Source: an uncultured Acidobacteriota bacterium (GTDB taxonomy: Bacteria; Acidobacteriota; Thermoanaerobaculia; UBA5066; Gp7-AA6). Taken from it: DNA of 64,000 nt. A program made the position numbers and the translations under genes. Every line of letters begins with the position of its first letter. Position 1 is the first letter of the stretch. Under the pieces are notes generated by a model. The model worked only from the letters and a program-made list of their open reading frames with translations. It was not told the origin of the DNA and did not search any database. Below are positions 1-64,000 of the stretch, one piece after another. Where the stretch lies: contig CAVXTP010000006.1 of assembly GCA_963764715.1 (NCBI GenBank), forward strand, positions 288,001-352,000. The letters are read 5' to 3'.

Positions 1-87
1 CACGGCGCGCGAGCGCGCCTGAACCAGGGACAGAAGGATGCCGAGGCTTCCTGCGACGACCAGGAGAACGAAGGCGACCGAGCTCAT
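1..87 (-). CDS. 5' end of a membrane/exported protein running off the window (partial)
   Basis: Minus-strand ATG at 87 gives MSSVAFVLLVVAGSLGILLSLVQARSRAV, a hydrophobic N-terminus; divergent from the ABC operon. Confidence 0.4.
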   Translation of the reverse strand, partial: MSSVAFVLLVVAGSLGILLSLVQARSRAV

Positions 88-182
88 GTACCCATCGGGG
101 TGAGGCGCGGAGAATATCGTCTTTTCTCGAGTTTCGCGAAGCTGGACATGCGGCGAGGTTCCGGGGGAGGATCCGTCGGACC

Positions 183-1127
183 ATGCCGACCCCTCCCGAC
201 GCCCGGGCGCCTCTCGAGATCCGCGGGCTCTCCAAGAGCTTCGGCGATCGGCGCGCGCTCGACGGCGTCTCCCTCACGATGGCACCGGGCGAAGTCCTCG
301 GGCTCCTCGGTCCCAACGGCGCCGGAAAGACCACGCTCGTGCGCGCCGTCGCGGGCCGCGTCGAGCCGGACGGCGGAAGCCTCTCGATCCTGGGCCTGCC
401 CCCGCTCGACGACCGGTCCCGCTCCGCCCGCGGCTGGGTGCCTCAGGAGATCGCGCTCTATCCCCTCCTCTCGCCGCGCGAGAACCTCTGGACCTTCGGC
501 CGCTACCAGGGGCTCGAGGGCCCGGCGCTCGATGCCGCCATCGGCTCGAGCCTCGAGTGGATCGGGCTCGCCGACCGGGCGAACGACAAGACGGACCGGC
601 TTTCCGGCGGCATGAAGCGGCGGCTCAACATCGCGGCCGGGACGATCCACGGCCCGAAGGTTCTGCTTCTCGACGAGCCGACCGTCGGCGTCGACCCGCA
701 GTCGCGGGAGCGGATCTACGGCATGATCGGCGAGCTCAAGGCGCGCGGCGTCTCCCTCCTGTACACGACCCATTACATGGAAGAGGCCGAGCGCCTCTGC
801 GACCGCATCGCGATCATCGACCATGGACGGATCATCGCGGAGGGGACCAAGGACGAGCTCGTCCGGAAGACCCTCGGCGCGGGCCAGGCGCTCGTGATCG
901 ACGCGGACGCCCCGGTTCCCGCCGCGCTCCAGAAGGAGCTCGAGGCCCGCGGCGCGCGCGTCGACGGGACCCGCGTCCTGATGACCGTGACCAATCCCGC
1001 CGACGAGATCCGCCGGCTGCTCGAGACCTTCCATGCCCGCGGAGCGGCGGTGCGCGACCTGACGTTGAAGAGCCCGACGCTCGAGCAGGTCTTCCTCCAG
1101 CTGACGGGACGGGAGCTCCGCGAATGA
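183..1127 (+). CDS. ABC transporter ATP-binding protein (ABC-2/DrrA-like exporter)
   Basis: Walker A GPNGAGKT, signature LSGGMKRR, Walker B LLLDEPT, H-loop TTHYMEE. Confidence 0.95.
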   Translation: MPTPPDARAPLEIRGLSKSFGDRRALDGVSLTMAPGEVLGLLGPNGAGKTTLVRAVAGRVEPDGGSLSILGLPPLDDRSRSARGWVPQEIALYPLLSPRENLWTFGRYQGLEGPALDAAIGSSLEWIGLADRANDKTDRLSGGMKRRLNIAAGTIHGPKVLLLDEPTVGVDPQSRERIYGMIGELKARGVSLLYTTHYMEEAERLCDRIAIIDHGRIIAEGTKDELVRKTLGAGQALVIDADAPVPAALQKELEARGARVDGTRVLMTVTNPADEIRRLLETFHARGAAVRDLTLKSPTLEQVFLQLTGRELRE

Positions 1128-2413
1128 ACAGCGTCCTGGCGGTCGCGAAGAACCGGTTCCTCAACCTGCGCCACGACCGCGCGGCGATGATCCTCTCCTT
1201 CGTTCTGCCGGTCGCCTTCTTCTCCGTCTTCGCCGGCGTTTTCGTGGGCGGCCGGAGCGCCACCCGCAGGGTCCCGGTCGCGCTCGTCGACGAGGACGGC
1301 TCGTCCGCGTCCCGGCGGCTCACGGCGGCCCTCGCGGCCGAGCAGGGACTCGACGTCCTCCACGCGCCCCGCGACAAGGCCGGCGCACCCGTCTACACGC
1401 GCGCGTCCGCCGAAGCCGCCGTGCGCGCGGGCGACGTGCCGGTCGCGCTGATCGTGCCGAAGGGCTTCGGCGCGACGCCGCTTTCGTTCGGCCGGGACTC
1501 GACGCGGCCCAGGGTCGAGGTCCTGTCGGACAGCGCCGACCCCGTGGCCCCGCAGGTCCTGGGCGGCCTCGTGCAGAAGGTCGCGATGACGGCGATGCCG
1601 GGCGCCATGGCGCGGAGCGGGGTCGCCGAGATCGACCAGTGGAGCGGGGGCCTCACGCCCGAGCAGAAGGCCCGCATGGACTCGGTCATCGCCGAGATCG
1701 AGAAGGAGCCGGAGGTGCCGCCGGGCCAGCCCGCGCCGCGGGCGGCCGCGCCCTCCGGCGGGGGGCTCATCGACGTTTCGGTGCGGGACCTCGTCGGCGA
1801 AAAGAAGAAGAATCCGCAGATCGCCTTCTACGCCGCGGGCCTCGGCGTGATGTTCCTCCTGTTCTCGGCCTCGGGCGCCGGCGGCGCGCTGATCGAGGAA
1901 GCCGAGAGCGGGACGCTCGACCGGATCCTCGCGACCCGGGTCTCGATGACGAAGCTCCTCCTCGGCAAGCTCGTCTACCTGGTGCTCCTCGCCGTCGCCC
2001 AGCTCACGCTCATGTTCGTCTGGGGCGCGCTCTTCTTCGGCGTGGAGCTCGCGAGCCACATCACCGGATTTCTGATCATGACCTTCGCGACGGCCCTCGC
2101 CTGCGCGACGTTCGGGCTGCTGCTCGCCTCGGTCTGCCGCTCGCGGATGCAGCTCGTCGCGCTCTCGAACCTCTCGATCCTCCTGATGTCGGCGCTCGGC
2201 GGGAGCATGTTCCCGCGGTTCCTGATGCCCGAGAAGATGCAGAAGATCGGCCTCGCGACCTTGAACGCCTGGGCCATCGACGGCTTCCAGAAGATCTTCT
2301 GGCGGGAGGAGCCGGTCTCGAGCCTCTGGCCGCAAGTCACGGTGCTCGTCGGGATCGGGGTCGTCTTCTTCCTCATCGCCCGCCGCGTCGCCGAGCGCTG
2401 GGAAGCCGCTTAA
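1124..2413 (+). CDS. ABC-2 type transporter permease
   Basis: ATG overlaps the ATPase stop (ATGA); N-terminal TM, large extracytoplasmic loop, C-terminal TMs with EEAESGTLDRILATRVS and LGGSMFP motifs. Confidence 0.92.
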   Translation: MNSVLAVAKNRFLNLRHDRAAMILSFVLPVAFFSVFAGVFVGGRSATRRVPVALVDEDGSSASRRLTAALAAEQGLDVLHAPRDKAGAPVYTRASAEAAVRAGDVPVALIVPKGFGATPLSFGRDSTRPRVEVLSDSADPVAPQVLGGLVQKVAMTAMPGAMARSGVAEIDQWSGGLTPEQKARMDSVIAEIEKEPEVPPGQPAPRAAAPSGGGLIDVSVRDLVGEKKKNPQIAFYAAGLGVMFLLFSASGAGGALIEEAESGTLDRILATRVSMTKLLLGKLVYLVLLAVAQLTLMFVWGALFFGVELASHITGFLIMTFATALACATFGLLLASVCRSRMQLVALSNLSILLMSALGGSMFPRFLMPEKMQKIGLATLNAWAIDGFQKIFWREEPVSSLWPQVTVLVGIGVVFFLIARRVAERWEAA

Positions 2414-2473
2414 TCAATTGACATATCTCATGCCGTAATCGCCTAAGCTCCACCAGGCGATCAAGGAGGGGAC

Positions 2474-3631
2474 ATGAAGGCTCCCACCCCGGCCCGGCGA
2501 CTGTTCCTGGTCCCGCTGGCGGTCTGCGCGGTGTTCGCCGGGGGTGCCGTCGCCCGCGTCCAGGACATCTGCGGCCCCTTCACCGACGTCTCCGCGGCGC
2601 TCTGCCCCTACGTGCTCGAGATGTATTACCTCGGCATCACCGCCGGCACCTCGCCCACGACCTACTCGCCCGACGCGACACTGACGCGCGGCCAGGCCGC
2701 CGTCTTCGTCTCGAAGGGCGTCAACCAGGCGATCGCTCGCTCGAGTCGCCGCGCAGCGCTCGGGCAGTGGTGGACGACCGCGAGTGACGCAGCCCTCGGG
2801 CGGACCGTGCTGCCCGGGATCTACACGGGCCCGTGCGTCTCGGATGGCACCGACGTCTGGGTCAGCAGCTATCCGGACGGCAACGTTTTCCGGGTCCGGG
2901 CTTCGGATGGCAGGTTTCTCGAAACCTGGACGGGCGCCACGGCCTCCTGGGCTCTCCTGAGCGCCATGGGCCGAATCTTCGTGTCGAGCAACGACACTCC
3001 AGGGCGGGTCTACATGATCGACCCCGCCTCCCCTCCCGGCACTGCGGTGCTCATCGCGGACGAGCTCGGAGACAACACCGTCGGGCTCGCTTTCGATGGA
3101 TCTCGCGTCTGGGCGACCGGATTCCACTCGGTTTCGATACTGACGCCGGGGCCGACCGTTCCGTGGTCGGTCGCGACCGCCACCGAGGGGTTCGCTACGC
3201 CCTCGAGCATCGTGTTCGACGGTTCATCAATCTGGGTGGCCGACGACACGAACGGCTTGCTGCGCGTCGATGCGACCGGCCACGTCGTGCAGACCGTGGC
3301 CGTCGGCTCCGCACCTCACGGGATGACGTTCGACGGTTCGAACCTGTGGGTCCCAAATACGGGGGACAGCACGGTATCGATCGTCCGCGTCGACTCGGGA
3401 GCAGTGATCGCGACGTTGTCCGGCAACGGACTATCGACTCCCGTGGGGTCCGCGTTCGACGGCGAGAGGGTCCTCGTCACCAACGCCACCGGAGGCTCGG
3501 TCTCGCTCTTCCGTGCGGCGGACCTCAAACCCCTCGCCAACGTGCCCGTCGTCGGCGGGGCGTGCACCGACGGACTGAACTTCTGGCTCCCGACCGTCGA
3601 AAACAACTCGGCCGTGCTCCGGAGATTCTGA
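2474..3631 (+). CDS. Secreted protein with SLH-like domain and YncE-like beta-propeller
   Basis: AAGGAGG RBS, signal peptide, PFTDV..GITAGTSPTTYSPDATLTRGQAAVF (SLH), repeated FDGxxxWV blades. Confidence 0.8.
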   Translation: MKAPTPARRLFLVPLAVCAVFAGGAVARVQDICGPFTDVSAALCPYVLEMYYLGITAGTSPTTYSPDATLTRGQAAVFVSKGVNQAIARSSRRAALGQWWTTASDAALGRTVLPGIYTGPCVSDGTDVWVSSYPDGNVFRVRASDGRFLETWTGATASWALLSAMGRIFVSSNDTPGRVYMIDPASPPGTAVLIADELGDNTVGLAFDGSRVWATGFHSVSILTPGPTVPWSVATATEGFATPSSIVFDGSSIWVADDTNGLLRVDATGHVVQTVAVGSAPHGMTFDGSNLWVPNTGDSTVSIVRVDSGAVIATLSGNGLSTPVGSAFDGERVLVTNATGGSVSLFRAADLKPLANVPVVGGACTDGLNFWLPTVENNSAVLRRF

Positions 3632-4782
3632 TGAAGCGTCTCCTGGCCGCGGCCATCGCTTCGACATCCGTCATCGCCGGGTCGGCGACGGCCGCCCTTC
3701 AGGACGTCTGCGGCCCGTTCACGGACGTCTCTCCCGCCTTCTGCCCGTACGTGCTCGAGATGTACTACCTCGGCATCACCGCCGGCACCTCGCCGACGAC
3801 CTACTCGCCCGACAAGCCAGTCACGCGCGGCCAGGCAGCCGTGTTCGTCTCGAAGGGCGTCAACCAGGCGATCGCTCGCTCCTCGAAGCGGGCGTCGCTG
3901 GGCAACTGGTGGACGCCGAGGGATCCCGCCGGGTTCCCCCGCTACAGCGCGGGGGCCTTCGGCGTCGTCAGCGACGGTACGGACGTGTGGGCCGTTTCCA
4001 TGAGCGTCGTTGTCCGGACGCGCGCGAGCGATGGCAAATGGCTGGGGACCTGGACCGGAATCTCGGGCGGCGCCGCGATCGTCTCGGCGATGGGCCGGAT
4101 CTTCGTCAGCACGAACTCGAACCCCGCAAAGATCTACATGATCGATCCCTCTCTGCCTCCGGGTCCGGCCACCGAGGTCGTCGGCGACCTCGGGCAGCAG
4201 GCGCTGGGGTTGACCTTCGACGGGTCGAGGCTCTGGACCGCCAACGCGGGGCACTCGGTTTCGATCGTCACCCCCGCGGCGACCCTGCCCTGGCCCTCCG
4301 TCACGGTGCTGATGGACGGGCCACACTACCCGCTCGCGGCGATCTTCGACGGCCGCGACGTCTGGATTGCCGACAATCTCGGCAAGCTGCTACGCATGAA
4401 TTCCGACGGCACGATCGCGCAGACCGTCGAGATCAGCTCCGGCTCCGGGGTCTTCCAGCCCACGTTCGACGGCGAAAACATCTGGGTGCCGCTGGTGGCG
4501 GAGGAGTCGGAACTCGTCGTCGTCCGGGCCGCGTCCGGCGAGATTATCCGCCGGCTGACGGGCAACGGACTGACCGCACCGCACGCCGCCGCGTTCGACG
4601 GGCAGCGGGTGCTCGTAACCAATTCGACGGGAGGCTCCGACGGCACCCTGTCGCTGTGGCGGGCCGCGGACCTCGCGCCCCTGGGGTTCGTCGACCTGTT
4701 CGCCGCACCGAATCAGGTCTGCAGCGACGGCGTCTCGTTCTGGTACACGGAGGCGAGCTCGAGCCAGCTCGTCCGGTTCTAG
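3631..4782 (+). CDS. Tandem paralog: secreted SLH-like + beta-propeller protein
   Basis: ATG at 3631 overlaps upstream TGA; MKRLLAAAIAS signal peptide; near-identical SLH segment and FDG..W repeats. Confidence 0.8.
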   Translation: MKRLLAAAIASTSVIAGSATAALQDVCGPFTDVSPAFCPYVLEMYYLGITAGTSPTTYSPDKPVTRGQAAVFVSKGVNQAIARSSKRASLGNWWTPRDPAGFPRYSAGAFGVVSDGTDVWAVSMSVVVRTRASDGKWLGTWTGISGGAAIVSAMGRIFVSTNSNPAKIYMIDPSLPPGPATEVVGDLGQQALGLTFDGSRLWTANAGHSVSIVTPAATLPWPSVTVLMDGPHYPLAAIFDGRDVWIADNLGKLLRMNSDGTIAQTVEISSGSGVFQPTFDGENIWVPLVAEESELVVVRAASGEIIRRLTGNGLTAPHAAAFDGQRVLVTNSTGGSDGTLSLWRAADLAPLGFVDLFAAPNQVCSDGVSFWYTEASSSQLVRF

Positions 4783-5419
4783 CTACTCGTACACCCGGTC
4801 CCCCACCGTCAGCCGCTCGAGGTAGACCGTCTCGCACGAGTTCGGCCCTTCGTCCTCGCGCGTCGTGCTCGTGCCCCAGTGGAAGTCGGAGTCGCCGACG
4901 CCGTCGATGTCGACGAGGAATCCCTCGAGGCGCACGAGGTCGCCCTTCGTGACGGCGCGGACGGCGTGCTTCAGGCGCAGGGAGCGCGGGAAGACGTGGA
5001 CATTGGCGGTGTGGGAGACGATCGTCCCGCGGTCGAGCGAGAGGTCCTTCGTCCGCCAGAAGAAGAAGCGCGAGAACTGGGAAAACGACAGCCGTCCCGG
5101 CGTAGGGCGGCGCGAGAACGGGCCCCCACGCCAGCGCCAGGTCCTCGGGCAGGAGGCTTCCCGCAGCGCCCCACCGGTAGGCCCGCGAGGACATGACCCG
5201 GGCGGACTGGTCCCAGCGGAAGCGAGGCGTGACGCGGTAGTCGCGCCCGCCGACGCGCCGCTCGAACGGCGCGCGGTCGGCCGGCGCCTGCACCGGCTCG
5301 GCCGAGGCGTCCGGCACCGGGGCCGGCCGGTGGCGCAGCAGGCCGAGGGTCAGCGGGTGGCGAAAGAGGAAGAGCGCCAGCGCCGAGGCGGTGACGAAGG
5401 CCGCGGCGCGCGCTCGCAT
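4783..5419 (-). CDS. Conserved hypothetical exported protein (one apparent frameshift near 5100)
   Basis: N-terminal hydrophobic anchor and DLALAWG in one frame, continuing as GDLVRLEGFLVDI..WGTSTTREDEGPNSCETVY to TAG at 4783 in another. Confidence 0.6.
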
Positions 5420-5554
5420 GCTGGGTCAAATTGTCACCGAGACGGCGGCAATTTCCCAGTGATTCGGCGATTGACACGCACGGCGCGGCGCGGGAGATAA
5501 TCCGCGCTTCCCCGGGCCCGGCCCACTCCGACCCGACAACCGAAGGAGATACGG

Positions 5555-8968
<3,414 letters not shown>

Positions 8969-8998
8969 AACGCGCCCTTTGATAGTCTCGGCGACAGC

Positions 8999-9375
8999 GT
9001 GCCCTTCGAGCTTCGCGTGTCCTCCCGGCGAGTCACTGGCCCGCGTCCGCGGGCTGGGGCCGCGACGATTTCGCGTCCACGGCCGAGGCCATGCGCACGA
9101 TCGGCCAGGACCCGCGCCTCGCGCCCGGCATGCCGGTCCTGATGGACGTCCGGGACCTCGAGTACATCGCGACACCTCCCGAGGTCTCGTCCTTCGCCTC
9201 GCCCGAGCTGCTGCAGACCCTCTTCGCCGGCCGGCGCGTCGCCATCGTGACGCGGCGGGGAGCGCAGTTCGGCGTGGCCCGGACCTTCGCGACGAAGGCC
9301 GAGACGTCGGGCTCCGAGGTCGAGATCTTCGCCGAGCCGGACCTCGCGCTGGCGTGGCTCTCGGGCAAGCGTTGA
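8999..9375 (+). CDS. Small hypothetical protein, STAS/SEC14 (SpoIIAA)-like; start uncertain
   Basis: VLMDVR..RRVAIV..FGVAR..IF...ALAWL pattern in the 9091-9375 frame. Confidence 0.5.
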
Positions 9376-9453
9376 ATCCGGCCGGGCACGCGGCCGGCAT
9401 CGGATCGAACACCTCGCGCGCCGCATCTTGCGGCTGCAGACCGGAGGACGACC

Positions 9454-10925
9454 TTGAAGCGCATCCTGAAATGGATCGTCGGCGTCGTGCTCGGGGTCGT
9501 CCTCTTCGCGAGTCGGTCTGCTCTTCGTCCGCGCCTTCGCGTCGCGCTCGAAGCCGCCGCTCAAGCCCTGGCACCACGTCCTCGCCGGCGAGTTCCGCGC
9601 GAAGGACCTCACCGACGCGACGACCCTGAAGGATTACCTCGTGTTCGAGGACGCCGTGTTCCGCCGGATGAACGAGAACGTTCTACCGGCCGCCGCGGCC
9701 GAGGACCGGACGCCGACCAACCGCTACTGGCCGGACAGCCCCATCAACCCGGAGCGGTTCGCGAAGAACTGGAACCGGACCTTCGAGCTCGTCCCCGAGG
9801 GCGAGATCCGCGGCGGCGCGCTGCTCGTCCACGGCCTGACCGACGCGCCGTACAGCGTCAAGGCCGACGCCGAGGTCCTGCGGCGGCTCGGCTACTACGC
9901 GCTCTGCCTGCGGATGCCCGGGCACGGAACCGTGCCCGGCGGGCTCGTCGACGCGAAGCTGGGAGGACTGGCGCGCGGCCGTCCGCGTGGGCGCCCGGCA
10001 CGTGCGCCGAACGCATCGGAGCGGGGAAGCCCTTCGTCATCGCCGGGCTACTCCAACGGCGGCGCGCTCGCCGTGCAGTACGGCCTCGACGCCGCGGCGG
10101 TCGACGACGCCGCGATGCTGCCGCGGCCCGACCGCATCATCCTGTTCTCGCCGATGATCGGCGTCTCGCCGTTCGCTTCCTTCGCGAGGGTCGTGGCCCG
10201 GATCGGATCCATCCCCTACTTCGAGCAGTCCCGCTGGCTCGACGTCCTGCCCGAGTACATCCCGTTCAAGTACGACTCGTTTCCCGCGTTCGCCGCCCAG
10301 CAGACGGCGGAGCTCACGGCCGAGATCCAGAACGGGGTGCGCGAGGCCGCGAAGTCGGGAACGATCCGGAACTTTCCGCCGGTGCTTTCCTTCTCGTCGC
10401 TCGTCGACTCGACGGTCGAGACCTGGGCCACGATCGACCGAGCTCTTCGCGTTCCTGCCCGAGAACGGCAGCGAGCTCGTTCTCTTCGACCTGAACCGCA
10501 TGGCCGCCGTGCAGACCTTCCTGAAAAAGACCTACGACCCGCAGGTCGCGACGCTCTTCGCCGAACGCGGGACGCACCTTACCGGCTGTCGCTCGTGACG
10601 AATGCCGGGCCCGAGACCCGGGAGGTCGTGGCGCGCAACGCCGGGCCCGAACTCCGCGACATCGGAAGCGACGCCGATCGGCCTCTCCTGGCCGCCGGGC
10701 GTCTTTTCCCTGTCGCACCTCGCGGTGCCGTTCGCTTTCGACGACCCGCTGTTCGGCATCGAGCCGGACATGCGCGTCAGCTACGGTCTGCGGCTCGGCC
10801 TGCTCGCCCCGCGCGGCGAGCGGGCGTGTCCTGGACGTTTCGACGCGACCAGTTCATGCGGATCAACTGCAACCCGTTCTTCCCGTACGTCGCGAAGCGG
10901 ATCGAGGAGTTCGTCGCGGAAGTAG
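9454..10925 (+). CDS. Alpha/beta hydrolase (frameshifted)
   Basis: GGAGG RBS, N-terminal TM, LLVHGLTDAPYS, PGHGTVP, nucleophile GYSNGG, SLSHLAVP. Confidence 0.8.
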
Positions 10926-10930
10926 CGGCG

Positions 10931-12153
10931 TCACCGCGGAGCCGCCGGCCGGCGTTGCCTGCTGCCGAGGGTCTCCCTCGGACGGTCGGCTCGTCCCGCC
11001 CTCCCCGACGCTCCTTCGAGCCGCTCGAGCACGTACCGCCGGATGTCGAGGCTCAGCGTCCTCCATCGGGGCGTAGTAGCCGAAGCGCGTGGACGCGGGA
11101 AGCCGAGGCCGCGCTGGACCTCTTCGCAGATCGCCCAGTCCTGCCGGTTGATGAGGTCCCAGAACTCGACGGCGTCCGAGGGGTCGAAACCCGGGCTTCG
11201 CGATCTCGGCCGCGTCGAAGAGGAAGTCGCAGAAGATCCGCGTCCGGTCGGGCGCCTCGGGCAGCGAGGCGGAACGCGGCCACGTGCTCGGGCGAGAGCG
11301 ACAGAAACAGGTTCGGATAGACGAGCTCGCCCTTGTGGCGGGTCTTCTCCTCCTCCGAAAGGTCCGGGAACAGGGCGCGGTCGGAAGTCCCGGAGCGCGT
11401 GAACGTGAACGCGCCGTCGCGGTGCGGAATGCCATGCTCCCAGTCGAGGCCCGCGCCGCCCTTTTCGCGAAAGGCGGGAACGACCTCGCAGAGCTCGGGA
11501 TGAACGCCCGCGCAGTGGTAGCACTCGTTGTAGTTCTCGGCGACGACCTTCCAGTTCGCGCCCACCTCGTAGACGATGCGCCGGGCCAGGCGCAGCCGGT
11601 CGAGGGGATAGCGGCGCACCCTCTCCGGAACGGCGCCGAGGCACGGCTCGAGACTCCGGGCGCGCGGGCCCGCGGGCCAGAGATTCAGAAAGAAGAAGCC
11701 TCCCCACTCGGCGATCGCGCAGGCGTGGAGCGAGAGGTCCTCGGCCCGCAGAGTTGGGATCCTGGTTGAGAAACGGCGCTCCGATGAGCCTGCCGTCCAG
11801 CGCGTACGTCCAGGAGTGATACGGACACCGGATGGCGCCGGCGCCTCCGCCGGAAGCCGCCGTCGCGCCCCGAGGGGCGCGCGGGCTCCCGGCCGGGCCG
11901 CCGTCGTCCGTCGCGCAGAGGCGGGCGCCGCGGTGGCGGCAGACGTTGTAGTGCGCCGCGAGCCGGCCCTCGCGCGTCCGCGCGAGCAGCAGACTTTCGC
12001 CCAGGACTCTCGAGCACGCGCACTTCCCCGGCCTCTCGGCAGCTCGTCCGCGCGGCCGGCGCAGACCCACTCGCGCGAAAAGATCCGCTCGCGCTCCTTC
12101 GCGAAGATCTCGGGAGAGCGGTAGTACTCGCTGGGAAGGGATTTCTCGAGCAT
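10931..12153 (-). CDS. Rieske non-heme iron oxygenase alpha subunit (GbcA/choline monooxygenase-like; frameshifted)
   Basis: NVCRHRG..CPYHSWTY Rieske motif; NWKVVAENYNECYHCAGVHPEL mononuclear Fe motif; QDWAICE. Confidence 0.88.
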
Positions 12154-12256
12154 GGGGCGTGGGCGGCCGAAGGGCGCAGGGTCGAAGACCGCGCGAGCTC
12201 GGTCGTAGGGCGAGGCTTGTCCCCGCCCGGTCGCCGCGGCGTCCGACGCGGCTTCG

Positions 12257-13252
12257 TCATTTCCCCTCGTGCCCGTAGTACTCGTACGCCGACATCGGCT
12301 TCGTGTAGTCGACCGTCCAGGGGCGGCCTTCCTTCTCGAGCTTGCCGAGCGCGCGGGCCATCTCGCGGACGTGGATCGCGACGGAGCCGCAGCAGGAGCC
12401 GATGAAGTTGATGCCGAGGTCGCGGGCCTGCTGCGCCCAGCGCGCCATCTCCCGGCGCGTCAGCTGCAGCGGGTCGAGCTCGAACGGGAACGCCTCGAGG
12501 CTCGTGAAGTCGGGCCGGTCCGCCGGCGTCCGGTAACCGACCGGCTGGCAGGCGACGAACCCGGAGACGGCCTTGCGCATCTCCTCGATGAGCGGAAGCG
12601 TGTGCTCGGGCCCGCGCAGGCAGTTGATGCCGACGATGTCGGCGCCGGCGTCCTGCAGGGCCCGCGCCGCGTCGGCCGGGGTCTGGCCGTCGGAGGTCAC
12701 GGGCTTGTTCTCGAAGCAGACGGTGACCATCACGGGCAGGCCCGTCTTCTTGGCGCTCTCGACGGCGAGCAGCGCCTCGCCGAGCCACGAGAAGGTCTCG
12801 CCGATCACGAAGTCGATGCCTTCCTCGACCTGCACCGCGAGCTGCTCGTCGAAGGTCCGTCGCACGCGGTCGTAGGATGCGGGGCTCCCCTGCTCGTACA
12901 TCCAGGTCAGCGACAGGTTGCCGGCCACGAGGCAGCGATCGCCGGCCACCTGCTTCGCGATGCGGACCGCGGCGCGGTTCAACTCCTCCAGTCGATTCTC
13001 GAGGCCGACCGTCGCGAGCTTGTCCCGGCTCGCGTAGAAGGTCAGCGCCTGGAGCACCTCGGCGCCCGCCTCGCGAAACTCGACGTGGAGCTGCTCGAGG
13101 GCCTCGGGCTTCGTCAGGGCGACCTCCGGGGTGAACGGGCCGGCGCGGACCCAGCCGCGCTTCTCGAGCTCCAGCAGATATCCGCCGTCGCCGAGGACCG
13201 GACCTTCGGCGAGCCGTTCCAGGATGCCTTTTTTCTTCACGCGCGTCTCCAT
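12257..13252 (-). CDS. Homocysteine S-methyltransferase family (betaine-homocysteine methyltransferase-like)
   Basis: LGDGGYLLELEKRG, GINC and GSCCG zinc ligands, FPFELDPLQLTR as in BHMT. Confidence 0.9.
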   Translation of the reverse strand: METRVKKKGILERLAEGPVLGDGGYLLELEKRGWVRAGPFTPEVALTKPEALEQLHVEFREAGAEVLQALTFYASRDKLATVGLENRLEELNRAAVRIAKQVAGDRCLVAGNLSLTWMYEQGSPASYDRVRRTFDEQLAVQVEEGIDFVIGETFSWLGEALLAVESAKKTGLPVMVTVCFENKPVTSDGQTPADAARALQDAGADIVGINCLRGPEHTLPLIEEMRKAVSGFVACQPVGYRTPADRPDFTSLEAFPFELDPLQLTRREMARWAQQARDLGINFIGSCCGSVAIHVREMARALGKLEKEGRPWTVDYTKPMSAYEYYGHEGK

Positions 13253-13294
13253 GCTGTTTCGTGTCGAGCGTTTCGTTTCGGATCGAATTTCGGA

Positions 13295-14495
13295 TCAGGT
13301 GTAGGCGGTGGGCTCCTCGTCCCCGTACTCCCATTCCGCGCGGATCGGCCCGCGCGTCGCGAAACGGTCCGGCGCGAAGCACGGCGAGGTCGACCGTCCG
13401 CGCGCGTCCGTCGAGGAGAAGCTCCGAGAGGCACAGGCCGACGGCCGGAGAGATCTTGAAGCCCATGCCCGAGAACCCCGCGGCGACGTAGAGGCCGCGC
13501 GTCCCGGGCACTTCGCCGATCAGAGGCCGGAAATCCGGCGAGACGTCGTAGACGCCCGTGACGCTGCGCCAGATGCCGGCCTCCGCGAGCGCCGGCACGC
13601 GGTGGCTGGTGCGCTCGACGAGGCTCGCGAGCGATTCCGTCGAGGCGGACTGCGGGAAGGCGTCCGGATCCGCGCCCCGCTTTCCCCAGAAGTCGCCGAT
13701 CAGCGTGAGCCCCCCGACCTCCGAGCGAAAGTAGGTCGTCGTGATGCCGTCGATGCAGGCCGGCGAACGGCTCCGTCAGGCCCGGGGGGTTCTTGAGGAT
13801 CGCCACCTCGTGGTACTCGCCCTCGACCGGGCAGGTCGAATCCGGCGGCGGAAAAGAGCGGCCGACTCCAGGGTCCGGTCGCCGCGAGCACCACCGGCGC
13901 GTCGACCCGGCCGCGGTCCGTCTCGACGCCGGTCACCCGCCCGCCCTCGACCCGGAAACCCGGTGACGCGCGTCTGCGAGCGGTACGCGACCCCCATCTC
14001 GCGGGCCCGTTCGAGGAAGTCGGTCGCGACGCCCGTGCCGTCGCCGTAGCCCGAGCCCGGTTCCCAGGCCGCGTACGGCAGGTCGTCGACGTTCCATTCG
14101 GGAACGATCGCCGCGAGCTCCCGGCGGTCGACGACGCGGGCGTCGACGCCGTGGGCGCGCTGCATGGCGACGTTCTTCTCGAGCCGCGGCAGCTCCTTCT
14201 CGGGAACGATCCGGACGAAGCCGGTCTGCCGGAAGTCGCCCGGGCGGCCGACGTAGTCCGGCCATTTCCGGAAGATCTCGAGGCTCTTGACCGCGAGGTC
14301 GACTTCGGGGGGATAGCTGTAGTGCATCCGGACGAGGGCCGACGAGCGCCCGCTGCCACCGTGCGCCACGTCGCCCTTGTCGAGCACGAGGACGCGGCCC
14401 GCGCCGCGGCGCGCGAGATGGAAAGCGGTCGACGCGCCCATGACGCCCGCGCCGAGGATGACGACGTCGGCGGTGCGCCCGAGCTCCGCGCTCAT
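13295..14495 (-). CDS. FAD-dependent amine oxidoreductase (DAO/sarcosine oxidase beta-like; frameshifted)
   Basis: VVILGAGVMGASTA, GSGRSSALVR, YDVSPDFRPLIG, GFSGMGFKISPAVG. Confidence 0.85.
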
Positions 14496-16114
14496 GCGAC
14501 CCTCCGCTTCCAGTCCTTGAGCACCTGCCGCGCCGCGTTGTGGCCCGGCGCTCCGGTCACGCCGCCGCCCGGGTGGGCGCCGGCGCCGCAGAGGTACAGG
14601 CCGGCGACCGGCGTCGCGTAGCGCGCCCAGCCTGCGACCGGACGCATGAAGAAGAGCTGCTCGAGGGAGAGGTCCCCGTGGAAGATGTTTCCCTCGGTCA
14701 GGCCGTACGTGCGCTCGAGGTCGAGGGGCGTCAGGACCTGGCGCGCGACGACCGATCCCGGAACGTTCGGCGCGTATTCCGCGATCTTCTTCACGACCCG
14801 GTCGCCGAGGAGCTCCCGGTTCGCGTCCCAGGTGCCGCTCTTGAGCCGGTACGGCACGTACTGGACGAACGTCGTCATGACGTGACGGCCCTCGGGGGCG
14901 AGCGAGGGATCGACGTTCGAGGCCACGACGCAGTCGACCCAGAGCTCTTCCGGGATCTCGCCCGCGCGCGCGGTGTTGTAGCAGCGCTCCGCGAAATCGA
15001 GCGACGGAACGAGGGTGAAGAGGGACCTCTGCGGCCGCGAGAACGCGGCGGGCATGCCGTGGACTTCGGGCTCTTCCGACAGGACGAAGTTGACCTTGGC
15101 GCAGGGCCCGTCCATCTTGATCCCGGCGATCGACGCGCGGAAATCCTCCGGCAGGGCGCGTTCGCCGACGAGGCCGAGGAAGGTGCGCTTGGGATCGGCA
15201 TTGGAGACGACGACGCGGGCGGAGATCTCGTCGCCGCTCTCGAGCGTGACGCCGCGGGCCCGTCCGTCGCGCACGTCGATCGAGGCGACCGGCGCCGAAG
15301 CCACGATTTCGGCTCCGAACTTGCGGGCGGCCGAGGCCATGGCCTGGGTGATCGAGCCCATGCCGCCGAGCACGTGGCCGTAGAAGCCCTGGAGCTCGTG
15401 CTCGCCGCCCGAGAGCAGGTGGAAGAGGAGCCCGAGCGCGGTGCCCGGCGAGTACGGGCCTCCGTGCTTGCCGTACACGTTGTTGGCGAGGAAGAGCGTC
15501 TTGACCTTCTCGGACTCGTAGTTGCGGTCGAGGAAGTCGCCGAGGCTGCCGGTCAAAAACGACACCATGCGTCCGACTTCGGAGGCCGCGATCTTCCGGA
15601 AGCGCCTGCCGACCCGCAGCGCCTCGAGGAGACCCGCGAGACCCCGCGCGCCGACGTCGGGCGGCGGCTCGAGGAAAAAGGGCTGGAGATAACGGGCCAG
15701 GCGCTTGAGCTCGTCGTCGACGCGGACGAACGTGCGCGCGTCCCGGATCGAGAGCCGCTCGAGTTCCTTGACCGTCTTCTCGCGGTCCGACCACCAGGGA
15801 ACGACGGTCCGGTCGGGAAACGGCACGAGGAGCGCCGGATCGCACGGAACCATCTTCAGGCCGTGCGCCGCGAGCTCCAGATCGCGGATGACCTCGGGGC
15901 GCAGCATGCTCGCGATGTACGACGTCGTCGAGGCGCGGCAGCCCGGCGCGATCTCCTCGGTCACGCACGCCCCGCCGAGGATCGGCCGGCGCTCGACGAC
16001 GAGCGTCGAGAGACCGCCGCGCGCGAGGTAGGCCGCGGCCGTCAGGCCGTTGTGCCCGGCGCCCACGACGATGGCGTCGTACACGCGCCGGGACGGTGTT
16101 TGACTTTCAGTCAT
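14492..16114 (-). CDS. Phytoene-dehydrogenase-like FAD oxidoreductase (PYROXD2/COG1233 type)
   Basis: DAIVVGAGHNGL, GNIFHGDL, LYLCGAGAHPGGGVTGAPGHNAA; ATG at 16114. Confidence 0.9.
   Translation of the reverse strand: MTESQTPSRRVYDAIVVGAGHNGLTAAAYLARGGLSTLVVERRPILGGACVTEEIAPGCRASTTSYIASMLRPEVIRDLELAAHGLKMVPCDPALLVPFPDRTVVPWWSDREKTVKELERLSIRDARTFVRVDDELKRLARYLQPFFLEPPPDVGARGLAGLLEALRVGRRFRKIAASEVGRMVSFLTGSLGDFLDRNYESEKVKTLFLANNVYGKHGGPYSPGTALGLLFHLLSGGEHELQGFYGHVLGGMGSITQAMASAARKFGAEIVASAPVASIDVRDGRARGVTLESGDEISARVVVSNADPKRTFLGLVGERALPEDFRASIAGIKMDGPCAKVNFVLSEEPEVHGMPAAFSRPQRSLFTLVPSLDFAERCYNTARAGEIPEELWVDCVVASNVDPSLAPEGRHVMTTFVQYVPYRLKSGTWDANRELLGDRVVKKIAEYAPNVPGSVVARQVLTPLDLERTYGLTEGNIFHGDLSLEQLFFMRPVAGWARYATPVAGLYLCGAGAHPGGGVTGAPGHNAARQVLKDWKRRVA
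16101..16113. promoter_or_regulatory. Putative TetR operator 1 (TGACT-ttc-AGTCA)
   Basis: Perfect-arm palindrome overlapping the start codon of the leftward operon. Confidence 0.65.
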
Positions 16115-16177
16115 TTCCGGGATTCTCGACTGCGCTAACGTAGCACAAGTTGAATTCTTCCCGGGATATGGATAGGC

Positions 16178-16190
16178 TGACTCGCAGTCA
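16178..16190. promoter_or_regulatory. Putative TetR operator 2 (TGACT-cgc-AGTCA)
   Basis: Same palindrome arms, overlapping the tetR ATG. Confidence 0.65.
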
Positions 16191-16918
16191 TGAAAACCAA
16201 CGAGCTTCGCGTCGCCCCGACTCCCCCGAGCCCCCTGTCCGGTCCCCGCTCCGAGGCCAAGCGCGCCCGGATCCTGGACGCCGCCATGCGGCATTTCGCC
16301 GAGCGCGGCTACCACGCCACGCGGATCGAAGACATCGCCACCGAGCTCGCGATCGCCAAGGGCTCGGTCTTCCAGCACTTCGGGAGCAAGGAGGGACTGT
16401 TCCTCGCGGGCTACAAGAAGGCCGTGACTTCCTTCGCGGCCTACCTCGACGCGCCGCCCGCCGTCACCGCGCGGGGGTTCTTCGAGACCCTCCGCTACTG
16501 GCTCGAGCGGACCGACCGCCTCGTGCGCGAGAACTGGGTCCCGTACCGGATCGCGTTGCTCGGCAACTACGGCACCGACCTGCGGCTGCGCCAGGAGATC
16601 AACCGGTTTCTCCGGGACAAAGACCCCTACGGCACCGCGGTCTTCGTCCGGATGGGGGTCGAGCGCGGCGAGCTTCGAAGCGACATCGACGAGGAGATGA
16701 TCGTGTCGATGATCGAGTGGACCGTCGAACGATTCCAGGACGCCCTTCTGACCGAGGAGCTCGATCCCGGCCTCTTCTCGCGGCAGGGCAACCGGCCGGA
16801 GAAGACGGCGGCCCGCATCGCCCAGTTCCTCCAGCTCCTCCACGGCGCGATCGCGACGCCGGCCCCGGCGCCCGCGTCCCCGGCCCGAGGGAGGACGCCG
16901 AAGAGAGAGCGCGCGTGA
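16190..16918 (+). CDS. TetR/AcrR family regulator
   Basis: RILDAAMRHFAERGYHATRIEDIATELAIAKGSVFQHFGSKEGLF HTH. Confidence 0.93.
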   Translation: MKTNELRVAPTPPSPLSGPRSEAKRARILDAAMRHFAERGYHATRIEDIATELAIAKGSVFQHFGSKEGLFLAGYKKAVTSFAAYLDAPPAVTARGFFETLRYWLERTDRLVRENWVPYRIALLGNYGTDLRLRQEINRFLRDKDPYGTAVFVRMGVERGELRSDIDEEMIVSMIEWTVERFQDALLTEELDPGLFSRQGNRPEKTAARIAQFLQLLHGAIATPAPAPASPARGRTPKRERA

Positions 16919-18006
16919 CGGCTCGCATCCCGGCCTTCGAGTTCGAGAAGGACCTGTCGGCCGCCGCGACGATTCCCTCGTCCTGGTACACCGACCCGGG
17001 AGTGCTGTCTCTCGAGCAGGACCGGATTTTCGCGAAGACGTGGCAGCTCGTCGGCCACACCGAGCAGGTGCGCCTCCCGGGCGACTACTTCACCTGCACC
17101 GTGGCGGACGAGCCGCTCGTCGTGACGCGGGCCGAGGACGGCGCGATCCACGCCTTCTCCAACGTATGCCGGCACCGCGCCGGCCCCGTCGCGCGGGGCT
17201 CGGGGCACCGCAAGGCGCTGATGTGCGGCTACCACGGCTGGACCTACGGTCTCGACGGAAGGCTGCAGAACACGCCCGAGTGGGAGGGCGTGCGCTGCTT
17301 CGAGCGGGAAAGGCAGAACCTCCCGGCCGCGCGGGTCGACGCGTGGGGGCCGTTCCTGTTCGTCTGCCTCGAGCCGTCCGCTCCGCCGCTCTCGACGGTG
17401 CTCGGCTCGATCCCGGCCGAGACGAGCCACCTGCCGCTGACCCACATGAGCCTCTTCAAGAAGGTCGACTACGAGGTCCACTGCAACTGGAAGGTCTACG
17501 TCGACAACTACCTCGAGGGGTACCACATCCCCATCGTCCACCCCGATCTCTTCCAGGAGCTCGATTACCGCGCGTACAAGGTCGAGACCGCCGCATACCA
17601 CTCCAAGCAGCACGCGCCGATCCGCTCGAAGAACGAGGAGTCCCTCTACCGGCGCAATCTCCCCGACGGGCACGAGCCGGAGGCCCTCTACTACTGGGTC
17701 TTTCCGAACCTGATGTTGAACCTCTACCCCGACAACCTGCAGACGAACATCATCCAGCCGCTCGGTCCGGAGAAGACGCTGACGCGCTTCGAGTGGTACG
17801 TGCTCGAGCCCAACAGCCCGGGCGTCGCCGAAGAGTTCGCGCGTTCCTTCGCGTTTTCCGACCAGGTCCAGCAGGAGGACATCGGAATCTGCGAGGCGGT
17901 GCACCGGGGGCTGCGGTCGCGGACCTACGATCGCGGGCGGTACTCGGTGCTCCGTGAGAACGGCCTGCATCACTTCCACGAGCTGCTGACGCGCGCGCTG
18001 CGGTAG
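16915..18006 (+). CDS. Rieske oxygenase alpha subunit (choline monooxygenase-like)
   Basis: GTG overlaps tetR stop; NVCRHRA..CGYHGWTY; NWKVYVDNYLEGYHIPIVH. Confidence 0.9.
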   Translation: MTARIPAFEFEKDLSAAATIPSSWYTDPGVLSLEQDRIFAKTWQLVGHTEQVRLPGDYFTCTVADEPLVVTRAEDGAIHAFSNVCRHRAGPVARGSGHRKALMCGYHGWTYGLDGRLQNTPEWEGVRCFERERQNLPAARVDAWGPFLFVCLEPSAPPLSTVLGSIPAETSHLPLTHMSLFKKVDYEVHCNWKVYVDNYLEGYHIPIVHPDLFQELDYRAYKVETAAYHSKQHAPIRSKNEESLYRRNLPDGHEPEALYYWVFPNLMLNLYPDNLQTNIIQPLGPEKTLTRFEWYVLEPNSPGVAEEFARSFAFSDQVQQEDIGICEAVHRGLRSRTYDRGRYSVLRENGLHHFHELLTRALR

Positions 18007-18033
18007 GCTGCAATTCCCTGTCGCGCCCCGGTT

Positions 18034-18058
18034 GTAGGGGCGGCCCTTGTGGCCGCCC
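18034..18058 (+). repeat. GTAG-type REP-like palindrome
   Basis: GTAG followed by hairpin GGGCGGCC-cttgt-GGCCGCCC in an intergenic region. Confidence 0.6.
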
Positions 18059-18254
18059 TCGGCGCATCCGGGAGGGGACAGCCGACCACCGAAGGCAGAC
18101 CCCCGGCAGTAGGCAACGCCGGCCTGGCGGCCGGCGGTAACCCCCGCCCCCACGACGCGAGTGCGCCCTGCGCCGCCAACCTGCTAACCTCGCCGTCATC
18201 TCTTCCGACGAACGCTGCGCGACCCGCTCCCACCCGGCGGGACTCCACCAGGCG

Positions 18255-19619
18255 ATGGGGTTCCGCGACGTCCTTTTCTTCCTCGTCACCGCGGGCACCA
18301 ACCTCCAGTGGGTCGCGACGGCCGCCGCCGGCGGAGCCTCGGCGATCACGGTCTGGTTCATCGGCTTCCTCGCAATGGGAATGCCGCTCGCGATCTGCGT
18401 CATCGCGCTCTCGTCGCGGCACCCGGACGAAGGGGGCCTCTACGTCTGGGCCAGGGTCGCCTTCGGCGACTTCGCCGGGTTCATCACGGGCTGGGCGTAC
18501 TGGATGTCGAACCTGCCGTACTTCCCCGCCGTCCTCTACTTCGCCGCCGGAAACGCGCTCTACGCCGGCGGGCAGCGGTGGCTGGGCCTCTCCGGCGACC
18601 CCTCCTACTTCATCACGGCGTCTCTCGTCGGGCTCCTGATCGGGACCGTCCTCAACATCGTCGGCGTCGAGATCGGCAAGTGGCTCTCCAACGCCGGCGC
18701 GATCGCGCGCTGGGTCGTGACGGTCCTCCTCGTCGTCCTGGGCGTGATGGCGTACGCGAAATTCGGATCGGCCACGCGCTTTTCGGCGGGCGCCCTCTGG
18801 CCGACGGCTCACCTGAAGGACATCATCTTCTGGTCGACGATCGCCTTCGCCATGACCGGGCTCGAGTCGGCGTCCTTCATGGGCTCCGAGATCCGAAACG
18901 CCGAGCGCGTCGTCCCGCGCGCCATCCTCGTGTCGCTCCCCGTCATCCTCGTCATCTATCTCGGCGGCACGATGGCTGTCCTCGTGGCCCTTCCGGTCGG
19001 TGAAGTCAGCGGCCTCGAGGGCATCATGCAGGCCATCCAGAAGATGGAGGCCCGGCTCGTCATTCCGGGCGTCTCGGCGGTCGCGGCGGCCCTGATCACC
19101 GTGACCGCTCTCGGAAGCGTGGGCGCCTGGCTCGCCTCGGTCGCCCGCATCCCCTTCGTCGCGGGGATCGACCACTTCCTTCCCGAGGGCTTCGGCCGCG
19201 TCCACCCCCGCTGGGGCACGCCCTGGGTCGCGCTCCTCGCGCAGTCGGCCATCACCGCGGTCTTCGTCTTCATCGGGCAGGCCGGGACCTCGGTGCGCGG
19301 CGCCTACGACGCCCTCGTCTCGATGACGATCATCTGGTACTTCATCCCGTTCCTGTTCCTCTTCCCGGCGGCGATCAAGCTGCGGGGCGAGCTCAACCTT
19401 CCGGGGTTCCGCGTCCCCGGCGGCCGGACGGGTGTCGCGATCTTCGGGGCCCTCGGCATCGTGACGACGCTCGCCTCGATCGTCCTCTCGCTCTACCCGT
19501 CGGGCAACGAGGCGCACCCGCTGCGCGCGGTCGTCAAGGTCGTGGGCCTGACAATCGCGATGCTCGCCGCCGGCGTCGGCGTGTACTGGAAGGGGCGGCA
19601 GGCATCGAAGAGCGAGTGA
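18255..19619 (+). CDS. APC-family amino acid/polyamine permease
   Basis: About 12 hydrophobic segments, PDEGGLYVWA, FAMTGLE, RVHPRWGTP. Confidence 0.92.
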   Translation: MGFRDVLFFLVTAGTNLQWVATAAAGGASAITVWFIGFLAMGMPLAICVIALSSRHPDEGGLYVWARVAFGDFAGFITGWAYWMSNLPYFPAVLYFAAGNALYAGGQRWLGLSGDPSYFITASLVGLLIGTVLNIVGVEIGKWLSNAGAIARWVVTVLLVVLGVMAYAKFGSATRFSAGALWPTAHLKDIIFWSTIAFAMTGLESASFMGSEIRNAERVVPRAILVSLPVILVIYLGGTMAVLVALPVGEVSGLEGIMQAIQKMEARLVIPGVSAVAAALITVTALGSVGAWLASVARIPFVAGIDHFLPEGFGRVHPRWGTPWVALLAQSAITAVFVFIGQAGTSVRGAYDALVSMTIIWYFIPFLFLFPAAIKLRGELNLPGFRVPGGRTGVAIFGALGIVTTLASIVLSLYPSGNEAHPLRAVVKVVGLTIAMLAAGVGVYWKGRQASKSE

Positions 19620-19757
19620 GGTCGGTGCCTGGAGCTCGAACCGGATCGGAGTGGTAAGCTCCACACGCGCGTGGCTGGTCCATTACTCGAACGTCGACTC
19701 GGACCCGGATCGACGGACTTCCTCACGAAAACCCGTTCCTGATCCGTACTACGCGGC

Positions 19758-20258
19758 ATGGACGAGAGCATCCTGTGGGCGAATGCGCGAGTCGCGGAAT
19801 CGATTGTCACGGATGCGAAGCGACGCTCGAGCCTTCTTGCCATCGCCAAAGCGGGCTTCGGGATCCGGGCCGGGGACGCCGAAGACCTCATCCAGGAAAC
19901 GGCCCTCCGCGTCGTCGAGTATGCCAACGTCATCAGGGATCCGGCCGCTTTCTTCTTTACGGTGTTTCGAAATCTCTGCACCGCGACCCTTCGGGAGAAC
20001 CAAGTATTCCTTCGATCGTCGTTTGCCACTCTGGACCTGCCCGACGAGCGCCGGGGGCGGCCTCTGCGGGCCGAGGATCGGATCGCCGTGCGTGAGGCGC
20101 TCGCGTCGATCTCCGAACGATGCCGGGACCTGCTGGTTCAGCACTACCTCTACGGACGAAAGGTGCGTGACGTCGCGAGGGCGGCAAAACTGACGGAGGG
20201 CACTGCGTCCAGAACGATCGGTCGCTGCCTCCAAAGTCTCCGAAAGGCCCTTGCGTGA
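19758..20258 (+). CDS. ECF-type RNA polymerase sigma factor
   Basis: DAEDLIQET region 2; ALASISERCRDLL..YLYG..VRDVA region 4 HTH. Confidence 0.8.
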   Translation: MDESILWANARVAESIVTDAKRRSSLLAIAKAGFGIRAGDAEDLIQETALRVVEYANVIRDPAAFFFTVFRNLCTATLRENQVFLRSSFATLDLPDERRGRPLRAEDRIAVREALASISERCRDLLVQHYLYGRKVRDVARAAKLTEGTASRTIGRCLQSLRKALA

Positions 20259-21620
20259 CCCGGCATCTCGACGACCTGACGCTCCTTGCGCTGGCCAGCG
20301 GAGAGGCCGGATCGACCGGCGAAAGCCAGCATCTCCAGCTTTGCTCGAAATGCTCCTCCGCTTTCGCCCGGATGCTCAGGCTCGACCACGCATTGCGGCA
20401 GTTCGCAGCCAGCCAACCGGACACCCTGACCGCAACGGAATCTCTCCCAGACGGCGACTTCTATTCCCGCCGGCCCCCGGCTCGGAGGCATCGCCGCGCC
20501 GCCGGCGGTCGGCTTCCCGAGCTCGTCTCGACGCTCGAGAACTCGCGTGCGGTCACGCTCCGCCTGCGAGCCGCACGAACGAACTCCACGAAACTTCTGT
20601 CGGTGCTCGAGAACCTCAGCCTCGACGATCCAGGAGCGCGCCTGGGCCTGCTGCATGCTCTCCAGGAGGCCGGCCGCTCGATTGCCGAGGGTGCGGAGCG
20701 GGCGGCGAGCTTCGCTGCAGCCACTCTCGCCGCTGTCCGGCCCGTCTCCGGAAAATTCGAGGGGGTCGTTCCCGGGTCGACGATCGTCGCTCAGGCTCGC
20801 GTCCTGGCGGCCCAGGCGGACATCTGGTTCCAGAGATTCGGGCCCGGCCGGCCGACACCTGAAGGCGGCCTACAAGGCCTTTGCCCGGGTCGGCGACATG
20901 GTCGGACTTGCGATCGTCGAGCTCAACGAGGCGCAGCGCCGGGCTCTGAGCGGCGACGGAGCAGCCGCGCTGCCACTGGCCAGGAGGTCGAGGATCGCGT
21001 TCTCGGCGCTCGGCATGGAGGACCAGGCGGCGCGGGGCCTTGCGACCGAGGCGCTCGCCTATTCCGCCCTCGGCCGGCTCGAGGAATCCATCCGAGCCTG
21101 TCGGGAGGCGATTCCGACCTTCGAGCGGCACGGCCTCTGGGCCAACTACGTCGGCGCCGTCAACTCCGCAGCCACGTCGCTGCAAGCATTGGGGCGGCTG
21201 GACGAGGCGCGGCGCGACTATGCCCGCGCCTACCGCCGGATCTCGAGGACCGAGCACCGATCCTGGCTCGGGTTCCTGCGCGGCGGCCTGGCCGAGGTCT
21301 TCTTCGCGGCCGGGCGGTTTCCGGAGGCTGCGGCCGCAGCCTCGGCCGCTTCGGGCCTGTTCCGCGAATCGGGCCTGACGGCAAACGCACTGCTCGTCGG
21401 CCCGCTCGAGATCGAGTCCTGGTCACGGGCGGGGCGCCATGATCGCGCCCGCGCACGCGTAAGGTCCTTGAGAGCGGAACTCAGGCGCGCCCGGCGTCTC
21501 GATCCGGACGTCCGGGCTCGAGTCGAAGGCTCCCTGACCCGCGCGAAGGAAGGGCTCTCTCGCCTCCGAAGAGTCCGGCACACCCCTCGCGACCCTCTCG
21601 TCCAGCCCGCCTCGCGCTGA
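20255..21620 (+). CDS. Zinc-finger anti-sigma-like protein with TPR-like repeats (frameshift near 20850)
   Basis: Overlaps sigma stop; HL..HLQLCSKC ZAS motif; helical repeats LGRLEES, LGRLDEA, AGRFPEA. Confidence 0.7.
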
Positions 21621-21870
21621 TACTCAAAAAAAGTCTGTCCTGATTCTTCTCCGTTTCGACTCTTCATCTGTGAATGAAGGCGAACGGGAGCGCTCCATGG
21701 CTCGCCTCCACCCCGGCCCCGCCACGAGACCGGCAAGGAGGAAAGCATGTCGAGCATCCAGGGCCCCGTCCCCAACTGACTCGCCTCGCGAATCCCGGAT
21801 CGAGCCGCGTGCGCCCCGCGCGGCTCGGTCCGGATCTTCTGCATCAGGTCGAAGCGAAAGGAGAGGAGAC

Positions 21871-24800
21871 ATGAAGAAGGCGAGAGCAATCCGTCGGACG
21901 TCCGCACGAGGGAAATGGTCCGCGAGGCGTCGCATTCCGCTCACCCCCGTCGTCCTTCTCCTCGCCACGCTGAGAATCGCGTTGCCCGCGAGCCTCTGGG
22001 CTCAGAACGGCCCCGACAACGACGCGGACGTGGCCGCGGGGCTGACGAACAGCGTCTTCGAGACCAGTCCGATCGATTCGATCAATCTGTACAACGGTCA
22101 GCTGACGGTGCCGATCCCCATCGGGCCGTCCTATCCGATCGGCCCGAAGCTCCGAATGCAACTTGCATTGAGCTACACATCGCGCGTCGACGACTACGGC
22201 CGTCCCGCGACGCAGAGTCCCGACTTCTTCTACAAGCCGCTGGTCGGCAATCCGTCGCTCCCGATCGGCTGGGAGCTCACTCTCGGTGCAATCAAGGACT
22301 GCAAACACGGGGGCGCCTCCGGGAAGTGCCTCTTCTCTCCGGATGGCAGCCAGCACATGTTCAACAAGACGCAGGGCAACGGGAAGGTCACGGGCGACGG
22401 CTCCCAGTACTTTCTGAAGGGGTCCGGGCCCTACGACATGTGGGATGGCGATGGCAATCACTACTTCTTCAACTGGCAAGTGACGGGTTACGACGACAGT
22501 CTGACGAATTACACGCACGACTTCGGGATCGGCAGAAACGGCTGGTACCTTTCGTCGGTGACGGACCCCTTCGGGAACTCTTACTCGGTCTCCTATTACT
22601 CGAGCATTTCAACTCCGAACTGGACGCCGACGAGCAACGGCTGCGGCACCGCCTGGCCGATGCAGAATCCGACGCAGACGAACACGTGGATCCTGAAAGA
22701 CATCACGCTTCCTTCGGCCAGCACGATTCACGTTGTCCAGGGGAACGTCAACGGCGTCAATGGAATGATCACGTCGGTCCAGTTCCCGGAGCTGGTCGGA
22801 GGGGCTTCGGTGACCAAGACGTGGACTCTCGCCAACAACGCAACGCCCCAACCGTACTCCCGAACCTGCACTTCACCGAGCGCGATCGTCGTCCCGCTCC
22901 AGGTCCTGCAGCAGCTCCAGCTGCCATCCGATCTCGTTGGCGCGCCGAAGTACGAGTTCACGTACGCCAGCAACGGATTGCTCTCAAAGGTCAAGCTACC
23001 GACTCTGGGCGAGATCTCGTACTGCTGGTCGGGCTTCGCCTTCTACCATGGCCGCGCGGGCAAGAATGAGCCCGGCTGCGGCAACCTCGCCTTGAGCGAC
23101 AATGACTCCATCCTCGTGACCCCGCCTGCGTGCACCGGCCTCGAGCCGGAACCTTCCCCGGAGCCCGAGATTCCCGGAGGCTGCTCCGGTTCCAACGAGA
23201 CGCAATGGACCGACGGCGTGACGGCGATCCGCCGCCGGACCGAGACCGTCGGCGGTGCGTCCTACGCGACCGAATTCACTCAGTACGCATTCCCGAGGGG
23301 AGAAGCCGGATCCAAGGTGACGCCGCTCGAGCCCCAGACGCTGACCGTCGTCCGTTACCCGCCGACCGACAAGACCGGATCAAACGACCGGACTCGAGCC
23401 AAGGCGGTCCTCTTCAAGTGCAGCCCCGAGATCTACTCGACGCCCAACGGGCCAAGGACACGGCCCAGTGTGCCCGGTGATCGGGTCGGCGCGCCCCTGG
23501 AGGTGCGGTACTTCGAAGACGATCCGAATCAAACCACCGGCCTCCTGGACGACACCGTGGCCATGTGCCCCGGCACGGGTGTGGACAAGCCCTTCTGCGG
23601 GAGCAAGGCGGTCCGCGTCGCAAAACTGGATTACGAATACGACGATGCCGGACATCAGGAGGGAAACCGTCGCCTCGATTTTTCCAAGACGATTTACGGA
23701 GCAGCAACTTGCGCCGGATGCCCCTACCACCAGATTGACCTTTCCCTCGGGGTGGGCGAGACGTGGGAAGGCAACGGCCGCCATTACGGCATCGAAGCGC
23801 ACTCTGGAACGCTCGGAGGCGACGCGCGAACGATCGTCACCGACTGGGCACAGGTGAACTGGGTCTCGGGGCCTCCAGCCGACGGCGTCGTCCTGCCGAA
23901 CATCGTCAACCAGCGCACGACGACCCAGGGCACTTCCGTGCGCGACGAGTACTTCGACTTCGATACCGCCTCGACGCCGCCCACCGATTTCCTGAAAGGG
24001 ACATTCCTCTACGACGCCGCCAAGGACATCGCGCTCATCAACTGTCGCTACGATGACGGCAACGGGAGCGCCGACAAGGAATTCACCCGAACGCTTTCGA
24101 CGACGTCGATCCCTTCGCGTACCTACTGCTCCGACAACTACTCGACCTTTCCGACCGTTGGCAACGATGGCGACTTTTTCGGGAAGGACTACACGTGGCA
24201 GCACGGCGAGCTCCTCAACGCCCGCTGGATCAACGGCACCGTGGGCTCCTCGACGTTCAAGGTCGAAGACTACGCTCGGGACGCGACGACGGGCTGGATC
24301 ACCTCTTCCACCGATACGGCCGGCCGAACGACTCTTTTCAAGTACGACAGCATGGGCCGCGCTACCGAGGCGGACCCGCCGGCGACGAACGAGTTCACCA
24401 CGTTTACCTGCTACGAGGGTCCGAACGAAACGACCGTCTATCGGGCCTCGGCCGCGATCGCGTGCCCGGTCGCCGCCAGCGGCAGCGCGACGACGTGGCA
24501 GCACACGACCTACGACGGCCTCGGGCGCGTGATCCGCGAGCAACGGAAGGTCTCGGGCGTCCCGACCACCAACCTCTCGAAGCGCTTCTTTCAGTTCGAT
24601 GGCCGCGGCAACCAGACATTCCAGTCGGAGTGGCTTGCGTGCACGTCGAGCCCCTGCCAGACGAACGATGAGGCGCTGACCCTGGACCTCGACACAGCTT
24701 GCGTGTTCAGCGGAGGCAATCAGTCCGCCCGGAAGCGGTCCTCGACCGCACCCGGCACCTGGAGCGCTTGCTGGGACCCCTTCGGCCGTCCGCAGCAGGT

Positions 24801-27780
24801 CGTCGGCTCGAAGCACTCGAGCCTCGTCACGATCGATCGCTCGGACGGCTCGGGCCTGTACAGCGATACGTCGGAAGCCGTGAAGACCTGGTGTGTCAAT
24901 GCGACCTTTTCGGATCTCGCTTCCGCAACCTGCAACACCGGCGGGCTAAACCCGATCACCACCGCGACTCGGGACGCCTACGGCCGCATCACGCAGGTCG
25001 CCCCGCCCGATACCGCGATCGAGCAGACGGCGAAATACGCCTACGACGTCAACTCGAAGCTGACCTGCGTCAAGCAGGGCGGCGCGATGGTGATGACGAG
25101 CTGCACGAGCAACTCCGGCGGGCAGTACCGCGCCTTCGACTACGACACCAACGGGTTCCTCCGCTCGGAGTCCACGCCGGAGCGCGGCGCCGTCACCTAC
25201 CAGACGATCGGCAGCCTTGGCAACGTGCTGCAGGAGAGTCAGCCCGGCAGCCTCACCATCACCCGCACGTTCGACTTCGCCGGCCGCATGACAAAGGCCG
25301 AGGCACCGTCCGGCTCGAAGGTCGTCGTGAACTGCTACGACGGAGGAAGCTGCGTCGACGGCAGCGCCAGCCATGGCGGCGGTACCTACCCCGGCGGCAA
25401 GCTGACGCGGCGCTACGGCTACAACTGGATCCCCCTCATCGGGCCGGTGGTCGATGAGAAGTTCACCTACAGCGACGGCGGCGGACGGCTCTCGCAGCTC
25501 GACACGACGGTGGGCAACGGCGACCTCGCGACTACGACGATCCAGTCCTGGACCTACGACACGACGAACTGTCACCTCGGCCTGATTTGCTCGGAGAGCT
25601 ACCCGCGCATCTCGGGGACTTTCCCGGTCAACTACACCTACTCCTACGGGCAGCCCACGGCGATCACCGCGGGGACGAGCCCCGTCAACCTCGTCACCTC
25701 GGCGACCTACAACCCCGCCGCGGGCCTGGCCTCCTGGGTCTCAGCCAGCAGCCCCACGGTCACGACGACGATCACACAGGACACGAGCCTTCTGCCGCGG
25801 CCCAACAAGATCGAGGCCAAACGCGGAACGACCGTCCTCTTCTCGACCGGCGCGTACACGTACGACTCGGCGGGCAACATCCTCTCCCAGGCCGACGGGA
25901 CCTACGGCGGCACCTATTCCTACGACAAGGGCTCGAGGCTGCTCTCGGCAACCTACTCCGGTACCCCCCGCACCTTCGCCTACGACGGCTACGGCAACCT
26001 CACGCAAAACGGCGCCTACACGATGGCGATGAACGCGTCCCTGAACAACCAGGTCGACAGCGTGACCATCAGCGGCGGTTCGCCGATCGCCACCGCTTAC
26101 GACCCCCGGGGCAACATGACGGGGGCCGTGGGCGAGGTGATCTTCTTCGACGCGCTCGACCGGGTCTACCGCAGCAAGAACGATCTCGTCGGCGACTACA
26201 CGTTCCTCCACAACGGCGCCGGGGAGCGGGTCCTGAAGTTCTCCTCCAAGTTCACCGTCCTGCGCCGCGAGATGGCACGCTACATCGCCGAGGCCAACAT
26301 CATCGCGCGGGGCTGGACCCTGCCTCTCTGCGACGGATCCAACCCCTCCCCCTTCACCGACGTCCCCTGCTCGGACCCCGACGCCCGCCACATCAAGCTC
26401 GCGTTCCAGCAGGCGATCACCGCCGGCTGCACCGGCTCGACCTTCTGCCCCGACACCGCCATCACCCGCGCCCAGATGGCCGTATTCATGGTGAAAGGCT
26501 ACCGCGGCGCCTCCTTCGTCCCCCAGTCCTGCCCGCCCGCGGTCAACCCGTTCACCGACTTCACTTGCTCCGGCCCCTACGCCGCGTATGCCCCATTCAT
26601 CATTCAGCTCTACAATGACCACGTGACCGGAGGCTGCGGCCTGAACACCTTCTGCCCCGGCGACCCCATCGGCGAATGGGAAACCCTCGTCTGGCTCGCC
26701 AAGGGCGGTCCCCCAAACGGCTCGGGCACCATCCCCTTCTGGCCCACCTATCACCCCGTCCCCCGCGGCTCGACCTACACCCTGCGCGACGAGGGCAACC
26801 GCGTCGTCACCGAGATCGCCGGGGGACTGTCGGGCTCGGGCACGGCCTCGCTCAACGTCGCCCGGGACAACGTCTACCTCGGCGGCCTGCTCGTCGCCTC
26901 CAGCGCCGGCGCCTGGAGCTACTCGGCCTCCGACAACCTGGGCTCGATCCGGGCCGTCTGGAACGCCTCAGGCACCAAGACCGAGGACCACCGCTACTGG
27001 CCCTACGGCGAGGATGCCATGGCCACCCTCAACCAGCACCTCAGCTTCCAGGGCATGGAAAGAAACGACGCCACCAACCAGTACTACGACCATGCTAGGA
27101 CACAGCAGTTCAATATCGGGCGGTTCCTGAGCACGGATGTAATTCGGGGCTCTGTGGACGTGCCATCAACTTGGAACCGCTATACCTTCGTCGGAAATAA
27201 CCCGCTACGACTCGTAGACCCCACCGGCCTTTATGAAGAGGACGTGCATCTCCATCTCACTGTCATGCTCGCATACGCTGCTGGGTTTCCCCTCGCAACC
27301 GCGAGAGCGATCGGCGCCGCTGACCAGGGAGTCGATGACAACCCGAACACATCACCGTTCGGGACCGCTGAGGTGCGCGAACTCTACCACTTCACGACCA
27401 GCGATCGCCGTGCGGACCTCTGGGCCCAGTATGAGGCGGACGGGTCACCACAGTCTCTGGGGGTATTCATGCACGCTGAACAAGACTCTTTCTCGCATCG
27501 AGGCTATGGCGCCGCGGTAGGTCACGCTGCTGCCGGTCACTCGCCCGACAAGACTTACAAGGACGCGAGCAAGGCTGAAGCCATGGCTCTCACGACCTAC
27601 AAGCGCATGCTAGCTGCCATTCCAAGCTTCAGGGGGAGCGCAGCGCCAAAGGTTCCGTGGCGACTCATTCGACCTTTTGTCGTGTCGTTCAATGAGGCCA
27701 AAGCCATTGACCGCAAGATGATGATATTGGAGCTGATGCGTCGGCAGATCGAAAAATCTCAACGCGGTTCTCACAACTAG
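21871..27780 (+). CDS. rhs: Rhs/YD-repeat polymorphic toxin with signal peptide, internal SLH domains and C-terminal Het-C/phospholipase C-like zinc domain
   Basis: AAGGAGAGGAG RBS; basic plus hydrophobic leader ending LWA-Q; YDxxGR repeats; core SDNLGS..YWPYG..GRFLSTD..NPLRLVDPTGL; tip VH..YHF..LGVFMHAEQDSFSH. Confidence 0.93.
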   Translation: MKKARAIRRTSARGKWSARRRIPLTPVVLLLATLRIALPASLWAQNGPDNDADVAAGLTNSVFETSPIDSINLYNGQLTVPIPIGPSYPIGPKLRMQLALSYTSRVDDYGRPATQSPDFFYKPLVGNPSLPIGWELTLGAIKDCKHGGASGKCLFSPDGSQHMFNKTQGNGKVTGDGSQYFLKGSGPYDMWDGDGNHYFFNWQVTGYDDSLTNYTHDFGIGRNGWYLSSVTDPFGNSYSVSYYSSISTPNWTPTSNGCGTAWPMQNPTQTNTWILKDITLPSASTIHVVQGNVNGVNGMITSVQFPELVGGASVTKTWTLANNATPQPYSRTCTSPSAIVVPLQVLQQLQLPSDLVGAPKYEFTYASNGLLSKVKLPTLGEISYCWSGFAFYHGRAGKNEPGCGNLALSDNDSILVTPPACTGLEPEPSPEPEIPGGCSGSNETQWTDGVTAIRRRTETVGGASYATEFTQYAFPRGEAGSKVTPLEPQTLTVVRYPPTDKTGSNDRTRAKAVLFKCSPEIYSTPNGPRTRPSVPGDRVGAPLEVRYFEDDPNQTTGLLDDTVAMCPGTGVDKPFCGSKAVRVAKLDYEYDDAGHQEGNRRLDFSKTIYGAATCAGCPYHQIDLSLGVGETWEGNGRHYGIEAHSGTLGGDARTIVTDWAQVNWVSGPPADGVVLPNIVNQRTTTQGTSVRDEYFDFDTASTPPTDFLKGTFLYDAAKDIALINCRYDDGNGSADKEFTRTLSTTSIPSRTYCSDNYSTFPTVGNDGDFFGKDYTWQHGELLNARWINGTVGSSTFKVEDYARDATTGWITSSTDTAGRTTLFKYDSMGRATEADPPATNEFTTFTCYEGPNETTVYRASAAIACPVAASGSATTWQHTTYDGLGRVIREQRKVSGVPTTNLSKRFFQFDGRGNQTFQSEWLACTSSPCQTNDEALTLDLDTACVFSGGNQSARKRSSTAPGTWSACWDPFGRPQQVVGSKHSSLVTIDRSDGSGLYSDTSEAVKTWCVNATFSDLASATCNTGGLNPITTATRDAYGRITQVAPPDTAIEQTAKYAYDVNSKLTCVKQGGAMVMTSCTSNSGGQYRAFDYDTNGFLRSESTPERGAVTYQTIGSLGNVLQESQPGSLTITRTFDFAGRMTKAEAPSGSKVVVNCYDGGSCVDGSASHGGGTYPGGKLTRRYGYNWIPLIGPVVDEKFTYSDGGGRLSQLDTTVGNGDLATTTIQSWTYDTTNCHLGLICSESYPRISGTFPVNYTYSYGQPTAITAGTSPVNLVTSATYNPAAGLASWVSASSPTVTTTITQDTSLLPRPNKIEAKRGTTVLFSTGAYTYDSAGNILSQADGTYGGTYSYDKGSRLLSATYSGTPRTFAYDGYGNLTQNGAYTMAMNASLNNQVDSVTISGGSPIATAYDPRGNMTGAVGEVIFFDALDRVYRSKNDLVGDYTFLHNGAGERVLKFSSKFTVLRREMARYIAEANIIARGWTLPLCDGSNPSPFTDVPCSDPDARHIKLAFQQAITAGCTGSTFCPDTAITRAQMAVFMVKGYRGASFVPQSCPPAVNPFTDFTCSGPYAAYAPFIIQLYNDHVTGGCGLNTFCPGDPIGEWETLVWLAKGGPPNGSGTIPFWPTYHPVPRGSTYTLRDEGNRVVTEIAGGLSGSGTASLNVARDNVYLGGLLVASSAGAWSYSASDNLGSIRAVWNASGTKTEDHRYWPYGEDAMATLNQHLSFQGMERNDATNQYYDHARTQQFNIGRFLSTDVIRGSVDVPSTWNRYTFVGNNPLRLVDPTGLYEEDVHLHLTVMLAYAAGFPLATARAIGAADQGVDDNPNTSPFGTAEVRELYHFTTSDRRADLWAQYEADGSPQSLGVFMHAEQDSFSHRGYGAAVGHAAAGHSPDKTYKDASKAEAMALTTYKRMLAAIPSFRGSAAPKVPWRLIRPFVVSFNEAKAIDRKMMILELMRRQIEKSQRGSHN

Positions 27781-27802
27781 ACGTATTGTTTGGGAGGCGG
27801 TC

Positions 27803-28159
27803 ATGCAGAGTCGCTCCAGTGCAACTGGACCCCTGATTTGGGTAACCGCAGCAGTCGTGCTGACCGTCGGCCTAGGGCTCATAGCCTGGCGCCTAGCGGG
27901 AGCAGGACACGGCACATACATTCCAGCGTTGGTCTGCTTTCCGTTTGCAATGCTTATCGCCGCCGTCGTTGGCCATATTGGAATTGTGCCGCTGCTAGTG
28001 GCGGTCCTTCAGTACCCGCTCTACGCGGTCTTCGTATCAACTCAGTCAGCACTCGGCAAACAGACCAAAGGGCGATTGAAGACCGTTGTCGTATGTCACG
28101 GTCTCGCGGTCCTAGTGGCTGTAGCGGTTGCGGCTGTGACACGAACGTTTTGGAGCTGA
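27803..28159 (+). CDS. Putative immunity protein for the main Rhs tip (about 4 TM)
   Basis: Small hydrophobic ORF directly after the toxin stop, AT-richer like the tip. Confidence 0.65.
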   Translation: MQSRSSATGPLIWVTAAVVLTVGLGLIAWRLAGAGHGTYIPALVCFPFAMLIAAVVGHIGIVPLLVAVLQYPLYAVFVSTQSALGKQTKGRLKTVVVCHGLAVLVAVAVAAVTRTFWS

Positions 28160-28284
28160 GTTGTATTGGTGGGACCACTGGAGTCAGTCGTCTCATGTTT
28201 GATGTCAGCGGGAGGCCCATGGAGCTTATGGAGCCAATCGTGTAACCCTAGATTGCCAGCAGTGTCGGTGAGCGCGGCAACCTC

Positions 28285-28432
28285 ATGGCGACGACGACGC
28301 AGTCCTGGACCTACGATTCGACGAACTGCCACCTCGGCCTGATTTGCTCGGAGAGTTACCCGCGCATCTCCGGGACCTTCCCGGTCAACTACACCTACTC
28401 CTTCGGGCTGCCCACGGCGATCACCGCGGGGC
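28285..28432 (+). pseudogene. Short rhs fragment (TTTQSWTYD..TAITAG)
   Basis: Matches main rhs ~25530-25672; bounded on both sides by junction-motif copies. Confidence 0.8.
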
Positions 28433-28496
28433 GTTGTGGGGTCAACGGTGAAATCCTGTATTGGCTGCGGAGTCGACAGGACCTCGAGCCTAGTGG

Positions 28497-28699
28497 TAAG
28501 GCGGCCTAACGCGAAGCGCCTCAAGCTGATCGTCCAACAGGAAATGACCGCCACCGCACTGGTTCGGTCTTCCGTCGCGGCACCGGCATCACCCGCGCCC
28601 AGCTGGCCGTGTTTCGGAGCCAACGACCCACGGCTCGATCCGAATGTCGATGTCCTAGCATCGGTGTCGGCGACTAGGGTTCGAATTCGCTTCCGACGT
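28497..28699 (+). repeat. ~200-bp intergenic block repeated at ~36560-36763, with a diverged partial copy at ~40345-40460
   Basis: taaggcggcctaacgcgaagcgcctcaagctg...ttcgaattcgcttccgacgt appears identical in the first two copies. Confidence 0.85.
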
Positions 28700-28741
28700 G
28701 AGCTTCTGGGGTCGATCGTGTAATCCTGTGTTGCCAGCGGA

Positions 28742-31039
28742 GTCGGTGAGCGCGGCGACCTGACGACGACGCAGTCCTGGACCTACGACACGACGAACTG
28801 TCACCTCGGCCTGATTTGCTCGGAGAGCTACCCGCGCATCTCGGGGACCTTCCCGGTCAACTACACCTACTCCTACGGGCAGCCCACGGCGATCACCGCG
28901 GGGACGAGCCCGGTCAACCTCGTCACCTCGGCGGCCTACAACCCCGCCGGCGGCCTGGCCTCCTGGGTCTCGGCCAGCAGCCCCACGGTCACGACGACGA
29001 TCACACAGGACACGAGCCTTCTACCCCGGCCCAACAAGATCGAGGCCAAACGTGGAACGACCGTCCTCTTCTCGACCGGCGCGTACACGTACGACTCGGC
29101 GGGCAACATCCTCTCCCAGGCCGACGGGACCTACGGCGGCACCTATACCTACGACAAGGGCTCGAGGCTGCTCTCGGCAACCTACTCCGGTACCCCCCGC
29201 ACCTTCGCCTACGACGGCTACGGCAACCTCACGCAAAACGGCGCCTACACGATGGCGATGAACGCGTCCCTGAACAACCAGGTCGATAGCGTGACCATCA
29301 GCGGCGGTTCGCCGATCGCCACCGCTTACGACCCCCGGGGCAACATGACGGGGGCCGTGGGCGAGGTGATCTTCTTCGACGCGCTCGACCGGGTCTACCG
29401 CAGCAAGAACGATCTCGTCGGCGACTACACGTTCCTCCACAACGGCGCCGGGGAGCGGGTCCTGAAGTTCTCCTCCAAGTTCACCGTCCTGCGCCGCGAG
29501 ATGGCACGCTACATCGCCGAGGCCAACATCATCGCGCGGGGCTGGACCCTGCCTCTCTGCGACGGATTCAACCCTTCCCCCTTCACCGACGTCCCCTGCT
29601 CGGACCCCGACGCCCGCCACATCAAGCTCGCGTTCCAGCAGGCGATCACCGCCGGCTGCACCGGCTCGACCTTCTGCCCCGACACCGCCATCACCCGCGC
29701 CCAGATGGCCGTATTCATGGTGAAAGGCTACCGCGGCGCCTCCTTCGTCCCCCAGTCCTGCCCGCCCGCGGTCAACCCGTTCACCGACTTCACTTGCTCC
29801 GGCCCCTACGCCGCGTATGCCCCGTTCATCATTCAGCTCTACAATGACCACGTGACCGGAGGCTGCGGCCTGAACACCTTCTGCCCCGGCGACCCCATCG
29901 GCGAATGGGAAACCCTCGTCTGGCTCGCCAAGGGCGGTCCCCCAAACGGCTCGGGCACCATCCCCTTCTGGCCCACCTATCACCCCGTCCCCCGCGGCTC
30001 GACCTACACCCTGCGCGACGAGGGCAACCGCGTCGTCACCGAGATCGCCGGGGGCCTCTCGGGATCAGGCACGGCGAGCCTGGCCGTCGCCCGGGACAAC
30101 GTCTATCTCGGCGGCCTGCTCGTCGCCTCCAGCGCCGGCGCCTGGAGCTACTCGGCCTCCGATCACCTCGGCTCGATCCGCGCCGTCTGGAACGCCTCGG
30201 GCACCAAGACCGAGGACCACCGCTACTGGCCCTACGGCGAGGATGCCATGGCCACCCTCAACCAGCACCTCAGCTTCCAGGGCATGGAAAGAAACGACGC
30301 CACCCACCAGTACTACGACCATGCACGGACGCAGCAGTTCAATATCGGGAGGTTCTTGAGCACGGATCAGCTTCGAGGCACGCCTTCCAACCCTGCCACG
30401 TGGAACCTCTACACGTTTGCCCTTAACAATCCGGCGCGACTCACGGATCCCACCGGTCTGGACGCCGACAATCCCAGTGGCCACTCAAGCATTCTGGATC
30501 GAGTCTTCTCCTGGGTGTCCCGCACGTTCAAGAACATCTTCCCCGCGCCGAAGGCAGACCCAGCGGACCCCAACCTGCAGGCGATGAATGACGACTCCGT
30601 TGGCAATACGCCCGCTCAAGCTGAACGTATGGCCAATCCCAAGGGCGCAGCTCAACAGGGCGTCGCGGAAGGAGGCGCCACGATCACCGCCGCTGCGGCG
30701 ACCGCGGCGACAATCATCATCATTGATCGGGGAACCGGCAAAGTAATAGAGATTGTCGCCGATACGGCAGCGGACGCAGCGGCCGCGGTTCGGCTCGCAA
30801 AATCCCTTGCCAGCGAGTCGCAGATGGCAGAACGAGGAAGCGTAATCGCGGGCGCGGGCGGGCGCAGGATTCTAGGTGACTCGGAGAGACTCGCGGAGAG
30901 TTATGGTGGCGCAGCTGCTGACTGGGCCAAAATGCGGAGTAGTTCCTTTACCGCAGCGGACGGCGTGAAGTTCGAGACACACTGGTACCAGAACGTGAAG
31001 ACTGGACAACAGGTCGAATTCAAGACAAAGTTCCAATAG
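28742..31039 (+). CDS. Orphan rhs cassette 1 (3' core + SLH + toxin tip of unknown, possibly nuclease, type)
   Basis: Near-identical to main rhs ~25510-27139, then NPARLTDPTGL and a new tip ending YGG..DWAK..FETHWYQN..VEFKTKFQ; no signal peptide. Confidence 0.85.
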   Translation, partial: VGERGDLTTTQSWTYDTTNCHLGLICSESYPRISGTFPVNYTYSYGQPTAITAGTSPVNLVTSAAYNPAGGLASWVSASSPTVTTTITQDTSLLPRPNKIEAKRGTTVLFSTGAYTYDSAGNILSQADGTYGGTYTYDKGSRLLSATYSGTPRTFAYDGYGNLTQNGAYTMAMNASLNNQVDSVTISGGSPIATAYDPRGNMTGAVGEVIFFDALDRVYRSKNDLVGDYTFLHNGAGERVLKFSSKFTVLRREMARYIAEANIIARGWTLPLCDGFNPSPFTDVPCSDPDARHIKLAFQQAITAGCTGSTFCPDTAITRAQMAVFMVKGYRGASFVPQSCPPAVNPFTDFTCSGPYAAYAPFIIQLYNDHVTGGCGLNTFCPGDPIGEWETLVWLAKGGPPNGSGTIPFWPTYHPVPRGSTYTLRDEGNRVVTEIAGGLSGSGTASLAVARDNVYLGGLLVASSAGAWSYSASDHLGSIRAVWNASGTKTEDHRYWPYGEDAMATLNQHLSFQGMERNDATHQYYDHARTQQFNIGRFLSTDQLRGTPSNPATWNLYTFALNNPARLTDPTGLDADNPSGHSSILDRVFSWVSRTFKNIFPAPKADPADPNLQAMNDDSVGNTPAQAERMANPKGAAQQGVAEGGATITAAAATAATIIIIDRGTGKVIEIVADTAADAAAAVRLAKSLASESQMAERGSVIAGAGGRRILGDSERLAESYGGAAADWAKMRSSSFTAADGVKFETHWYQNVKTGQQVEFKTKFQ

Positions 31040-31041
31040 CA

Positions 31042-31461
31042 ATGAGAGCACTCTGTCGAGCCACAGTCGTCACCGAGCTGCAGGAACTGAGCCTGGGGCC
31101 ATACTTTGTTCGGCAGGACTTCCACGTATCTGCGGGCAAGGAATATTTGGTCTTAGGCATTTTCGGGAGTTCAGGTGAATCCCCCTATGGAAACGGAATT
31201 CACGTGCTGGTCGTCAGTGATTACGGTCACCCTACTTGGGTGCCGCTCGCACTCTTCAGCATCACCGACAATCGAGCCTCGCGTTACTGGATCGCGATTC
31301 CGACGGAGAAGGGCGGGCTGGAACTATCGCACCCCTCGTTCGAACCAGCCAGTTTCTTTGACGACCTCTCCGAAGGGAGGGCCGAGGCCAAGGCTTCGTT
31401 TGAGTTTGCATTGCGGCAACTTGAGGCTGAGTTTCTCCAGGCGAACGCAAGCATCCAGTAA
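31042..31461 (+). CDS. Putative immunity protein for cassette 1
   Basis: Starts 2 nt after the toxin stop; 139 aa, AT-richer. Confidence 0.7.
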   Translation: MRALCRATVVTELQELSLGPYFVRQDFHVSAGKEYLVLGIFGSSGESPYGNGIHVLVVSDYGHPTWVPLALFSITDNRASRYWIAIPTEKGGLELSHPSFEPASFFDDLSEGRAEAKASFEFALRQLEAEFLQANASIQ

Positions 31462-31462
31462 A

Positions 31463-32800
31463 CGCCATCACTCGCGCCCAGATGGCCGTCTTCATGGTCA
31501 AGGGTTATCGCGGCGCCTCCTTCGTCCCCCAGTCCTGCCCGCCCGCGGTCAACCCGTTCACCGACTTCACTTGCTCCGGCCCTACGCCGCGTATGCCCCG
31601 TTCATCATTCAGCTCTACAATGACCACGTGACCGGAGGCTGCGGCCTGAACACCTTCTGCCCCGGCGACCCCATCGGCGAATGGGAAACCCTCGTCTGGC
31701 TCGCCAAGGGCGGTCCCCCAAACGGCTCGGGCACCATCCCCTTCTGGCCCACCTATCACCCCGTCCCCCGCGGCTCGACCTACACCCTGCGCGACGAGGG
31801 CAACCGCGTCGTCACCGAGATCGCCGGGGGCCTCTCGGGATCAGGCACGGCGAGCCTGGCCGTCGCCCGGGACAACGTCTATCTCGGCGGCCTGCTCGTC
31901 GCCTCCAGCGCCGGCGCCTGGAGCTACTCGGCCTCCGATCACCTCGGCTCGATCCGCGCCGTCTGGAACGCCTCGGGCACCAAGACCGAGGACCACCGCT
32001 ACTGGCCCTACGGCGAGGATGCCATGGCCACCCTCAACCAGCACCTCAGCTTCCAGGGCATGGAAAGAAACGACGCCACCCACCAGTACTACGACCACGC
32101 ACGGTCGCAGCAGTTCAATATCGGAAGGTTCCTGAGTACGGATCCGTACCACGGCTCAATTGAGGAGCCCGCAACTTGGAACCGATATTGCTTCGCGCTG
32201 GGTAACCCCATTCGATACACAGATCCTGACGGCCTCAACTCCGATGATGAGCCGAACGATGACTTGCCCAAGAGCGCTTGCTTGGCAAACCCTCAGGCTT
32301 GTGGTGCGGAGGCTTCAATAGAAGAATTCGTAAACGTGTCAGGTACCGGCCCAACGGGGGTTGAAATTATCCAGCAGGGCACGGAGGCGGCCGCTCCGGT
32401 GGTCTTCCCACTCTTTAACGGGACGATGTTCTTCGCGTCGACTGCCACTGGCAACATGGAGATAACAGCAGGTCTGCGCCTATTCCGGTCAGTAGGATCC
32501 GCATGGAATGCATTCCGAACCGCAAGACCCGCACTTCCGTTTAAGCGGGACCTCGCGACCAAGGTTCAAGAAGCTATCGACCGAGCGCTCTCGAGGTCAC
32601 CGCGCTTCTCCAAGGACGGGACAACCTTTCGCAATGATCAGGGCCTTCTACCTCAGCGGGGAACCGGCTACTACTCGGAGTGGACGGTCGAACCAGCGCC
32701 GGGGTCACCAGGGCGAGGTACTGAGAGGCTCGTCGTTGGGTCAGACGGCGACATCTACTACACTCACAACCACTATGGCTCCTTCGTAAGGATCAAATGA
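31463..32800 (+). CDS. Orphan rhs cassette 2 with barnase/RNase Sa-type ribonuclease tip (1-nt indel near 31580)
   Basis: Begins at SLH motif [10 protein letters not shown]; NPIRYTDPDGL; FRNDQGLLP..YYSEWTV..RGTERLVVG..YYTHNHYGSF. Confidence 0.88.
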   Translation, partial: RHHSRPDGRLHGQGLSRRLLRPPVLPARGQPVHRLHLLRPYAAYAPFIIQLYNDHVTGGCGLNTFCPGDPIGEWETLVWLAKGGPPNGSGTIPFWPTYHPVPRGSTYTLRDEGNRVVTEIAGGLSGSGTASLAVARDNVYLGGLLVASSAGAWSYSASDHLGSIRAVWNASGTKTEDHRYWPYGEDAMATLNQHLSFQGMERNDATHQYYDHARSQQFNIGRFLSTDPYHGSIEEPATWNRYCFALGNPIRYTDPDGLNSDDEPNDDLPKSACLANPQACGAEASIEEFVNVSGTGPTGVEIIQQGTEAAAPVVFPLFNGTMFFASTATGNMEITAGLRLFRSVGSAWNAFRTARPALPFKRDLATKVQEAIDRALSRSPRFSKDGTTFRNDQGLLPQRGTGYYSEWTVEPAPGSPGRGTERLVVGSDGDIYYTHNHYGSFVRIK

Positions 32801-33327
32801 CGCTGGAATCCAGAGGTCACCTCACTAAATTGACCGGGTGCATGATGCATCTCGTCACTGCAAGATCCCGGCGGCTCCGTGAGCTAATGCGCGCGGCGGC
32901 CGATCTGGGCTTTTTACGGATCGACCTGGATGTGGCCGGCGTTGGAGACAAGGAGACACTACAGTCACTTGTGGCTCAGTCCTTTCGGTTTCCTCCTGAG
33001 CTAGGAACAAACTGGGACGCCTTACTCGACTCGCTTCGCGATTTGTCATGGTTGAAGGCACCCGGCTACATGATCGTTGTGCGCGGCGGCGATCGTGTCG
33101 CGCGGGTTTGCCCCGAGCTTGTCGAAAGACTGTTCCCGATACTGGCGCAGGCACAAGAAGACTGGAGACTCGAGCGCGTCCCTTTCCATGTAGTCGTCGA
33201 GACTGGCGGTCCTGTGGCGTCCGTTCTCGAGCAGACAGACCTCCGAGTTTCACGGCCAGGCGAGTACCCCCTGTCTCGATTGAGGATTATCTGTGATGAC
33301 CGAGTAGCTGATTCTGGCGGGACGTAA
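32797..33327 (+). CDS. Barstar-family RNase inhibitor (immunity)
   Basis: ATGA overlap with toxin; FRFPPELGTNWDALLDSLRDLSW barstar motif. Confidence 0.9.
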   Translation: MTLESRGHLTKLTGCMMHLVTARSRRLRELMRAAADLGFLRIDLDVAGVGDKETLQSLVAQSFRFPPELGTNWDALLDSLRDLSWLKAPGYMIVVRGGDRVARVCPELVERLFPILAQAQEDWRLERVPFHVVVETGGPVASVLEQTDLRVSRPGEYPLSRLRIICDDRVADSGGT

Positions 33328-33452
33328 GGATATGGGACGTTGTGGGGACCTCGTGGGGTCAACCGTGTAAGCCTGTATTGGCTGCAGAGTCGAAGGGCAC
33401 TCGAGCTTGCAAGCTTCTGGGGTCGATCGTGTAATCCTGTATTGCCAGCGGA

Positions 33453-35738
33453 GTCGGTGAGCGCGGCGACCTGACGACGATCCAGTCCTGGACCTACGAC
33501 ACGACGAACTGTCACCTCGGCCTGATTTGCTCGGAGAGCTACCCGCGCATTTCCGGGACTTTCCCGGTTAACTACACCTACTCCTTCGGGCAGCCCACGG
33601 CGATCACCGCGGGGACGAGCCCCGTCAACCTCGTCACCTCGGCGGCCTACAACCCCGCCGCGGGCCTGGCCTCCTGGGTCTCGGCCAGCAGCCCCACGGT
33701 CACGACGACGATCACACAGGACACGAGCCTTCTACCCCGGCCCAACAAGATCGAGGCCAAACGTGGAACGACCGTCCTCTTCTCGACCGGCGCGTACACG
33801 TACGACTCGGCGGGCAACATCCTCTCCCAGGCCGACGGGACCTACGGCGGCACCTATACCTACGACAAGGGCTCGAGGCTGCTCTCGGCAACCTACTCCG
33901 GTACCCCCCGCACCTTCGCCTACGACGGCTACGGCAACCTCACGCAAAACGGCGCCTACACGATGGCGATGAACGCGTCCCTGAACAACCAGGTCGATAG
34001 CGTGACCATCAGCGGCGGTTCGCCGATCGCCACCGCTTACGACCCCCGGGGCAACATGACGGGGGCCGTGGGCGAGGTGATCTTCTTCGACGCGCTCGAC
34101 CGGGTCTACCGCAGCAAGAACGATCTCGTCGGCGACTACACGTTCCTCCACAACGGCGCCGGGGAGCGGGTCCTGAAGTTCTCCTCCAAGTTCACCGTCC
34201 TGCGCCGCGAGATGGCACGCTACATCGCCGAGGCCAACATCATCGCGCGGGGCTGGACCCTGCCTCTCTGCGACGGATTCAACCCTTCCCCCTTCACCGA
34301 CGTCCCCTGCTCGGACCCCGACGCCCGCCACATCAAGCTCGCGTTCCAGCAGGCGATCACCGCCGGCTGCACCGGCTCGACCTTCTGCCCCGACACCGCC
34401 ATCACCCGCACCCAGATGGCCGTATTCATGGTGAAAGGCTACCGCGGCGCCTCCTTCGTCCCCCAGTCCTGCCCGCCCGCGGTCAACCCGTTCACCGACT
34501 TCACTTGCTCCGGCCCCTACGCCGCGTATGCCCCGTTCATCATTCAGCTCTACAATGACCACGTGACCGGAGGCTGCGGCCTGAACACCTTCTGCCCCGG
34601 CGACCCCATCGGCGAATGGGAAACCCTCGTCTGGCTCGCCAAGGGCGGTCCCCCAAACGGCTCGGGCACCATCCCCTTCTGGCCCACCTATCACCCCGTC
34701 CCCCGCGGCTCGACCTACACCCTGCGCGACGAGGGCAACCGCGTCGTCACCGAGATCGCCGGGGGTCTGTCGGGCTCGGGCACGGCCTCGCTCAACGTCG
34801 CCCGGGACAACGTCTACCTCGGCGGCCTGCTCGTCGCCTCCAGCGCCGGCGCCTGGAGCTACTCGGCCTCCGATCACCTCGGCTCGATCCGGGCCGTCTG
34901 GAACGCCTCGGGGACCAAGACCGAGGACCACCGCTACTGGCCCTACGGCGAGGATGCGACGGCCACCCTCAACCAGCACCTCGCGTTCCAGGGCATGGAA
35001 AGAAACGACGCCACTAACCAGTACTACGACCATGCACGGACTCAGCAGTTCAATATCGGACGGTTCTTGAGTACGGATGTCATCGACGGCTACCCCGAAG
35101 AGCCAAGGAGTTGGAACCGGTACGTGTTCGGGTTTGATAACCCGATGGTCTACACCGACCCCCTCGGCCTCGAGCCGGACAACCCGAGCGGGCAGTCGAA
35201 GTCGGCGGGCGACAAACGTCTCGATCCTGGTTTCTTCTGCTTCTTCTTTCGCTGCCAATCAGATGTAACCGTCACGGGCCACGCAACTGGCTCAACTTGG
35301 AATCCTGGAGGTGGAGGCTTTCCGGGAACGACCGGGCGATTCACGCTCCGTGGGCTGGCACCCTTGGTGGACGGAGCCATACCATTTTCCGACCCTCTTG
35401 CGTTGGCCCATTGGTATGACCCGGATGACTTGGGTATGCACGAAAGTTACATAGCCGGCCTTGCCATCCAAGAGTCAGTCCTTGTCACCGCAACGGCAGA
35501 ACGGGCAGTAGTTGCAACCGCCGAGAGGGCCACACTGAATGCCTGGCGCATGCCGATAGGTAAGCGCGAAGGTAGCTTCATAACCGAGAATATCTTCCGT
35601 TGGGGCTCTCGGCCTTTCCGCCACTTCCATCTCGGGCCAAAGCGCCTCATGGGCCATCATTTACCTGGCGAACTGCGTACTTACCTCGGTCACGCGCGGG
35701 CGCTAATTATTCAGGCCTTGAAACGGTTGGGTTCGTGA
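33453..35738 (+). CDS. Orphan rhs cassette 3 with His-rich tip of unknown family
   Basis: Duplicate core, NPMVYTDPLGL, tip with FRHFHLGP..GHHLP. Confidence 0.85.
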   Translation, partial: VGERGDLTTIQSWTYDTTNCHLGLICSESYPRISGTFPVNYTYSFGQPTAITAGTSPVNLVTSAAYNPAAGLASWVSASSPTVTTTITQDTSLLPRPNKIEAKRGTTVLFSTGAYTYDSAGNILSQADGTYGGTYTYDKGSRLLSATYSGTPRTFAYDGYGNLTQNGAYTMAMNASLNNQVDSVTISGGSPIATAYDPRGNMTGAVGEVIFFDALDRVYRSKNDLVGDYTFLHNGAGERVLKFSSKFTVLRREMARYIAEANIIARGWTLPLCDGFNPSPFTDVPCSDPDARHIKLAFQQAITAGCTGSTFCPDTAITRTQMAVFMVKGYRGASFVPQSCPPAVNPFTDFTCSGPYAAYAPFIIQLYNDHVTGGCGLNTFCPGDPIGEWETLVWLAKGGPPNGSGTIPFWPTYHPVPRGSTYTLRDEGNRVVTEIAGGLSGSGTASLNVARDNVYLGGLLVASSAGAWSYSASDHLGSIRAVWNASGTKTEDHRYWPYGEDATATLNQHLAFQGMERNDATNQYYDHARTQQFNIGRFLSTDVIDGYPEEPRSWNRYVFGFDNPMVYTDPLGLEPDNPSGQSKSAGDKRLDPGFFCFFFRCQSDVTVTGHATGSTWNPGGGGFPGTTGRFTLRGLAPLVDGAIPFSDPLALAHWYDPDDLGMHESYIAGLAIQESVLVTATAERAVVATAERATLNAWRMPIGKREGSFITENIFRWGSRPFRHFHLGPKRLMGHHLPGELRTYLGHARALIIQALKRLGS

Positions 35739-36343
35739 CTCTCCGGTACCTTACCTTCTGGAATCGGCTTGAACCCGGGTGTGACCCCCGGCCGGACGAG
35801 GATGAGTGGCCTGATGCCCGACCGAGTTTCGCCTCGGAAACGTGGCCTTTGATCGAAACGAAACGCGCATCGATTACAGGTCTCTATTATTGGAATCGAC
35901 GGGGGGAGAGCTCGCTGCTCAGCGGGCTCGCCTCATCGGGAACATCGGTTCCAGGATTTCTACGACTCATAAACCTTGTCGAAATGGATTCTGCTGCCCT
36001 AGATCGAGTCTTCACAGCAGCGGACGGCGACATGGAGGTTTTTTTCGAGACGGATGACCAGTGGTTCCTGCGAGCCTTGTGCGCCCTGTGGCCACGACCC
36101 GGTATCTTGCGCGTTGGCAGGGAAAGACTGGGTCGCCTCACCGAAGCAGAGGTTGAGACCCTCGGCCGCGCCGTTTCCGCGATCCCGGCTGACCGTGCCT
36201 GGTTCTCACTTAACGATGAAGGATGGTTGCTCTACGTTTTCGGTTCTCAGGGACTGCTTACCTGGGCACAGCAAAGCAAGGGTCGTCGCGAGCAAGCCGA
36301 TAGCCGGAGCTGGTCGTTGAAGCCCGAGCCCGAGACCCAATAG
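35735..36343 (+). CDS. Putative immunity protein for cassette 3
   Basis: GTGA overlap with toxin stop; ~202 aa acidic/aromatic ORF. Confidence 0.65.
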   Translation: MTLRYLTFWNRLEPGCDPRPDEDEWPDARPSFASETWPLIETKRASITGLYYWNRRGESSLLSGLASSGTSVPGFLRLINLVEMDSAALDRVFTAADGDMEVFFETDDQWFLRALCALWPRPGILRVGRERLGRLTEAEVETLGRAVSAIPADRAWFSLNDEGWLLYVFGSQGLLTWAQQSKGRREQADSRSWSLKPEPETQ

Positions 36344-36908
36344 GATTCAGACACCAGGTAGGAATCGATTCCAAGACCAGGCTGGCGGGCAGTCGATACG
36401 GCCGCCCGCAAAGGCAACCTCATGCCACGACGACGCAGTCCTGGATGAGCTTCTGGGGTCGATCGTGCAATCCTGTATTGCCAGCGGAGTCGGTGAGCGC
36501 GGCGACCTGACGACGACGCAGTCCTGGACCTACGGCACGACGAACTGTCACCTCGGCCTGTAAGGCGGCCTAACGCGAAGCGCCTCAAGCTGATCGTCCA
36601 ACAGGAAATGACCGCCACCGCACTGGTTCGGTCTTCCGTCGCGGCACCGGCATCACCCGCGCCCAGCTGGCCGTGTTTCGGAGCCAACGACCCACGGCTC
36701 GATCCGAATGTCGATGTCCTAGCATCGGTGTCGGCGACTAGGGTTCGAATTCGCTTCCGACGTCGGATCCAGCATGAGCGGATGCCATTCGCGATAATCG
36801 CGTTATCGTCCCGAATGCTCCGACCATGACCGATCGCGCCTCGTTCAACCGGATCTGCACGGGGATTTGGGGGGTCAATCGTGTAATCCTGTATTGCCAG
36901 CATACCCG

Positions 36909-39229
36909 GTCGGCAACGGCAACCTCGCGGCTACGACGATCCAGTCCTGGACCTACGACACGACGAACTGTCACCTCGGCCTGATTTGCTCGGAGAGCTA
37001 CCCGCGCATCTCGGGGACCTTCCCGGTCAACTACACCTACTCCTTCGGGCAGCCCACGGCGATCACCGCGGGGACGAGCCCCGTCAACCTCGTCACCTCG
37101 GCGGCCTACAACCCCGCCGCGGGCCTGGCCTCCTGGGTCTCGGCCAGCAGCCCCACGGTCACGACGACGATCACACAGGACACGAGCCTTCTACCCCGGC
37201 CCAACAAGATCGAGGCCAAACGTGGAACGACCGTCCTCTTCTCGACCGGCGCGTACACGTACGACTCGGCGGGCAACATCCTCTCCCAGGCCGACGGGAC
37301 CTACGGCGGCACCTATACCTACGACAAGGGCTCGAGGCTGCTCTCGGCAACCTACTCCGGTACCCCCCGCACCTTCGCCTACGACGGCTACGGCAACCTC
37401 ACGCAAAACGGCGCCTACACGATGGCGATGAACGCGTCCCTGAACAACCAGGTCGATAGCGTGACCATCAGCGGCGGTTCGCCGATCGCCACCGCTTACG
37501 ACCCCCGGGGCAACATGACGGGGGCCGTGGGCGAGGTGATCTTCTTCGACGCGCTCGACCGGGTCTACCGCAGCAAGAACGATCTCGTCGGCGACTACAC
37601 GTTCCTCCACAACGGCGCCGGGGAGCGGGTCCTGAAGTTCTCCTCCAAGTTCACCGTCCTGCGCCGCGAGATGGCACGCTACATCGCCGAGGCCAACATC
37701 ATCGCGCGGGGCTGGACCCTGCCTCTTTGCGACGGATCCAACCCTTCGCCCTTTACCGACGTCCCCTGCTCGGACCCCGACGCCCGCCACATCAAGCTCG
37801 CGTTCCAGCAGTCGATCACAGCCGGCTGCACCGGCTCGACCTTCTGCCCCGACACCGCCATCACCCGCGCTCAGATGGCCGTCTTCATGGTCAAGGGCTA
37901 CCGCGGCGCCTCCTTCGTCCCCCAGTCCTGCCCGCCCGCGGTCAACCCGTTCACCGACTTCACTTGCTCCGGCCCCTACGCCGCGTATGCCCCGTTCATC
38001 ATTCAGCTCTACAATGACCACGTGACCGGAGGCTGCGGCCTGAACACCTTCTGCCCCGGCGACCCCATCGGCGAATGGGAAACCCTCGTCTGGCTCGCCA
38101 AGGGCGGTCCCCCAAACGGCTCGGGCACCATCCCCTTCTGGCCCACCTATCACCCCGTCCCCCGCGGCTCGACCTACACCCTGCGCGACGAGGGCAACCG
38201 CGTCGTCACCGAGATCGCCGGGGGCCTCTCGGGATCGAGCACCGCCTCACTCACCGTCGCCCGGGACAACGTGTATCTCGGCGGCCTGCTCGTCGCCTCC
38301 AGCGCCGGCGCCTGGAGCTACTCGGCCTCCGATCACCTCGGCTCGATCCGCGCCGTCTGGAACGCCTCGGGACGAAGACCGAGGACCACCGCTACTGGCC
38401 CTACGGCGAAGACGCCACGGCCACCCTCAACCAGCACCTCAGCTTCCAGAGCATGGAAAGAAACGACGCCACCCACCAGTACTACGACCACGCACGGACA
38501 CAGCAGTTCAATATCGGACGGTTCTTGAGCACGGATCTGCTACGAGGCACCCCGGCAAGCCCTTCGTCTTGGAACCTCTACACATTCGCACTCAACAATC
38601 CTGTGAGGCTTACAGATCCCGACGGACTAGAGGCCGACAATCCGAGCGGCCACTCGAGTCTAATGGGTCGATTCTTCTCGTGGGTATCGCGAACCTTCAA
38701 GAGCTTCTTTCCCGGACCACGCCAGCTTTCACCAGGCGATCCGAACGCGGAAGCGATGAATGACGAAACGGTTGGCAATACGCCCTCGCAAGTCAATCGG
38801 ATGGCCAACCCCGGCGGCGTTGCTCAAAGCGGCATCCTCGAGGGCGGGGCCACTGTCACGGCAGCGGGAGCAACAGCAGTTGCAGTCATCATTGTCGACC
38901 GTGCGACGGGGAAAGTCATCGAAGTTCTCGCGGACACCGCGAGCGTAGCTGCCAAGATCCTCTCGGCAGAGCGAGTTGACTCCGGCCTGAAAGCGGATGC
39001 CCTGCACAGGGCGGCGAGCTTCGTGAGCCGCGAGCAACTCGAGGCAGGGACTGCGTTCAGAATCACGGGCCGCGACGGCGCCGAGGTTACTCTTCTTCAA
39101 ACTCCGGGGGGCGGGAACGGACGATCTGGGATTTACGAATACGTCTTGGAGCGAAGCGGTGTTGTGTCCCATCAACGGTTCATTCCGGGTGGGACCATCA
39201 CAGGTTACCCGAATCAGGTGGTGAGGTAA
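36909..39229 (+). CDS. Orphan rhs cassette 4 with putative nuclease-type tip (1-nt indel near 38370)
   Basis: Duplicate core, [11 protein letters not shown], tip ending [29 protein letters not shown]. Confidence 0.85.
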
Positions 39230-39234
39230 GGTTC

Positions 39235-39753
39235 ATGGACGTGGTCCGCTTGTGGATTCCGTACGGTTTCATCCGCAATAGAGTCCGGATGACCTGGCGT
39301 GAGATCCTGTTTGGCCTGGATGAGGAACTATTAGACCCTTCCGCTCCGACGCATCTCGCGACCGACATAGTGGATGAGGCGAATTCGCCCGATTCGAGGC
39401 TGGTTGATCTCGCCGGATTGAGCGCCCACCAGGATGCCCGTCCGTACGTCGAGGCCTTGGCCGCGCGCGAGCCGGAGGAGCCTCTGCCAGAAATCAAGGC
39501 GAAATGGCTTTGCGTGTCGTTGGCCTGGCTTTACGAGCGCAGGAACGAGTACGAAGACCCCCTGCGCGAAGTCGCAAAGGTCTACGCCGACTTCGATTAC
39601 CCGGAGCGGATTGCGAGCTTCGTGCACTACATGCCCATGGACGAACCGGACCTCGGCAGTCGCGAGCTCAATGAAGCACGTCTCTACCAGAAATGGAAAG
39701 ATTACCTAGACGATTGCTGGAGTGAGCACGCGCGCCATCTTGGGACACGTTGA
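39235..39753 (+). CDS. DUF2247-like protein, putative immunity for cassette 4
   Basis: KWL..LAWLY..DPL..VYADFDYPE.IASFVHYMP pattern; 5 nt after the toxin stop. Confidence 0.75.
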   Translation: MDVVRLWIPYGFIRNRVRMTWREILFGLDEELLDPSAPTHLATDIVDEANSPDSRLVDLAGLSAHQDARPYVEALAAREPEEPLPEIKAKWLCVSLAWLYERRNEYEDPLREVAKVYADFDYPERIASFVHYMPMDEPDLGSRELNEARLYQKWKDYLDDCWSEHARHLGTR

Positions 39754-39775
39754 AACCTGGGTCGGACCTTCAATT

Positions 39776-40299
39776 CCCCCCGCAGCTTCGCCTACGACGG
39801 CTACGGCAACCTCACGCAACACGGCGCCTACACCATGGCGATGAATTCTTCCCTCAACAACCAGGTCGACACCGTCACGATCGCCGGGACGCCGCCGACC
39901 GTGATCGCCACCGCCTACGACTCCCGGGGCAACATGACCGGGGCCGTGGGCGAAGTGATCTTCTTCGACTCACTCGACCGGGTCTACCGCAGCAAGAACG
40001 ACCTCGTGGGCGACTACACGTTCCTCCACAACGGCGCCGGGGAGCGGATCCTGAAGTTCCCCTCCAAGTTCTCCGTCCTGCGCCGCGAGATGGCCCGCTA
40101 CATCGCCGAGGCCAACATCATCGCCAGAGGCTGGACCCTGCCTCTCTGCGACGGATCCAACCCTTCCCCCTTCACCGACGTCCCCTGCTCGGACCCCGAC
40201 GCCCGCCACATCAAGCTCGCGTTCCAGCAGGCGATCACCGCCAGCTGCACCGGCTCGACCTTCTGCCCCGACACCGCCATCACCCGCGCTCAGATGGCC
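39776..40299 (+). pseudogene. Diverged rhs remnant without a tip
   Basis: [18 protein letters not shown] then breaks into the junction motif at ~40302. Confidence 0.85.
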
Positions 40300-40517
40300 T
40301 CTGGGGTCGATCGTGTAATCCTGGATTGCCGCCGCAGTCGGTGAGCGCGCCCAGCCGTGTTTCGGAGTCAACGACTCACGGGGACGACTCACGGCTCGAT
40401 CCGAATGTTGACGTCTTGGCGTCGGTATCGAAGGACGAGAGTTAGGACTCGCTTCCGACGGCCGGACCCAGCGTAGGCGGCTGCACGCAATCGGTTATCG
40501 TCTCGACTAACTGGGCC

Positions 40518-41969
40518 ATGACCGATCGCGCCTCGTTCAACCGGATCTGCACCTGCGTCGCCGTCTCGGCGGCGGCGGTCCTGCTGTCTCTTCAGTTGCT
40601 GGTCCCCCCGATCGTCGGCCTCGCGAACGAGGGAGATTTCGAGCGGGTGATGGGTTACGCGGGCCTTTTCTACCCGACCGACAAGTTCGAGGAGAAGTAC
40701 TACGGCCACATCGTCACCAAGTTCAACGTCGTCGCGCCGGGCTGGTACGCGAGCGGTTACCTGACGACCGAAACGCTCGTCGCGTATTCCGCGCGGCTCG
40801 TCAGCCTCGCCCTCTTCCCGGGCCGCATGTTCGACATCCGGATTTTCGCCGCGATACAAATGCTGCTGCTGCTGACAGCCCTCGGCCTCTTCGTGCGGGC
40901 CTGTCGGGACCTGGCGCCGGCGGCGCAGGCGGCGGTCGCCGTTCTTCTCGTCCTGATCTTCACGGACGTCGGGTATGCGGCGGCAATCAACTCGTTTTAC
41001 CCTCAGACGGCGTCGCTGCTCTTCATTCTCCTCACGCTCGCGTTCGCTGCCGTGGGCATTCGGATGGTTCGGCTTCGCGGCCCTGCGGTCGTTGGGTATT
41101 TCGTCTCCGCGGCGCTCTTCGTCTGTTCAAAACCCCAGGAGGCCATCCACGCTCCCCTCCTCGGCGGGCTGGGCGTAATTCTGGCGATCGCGGGGCAAAG
41201 CGAGACCGGGTCTTCGCGCCGCGTTGTCGTTGCGATCGCGCTCGCCGTGGCGCTCGGCGCCCTCGGCCTCTGGTATTACCGGCAGGTGCCGAAAGTCAGC
41301 ATTCGTTATGTCGGTCTCTTCCACACGGTTTTCCACGAGCTCCTCCAGAATTCGCCCGATCCACGCCGCGACATGGAGGAGCTCGGCATCGCACCGGACC
41401 TCGACCGGTACATCGGCGTGCACGCCTACATGAAAGAGTCTCCGATCGAGGACCCGGCCTTCCAGGCTCGATTCTTCGATCACTTCGGCTATGCGAAGGT
41501 GATGGGTTTCTACCTGCGGCATCCGGACCGGCTCCTCGATCGCCTGCGGCGGGCGGCTCCCGGGGCGTTCCGGCTGCGCCCGAAGTACCTGGGCAACTTC
41601 GAGAAGGCGACGGGGGTTGCGCCTCGGACCAAGGCCACTCGGTTCGCGCTGTGGAGCGACGTCCGGGCGAAGCTCGAAAGGCACGCGGCCGTGACGCTGG
41701 TCGTCTTCTTCGTCGGAAACCTTCTCGCCGCGGCACTTTCCTGGCGAGGCACAACAATGCGCGGCCGCCTCTTTCTCGTGGCTCTGGTGGCCTGTCTGCT
41801 CATTGCCGGCGTCGAATTCGGCGTCAACGCGTTCGCGGATGCGCTCGATGATCTGGGTCGCCACCTTTTCGTGTTCGACGCGCTCTGCGATCTCGTGCTC
41901 GTCGCGGACGTGGCCTGGCTGATCCAGTGGCTCGCGACGCGGCGCGCGCTGTCGCCGCGCTCGGCATGA
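40518..41969 (+). CDS. WsfD-like multi-TM (GT-C type) glycosyltransferase
   Basis: PPIVGLANEGDFER, FDIR, DVGYAAAINSFY, SKPQ, RHLF motifs; many TMs. Confidence 0.65.
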   Translation: MTDRASFNRICTCVAVSAAAVLLSLQLLVPPIVGLANEGDFERVMGYAGLFYPTDKFEEKYYGHIVTKFNVVAPGWYASGYLTTETLVAYSARLVSLALFPGRMFDIRIFAAIQMLLLLTALGLFVRACRDLAPAAQAAVAVLLVLIFTDVGYAAAINSFYPQTASLLFILLTLAFAAVGIRMVRLRGPAVVGYFVSAALFVCSKPQEAIHAPLLGGLGVILAIAGQSETGSSRRVVVAIALAVALGALGLWYYRQVPKVSIRYVGLFHTVFHELLQNSPDPRRDMEELGIAPDLDRYIGVHAYMKESPIEDPAFQARFFDHFGYAKVMGFYLRHPDRLLDRLRRAAPGAFRLRPKYLGNFEKATGVAPRTKATRFALWSDVRAKLERHAAVTLVVFFVGNLLAAALSWRGTTMRGRLFLVALVACLLIAGVEFGVNAFADALDDLGRHLFVFDALCDLVLVADVAWLIQWLATRRALSPRSA

Positions 41970-43417
41970 TCGGAGCCCCCCTGGCGGCGAGCCCGAAGCC
42001 GACGCCGATCCCGCCATGGGAGATCGCCGCCTGGATCCTCGCCGCCGGCATCGTCGCCGCTCAGCTCCTCGTTCCGCCCGTCGTCGGCCTCGCCAACAAC
42101 GGAGACTACGAGAGCGTCATGGGCTACGTTGGCTTCCAGTACCTGACGCAGGACCACGGCGAGAAGTACTTCCAGTGGATCATGACGAAGTTCGCGTACG
42201 GCCCGCCGGGCTGGTTCAAGAGCGGGCTTCTGACTTCCGAGGCGCTCATCGCCTGGCTCGCCCGCCTCATCAGCGAGCCGTTCGCCCACGGCGGATTCTT
42301 CGACCTGCGTGTCCTCGGCGCAACCCACGGCCTGCTGCTCGTCGCCGGCCTGGCGCTCCTGATCCGGTCGACGGCGCCGCTGTCGGCGGCGGCCCGCTGG
42401 ACCGCGGCGGCGCTTCTCGTTTTCTTCTTCACCGACGTCGGCTACGTCGCTCCACTCAATTCCTTCTACAGCCAGGCGGCCTCGCTCGTCTTCCTGGTCC
42501 TGACGCTCGGCATCGCGGCCTGGACGGTGGCCTTCGGCCGGTCGTGGACGGCCGCCGCGCTCTACTTCCTATGTGCGCTCGCCTTCGTCGGGTCAAAACC
42601 CCAGGAAGTCATCCAGGCGCCGCTTCTCGCGCTCTTCGGCCTGCGACTCTTTGGCGACGGACTGCGCCGCCTCCACCGGCAACCCGCGGCATGGGCCGCG
42701 GCGGCCCTGTGCGCCTTTTCGCTCTGGTACTTCCGGCAGACGCCGTACGCCGATCGCCGGAGTCGCCCGCTACCACAAGGTCTTCATGGAGCTGCTGCCC
42801 AACTCGCCCGCGCCCGCTCAGGATCTCGCCGACCTGGGCCTCGATCCCGCGTGGTCGTCGGCGCACGGGGCGCATCGCCTACGATCCCGCGAGCCCCTTC
42901 GTCGACCCGACCTTTCGCGAAGCCTTCCTCGAGCGCTTCAGCTACGCGCGGCTCGTGCGCTTCTACCTGACGCACCCCCAGCGGCTCGCGTCGACGGTCT
43001 CGCGCGGCGGGATGCAGGCGCTGCGCCTACGCCACCCGCGCTTCGGGAACCTCGAGCACCGCGAAGGGGTCGCGCCGGGCGCGAAGTCGCGGTCGTTCGC
43101 GGCCTGGAGCGACGCGCGGCTGCAGCTTGCCCGGTCACCCGCTCGCGTGGATCGTTCCCTTCCTCGCCCTGAACGCCGCCGTCGCGCTGGCGACCCGCCG
43201 GCGGGCGACCGCGCAGGGCCGCCGCGCGCGGGAGGGCATCGTGCTGCTCGTCGCGATGGCCACGGCGGCCTTTCTCGTCTGCGTCCTCGCGAACGCGCAC
43301 GGCGACCTGCCCCGCCACTTCTACGTGTTCCACGCGCTCTGCGACCTGCTCGTCGCCGCCGACGCGACGTGGCTCGTCGAGACGCTCGCGCGCCCCCCGA
43401 CCCGCTACGGCCCGTAG
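41966..43417 (+). CDS. Tandem WsfD-like paralog (frameshifted)
   Basis: ATGA overlap; GLANNGDYE, DVGYVAPLNSFY, SKPQ, RHFYVF. Confidence 0.65.
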
Positions 43418-45389
43418 AGCCGCAGACCGAAGGTCTTCGTCAGGAAGACGGCCATCTGGCCGCGCGTGTTGGCGCCGTCCGGGCAGTAGTTGCCGCCCCC
43501 GCAGCCGGCGGTCACGCCCTCGGCCGCGAGCTCCTCGATCCACGGGGCGAAGGAGCTCCCCGCCGGAACGTCGGCGAAGACGCCCGCGGCCGGCGGCGGG
43601 ACGTACGCGCTGCCGTGCTTCGCCTTCAGAAGGAAGACCGCCATCTGGGCCCGCGTGACCGTCGCGTTCGGACAGAAATTCGCGCCGCCGCAGCCGGCCG
43701 AGATGCCGCTTTCGGCGAGGTCCTCGATCCAGGCGGCGGCGAAGGCGCCCGGCGGAACGTCGGCGAACATCGTCCCCGTAGCCGCTGGCGGCGCGTAGGC
43801 GCGGCCGAGCTTCGACTTCAGGAGGAAGACGGCCATCTGCGCGCGCGTCACCGAGGCCGACGGGCAGTACGCCGCGCCGCTGCAGCCGGCGGTCACGCCG
43901 TTGTGGAAGAGATTCTCGATCGCCGGGTAGAAGCCGCTCGCGAGCGGCAACGTCCGAAAAGCTCGCCCCGACGTGGAGGGTCCAGACCTTCGCGGCCGTC
44001 AGGTTGACCTTCTCGGTCACGGCGGCGTCCCAGTGGAGGGCCGGGCGCGCGGCGGGATTCGACACGGTGACGCGATAGCAGTTCGCCGTCGCGTCGAAGC
44101 AGCTCGCCGGCGCGCCCGCGGCGGGCGAGCCGTAGCTCGCGGCCGCGTCGACGAGCGTGTACGTCGCGCCGGCCGGACCCGTGAAGTTCGACGCGGCGCC
44201 CGCCAGCGCCGCGCGCGGAGCCTTCGGGGTTCTCCCACGACGGCTCGACGATCGACGGATTCGCCCGGCTCGAGGACGCCGTTCTGGTTCGACGTCCCGC
44301 CCGGACGCGCGTCGACGGCGAGGGCCGGCGAGAGCGGCGGCTTCCAGCCGAGCTGGAGGACCTCGAAGTCGTCCGCCGTGAGCTGCCCGAGCGCCGGGTT
44401 CAGGACGTCGTTGTCCCACCGCTCGTCCCACGTGCCGGAGACGTACATGTCGGTGCCGTTGTCGGCGACGATCATTCCGTAGGTCTTGAGCGCCCGCACG
44501 ATGCGCTGGACGCCGGGGTCGGCGCTCGAGACCTGGACGCCGGGCTTCAGGCGCAGGCGCGCGCCCATCGGGAGCGCCGGCGGGTCCTGGAAGCCGGCCT
44601 GGTGCGACGCCGGGTAAGACGTAGCCCTTCGTGTGGCGCACCGTCATCCGGAAGGCGTGGCGGATCTCTTCGTTCCCGTAGGCCTCGTCGTAGCGGACGA
44701 GCCCCGGCAGGATCGCGAGCCCCGCCGCGTCGGCCGACGTCCAGCCGTCCGGCCGCCGGGCGTTCGACGTCAGGTCGAAGGCCGCGCCCGGAGTACGCCT
44801 GCCAGGTCGAGCCGTCCCACCACACGTTGTAGAGCTCGTAGAGAACGCGGGCGTCGCGGTCGAGGATCAGCACGTGGCGGTCCTCGTCGGCGCGCAGGTC
44901 GACGTTGCCGGGGGCGCCGCCCTCGACCCAGTGCGCCTGCGTGATCGCCTCGTCGGGAATCGGATAGAAGGGATACGAGGTCTCGGTCGAGTGGTCGACG
45001 CCGTCGCTCTCGGACGGCTCCGACGAACTCGACGGCCTTCTTCGACTGGCCCGCGCCCACGACGATGTACGGGAACCCGTAGATGGACACGCCGTCGTCG
45101 AGCGTTCCGCCGAAGTCGGGATGGAGCGGGCCGCACGCCCTCGGCGTCGATGTAGTCGAGGAACGCGGCGGACCCGCCGTCGACGGGCGCGGCGGACACG
45201 TCGACGTTCCACCAGTGGGTCGCCGGAAACAGGGGCAGCGGACCCGGAACGGCGGCCTCGAGCCGCGGCGCGATGTCCGGCGCCGCCGCCGCGCGCGGAA
45301 CGGCCGGCCACTGCGCCCGCGCCGGCGCGGCGAGCGCGGCGAGGCGCGACCAGGGCGGAAAGCGTGCGCCCGCGCGTCAACCGTTTCAT
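43405..45389 (-). CDS. Secreted protein: uncharacterised N-terminal domain + three SLH repeats (multiple frameshifts)
   Basis: DRHVLILD..LYELY..GWTSADAAGLAILPGLVRYDE..ALKTYGMIVADNG; C-terminal [18 protein letters not shown] x3. Confidence 0.75.
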
Positions 45390-45665
45390 GCGGGAATCGT
45401 CCGGAGCCATTATGGGCGCCGCCCGCCTCCCGAAAAACTGTCCCGACAGCCAGCCCGACCGGGGCGCGGGACTCCTGTCCTTCTTCGACCCGGGCGGTCA
45501 GTCGCGCCGGGGGCGCCGAAGGCCTAACCTCTCGGCCACCTTGCAAGATTCAGTTGAATCAGGTGTGACCCAGATCACCTCCCCGCGGTGATCGCACGTC
45601 CCTTAGAATTCGTCCACCCAAAAAATTCAGTTTCGTTTGGCGGCCGTCAGAAAGGACCAGTGCCG

Positions 45666-48198
45666 ATGAGAGAAAGACCCTTTCTCCCAGACCCGGTTTC
45701 CTCTCTCTTCGCGAGAGTCGCCGCGCGCGCGACCGCGACGGTTCTCGCGACCCTCGGACTCCTGTCCGCGGGCATCGCCAGCGCCGACACGACGTTCCAG
45801 CTCGCCTACATGTACGGGACCTCGGGCCCGGCGTCGGGCGGGACGGCCGGTCAACCTCGTCGGCAACAAGTTCCAGCCGGGCGCGACGGTCACGATCGGC
45901 GGCGATCACCGCCTCGTCGAGCGTGACGAACTCGACGCGCATCGGCGCGACGTCGCCGGCCCGCGCGGCGGGCGCGCTCTACGACGTCGTCGTGACGAAC
46001 CCGGGCGATCCGCCGGCCGTCCTGACGAAGGGCTGGTTCGCGGACTTCCTCGACGTTCCGCAGTCGAGCGCGTACCACGCGCCGGTCGAGACGATCATCC
46101 GCGACGGCATCACGTCGGGCTGCGGCGGCGGCAACTACTGCCCCTCCTCGGGCGTGACCCGCGCGCAGATGGCCGTCTTCCTCCTGCGCGCCGAGCACGG
46201 GCCGGCCTACGTGCCCCCGCCGGCGACGGGCACGGTCTTCGGCGACGTCCCCGCCAACTCGTTCGCGGCCGACTGGATCGAGCAGCTCTACGCCGAGGGC
46301 ATCACGGGCGGCTGCCTCGGCGGCTCGCCTCCGATGTACTGCCCGACCTCCTCGGTGACCCGCGGCCAGATGGCGGCCTTCCTCCTGAAGATCTTCCACG
46401 GCACGGGCTACGCGCCCCCGGCGGCGACCGGAGTCTTCTCGGACGTTCCGATCTCGATGCCGCTCGCCCCGTGGATCGAGGAGATGTCGCGCCTCGCGAT
46501 CACGTCGGGCTGCGGCCCCGGCATGTACTGCCCGTCGAACGCCGTCACGCGCGGCCAGATGGCGGTCTTCCTCGCGAAGACCTTCCACCGCAACGAGGCC
46601 ACGCGGTTCCTGCTGCAGGCGACCTGGGGGCCCAAGGACTCGGAGGTCTCGGGCCTGCTCGGCGTCGGATACCTGCCGTGGCTGGCCTCGCAGTTCAGCA
46701 CTGCCGGCTCTCGGGCTACCCGACCCTGCCGCTCGTCCCGGACAACGCTCCGGCCGGCTGCGAGGACGTCCCCTGCCGCCGCGACAACTACTCGACCCAT
46801 CCCCTGCACACGCAGTTCTTCCGGAACGCGATGTACCAGCCCGACCAGCTCCGGCAGCGGGTCTTCTTCGCGCTCCACAAGCTCGACGTCATCTCGACGA
46901 ACACGATCACCAAGCCGTCGCAGTTCGTGCCGTACCTGAACCTGCTGGCGCAGGGCGCCTTCGGGAACTATCGCGACATCCTCGAGGACCTGACGCTCAA
47001 CCCGGCCATGGGCGCGTTCCTCAACATGTCGACGAACACCAAGAACAACCCGAACGAGAACTACGCCCGCGAGATCATGCAGCTCTTCTCGATCGGGACC
47101 GTCCAGCTCAACCAGGACGGCACGCCTCAGATCAACGGGGTGACCGGCTACCCCGCCGACAGCTACGACCAGTCCGTGGTCGACCAGCTCAAGCTCGTCC
47201 TGACCGGCTGGTACATCCCAAACGTCACGGTGACCCTCGCCGGCGACACCGACGACGTCGGCGACTACCTGATCCCGATGCCGATCCACAAGAACGGCTC
47301 GAACGTCGAGGACCGCCACTCGACCGTCGGCAAGGACCTCTTCGTGGGCTTCCTGCCGAACCAGAACGGCGAAGGGGCGCCGACGTCGATCCCGGCGGGC
47401 CAGACCGCGAGCCAGGACCTCCAGATGGCGATCGACGCCCTGTTCAACCATCCGAACGTCGGGCCGTACCTCGCCAAGGAGCTGATCCACTCGCTCGTCA
47501 CGTCGAACCCGAGCCCGGACTACATCGAGCGCGTCGCCGGCTTCTTCAACGACAACGGCTCGGGCCAGCGCGGCAGTCGATCTGGGCGATGGTCAAGGCC
47601 GTGCTGCTCGACCCGGAGGCCCGCGACGCCCCGAGCGACCCGACCTACGGCAAGCTCAAGGAGCCGGCCGCTCTACATGCTCAACGTGCTGCGCGCCTTC
47701 AACGCCATGTCGGCCAACGGCGCCGTCCTCTCCGACGGCTACGTCAACTCGCCCTACGCCCGCGACATGGGCCAGGAAGTGTTCCGGCCGACGACGGTCT
47801 TCTCGTACTTCCCGCAGGACTACTACGCGCCGCCGGCGTCGGCGGGCCTCCTCGGCCCCGAGTTCGGCATCATGGACGCGACGACCGCGTTGAAGCGCGC
47901 GAACTTCATCAACCAGATGACGTTCAACAACGGGATCGCGGTCAACTGCGGAACGAACTCCTGCAACTCGCCCAACGGCACCTCGATCAACCTGTCGGAG
48001 CTGCAGCTGCTGTCGGCGAACCCGACGAACCTCGTCGACCGGCTCAACCGGCTGATGATGCACGGCACGATGTCGGACGACATGAAGAACTCGATCGTCG
48101 CCGCGGTCAACGCGGTCTCCGCCAACAACACGCTGCTGCGCGCGCGGCAAGCGCTATACCTGGTCGCGACCTCGTCGCAGTTCCAGGTCCAGAGGTGA
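45666..48198 (+). CDS. DUF1800-family protein with N-terminal IPT/TIG and three SLH repeats (frameshifted)
   Basis: SLH x3, RFLLQATWGP, DQLRQRV, PNENYAREIMQLFSIG, HPNVGPY, LVTSNPS, GKLKEP. Confidence 0.88.
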
Positions 48199-48202
48199 GG
48201 CC

Positions 48203-49657
48203 ATGACGCAATCCCGACGCGACTTCCTCGTCCGGACGACCTGCGCCGCGCTGTCGGCGTCGGCGATCCAGGGCACCGTCCGCCAGTGGGGCCTGGCGAA
48301 CCTGCTCGCCACGCCCAACACGATCACGCCCAACTACCGGGCGCTCGTCTGCGTGTTCTTGAACGGCGGCAACGACAGCAACAACATGGTCATTCCGACC
48401 GACGGGGACAACGTCAGCGGCGCCTACGGCTCGTACCGCGCGGCGCGGCCGACGCTCGCGATCCCGCAGGCGAACATCCTGGCGATCAACAATCCGCCGT
48501 CCATGGGCGGGCAGAAGTTCGGCTTCCATCCCAACATGGCCGAGATGCGGGACCTCTTCAACGCCAACAAGCTCGCGGTCATCCCCAACGTCGGGCCGCT
48601 CGTCGAGCCGACGACCCAGGCCCAGTACATGGCCAACTCGGTCGCCAAGCCCTACGCCCTCTTCTCCCACTCCGACCAGATCCAGGCCTGGCAGTCGGGC
48701 CGCTCGGACGTGAAGATCGGGACGGGCTGGGGCGGCCGCTCGGCCGACGCCGTCGCGGGCTGCAACGGCGGCGGCGCGGGCTTCCCCACCGTCACCTCCA
48801 TCTCCGGCTCGGCCACGTTCTGCGTGGGCCTGAAGCGGCCGCTGTCGATCGGCACCGGGTCGCTGACGAGCGTGCTCGTCCTGAACGGCTTCAACGCCAC
48901 GCCCGAGGCGGTCGCCCGGAAGACCTCGTATGACTTCCTGCGGACGGTCGACAACACGGCCACGATGATCGCCGGCGCGAGCTCGACGACGCAGCAGGCC
49001 CTCGACATCAGCGCCGCCTTCCAGTCGGACCCGACGATCACGACCGTCTTCCCCAACACCTCGCTCGGCAACCAGCTGAAGCAGGTGGCCAAGGTCATCA
49101 AGCTCAACCAGACCTCGCCGGCCGTCAACCTGCAGCGGCAGATCTTCTTCGTCTCGCAGGGCGGCTACGACACGCACCAGGACCAGCTCAACGACCAGGG
49201 CAACAACTTCCTCGCGCTCTCGCAGGCGCTGTCGGCCTTCTACTTCGCGACGGTCGAGCTCGGCCTCCAGGACAAGGTCACGGCCTTCACGCTCTCGGAC
49301 TTCGGCCGCACGCTCGAAGAGTCGGGCGACACCGGCGGCGTCGGCTCGGACCACGGCTGGGGCGGGCACCAGTTCGTCATCGGCGACGGAGTCGTCGGCG
49401 GCAACTTCCACGGGATCGTGAACCCCTCGACCGGCTCGATCTTCCCGGCGCTGCAGAAGGGCGGACCGGACGACACGACGAACAACGCCTCGAACGGCCG
49501 CGGCCGCTGGATCCCGGCCGTGGCGTCGGACCAGTACGGCGCGGCGCTGGCGAAGTGGTTCGGCGTGGCCGACATCGACCTGGGCACGGTCTTTCCGAAC
49601 ATCGGGAACTTCGACCCGCCGCCGTCCTTCATGGCCGCGCCCCCGCCCGGTTGCTGA
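48203..49657 (+). CDS. DUF1501-family Tat-exported protein
   Basis: SRRDFL twin-arginine, ALVCVFLNGGND, LFSHSDQ, GGYDTH, SDFGRT, GSDHGWG. Confidence 0.92.
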   Translation: MTQSRRDFLVRTTCAALSASAIQGTVRQWGLANLLATPNTITPNYRALVCVFLNGGNDSNNMVIPTDGDNVSGAYGSYRAARPTLAIPQANILAINNPPSMGGQKFGFHPNMAEMRDLFNANKLAVIPNVGPLVEPTTQAQYMANSVAKPYALFSHSDQIQAWQSGRSDVKIGTGWGGRSADAVAGCNGGGAGFPTVTSISGSATFCVGLKRPLSIGTGSLTSVLVLNGFNATPEAVARKTSYDFLRTVDNTATMIAGASSTTQQALDISAAFQSDPTITTVFPNTSLGNQLKQVAKVIKLNQTSPAVNLQRQIFFVSQGGYDTHQDQLNDQGNNFLALSQALSAFYFATVELGLQDKVTAFTLSDFGRTLEESGDTGGVGSDHGWGGHQFVIGDGVVGGNFHGIVNPSTGSIFPALQKGGPDDTTNNASNGRGRWIPAVASDQYGAALAKWFGVADIDLGTVFPNIGNFDPPPSFMAAPPPGC

Positions 49658-49669
49658 GTCTTCTTCGAC

Positions 49670-49702
49670 ACGGGGGCGGCCTTCGGGCCGCCCCCGTTCT
49701 TT
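49670..49702 (+). terminator. Rho-independent terminator
   Basis: ACGGGGGCGGCC-TTCG-GGCCGCCCCCGT stem-loop followed by TCTTT. Confidence 0.85.
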
Positions 49703-49725
49703 GAGCTTCCGCGAGTTACCCGACG

Positions 49726-51039
49726 ATGCGCAAAGTCCCCCGCCTCCTGGCCGTCCCGTTCCTCGGCCTCGCCGCGGCCTGGCTCGCCCGCGCCGCGGGA
49801 GCGCCGCCGGCCGGCATCGAGGCTTCGCCGCCGAACCCGGCCGCCGGGCAGCGGGTCCTGTTGCGTGCGCTCTCCCCCGAGCCTGACCCGGGCGCCTGGT
49901 GGGACTTCGGCGACGGCGAGTCCTCCCGGGCCCCGGCCCCCGCCCACGCGTGGGAGGCCCCGGGCGAATACACGATCCGCCTCTCGACGGCGGACGGCGT
50001 GCTCGACTCGCCGATCCTCGTCTCGCCCGCGGACACTCTGCGGCTCCTGCCCGACCACCCCTTCGAGATCACGCTCGAGGCCCGGCACCCCGCGACGGGG
50101 GCCCGCATGGCGGCGCGCGCCCGCGGTGAAGGTGAGCGCTACGGGTGGTTCCGCTTCGACGAAATCGCCGATGACCGGGTCGACGAAGGTCCCGACGTGG
50201 TCGTCAAGGTCGTCGAGGCGGCGCGCGACGGACATTACTGGATCTTCTGGAGCGGGATGACGAGCCTCGACTACACGGTCACGATCCGGGAAGTCGCGAC
50301 CGGCCGCATCGCCGTGCACCGCACCGACCGCGAGGCGGCCGGCGGGGCCGACCTCGAGAGCTTCCCCATGGACGTGCTCGGGCCGCGGGAAACCGCCGCC
50401 ACCGGGAGCCCCCGCGAGGTCGTCCAGGGCCCGCGCCGGGGGCGGCCTCGCATGCTGCCGAACCGCGGGTCGACCGTAACCGCCACCCCGGCCGGGCCGA
50501 CCGTGACGCCGACGACGGTTGCAGGCACTCCCACGCGCACGCCGACGGGGCCGACGCGGACTCCCTCGTCCACGCGGACGCCGTCCCCGACGCCCACCCC
50601 GACCTGGACGCCGACGATCACGCCGACGCCGACCAGCACCGCGACGCCGACGATCACGCTGACTCCGACGATCACGCCCACGCCCGGGCCGCCGTTCATC
50701 GCGCTGCGCGCGGTCCAGTGGCAGTGGGACTTCTGCCCGCCGCCCTACACGTGCCCGGCCGTGTGCACGAACTGCGGCAACGAGATCACGTTGCATGTCG
50801 GCCAGACGTACCAGATCTGGGCGTTCAACGGCGACTTCGAGGACGTCATCGACGTCCACGGCCTGTCGAGCATCTCGGCGATCGGCCTGGTCGGGGGGCA
50901 GCTCCCGCAGGGCACGTCGCTTCCCGTTCAGACCATCACGCCGATGACGACCGGGGACTTCGCCTTCAACTGCACGACGTTCTGCGGAAGCGCCCAGGGA
51001 CACGACGGGATGGTCGGCGTCGTCCACGTCGTCCCCTAG
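49726..51039 (+). CDS. Secreted PKD domain + Thr/Pro linker + CuA-like cupredoxin domain
   Basis: Signal peptide, WDFGDG, (TP)n tract, QWQW..VHGL..CTTFCGSAQGHDGM. Confidence 0.75.
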   Translation: MRKVPRLLAVPFLGLAAAWLARAAGAPPAGIEASPPNPAAGQRVLLRALSPEPDPGAWWDFGDGESSRAPAPAHAWEAPGEYTIRLSTADGVLDSPILVSPADTLRLLPDHPFEITLEARHPATGARMAARARGEGERYGWFRFDEIADDRVDEGPDVVVKVVEAARDGHYWIFWSGMTSLDYTVTIREVATGRIAVHRTDREAAGGADLESFPMDVLGPRETAATGSPREVVQGPRRGRPRMLPNRGSTVTATPAGPTVTPTTVAGTPTRTPTGPTRTPSSTRTPSPTPTPTWTPTITPTPTSTATPTITLTPTITPTPGPPFIALRAVQWQWDFCPPPYTCPAVCTNCGNEITLHVGQTYQIWAFNGDFEDVIDVHGLSSISAIGLVGGQLPQGTSLPVQTITPMTTGDFAFNCTTFCGSAQGHDGMVGVVHVVP

Positions 51040-51120
51040 CCCCCGCGGACCGGCCGCTCCGGGCGGGGACGGCTCCGCAGGGCCGGCCCCGGGGATAGAC
51101 TCCCGCGCATCGGAGGTCCC

Positions 51121-51588
51121 ATGACCGACGCCCGTCTCGGCGAGGACGCCCCGTTTCGCTCGGAGAAGGAGGAGGACGCATGGGACCACCGGGTGCCCGT
51201 GCACATCCGCGTCGGCCCGCCCCGCGTCAATCCCCACGTCGTTCCCCGCGCCGGGACGTCGGGCATGCTCACGAAGGAGGACTTCGTCGTCAGCTTCCTC
51301 GTGGTCTGGCAGCCGTCGCCGATTCCGCCGCCGCACTGGATCAAGCTGCTGCGCGAGGCCCCCTTCGGCTCCGCGCTCGTTCACGCCCGCGACCTCCACT
51401 GGGACGGCCGGCACCTGTCGATCGAGCTCGTCCAGGAGGAGGACGTCGAGGCGTTCGCGCTCGAGATGCCCGGCTGGGTCGACTACGCCAACACCGAGTA
51501 CACCCGGGGCGAGCACCTTCCGTTCGTGGACGCCCTCGAAAACGCACGCGAGCGCGCCAGGGCCCTCGAAAGGCGCCTGCATCGCTGA
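51121..51588 (+). CDS. Hypothetical protein
   Basis: GGAGG RBS, 155-aa ORF with genome-like codon usage. Confidence 0.55.
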   Translation: MTDARLGEDAPFRSEKEEDAWDHRVPVHIRVGPPRVNPHVVPRAGTSGMLTKEDFVVSFLVVWQPSPIPPPHWIKLLREAPFGSALVHARDLHWDGRHLSIELVQEEDVEAFALEMPGWVDYANTEYTRGEHLPFVDALENARERARALERRLHR

Positions 51589-51613
51589 GGCCGCCGTTCC
51601 CGCAAGAGACCCC

Positions 51614-51645
51614 TTGACCCCCGAACCGATTCGGGGGTCTAGACT
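51614..51645 (+). promoter_or_regulatory. MerR-type promoter/operator
   Basis: TTGACC, 20-bp spacer, TAGACT, with inverted repeat GACCCCCGAA-ccga-TTCGGGGGTC (51616-51639). Confidence 0.8.
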
Positions 51646-51651
51646 CCTTCC

Positions 51652-52155
51652 GTGAGCCGATCGACCGATCCCGTCGGGCTGCGTTCCGGCGAGCTCGCAC
51701 GCCGCGCGGGCGTCAGCGCCGACACGCTGCGGGTCTACGAGCGCCGCGGCCTCCTCGCGCCTCCGCGCCGCTCCGGGAACGGGTACCGCATCTACCCGCC
51801 GGAGTCCCTCGAGCGCGTCCTCCTCGTTCAGCGCGCCCTCGCGTTCGGGTTCTCCCTCCTGGAGCTCTCGCGGTTTCTCGCCGCGCGGGCGTCGGGAGGC
51901 GCTCCCTGCCACGACGTGCGCGCGGCCGCGGCCCGGCGGCTCCAGGAGGTCGAGTCCGCGATCGCGGACCTGCGCGACCTGAAGGCTTCGCTCGCCGAGC
52001 TCGTCGCGTCCTGGGACGCGGCGATCTCGACCCGCCCGAGAGCCGGGCGCCACGGCTTCCTCGAGTCCCTTCCCTCCCGGAATCGGCGCGGCGCTGCGGC
52101 CCTGGCCGCCCGCCGCTTCACGCGGCCCAAAGCTCGAACGAAGGAGACACCATGA
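51652..52155 (+). CDS. MerR-family regulator
   Basis: LRSGELARRAGVSADTLRVYERRGLL..RSGNGYRIY; GFSLLEL; PCHDV. Confidence 0.93.
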   Translation: MSRSTDPVGLRSGELARRAGVSADTLRVYERRGLLAPPRRSGNGYRIYPPESLERVLLVQRALAFGFSLLELSRFLAARASGGAPCHDVRAAAARRLQEVESAIADLRDLKASLAELVASWDAAISTRPRAGRHGFLESLPSRNRRGAAALAARRFTRPKARTKETP

Positions 52156-52649
52156 AGCGTCCCGCCTCGATCCTCGGTCTCAGCCTCGCGATCGCCGTTC
52201 CGGCCGCGCTCCGCGCGCAGGAAGCGCATTCCTGCCATGGCGCCGAGGTCGACGCCCGCGGCGACCAGGTCATGGGCTTCGATCACGCGAAGACCACGCA
52301 TCACTTCCTTCTCACGTCCTCCGGCGGAATCATCGACGTCTCGGCCAACGACCCCGACGACGCCGCCAGCCGCGACGCGATCCGGACCCACCTCGAGCAC
52401 ATCGCGGGCATGTTCACCCGGGGCAATTTCGAGGCGCCGATGCTGATCCACGGACGCGTGCCCCCCGGCGTGCCCGAGATGAAGTCCAACCTCGGAAAGC
52501 TCCGGTTCGCGTACGAGCAGACGCCGGCCGGCGGGCGCGTGGTCGTGTCGTCGAAGGATCCGGCCGTCGTTTCCGCCGTCCACGCTTTCCTCAAGTTCCA
52601 GATCGAGGACCACCGGACCGGCGACCCGACCGACGTTCCCGGGAACTGA
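52152..52649 (+). CDS. Exported His/Met-containing hypothetical protein (possible metal binding)
   Basis: Signal peptide; HSCH, MGFDHAKTTHHF, HLEH, MLIH, EDH; coupled to merR. Confidence 0.7.
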   Translation: MKRPASILGLSLAIAVPAALRAQEAHSCHGAEVDARGDQVMGFDHAKTTHHFLLTSSGGIIDVSANDPDDAASRDAIRTHLEHIAGMFTRGNFEAPMLIHGRVPPGVPEMKSNLGKLRFAYEQTPAGGRVVVSSKDPAVVSAVHAFLKFQIEDHRTGDPTDVPGN

Positions 52650-52753
52650 CGCCCCTCCCGCCCCCGTCGCGCGGCCCCCCGGGCTCCGCCCTGATGCAAT
52701 CGGATCAGGCGGAGCCCGCCGTTCGGCGGCACAATGCTCCCCGTCGAATCGCC

Positions 52754-53011
52754 ATGAAGCGGAGCTCAGCGAGCCGTGCGCCCGACCGGGGTCCCGCGCG
52801 CCTGACCCGGCGCGAGCACGAAGTGCTCCTCAAGCTCGCGGAGGGGCTCTCGACGCAGGCGATCGCGGACGCGCTCTACATCTCCCACGTGACCGTGCGG
52901 AACCACGTCGCGCGGATCCTCGTGAAGCTCCAGGTTCACAGCCGGCTCGCGGCCGTGGCGTACGCCCTGCGCAACGGCCTGCTCATCCGCCGCTCGCGGC
53001 CCCGCCGCTGA
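52754..53011 (+). CDS. Stand-alone LuxR-type HTH protein
   Basis: LTRREHEVL..GLSTQAIADALYIS..TVRNHV..KLQVHSR. Confidence 0.88.
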   Translation: MKRSSASRAPDRGPARLTRREHEVLLKLAEGLSTQAIADALYISHVTVRNHVARILVKLQVHSRLAAVAYALRNGLLIRRSRPRR

Positions 53012-53325
53012 CGGGCGCGTTTGTGGACCGTGGCCGCCAAGCCCCAGTGACTGTCCCGACGCACAGTGTTCCCTGTCTGCATAGGACACCGGAGCACCGT
53101 TCCATCGGACAGTTTCGGTCGCAATCGCCGCGCTGAATCAGCTGTATCATTTTTTGAAAGACGGCAATTTCGCCTGCTCAATTCCACGCGCGGCTTCCTA
53201 CAATTGGTATCAAGAGGGACGCTTTACCGGGCCGGCACAGGTGCCGTCGCGGCAAATCGGCTCCCCGGCGAGGACAGCATGCGGGGACCAACATGGGTGA
53301 AGGCGCCGGAGCGCGTTCGACGGGG

Positions 53326-54733
53326 ATGAGCTGGCTTCTTCCCGGACCGTCGTCCCTCCTCGCCGCGGCCTCGACGGCCCACGTCGCGCTCGCGCTCATC
53401 CGGAAACACCAGGCCTCGACCGCCGCCCGGGGCTGGCTCCTCGCCGCCATCTCGGCCGGCTTCGCCGCGACGCCATGGATCTGGGCCTCGCCCCGTGACC
53501 TCGCGATCGGTGCGGCCGCGCACCTGGTCTGGTTCGCGGCCTCCGGAAAGCTCGTGGGCGAACGCCGCGCGTCCGGGCCGCGGCGCGTCGTTCCGACTCC
53601 GGCTCCGGCTCCGGCGCGAGCGATGGCTCCGGCCGCCGCGCCTCCGGCCGCGCCGCGCAAGCCGGCGGGGCCGGTGCAGATCGCCCGTGCTCGCCGTGTT
53701 CGACGAGACGCCGGAGATCCGAACCATTCGCATGGCGCGGCCCGAAGGCTTCGAGTTCCAGGCCGGCCAGTTCCTCACCGTCCAGGTCCAGCTCGACGGG
53801 CGCCCCGCGACGCGCTGCTATTCGATCAGCTCGAGCCCCGACGCGCGCGGCTACCTGGAGATCTCCGTCAAGCGCCAGGGGCGGGTCTCCGGAACGCTGC
53901 ACTCGACGGTGCGCCCGGGCTCGCTGCTCTCGATCCGTCCGCCCGCGGGAGCGTTCGTCTACCCGGCCGGCGACGACCGGCCGATCATCCTCGTGTCCGG
54001 TGGCGTCGGCTGCACGCCGATGATGTCGATGCTGCGCCACGCCGTCTCCCGCGAGCCCGCGCGTCCCGTGTACTACGTCCACTCGGCGAAGACCGAGTCG
54101 GACATCGCGTTTCGCCAGGAGCTCGCCCTCCTCGCCCGCCGGCATCCGCAGGTTCGCGTCGTCCTTGCGCTGACGCGCGCCTCCGACGCCGGCGCCCATT
54201 ACCCGGGCCGCATCGACGAGAACCTGCTGCAGGAAGTCGTCCCCTCGCCGACCGAGTCGCTCTTCTACGTCTGCGGACCGACGCCGATGATCTCGGGCGT
54301 CAAGGAGACTCTGGCGCGGATGGGCGTGCCCTCCGCCCAGGTGCGCAGCGAAGCCTTCGAGGCCGCGGTCGCGGCCTCGCGTGCTTCGGCCATGACGGCG
54401 CCTGCCCCCGCTCCCGCGGCCGTCTCCGCGGGCGGGCCTGAGCTCGTCGCCGTGCGGCGCGCCGCTCCGGCGGCGGCGGTGTGCCTGCGCCTGGCGAAGA
54501 GCGGCAAGACCGCGTCGGTGTCCCGCGACCAGAGCCTGCTCGAGGCCGCGGAAAGCGCCTCGGTCGAGATCCCCAACCTCTGCCGCGCCGGGACCTGCGG
54601 GACCTGCCGGACGCGCCTCGTCTCGGGCGACGTCGAATGCGCGGCCGACGTCATGGACGACGAGGACCGGCGGGGCGGCTACGTCTTCCCGTGCGTCGCA
54701 TGGGCCAGGAGCGATTGTGTCCTCGAAGCCTGA
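53326..54733 (+). CDS. Membrane-anchored FNR-type flavin reductase with C-terminal 2Fe-2S ferredoxin (frameshift near 53685)
   Basis: N-terminal hydrophobic segments; RCYSISS, GRVS, SGGVGCTP, YVCGP; CRAGTCGTC..C. Confidence 0.88.
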
Positions 54734-54809
54734 GACGCGTCCCCCCGCCCGGCCCCCCGCCGGAGGCCCCCCGGCTCCGGCGCGCGTGCGCCCGCAGGAA
54801 TGGTTTCCG

Positions 54810-55664
54810 ATGCGGGCGCTCAGCCACGTGCTGGGCCTCGCCTTCCTCGTCATCGCCGCGATCTACGCGGCCGTGTTCCTCTTCTTCGGCGGCCGCTCCT
54901 ACTACGGCACGGCGCTCCGGGTCCGCGGCTACGCGCCGGAGCACGGCCTGCTGCGCCCGTCCGGCGAGGCCGGGATCGCCTTCGGGATCGTCGGGCTCGG
55001 CCTGATTTGCGTCACGCTCATCTACGCGATCCGCAAGAAGCTCCGGCCGAAGGGCGGCAACCTCAAGATCTGGCTCGAGGTCCACATCTTCTGCGGGATC
55101 GTGGGTCCGGCCCTGATCACGCTCCACACCTCCTTCAAGTTCAACGGCCTGATCTCGGTGGCGTACTGGTCGATGGTCGTCGTCGTGCTCTCGGGGTTCG
55201 TCGGCCGCTACCTGTACGTGCGCATCCCCAAGACGCTGCGCGGCGTGGAGCTCTCCGCGGCCGACCTCGAGGCGCGCGCCGCCGAGATCCGGGAGACGCT
55301 CTTCTCGGCGGGCCTCCCGGCGGCGGAGCTCTCGCGCCTCGAGGGCCGCGGCCGGGCCGGAAAGCCTCCCGCGCTCCTCCCGGGACTGCTCTTCGGCGAC
55401 CTGTCGGGATGGCTCCGGTCCCGGCGGCTCGCGCACCGCCTCCGCGCGGCGGGAGCCGCGCCGGAGCTCGTCGCCGAGACCGTCGGACTGGTCGCCGAGC
55501 GCGAGGCCCTCCAGCGCCGGATCGGCCTGCTCGGCCGCACCAAGAAGCTCTTCGACCTCTGGCACGTCCTCCACAAGCCCCTCGTCTACGTCATGCTCGC
55601 GATCGCGGCCCTCCACGTGTTCGTCGCCGTCTACTTCGGGTACGCGCCCGGGAGGGGACGATGA
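54810..55664 (+). CDS. Multi-TM protein with membrane histidines (cytochrome b/ferric-reductase-like)
   Basis: WLEVHIFCG, LITLH, WHVLHKP, ALHV; start uncertain. Confidence 0.7.
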   Translation: MRALSHVLGLAFLVIAAIYAAVFLFFGGRSYYGTALRVRGYAPEHGLLRPSGEAGIAFGIVGLGLICVTLIYAIRKKLRPKGGNLKIWLEVHIFCGIVGPALITLHTSFKFNGLISVAYWSMVVVVLSGFVGRYLYVRIPKTLRGVELSAADLEARAAEIRETLFSAGLPAAELSRLEGRGRAGKPPALLPGLLFGDLSGWLRSRRLAHRLRAAGAAPELVAETVGLVAEREALQRRIGLLGRTKKLFDLWHVLHKPLVYVMLAIAALHVFVAVYFGYAPGRGR

Positions 55665-58600
55665 ACGCCGCGGTCCGCCGCGCGGCGCGGCTTCTCGCGG
55701 CCGCTCCCCTGCTTCTCGTCCTCGGGCCGCTCTTCTCGTCTCCACGAGCGACGGGCGGCCAGGACCTCGGGAACCTCCTGTCGCCCGGCCGCCTGTCGAA
55801 GGCCCACGCGAAGCTCGAGGGCCTCGACAACTGCCAAAAATGCCACGAGCCCGGCCGCAAGGTCACCGCGGAGAAGTGCCTCGCCTGTCATGCGCCGATC
55901 GCCGAGCGCATCGCGGCGAAGAAGGGCGTGCACCGGGACGTCAAGGGAGACTGCGTCTCCTGCCACGTCGAGCATGCCGGCGTCGACGCGGAGCTGCGGC
56001 CGTTCGACACGAAGAAGTTCGACCACGCCGCCGAGACGGGCTTCGCGCTCGACGGGAAGCACGCTCCCCTCGCGGCCAACTGCCAGAGCTGTCACAAGAC
56101 CCGCTCGTTCCTGACGCTGAAGCCGGCCTGCGCGTCCTGCCATGCCGACAAGCACAAGGGGCGGATGGGGCCCGACTGCGCGAGCTGCCACACGACCGCC
56201 GTCGCGTTCAAGGAAGCCGCGAAGACCTTCGACCATTCGAAGGCGGCCTTTCCGCTGACCGGCGCCCACGCGACGGTCGCCTGCGCGAACTGCCACAAGA
56301 CGCCGGACTTCCGGGTCGCGAAATTCGGAGCCTGCAACGACTGCCACCGCGACCCCCACGTCAAGCCGCTCGGCGACCTGCGCGTCGTGCCACACGACGG
56401 AGAGCTTCAAGGCGACGCGGCGGATCGACCACGACAAGACGGGTTTCCCGCTGGTCGGCAAGCACGCCCAGGTTCCCTGCGCGACGTGCCACGTCCAGCC
56501 GCCGACGAAGGTGCACCTGAAGGCCGGCAAGTGCGCCGACTGCCACCAGGACCCCCACAAGGGCGTCTTCAAGGGCGCGGACTGCGCGTCCTGCCACAAG
56601 GAGACCGGCTTCAAGCCGGCGGCGCCGTTCGATCACGCGCAGAAGACGGGCTACGCGCTCGACGGAAGCCACGCGACCGTTCCGTGCGCGTCCTGCCACA
56701 AGGGCGCGGCGGTTCCGGCGGGCGTGAGCGCCGCGAAGGCCACGGTGGACTTCCGCGGGGCGAAGAAGGACTGCGCGAGCTGCCACCGCGATCCGCACAA
56801 GGGCGAGCTCGGCGGGCGCTGCGAGAGCTGCCACACCGTCAAGTCGTTCCGGGTGGAGTCCTTCCAGCACCCGAAGTTCCCGGAGTTCTTCCAGGCCAGG
56901 CACGCGACCGCGCCGTGCGAGTCCTGTCACCGTCCGCCCGGCTCCCCCGAGACCGGACCGCCGGTCCGGCTCTTCAAGGGCCTCTCGACCGAATGCGCCA
57001 CGTGCCACAAGGACCCGCACCTCGGCCAGCTCGGAACGACGCTGCCAGAGCTGCCACACGATCCGGGCCTGGCCGATCACGGGCTACAAGCACCAGAGGG
57101 CGGACCTCGCGACGTTTTTCGCGTCGAAGCACGGGACGCTCGCCTGCGAGCAGTGCCACAAGGCTCGGACGACGACGTTCCCGGCCGGCTCCGGCACGGC
57201 CGTCGTCTTCAAGGGCGTCTCCTCGGAGTGCGCGAGCTGTCACGAGGACGCCCACGACGGGATGCTCGGCAAGCAGTGCCAGACCTGCCACACGCTCAAG
57301 ACCTGGAAGACGGCGTCGCGCGCTTTCCACAAGAACACGGTCTTCCCGCTGGAAGGCCAGCACCTCACGACGCCGTGCGCGGCCTGTCACATCGACCGCG
57401 TCTTCAAGGGGACGCCCAACCGCTGCTACGACTGCCACTGGATCCGCCGCAAGGACGACAAGTACGAGACGCGGCTCGGAAACGAATGCGGGGACTGCCA
57501 CCGGCCGATCGGCTGGAACGCCGTGAACTGGAACCACCAGCAGCGCGACCGGGTTCGCGCTCGGGGCCGCCCACGCGGGCCTGCCCTGCGAGTCCTGCCA
57601 CAAGAACAGGATCTTCACGGGCTTGAGCCCCGATTGCGCGTCCTGTCACAAGAAGGACTACGACGCCACGCGCAATCCCAACCACGCCGCCGCCGGGTTT
57701 CCGACCACCTGCGAGAGCTGTCACCGCCCGACCGACCCGAACTGGGGCGGAGCGCACTACACGCACCAGAGCTTCCCCCTCGTCGGAGTCCACAACACGC
57801 AGCCCTGCGCCGCATGCCATACGAACAACGTCTATGCCGGGACGCCCCGCGACTGCTTCGGCTGCCACAAGCCCCGGTACGACGCGACGACCAACCCGAA
57901 GCACTCCGCGGCGGGGTTCGGAACGGCCTGCGAGACCTGCCACAAGGCGACCGACGCCGACTGGAACCAGGCGACGTTCAACCACGCGCCCGTCTTCCCG
58001 CTCGTCGGCGTCCACAACACGCAGCCCTGCGCCGCCTGCCACAAGAACAACGTCTTTACCGGGACGCCCCGCGACTGCGTCGGCTGCCACAAGCCCCAGT
58101 ACGACGCCACGACGAACCCGAAGCACTCGACGGCCGGCTTCGCGACGACCTGCGAGACCTGCCACAAGGCGACCGACGCCGACTGGAACCAGGCGACCTT
58201 CAACCACTCCCAGGTTTTCGCGCTCGTCGGCGTCCACGCCACGCAGCCCTGCGCCGCCTGCCACAAGAACAACGTCTATGCCGGGACGCCGAAGGACTGC
58301 TTCGGCTGCCACAAGCCGAAGTACGACGCCACGACCAACCCGAAGCACTCGGCCGCCGGCTTCCCGACGACCTGCGAGACCTGCCACAAGGCGACCGACG
58401 CCGACTGGAACCAGGGGGTCTTCAACCACACCCAGGTCTTCGCGCTCGTCGGAGTCCACAACACGCAGCCCTGCGCCGCCTGCCACAAGAACAACGTCTA
58501 TGCCGGAACGCCGCGCGACTGCTTCGGCTGCCACAAGCCCCAGTACGACGCCACGACCACCCCGAAGCACTCGGCCGCCGGCTTCCCGACGACCTGCGAG

Positions 58601-59744
58601 ACCTGCCACAAGGCGACCGACGCCGACTGGAACCAGGGCGTCTTCAACCACGCGCAGGTCTTCGCGCTCGTCGGAGTCCACAACACGCAGCCCTGCGCCG
58701 CCTGCCACAAGAACAACGTCTACGCCGGCACGCCCCGAGACTGCTTCGGCTGCCACAAGCCGAAGTACGACGCCACGACGAACCCGAAACACTCGGCGGC
58801 CGGGTTCGGAACGACGTGCGAGACCTGCCACAAGGCGACCGACGCGACCTGGGACCAGGGCGTCTTCAACCACGCGCAGGTCTTCGCACTCGTCGGCGTC
58901 CACAACGCGCAGCCCTGCGCCGCCTGCCACAAGAACGGCGTCTACGCCGGCACGCCCCGCGACTGCTTCGGCTGCCACAAGCCCCAGTACGACGCCACGA
59001 CCAACCCCGAAGCACTCGGCCGCCGGCTTCCCGACGACCTGCGAGACCTGCCACAAGGCGACCGACGCGAGCTGGAACCAGGGCGTCTTCAATCACACGC
59101 AGGTCTTCCCGCTCGTCGGGGTCCACAACGCGCAGCCCTGCGCCGCCTGCCACAAGAACGGCGTCTACCGCGGCACGCCCCGCGACTGCTACGGCTGCCA
59201 CAAGCCCCAGTACGACGCGACCACCGATCCCAAGCACTCGGCCGCCGGCTTCGCCACGACCTGCGAAAACTGCCACCTGGCGACGGACGCCTCCTGGGAC
59301 CAGGGCCGCTTCAATCACACGCAGCGTCTTCCCGCTCGTCGGCGTTCACGTCACCCAGCCCTGCGGCGCCTGCCACAAGAACAACGTCTACCGCGGCACG
59401 CCCCGCGACTGCTACGGCTGCCACAAGCCCGACTACGACGCGACCACCAATCCCCAAGCCACTCCGCGGCCGGGTTCCCGACGACCTGCGAGACCTGTCA
59501 CAAGGCGACCGACGCGAGCTGGGACCAGGGCACGTTCAACCACACGTGGTTCCCGATCACGAGCGGGCCCCACGCCAACCGAGCCTGCGTCGACTGCCAC
59601 ACGAATCCGTCGAACTACGCGGTCTTCACCTGCACGAACTGCCACGGCCGCTCCGAAACCGACGGCCACCACCGAGGCGTCCCCGGCTACCGCTACGACT
59701 CGGTCGCGTGCTACTCCTGTCACCCCAACGGACGGAGCGATTGA
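55661..59744 (+). CDS. Very large multiheme cytochrome c (~54 CxxCH when joined across apparent 1-nt indels)
   Basis: Signal peptide; LSPGRLSKAH; continuous CxxCH with FDH/FPLxGxH distal-His motifs; frame changes near 56375, 57040, 57545, 59005, 59325, 59455. Confidence 0.88.
57770..59545 (+). repeat. 222-bp (74-aa) triheme tandem repeat, about 8 copies
   Basis: Unit F(P/A)LVGVH..PCAACH..DCFGCH..KHSAAGF..CETCH..W..FNH; shadow-ORF boundaries at 58276/58498/58720 confirm the 222-nt period. Confidence 0.92.
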
Positions 59745-61090
59745 GCTCCGGGGCGGCGCTGCGGTCGCCGGCGGCGAAACGCCGGGGCGCGGCGGCGTGG
59801 CCGCTTCTCTGGCTGGCGTCGCGCCCGCCGCCGTCGCGCAGACCACCGGCTGGGGCCGCGTCGCGCTCTACACGAACGCCCTGCGCGTGCCGACCGCCGA
59901 CGGCGGCTCGCGGATCATCTCGCCAGTGGTCCGCCGCGCTGACCCTGCACTCGCGGCCCAACCCCGAGGGCGGCTTCGAGTACGCGCTGGAGGCCCGCGC
60001 GTCGAGCGACTTCGAGGGCGAGCGCGACACGCTCTCGTACCTCTACAACGCCTACGTCGGGGCGCCGGACGAACGACGGCGTGTTCGGCGCGCGCATCGG
60101 CCAGATGTGGATCGACGAGCTCGGGTCGCTCGGCGCGGTCGGCGGCGCCGCCCTGGAGCTGCGCCCGCGCGGCGAGTCGAGTCTGGGACGCTTCCGGATC
60201 GGACTCTTCGGCGGCGTCGAGCCCAAGATCAGCGAGATCGGATGGTTCCAGGACGTCCAGAAGGGCGGCGTCTTCGTCGCGCTCGACGGGACGAACGCCC
60301 GGCAGAGCGTCCTCGGCTACGTCCAGGTGCCGCAATCAGGACATCCTGGAGCGCTCCGTCATCACCCTGACGAACTATCTGCCGCTCGCGAAGAACCTCT
60401 TCTTCTACCAGGCGGGCGAGTACGACCTCGCCAAACCCGGCGGCGTCGGGCCGCTCCGGGCTCAACTACTTCATGATCAACGGCCGCTGGCTGCCGGTCC
60501 CCAAGCTCGAGCTCCAGGCGATCTACCACTACGGCCGCTCGATCGACGCGCGGACACTCTGACGCAGGACCAGATCGACGGCCGCCCCATCGACCCCCGC
60601 ACCCTCGAGGGATTCCTCTTCGAGTCGATCGGCGGCCGCGTGACCTATTCGATCCTGCCGACCCTGCGCATCTTCGGCGGCTACGCCGAAGAGAAGCGCA
60701 ACGAGAACGACAAGCCGATCCAGCGGATCACGGCCGGCCTCTTCGCCTCGGACGTCTTCCGGAGCGGCTTCGACCTCGCCGTCACGGACAACCAGTATCG
60801 GCGGCCGGACGGCGGCAACGACGACGCGATCTACGTCTCCCTCGGCCACTCGGTCGGGTCGCGCGTCTACCTGACGGCCGAGTACTCGACCTCGGTCTCG
60901 TTTCTCCGCTTCACCGACTCCGGGGGCGTCGTCGTCGAGACCCGGCCGCGGACCGAGCGCTACGCGCTCTCGGGGATCTTCAATCTGTCGCGGGCGTTCT
61001 CGGTGCTGCTGACGCTCGAGCACCTCCAGGGCGACACGCGCGGCGGACGACGAGGACCGCGGGCTTCTCGGCCTGACCGTCCGGTTCTGA
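59741..61090 (+). CDS. Putative outer-membrane beta-barrel (porin-cytochrome partner; frameshifted)
   Basis: Overlaps cytochrome stop; alternating beta-strand pattern, ARIGQMW, C-terminus GLTVRF-stop. Confidence 0.65.
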
Positions 61091-61100
61091 GCGTTCGCGC

Positions 61101-61649
61101 TCAGGCGGCCGGCTTCGCCGGTCTTGCGGATGCCCCCTTCGAGCCGCAGCTCGAAGCGCTTGTGCGTGAAGGGGTGCACGTCCGGGAACTTCGTGAAGAT
61201 CCAGCCGCCGAAGATCTGCTGGCCCTTCTCGAAGACGGCGATCCGGGCCGCCGGGTTCGTGGGCTCGACGCCCTCGGAGGTGATCGAGCCGGCGCCCATC
61301 GTGAAGGCCGGCAGGAATGCGTCGGTCTTGACCACGAGGGAGGGGTCCGGCAGCGGCGTCTCGCCGCCGAGCGGAACCTCGATCGTGCCGGACTTGCCGT
61401 CGGACTGGTCCTTCCAGGTCAGCCGGATCCCCGTGTATTCGTGAGCGACCTCGGGCGGAATCGCGAGCTGTGCCGGGACGTTGGCGCCGGTCGGGCTCGC
61501 CTCCCGAGGACCCGGCCGACGGGCTCGATGGCGCGCTCGTGCGAGACCGCCATCCGCACGGCGGGATCGGGCCGTCCGCGCTCGCGGCAGGCCGGCCCCG
61601 ACGCCGCCACGCCGGCGAGGAGGAGGCCGACGCCCACTCGTTCCCACAC
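61101..61649 (-). CDS. DUF2155-like putative lipoprotein (frameshifted)
   Basis: Hydrophobic leader ending GPAC; FLPAFTM..NPAARI..FGGWIFTKFPDVHPFTH. Confidence 0.6.
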
Positions 61650-61837
61650 CGATTCCCGCCGCCGGCCGTTCGAACGCGCACTCTCTCCTCCTGTTCGTCG
61701 GCCCATTCTGTCCCAGGACGGCGCCGAGCCGCTGATGCATTCGCATGGGTCGGATATTCTCCGGCGCGGCTCCGCCGATGCCCGAAATCCGCGCTCAGCA
61801 AACGATCCGCCCCCCGCGTCGCCGTGATTCCGAGGGG

Positions 61838-63046
61838 ATGAGCGACGTGGTTCCGGCGCGCCTGCTTCGGGCGCTCTCCCGATTGCTGGGGCGTCCGCCC
61901 TCGGACTGGATGGGCCCGGATCCGGCGAGCCTGGCGGCCGAGCGCGCGGCGCCTCCCGAGGACGGAGAGCCTTCACGAGGTCGTCTGCCTGCCCGGGCCC
62001 CGCTGGCGAGGAGGAGCGCCGGCTCGCGGAGCGGGGGCACCGCGTGTTCGCCGTCTCGCCCGAACCCGACGGGTCGGCGCGCCCCTACCGCCTCCGCGTG
62101 GCGGCGCCGCGCCTTCTCGAGGTTTCGCTGCCGGCGGAGCGGTTCGAGGGCCTCGACGCGCTCCGACGCGACCACGCGCTCGGCGCGACGGCCACGTCGT
62201 CGTCCGGGACCCGTCCTGGCGGCCCCTCGCCGAGCGGCTCGAGGCCGGGCTTCACTGGCCGATCGCGAGCGACTCGACAGCCGGACCGGCTCGCGGAGGC
62301 TTTTCCGCGGCTCTCGATCGTCGTCGTCACCTACAACAACCGCGACCTCAACCGCCTGTGCCTCGAGAGCGTGTTCGCCCGCACCGAGTGGCCCAACCGC
62401 GAGGTCGTCGTGGTCGACAACGGGTCCTCGGACGGCACGCGCGAGCTTCTGGAGGAGCTCGCCGGCCGGCACCCCGACCTGCGGACGATCCTCTTCGAAG
62501 AGAACCGCGGCTTTCCCGCGGCGGCCAACGCCGGCCTGTCTTCCGCCTCCGGCCGCTACGTGATCCTGCTCAACAACGACACGGTGGTCACGCGGGGCTG
62601 GGCCACGGCGCTGCTGCGGCATCTGGCGAAGGACCCGGGAACGGGCCTCGTCGGCCCGGTGACCAACGCGATCGCCAACGACGCCAGAGTCCCGGTCGGC
62701 TACTCCGACCTCGCGGACCTTCCCGTCCTGGGCGGCGCGCTGGGCCCGCGAGCACGACGGGCAGGCATTCCCGATCCCCTCGCTCGCGTTCTTCTGCGTC
62801 GCGATGCGGGCACAGCTGCGCGATTCGGTGGGCCTCCTCGACGAGCGCTTCGGCATCGGGATGTTCGAGGACGGCGATTACTGCCGGCGTGTCCGCCAGC
62901 GCGGCCTGCGCATCCTCTGCGCCCGCGACGCCTTCGTCCACCACTGGCAGATGGCCTCGTTCCGGCGGCTCGGCGAAGACGCCTACCTGCGCCTCTACGA
63001 GGAGAACCGCCGCCGATTCCAGGAGAAGTGGGGGACGGCGCCCTAA
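61838..63046 (+). CDS. Glycosyltransferase family 2 (frameshifted)
   Basis: LSIVVVTYNN, VVDNGSSDGT, NRGFPAAAN, LLNND, LDERFGIGMFEDGDY. Confidence 0.85.
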
Positions 63047-64000
63047 CTGGTGGTCTCTGCGAGCCAGGCCGCGACCTGGCGGCCCACCTCGTCCCCGTGC
63101 GCGAGGAGGAACCCCTCGTGGTCGCCCGGCACCACCGCCTGCCGCCCGGCCGGCGCGAGCCGGCGCCATGCCGCGCCGTGCCCCTGGCGGCGGAAATCCT
63201 CCGACTCGAGAACGTGCAGCGTTCCGTCGAACGGGGCCGGCCGGAAGGCGAGCAACGCTTCGAGGTACGAGGCGCGGCGGCCGCGGGCCTCCTGCTCGCG
63301 CGCCGTGACCGCACGGGCGAGGCCGCCTGCGCCGGTCCGCGCGGCCCGCCGAAGGTAGGCCCACCGGCCCCGCGGAAGCCTGCGTGCGGCAGCGACGTGG
63401 TCGCGCAGCCTCCCGCGGAAGTAGAGAAAACGCTCCCAGATCCGGTCGATCCGCGGAGCGTGCGACCGGACGAGCGTCCGCATGCGCCGGCCCGCCCGCG
63501 GGAATGGCGTGTCGAGCAGGATCAGCGTCACGCGCTCTCCGGCTCCCCGGAGGCGGCGCGCAACGGCGAAGGCGAGGATCCCGCCCATGCAGTCGCCCAC
63601 GAGGACGTAGGGGCCGCGCGGCGCGACGCGTCGGACCTCCTGCTCGCCGAGGCCCGCCAGCTCTTCGAGGGGTGGATGGGGCGGAGGACCCGACCGCAGG
63701 CAGAAAAAGGGCGCCTCGCCCCCCGCGATGCGGGAAAGCCGGCGCGCGGCAAAGAGATCCTCTCCGTCGCCGCTTCCGCCCGGGACGACGAAGACGGGGC
63801 GGCCCTGCCCTTCCCGCAGCGAGAGGAGCCGTCCGGGGGCGGGACCGCCGCCCGCGCGAGCCGCGAGGCCGGCCGGCGTCGGGCTCTCGAGCAGGTCCGC
63901 GGCCGAGAGCTCCGACCCCAGGACGCCGTCGAGCGAAGCGAGAAGCTCGACCGCGGAGAGGGAATCGCCGCCGAGCTCGAAGAAATCGTCGTCGGCTCCG
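63043..64000 (-). CDS. C-terminal PCP + thioesterase of an NRPS-like protein (partial)
   Basis: DDFFELGGDSLSA carrier motif at the window end; GPYVLVGDCMGG, PGDH. Confidence 0.8.
   Translation of the reverse strand, partial: GADDDFFELGGDSLSAVELLASLDGVLGSELSAADLLESPTPAGLAARAGGGPAPGRLLSLREGQGRPVFVVPGGSGDGEDLFAARRLSRIAGGEAPFFCLRSGPPPHPPLEELAGLGEQEVRRVAPRGPYVLVGDCMGGILAFAVARRLRGAGERVTLILLDTPFPRAGRRMRTLVRSHAPRIDRIWERFLYFRGRLRDHVAAARRLPRGRWAYLRRAARTGAGGLARAVTAREQEARGRRASYLEALLAFRPAPFDGTLHVLESEDFRRQGHGAAWRRLAPAGRQAVVPGDHEGFLLAHGDEVGRQVAAWLAETTS

Follow-up and report, generated by a model that had tools for sequence, protein, structure and literature searches.

The window, the whole 64-kb stretch of DNA analysed here, carries an array of Rhs toxin-immunity genes in which a short repeat recurs where rhs homology starts or stops; this raised the question of whether the repeat serves the exchange of cassettes or has a different origin. 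To our knowledge, no dedicated site is known for the exchange of orphan Rhs tips. The first-pass annotation, which had made the same statement, proposed a cassette recombination site from which a trans-acting enzyme might build an integron-like toxin library.

The 29-base motif was found in the array in eight clear copies, starting at 28229, 28437, 28707, 33354, 33418, 36454, 36870 and 40302, and in one degenerate copy at 28179-28207 (18 of 29 bases match by manual count); all are on the + strand, in agreement with the roughly nine same-orientation copies noticed at first. A strict pattern scan (at most 3 mismatches) returned 6 copies, with 0 expected from 100 shuffles, a looser scan (at most 8 substitutions) returned 8 on the + strand and 0 on the - strand, and a repeat search recovered the identical 8 copies (family D13). 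By pairwise comparison, the copies fell into type A (28229, 28707, 33418, 36454, 36870 and 40302) and type B (28179, 28437 and 33354). The supposed restriction of the motif to the array was confirmed in the host genome (metagenome-assembled, 4.36 Mb, 26 contigs, 96.8% complete): all 6 matches of the whole-genome pattern scan were inside the array, an nhmmer profile recovered the 8 array copies at E<=1e-12 with the next match at E=0.036 on contig C4, and only two degenerate relics, C4:23476 and C22:136090, were detected outside. As first reported, the intact main rhs gene (21670-27780) contains no copy by pattern scan or blastn.

In related genomes, the same approximately 27 nt form terminal inverted repeats (TIRs) on both sides of a 320-aa Y1/HUH transposase. 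Inverted copies of the motif, 27-37 nt long, bracket ORFs of 320-322 aa at loci L010, L012 and L013, further inverted pairs bracket transposase homologues at L029, L030, L031 and L034, and the same arrangement is present at L015. The TIR-flanked ORFs match Pfam Y1_Tnp (PF01797; E 3e-13 and 4e-15) and score 81.7 and 75.9 bits against NCBIfam NF047646 (REP_Tyr_transpos; cut-off 80); thus, the link to RAYT-like HUH/Y1 transposases made in the first-pass annotation held up. According to PMC3733652 and PMC6006769, TIRYT elements have TIRs headed by GGGGWSAS and transposases with a DnaA_C/HTH tail, and one of their groups is from Acidobacteria. The motif heads GGGGTCAA and GGGGTCGA both fit positions 1-6 of GGGGWSAS and both have A at the eighth (S), with GGGGTCGA also deviating at the seventh (A); other TIR families of the host genome, GGGGTCAG..., match it in full. 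The C-terminus of the transposase gave weak matches only (TIGR00362, DnaA C-terminus, E 0.003-0.004; HTH_38, E 0.004, below cut-off), and its length of 320 aa is compatible with a C-terminal extension. The genome-derived loci held 100 distinct TIR copies, 48 with an inverted partner and 52 solo, and metagenome contigs held 116 (62 paired, 54 solo). As in TIRtrons, the copies are scattered singly, in dimers or in groups; they number 7 to 18 per genome (at most 3 mismatches, five genomes), and each transposase paralogue is paired with its own TIR family. Short motif doublets in the relatives are predicted to form hairpins (z -6.1 and -8.2), and the array singlets do not fold beyond shuffles (z 0.1 to 0.8). 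Judged from these sequence comparisons, the motif is the TIR of a transposon family that belongs to the TIRtron/TIRYT class and has a RAYT-like Y1/HUH transposase. The site is therefore of no new kind; what had not been described is the occurrence of this known transposon end in an Rhs orphan array.

The 64-kb window encodes no recombinase, as stated in the first-pass annotation. Of the Y1 genes of the host, the one nearest to the array lies approximately 167 kb away, at C6:495354, and the others are on C4, C7 and C17; the tyrosine recombinase family PF00589 had no match on contig C6 and 6 on other contigs. The four full or partial transposase paralogues inspected in the host are flanked by other TIRs, and no transposase flanked by the TIR subfamily of the motif was found in this 96.8% complete genome. 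The proposed test for co-location with a Y1/HUH transposase was positive in relatives and, for this subfamily, negative in the host, where the TIR site is probably inert now.

The blastn map and the translations showed an Rhs orphan array on the + strand, with 5'-truncated cores, distinct tips and immunity genes arranged behind an intact rhs gene. This main gene encodes 2036 aa, has a C-terminal tip of its own and matches Pfam RHS_repeat, SLH and DUF6765. It is followed by the putative immunity ORF of that tip (27803-28159; 118 aa, no Pfam family) and, 20 nt past the stop codon, by the degenerate type-B solo TIR M0 (28179-28207). The decayed type-A solo TIR M1 (28229-28257) precedes an rhs fragment (28266-28431, corresponding to main 25508-25674) that is truncated after ...TAITAG by the type-B solo TIR M2 (28437-28465). 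The first copy of a sequence termed flank F (F positions 1-204; 28496-28699; 100% identical to 36560-36763, D17) is ended by the type-A solo TIR M3 (28707-28735), which heads orphan 1 (28742-31039), composed of tip 1 and a core equal to main 25528-27138 at 97.5% identity; its frame is open from a TAA within M3, with the first start codon at 29252. Putative immunity ORF 1 (31042-31461; 139 aa, no Pfam family) separates it from orphan 2 (31463-32800), which has a TIR-free 5' end, a core equal to main 26457-27190 and a ribonuclease tip (PF00545), and which is followed by a barstar-family immunity gene (32797-33327; PF01337, E 3.7e-22). The type-B solo TIR M4 (33354-33382) lies 27 nt past the barstar stop codon, and the type-A solo TIR M5 (33418-33446), an exact match to the consensus, heads orphan 3 (33453-35738), which combines tip 3 and a core equal to main 25528-27140 (97.9% identity) in an intact frame.

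Further downstream, the type-A solo TIR M6 (36454-36482) truncates a relic, 33 nt long, of the tail of an earlier TIR. Next come an rhs fragment (36502-36560) and the second copy of flank F (F positions 1-301; 36560-36860; D17, D18, D19), which takes in the start of a duplicate of the downstream gene (approximately the first 12 codons, from 36826) and is ended by M7. The type-A solo TIR M7 (36870-36898), read through in frame from TTG 36867, heads orphan 4 (36907-39229), with tip 4, a core equal to main 25508-27138 (97% identity) and a frameshift near the ...NASG/TKTEDH junction. A DUF2247 immunity-like gene (39235-39753; PF10004, E 6e-32) and an rhs fragment with a TIR-free 5' end (39776-40299, equal to main 25964-26481) follow, the latter ended after ...ITRAQMA by the last type-A solo TIR, M8 (40302-40330). 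The approximately 20-nt tail of M8 meets flank F near F position 115, and this third, intact copy (40358-41969; D18, D19) continues into the gene that lies downstream (40518-41969), which encodes 483 aa and matches no Pfam family. The orphan translations run through ...NNPxRLxDPxGL into divergent tips, a boundary of the PxxxxDPxGL type; Pfam identified barnase/barstar and DUF2247 as toxin/immunity modules, and the array contains repeats of 1.6 kb at 97-99% identity.

According to blastn, rhs homology resumes at main 25508-25528 directly past 28229, 28707, 33418, 36454 and 36870, and the rhs fragment immediately ahead of motif 28437 stops at 28431 (main 25674), the one immediately ahead of motif 40302 at 40299 (main 26481); these restarts and truncations, and the position of two copies behind immunity genes, had been described correctly. 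Throughout the array, the inner side of the TIR faces a 5'-truncated rhs fragment, and the left-hand sequence varies from copy to copy. Seven of the nine rhs fragment starts in the window are directly behind a TIR, and the motif is absent from the 5' ends of the fragments at 31463 and 39776. A single ancestral TIR-rhs joint appears to underlie all nine copies, and spread by duplication from this joint would explain why homology restarts at the same codons. The outer, left edge of the TIR is a strongly non-random breakpoint: 6 of the 11 mapped breakpoints lie within 12 nt to its left (binomial P 2e-10 under a uniform model, with breakpoints read by hand), joined to six differing sequences, namely two rhs positions, two flank F positions, the TIR-tail relic and a type-B tail. 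The motif marks many points of array duplication and trimming, at the upstream edges of spare Rhs cassettes. The three copies of flank F overlap in extent (1-204 up to M3, 1-301 up to M7, and 115 onward from M8), which indicates that F was duplicated rather than split. Microhomology at the joints amounts to 0-6 nt, so that enzyme-free template switching fits as well. The best reading is that duplications and deletions have repeatedly been joined at the outer edge of the TIR.

The association recurs in three other genomes (G025, G038 and G105), where solo TIRs of the motif family head rhs orphans at differing rhs positions. Of the 18 TIR copies of G025, eleven belong to two rhs arrays; each of these points the same way as rhs and stands approximately 45-70 nt ahead of a homology restart at about aa 1508, a different rhs position from that in the window; G038 has two further TIR-rhs joints, at about aa 1391 and 1305. 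The array of G105 is related to that of G025, and with this array shared, the association extends to 3-4 genomes only; the two arrays differ in content and retain the TIR-plus-core boundaries. Two G025 orphans without a motif-family TIR are closely preceded by heads that belong to other TIR families and are oriented alike. Among the genome-derived loci, rhs is on the inner side of 14 of the 52 solo TIRs and of none of the 48 paired ones; on metagenome contigs it was detectable there in 0 of 54 solo TIRs, and short-read contigs would break in such arrays. TIR-free orphans also occur elsewhere (the newest orphan of L109 and one of L090). Cognate transposases are encoded elsewhere in the genomes of G025 and G038, and the gene is present in two copies in G025 and G026, which makes the element look IS-like.

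Taken together, we proposed, with a probability of about 0.5, that a solo TIR was joined to an rhs core, that the resulting unit was tandemly duplicated from the outer edge of the TIR, and that the tips were then exchanged by homologous recombination. In the founding event, a solo TIR would have become attached by its inner side to an rhs core that lacked its 5' part, near main codon 1277, giving a unit of TIR, rhs core, toxin tip and immunity gene. Tandem duplication would then have multiplied this unit, each segment reaching from the outer edge of the TIR to a variable downstream point and leaving overlapping copies of flank F and the first 12 codons of the next gene, each abutting a TIR; deletions terminating at the same edge would have left stumps such as a TIR and a short rhs piece directly before another TIR. 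Ordinary homologous recombination may then have diversified the toxin and immunity content, with the rhs core (97-98% identity) as the left-hand homology and probably the TIR or spacer as the right-hand one. The identity of the TIR, the solo copies on one strand, the clustering of breakpoints and the recurrence in other genomes are observed, and enzyme action is inferred: the edge could be a hot spot if it was nicked by a TIRYT enzyme, which may have stayed attached to the TIR-led strand at its 5' end until this was joined to another 3' end on the sister copy; such one-ended strand transfer would date from an ancestor or donor in which the cognate enzyme was still present. Counting against the proposal are the absence of the cognate enzyme from the host, the TIR-free orphans, the metagenome contigs on which no solo TIR adjoins rhs, the small number of genomes with the association, the microhomology at the joints and the apparently single TIR-rhs joint of all nine copies, through which much of the pattern would be inherited. 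A general role of this kind, in which TIRYT enzymes amplify and reshuffle Rhs toxin-immunity cassettes by nicking solo TIRs at the edge and joining the strand to a free 3' end, is unlikely as matters stand. If true, TIRYT action would lead to TIR-headed tandem duplications, deletions and possibly cassette transfer, and enigmatic, domesticated-looking transposases would gain a concrete role in building polymorphic-toxin arrays in Acidobacteria.

It is possible, though somewhat unlikely, that a TIR or half-doublet landed once, in the spacer ahead of an orphan, as a passive passenger, with recombination or gene conversion between rhs cores and random microhomology deletions doing the rest; the motif would then resemble a boundary merely from sitting at the edge of a conversion tract. 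The apparently single joint behind all nine copies fits this account, as do cores that are similar enough to recombine, the host genome without a cognate enzyme, the existence of TIR-free orphans, the metagenome contigs on which no solo TIR adjoins rhs, and the microhomology at some joints. However, core recombination would not make six differing sequences at the outer edge, and a single landing sits poorly with solo TIRs of families of 7-18 copies per genome facing rhs at other positions in G025 and G038, or with heads of other TIR families preceding other orphans. One apparent joint also agrees with the plain tandem duplication of one insertion that, as suggested at the outset, would speak against a recombination site.

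The integron-like scheme, in which a trans-acting Y1/HUH enzyme would cut out cassettes between direct TIRs as circles and insert them again at a TIR to form a toxin library, is improbable. Same-orientation direct repeats at cassette edges suggest it; the enzyme family works on single-stranded DNA, with circles in IS200/IS605 relatives (PMC6006769); G025 and G038 encode cognate enzymes; and the G025 and G105 arrays changed content between constant boundaries. Precise exchange, however, predicts one left-hand sequence, and truncated genes and overlapping flank copies are seen instead; the 1.6 kb of rhs homology per cassette already accounts for exchange. The array singlets are unfolded, some orphans lack a TIR, the host has no cognate enzyme and contig C6 no tyrosine recombinase, and neither an adjacent site-specific recombinase nor a primary attachment site was found with the array. 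Thus, an integron-like cassette site was not demonstrated, and the view that tip exchange has no dedicated site still stands.

Mis-joining of near-identical rhs repeats, conceivable in a 26-contig metagenome assembly with such repeats, is hardly credible given the ordered differences among copies (types A and B, distinct tails and left flanks), the same architecture in three other assemblies, and a 151-nt public contig that matches 33341-33491 exactly across M4 and M5 and may stem from the source sample. Only two public sequence runs contained 6% of the sampled words, as short contigs.

Among known systems, the closest are TIRtrons (TIRYT; Di Nocera et al. 2013, PMC3733652), corresponding to subclass 2.1 TnpA_REP in Quentin et al. 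2018 (PMC6006769). Like these, the elements of the relatives have a RAYT-like Y1/HUH gene between TIRs of about 27 nt, here with a GGGG(T)(C)A head. Further shared features are single, dimeric and grouped TIRs, moderate copy number, the prominence of Acidobacteria and a separate TIR family per paralogue; for the C-terminal HTH/DnaA_C-like tail of the class, the profile matches here were weak. Unlike TIRtrons, the window has neither a transposase gene nor an inverted partner, and its nine solo copies lie in one orientation in an Rhs orphan array; toxin cassettes go unmentioned in the TIRYT passages of PMC3733652 and PMC6006769. REP/REPIN-RAYT systems (Nunvar 2010, PMC2817692; Ton-Hoang 2012, PMC3333891) share the enzyme family (NF047646), hairpin doublets and inverted flanking repeats, but the single unit here is no palindrome, its head is GGGGTCA instead of GTAG, and there are 7-18 copies per genome (nine in the host, in one array) rather than the published >100 (PMC2817692). 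The two IS-like gene copies in G025 and G026 are a further difference from REP/REPIN-RAYT.

In one-ended or rolling-circle transposition of the HUH elements IS91/ISCR, one end is fixed and the other variable, and integrons carry same-orientation attC sites between promoterless cassettes. The array resembles both in these respects, as a working analogy, but the enzyme class is a RAYT-like Y1, neither Y2 nor IntI, and a terminus, an attI-like partner and an adjacent recombinase were not found here. In Salmonella, REP sequences reportedly form the join points of tandem chromosomal duplications, with both end points in REPs (Shyamala, Schneider and Ames 1990); here too, tandem duplications are joined at a short dispersed repeat, but the repeat supplies just one of the two end points, and arbitrary sequence supplies the other. 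The Rhs arrays of E. coli, Salmonella and Serratia consist of an intact rhs gene followed by 5'-truncated cores, each with a tip and an immunity gene. The orphans of the window likewise have no start codons, and their homology to the main gene permits tip swapping; unlike in those arrays, most orphans here stand directly behind a transposon TIR, and the joins of the array cluster at the TIR.

Within the array of rhs orphans (~28178-40330), which are 5'-truncated rhs cores with a toxin tip and an immunity gene, six copies of a 29-nt motif were found in the window at three mismatches or fewer, against zero expected from 100 shuffles. Looser matching gave eight copies (28229, 28437, 28707, 33354, 33418, 36454, 36870, and 40302), every one on the plus strand, in a window of 68% G+C. 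The ninth site of the first-pass annotation, at 28179, is real but degenerate, matching 18 of 29 bases by our own count. Its claim that the motif occurs only within the array held across the whole 4.36-Mb, 26-contig genome, where a pattern search placed all six of its matches there; an nhmmer profile gave eight matches at E ≤ 1e-12, all in the array, and a next best of E = 0.036. Just two degenerate relics of the motif subfamily were detected outside the array, at C4:23476 and C22:136090. The relic on C22 (136064-136100, minus strand; locus L091) has a doubled head; a second rhs gene (C22:142441-137720), in the same orientation, lies 1.6 kb upstream of it. Only two public read runs contained ~6% of the sampled words, and their contigs showed no joints at the motif; the sole contig across it, of 151 nt, matched window 33341-33491 exactly, spanning the copies at 33354 and 33418.

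We identified the array motif as a solo terminal inverted repeat (TIR), that is, one without an inverted partner, of a transposon encoding a RAYT-like Y1/HUH transposase (TIRYT). When 105 genomes of the same family were scanned, 12 contained the motif, this one included; they belong to two of 12 genera, and controls gave no matches; the 48 public genome stretches carrying it came from Acidobacteriota or Thermoanaerobaculia assemblies, bar one labelled otherwise. In relatives, inverted motif pairs stand ~1.05 kb apart around a 320-322-aa ORF (loci L010, L012, L013, and L015) or form miniature elements with a spacing of 60-115 nt (L009, L014, L017, and L023). The enclosed ORF is a Y1/HUH transposase (Pfam Y1_Tnp, E = 3e-13 and 4e-15), and the HUH/Y1 association originally suggested was right. 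Against the NCBIfam REP-associated tyrosine transposase model, whose cut-off is 80 bits, the L030 and L013 proteins scored 81.7 and 75.9 bits, and both showed a weak DnaA-C-like match in the tail. Motif doublets fold into long hairpins (z = -6.1 and -8.2), whereas the array singlets do not (z = 0.1 to 0.8). At L013:1501-1526 and L010:1501-1536, the TIRYT frame ends within the TIR, and its final NTGIHD and stop codon come from the reverse complement of the repeat. Given the inverted pairs around a Y1 gene, we dropped a dif/Xer site, a sigma-54 or ECF promoter, and a Tn3-family 38-bp inverted repeat as candidates; a promoter role was set aside: in our reading, the TIRtron box TCGCGACAAyT (TIRtrons being TIR-flanked TIRYT elements) and a -10-like hexamer sit in the leader after the TIR and outside it.

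The window encodes no recombinase, as first noted: it holds no Y1 gene, and contig C6, to which it belongs, no tyrosine recombinase gene. Elsewhere in the genome, Y1 genes were found at C6:495354 (~167 kb from the array) and on contigs C4 (one full and one truncated gene), C7, and C17. Those on C6, C7, and C4 are each flanked by their own, different TIR family, and the motif profile finds no copy on C17. Since the C6, C7, and C4 genes have TIRs of their own and the motif subfamily has left just two relics outside the array, the cognate enzyme of the array TIR seems to have been lost from this genome or to be unassembled. On the 30-kb contig C4, the segment 16000-29595 (L092) holds 15 of the 21 genome copies of another TIR family, GGGGTCAGTCTTGATTTGCTGATTTC; one full and two truncated TIRYT genes were noted on this contig, each closely following the 3' end of an SLH-type gene. 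A possible truncation of a non-rhs gene by a same-strand TIR on this contig was not counted, as the TIR there belongs to a doublet cluster.

The position of the motif at array breakpoints was confirmed by blastn against the intact rhs gene (21670-27780). Homology resumes at window positions 25508-25528, within this gene, right after the copies at 28229, 28707, 33418, 36454, and 36870, and rhs fragments stop at the equivalents of 25674 and 26481 directly before those at 28437 and 40302. The right side of every copy is of one kind, a few bases followed by rhs from about 25497. The left neighbours vary: in two cases the end of an immunity gene, the two genes being unrelated; rhs broken off at 25674 and at 26481; the downstream flank of the array at its position 204 and at its position 301, by which point a copy of the following gene has run for 12 codons; what remains of an earlier TIR tail; and the tail of the motif subtype termed type B. 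Types A and B and the copy at 36870 look, by sequence, like diverged alleles of one TIR/rhs joint; the type-B tail is compatible with an internal deletion. A core more conserved than the tail, suggested by an ungapped comparison, was dropped because the tails differ by indels. On this reading, the restart at the same codons, which was correctly observed, is inherited from one ancestral joint spread by duplication and does not reflect repeated site choice. The downstream flank occurs in three copies (28496-28699, 36560-36860, and 40358-41969) with overlapping extents (D17, 100% identity; D18; D19), so it was duplicated rather than split by insertion. Its start (28521-28610 and 36585-36674) is an old rhs relic, 77% identical to 26393-26483 of the intact gene, and this relic stops at the same rhs position where the copy at 40302 cuts the fragment 39776-40299. 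Microhomology at the joints is 0-6 nt. Six of 11 mapped breakpoints lie within 12 nt to the left of a TIR (P = 2e-10 under uniform placement, a rough value that depends on our own breakpoint calls and on the uniformity assumption). The rhs fragments at 31463 and 39776 carry no motif in the blastn map, so orphans also form without a TIR, which counts against a general or active role of the TIR. Barnase/barstar and a DUF2247 gene are among the tip and immunity modules of the array. In orphans 1 and 3, the frame stays open from a TAA within the motif as far as the tip, with no start codon for ~170 codons; orphan 4 is frameshifted.

A related arrangement was observed in other genomes. Genome G025 carries 18 motif copies (≤3 mismatches): three at the flanks of TIRYT genes, four in a doublet cluster, and 11 in two rhs arrays. 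All 11 array copies are co-oriented with rhs, and homology resumes 45-70 nt after the TIR, at about residue 1508 of the main protein; stumps of a TIR and 56 nt followed by another TIR are present too. The tail after the TIR supplies an in-frame GTG, which makes some orphans complete ORFs that begin 12 nt after the TIR (L026:8413-10128 and 6413-7891), with no Shine-Dalgarno or ribosome-binding site seen for these L026 orphans. G038 adds two more joints, at about residue 1391, with the head of a second TIR family in between, and at about residue 1305. Two G025 orphans lacking an array-type TIR are closely preceded, on the same strand, by heads of other TIR families. The array of G105, related to that of G025, differs in cassette content and has the same TIR-core boundaries. 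This array (L109, G105:C2:159424-179423) is 98% identical to that of L026 over 2.6 kb, and in it the main tip of G025 follows a different tip, as an orphan with no TIR; G105 is an 8.1-Mb assembly labelled as another phylum, and is possibly a mixed bin. TIR-less orphans, namely the newest in G105 and one in G025, again count against a general or active role. Within the genus, this rhs type occurs in 39 of 44 genomes, and multi-orphan arrays were seen just in the present genome, G025, and G038, with G023 fragmentary; "short-frame" rhs matches first taken for orphans are actually full-length genes with frame breaks. L099 holds a single rhs orphan.

Among genome-derived loci, 100 distinct copies comprised 48 with an inverted partner, none beside rhs, and 52 solo; for 14 of the solo copies, rhs homology other than SLH was present no more than 700 nt away on the inner side. 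Tblastn matches to residues 1530-1678 of the main protein, which are SLH domains, were left out of these rhs counts. The Rhs core embeds this SLH-like segment at window 26260-26700 (residues ~1530-1678; Pfam SLH at 1561-1604); with it as the query, tblastn found well over 100 places in the genome, including a run of dozens, ~2-3 kb apart, between about 315 and 418 kb of contig C21. Of the 116 copies on metagenome contigs (62 paired and 54 solo), none was followed by detectable rhs, which also speaks against a general or active role, although short-read assembly is unlikely to recover arrays of this kind.

The clustering of independent breakpoints at the TIR outer edge and the polarity-consistent association with rhs orphans repeated in other genomes argue that joining is, or was, favoured at this edge. 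We proposed that tandemly duplicating a segment that starts at the TIR outer edge and stops at a variable downstream point would yield exactly the joints observed, that deletions ending at the edge would leave the stumps, and that nicking at the edge by the cognate enzyme is the most plausible cause of the preference. The outer ends also show a stutter: a degenerate short repeat of the head often precedes the TIR, or, as is frequent in other genomes, 8-12 nt of flank and the first 11-13 nt of the TIR are tandemly doubled (seen at L019, L030, L034, L015, L009, and L058 and at window 28428, 33341, and 36861). This suggests that the DNA there was repeatedly broken and rejoined, or that slippage occurred. 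If the link were only historical, the motif would still be fully explained as a decaying transposon end, and the TIR would still allow the duplication history of such arrays to be traced. The integron-like cycle of excision and integration originally envisaged is not supported by the joint structures.

Homologous recombination alone is the usual account of the growth of Rhs orphan arrays. The TIR family described here has few copies and is concentrated in such arrays (all nine clear copies of this genome and 11 of the 18 of G025), where it coincides exactly with many breakpoints. This bears on the cellular role of RAYT/TIRYT transposases and their repeats, and offers a testable link between that role and Rhs array growth, in which both the substrate (the TIR edge) and the enzymes (e.g., the L030 gene) are defined. 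In the literature searched, supplements excepted, no report linking RAYT or REP with Rhs or orphans was found. According to PMC3733652, TIRtrons encode TIRYT transposases, have a TIR head of GGGGWSAS, and form a well-defined group in Acidobacteria; PMC6006769 places TIRYTs in subclass 2.1, with Bac_DnaA_C/HTH tails. The motif-flanked Y1 elements of the relatives match this published class in their inverted repeats around a RAYT-like gene; the motif head agrees with the consensus at positions 1-6 and departs from it at the eighth, and the DnaA-C-like match of the proteins is weak.
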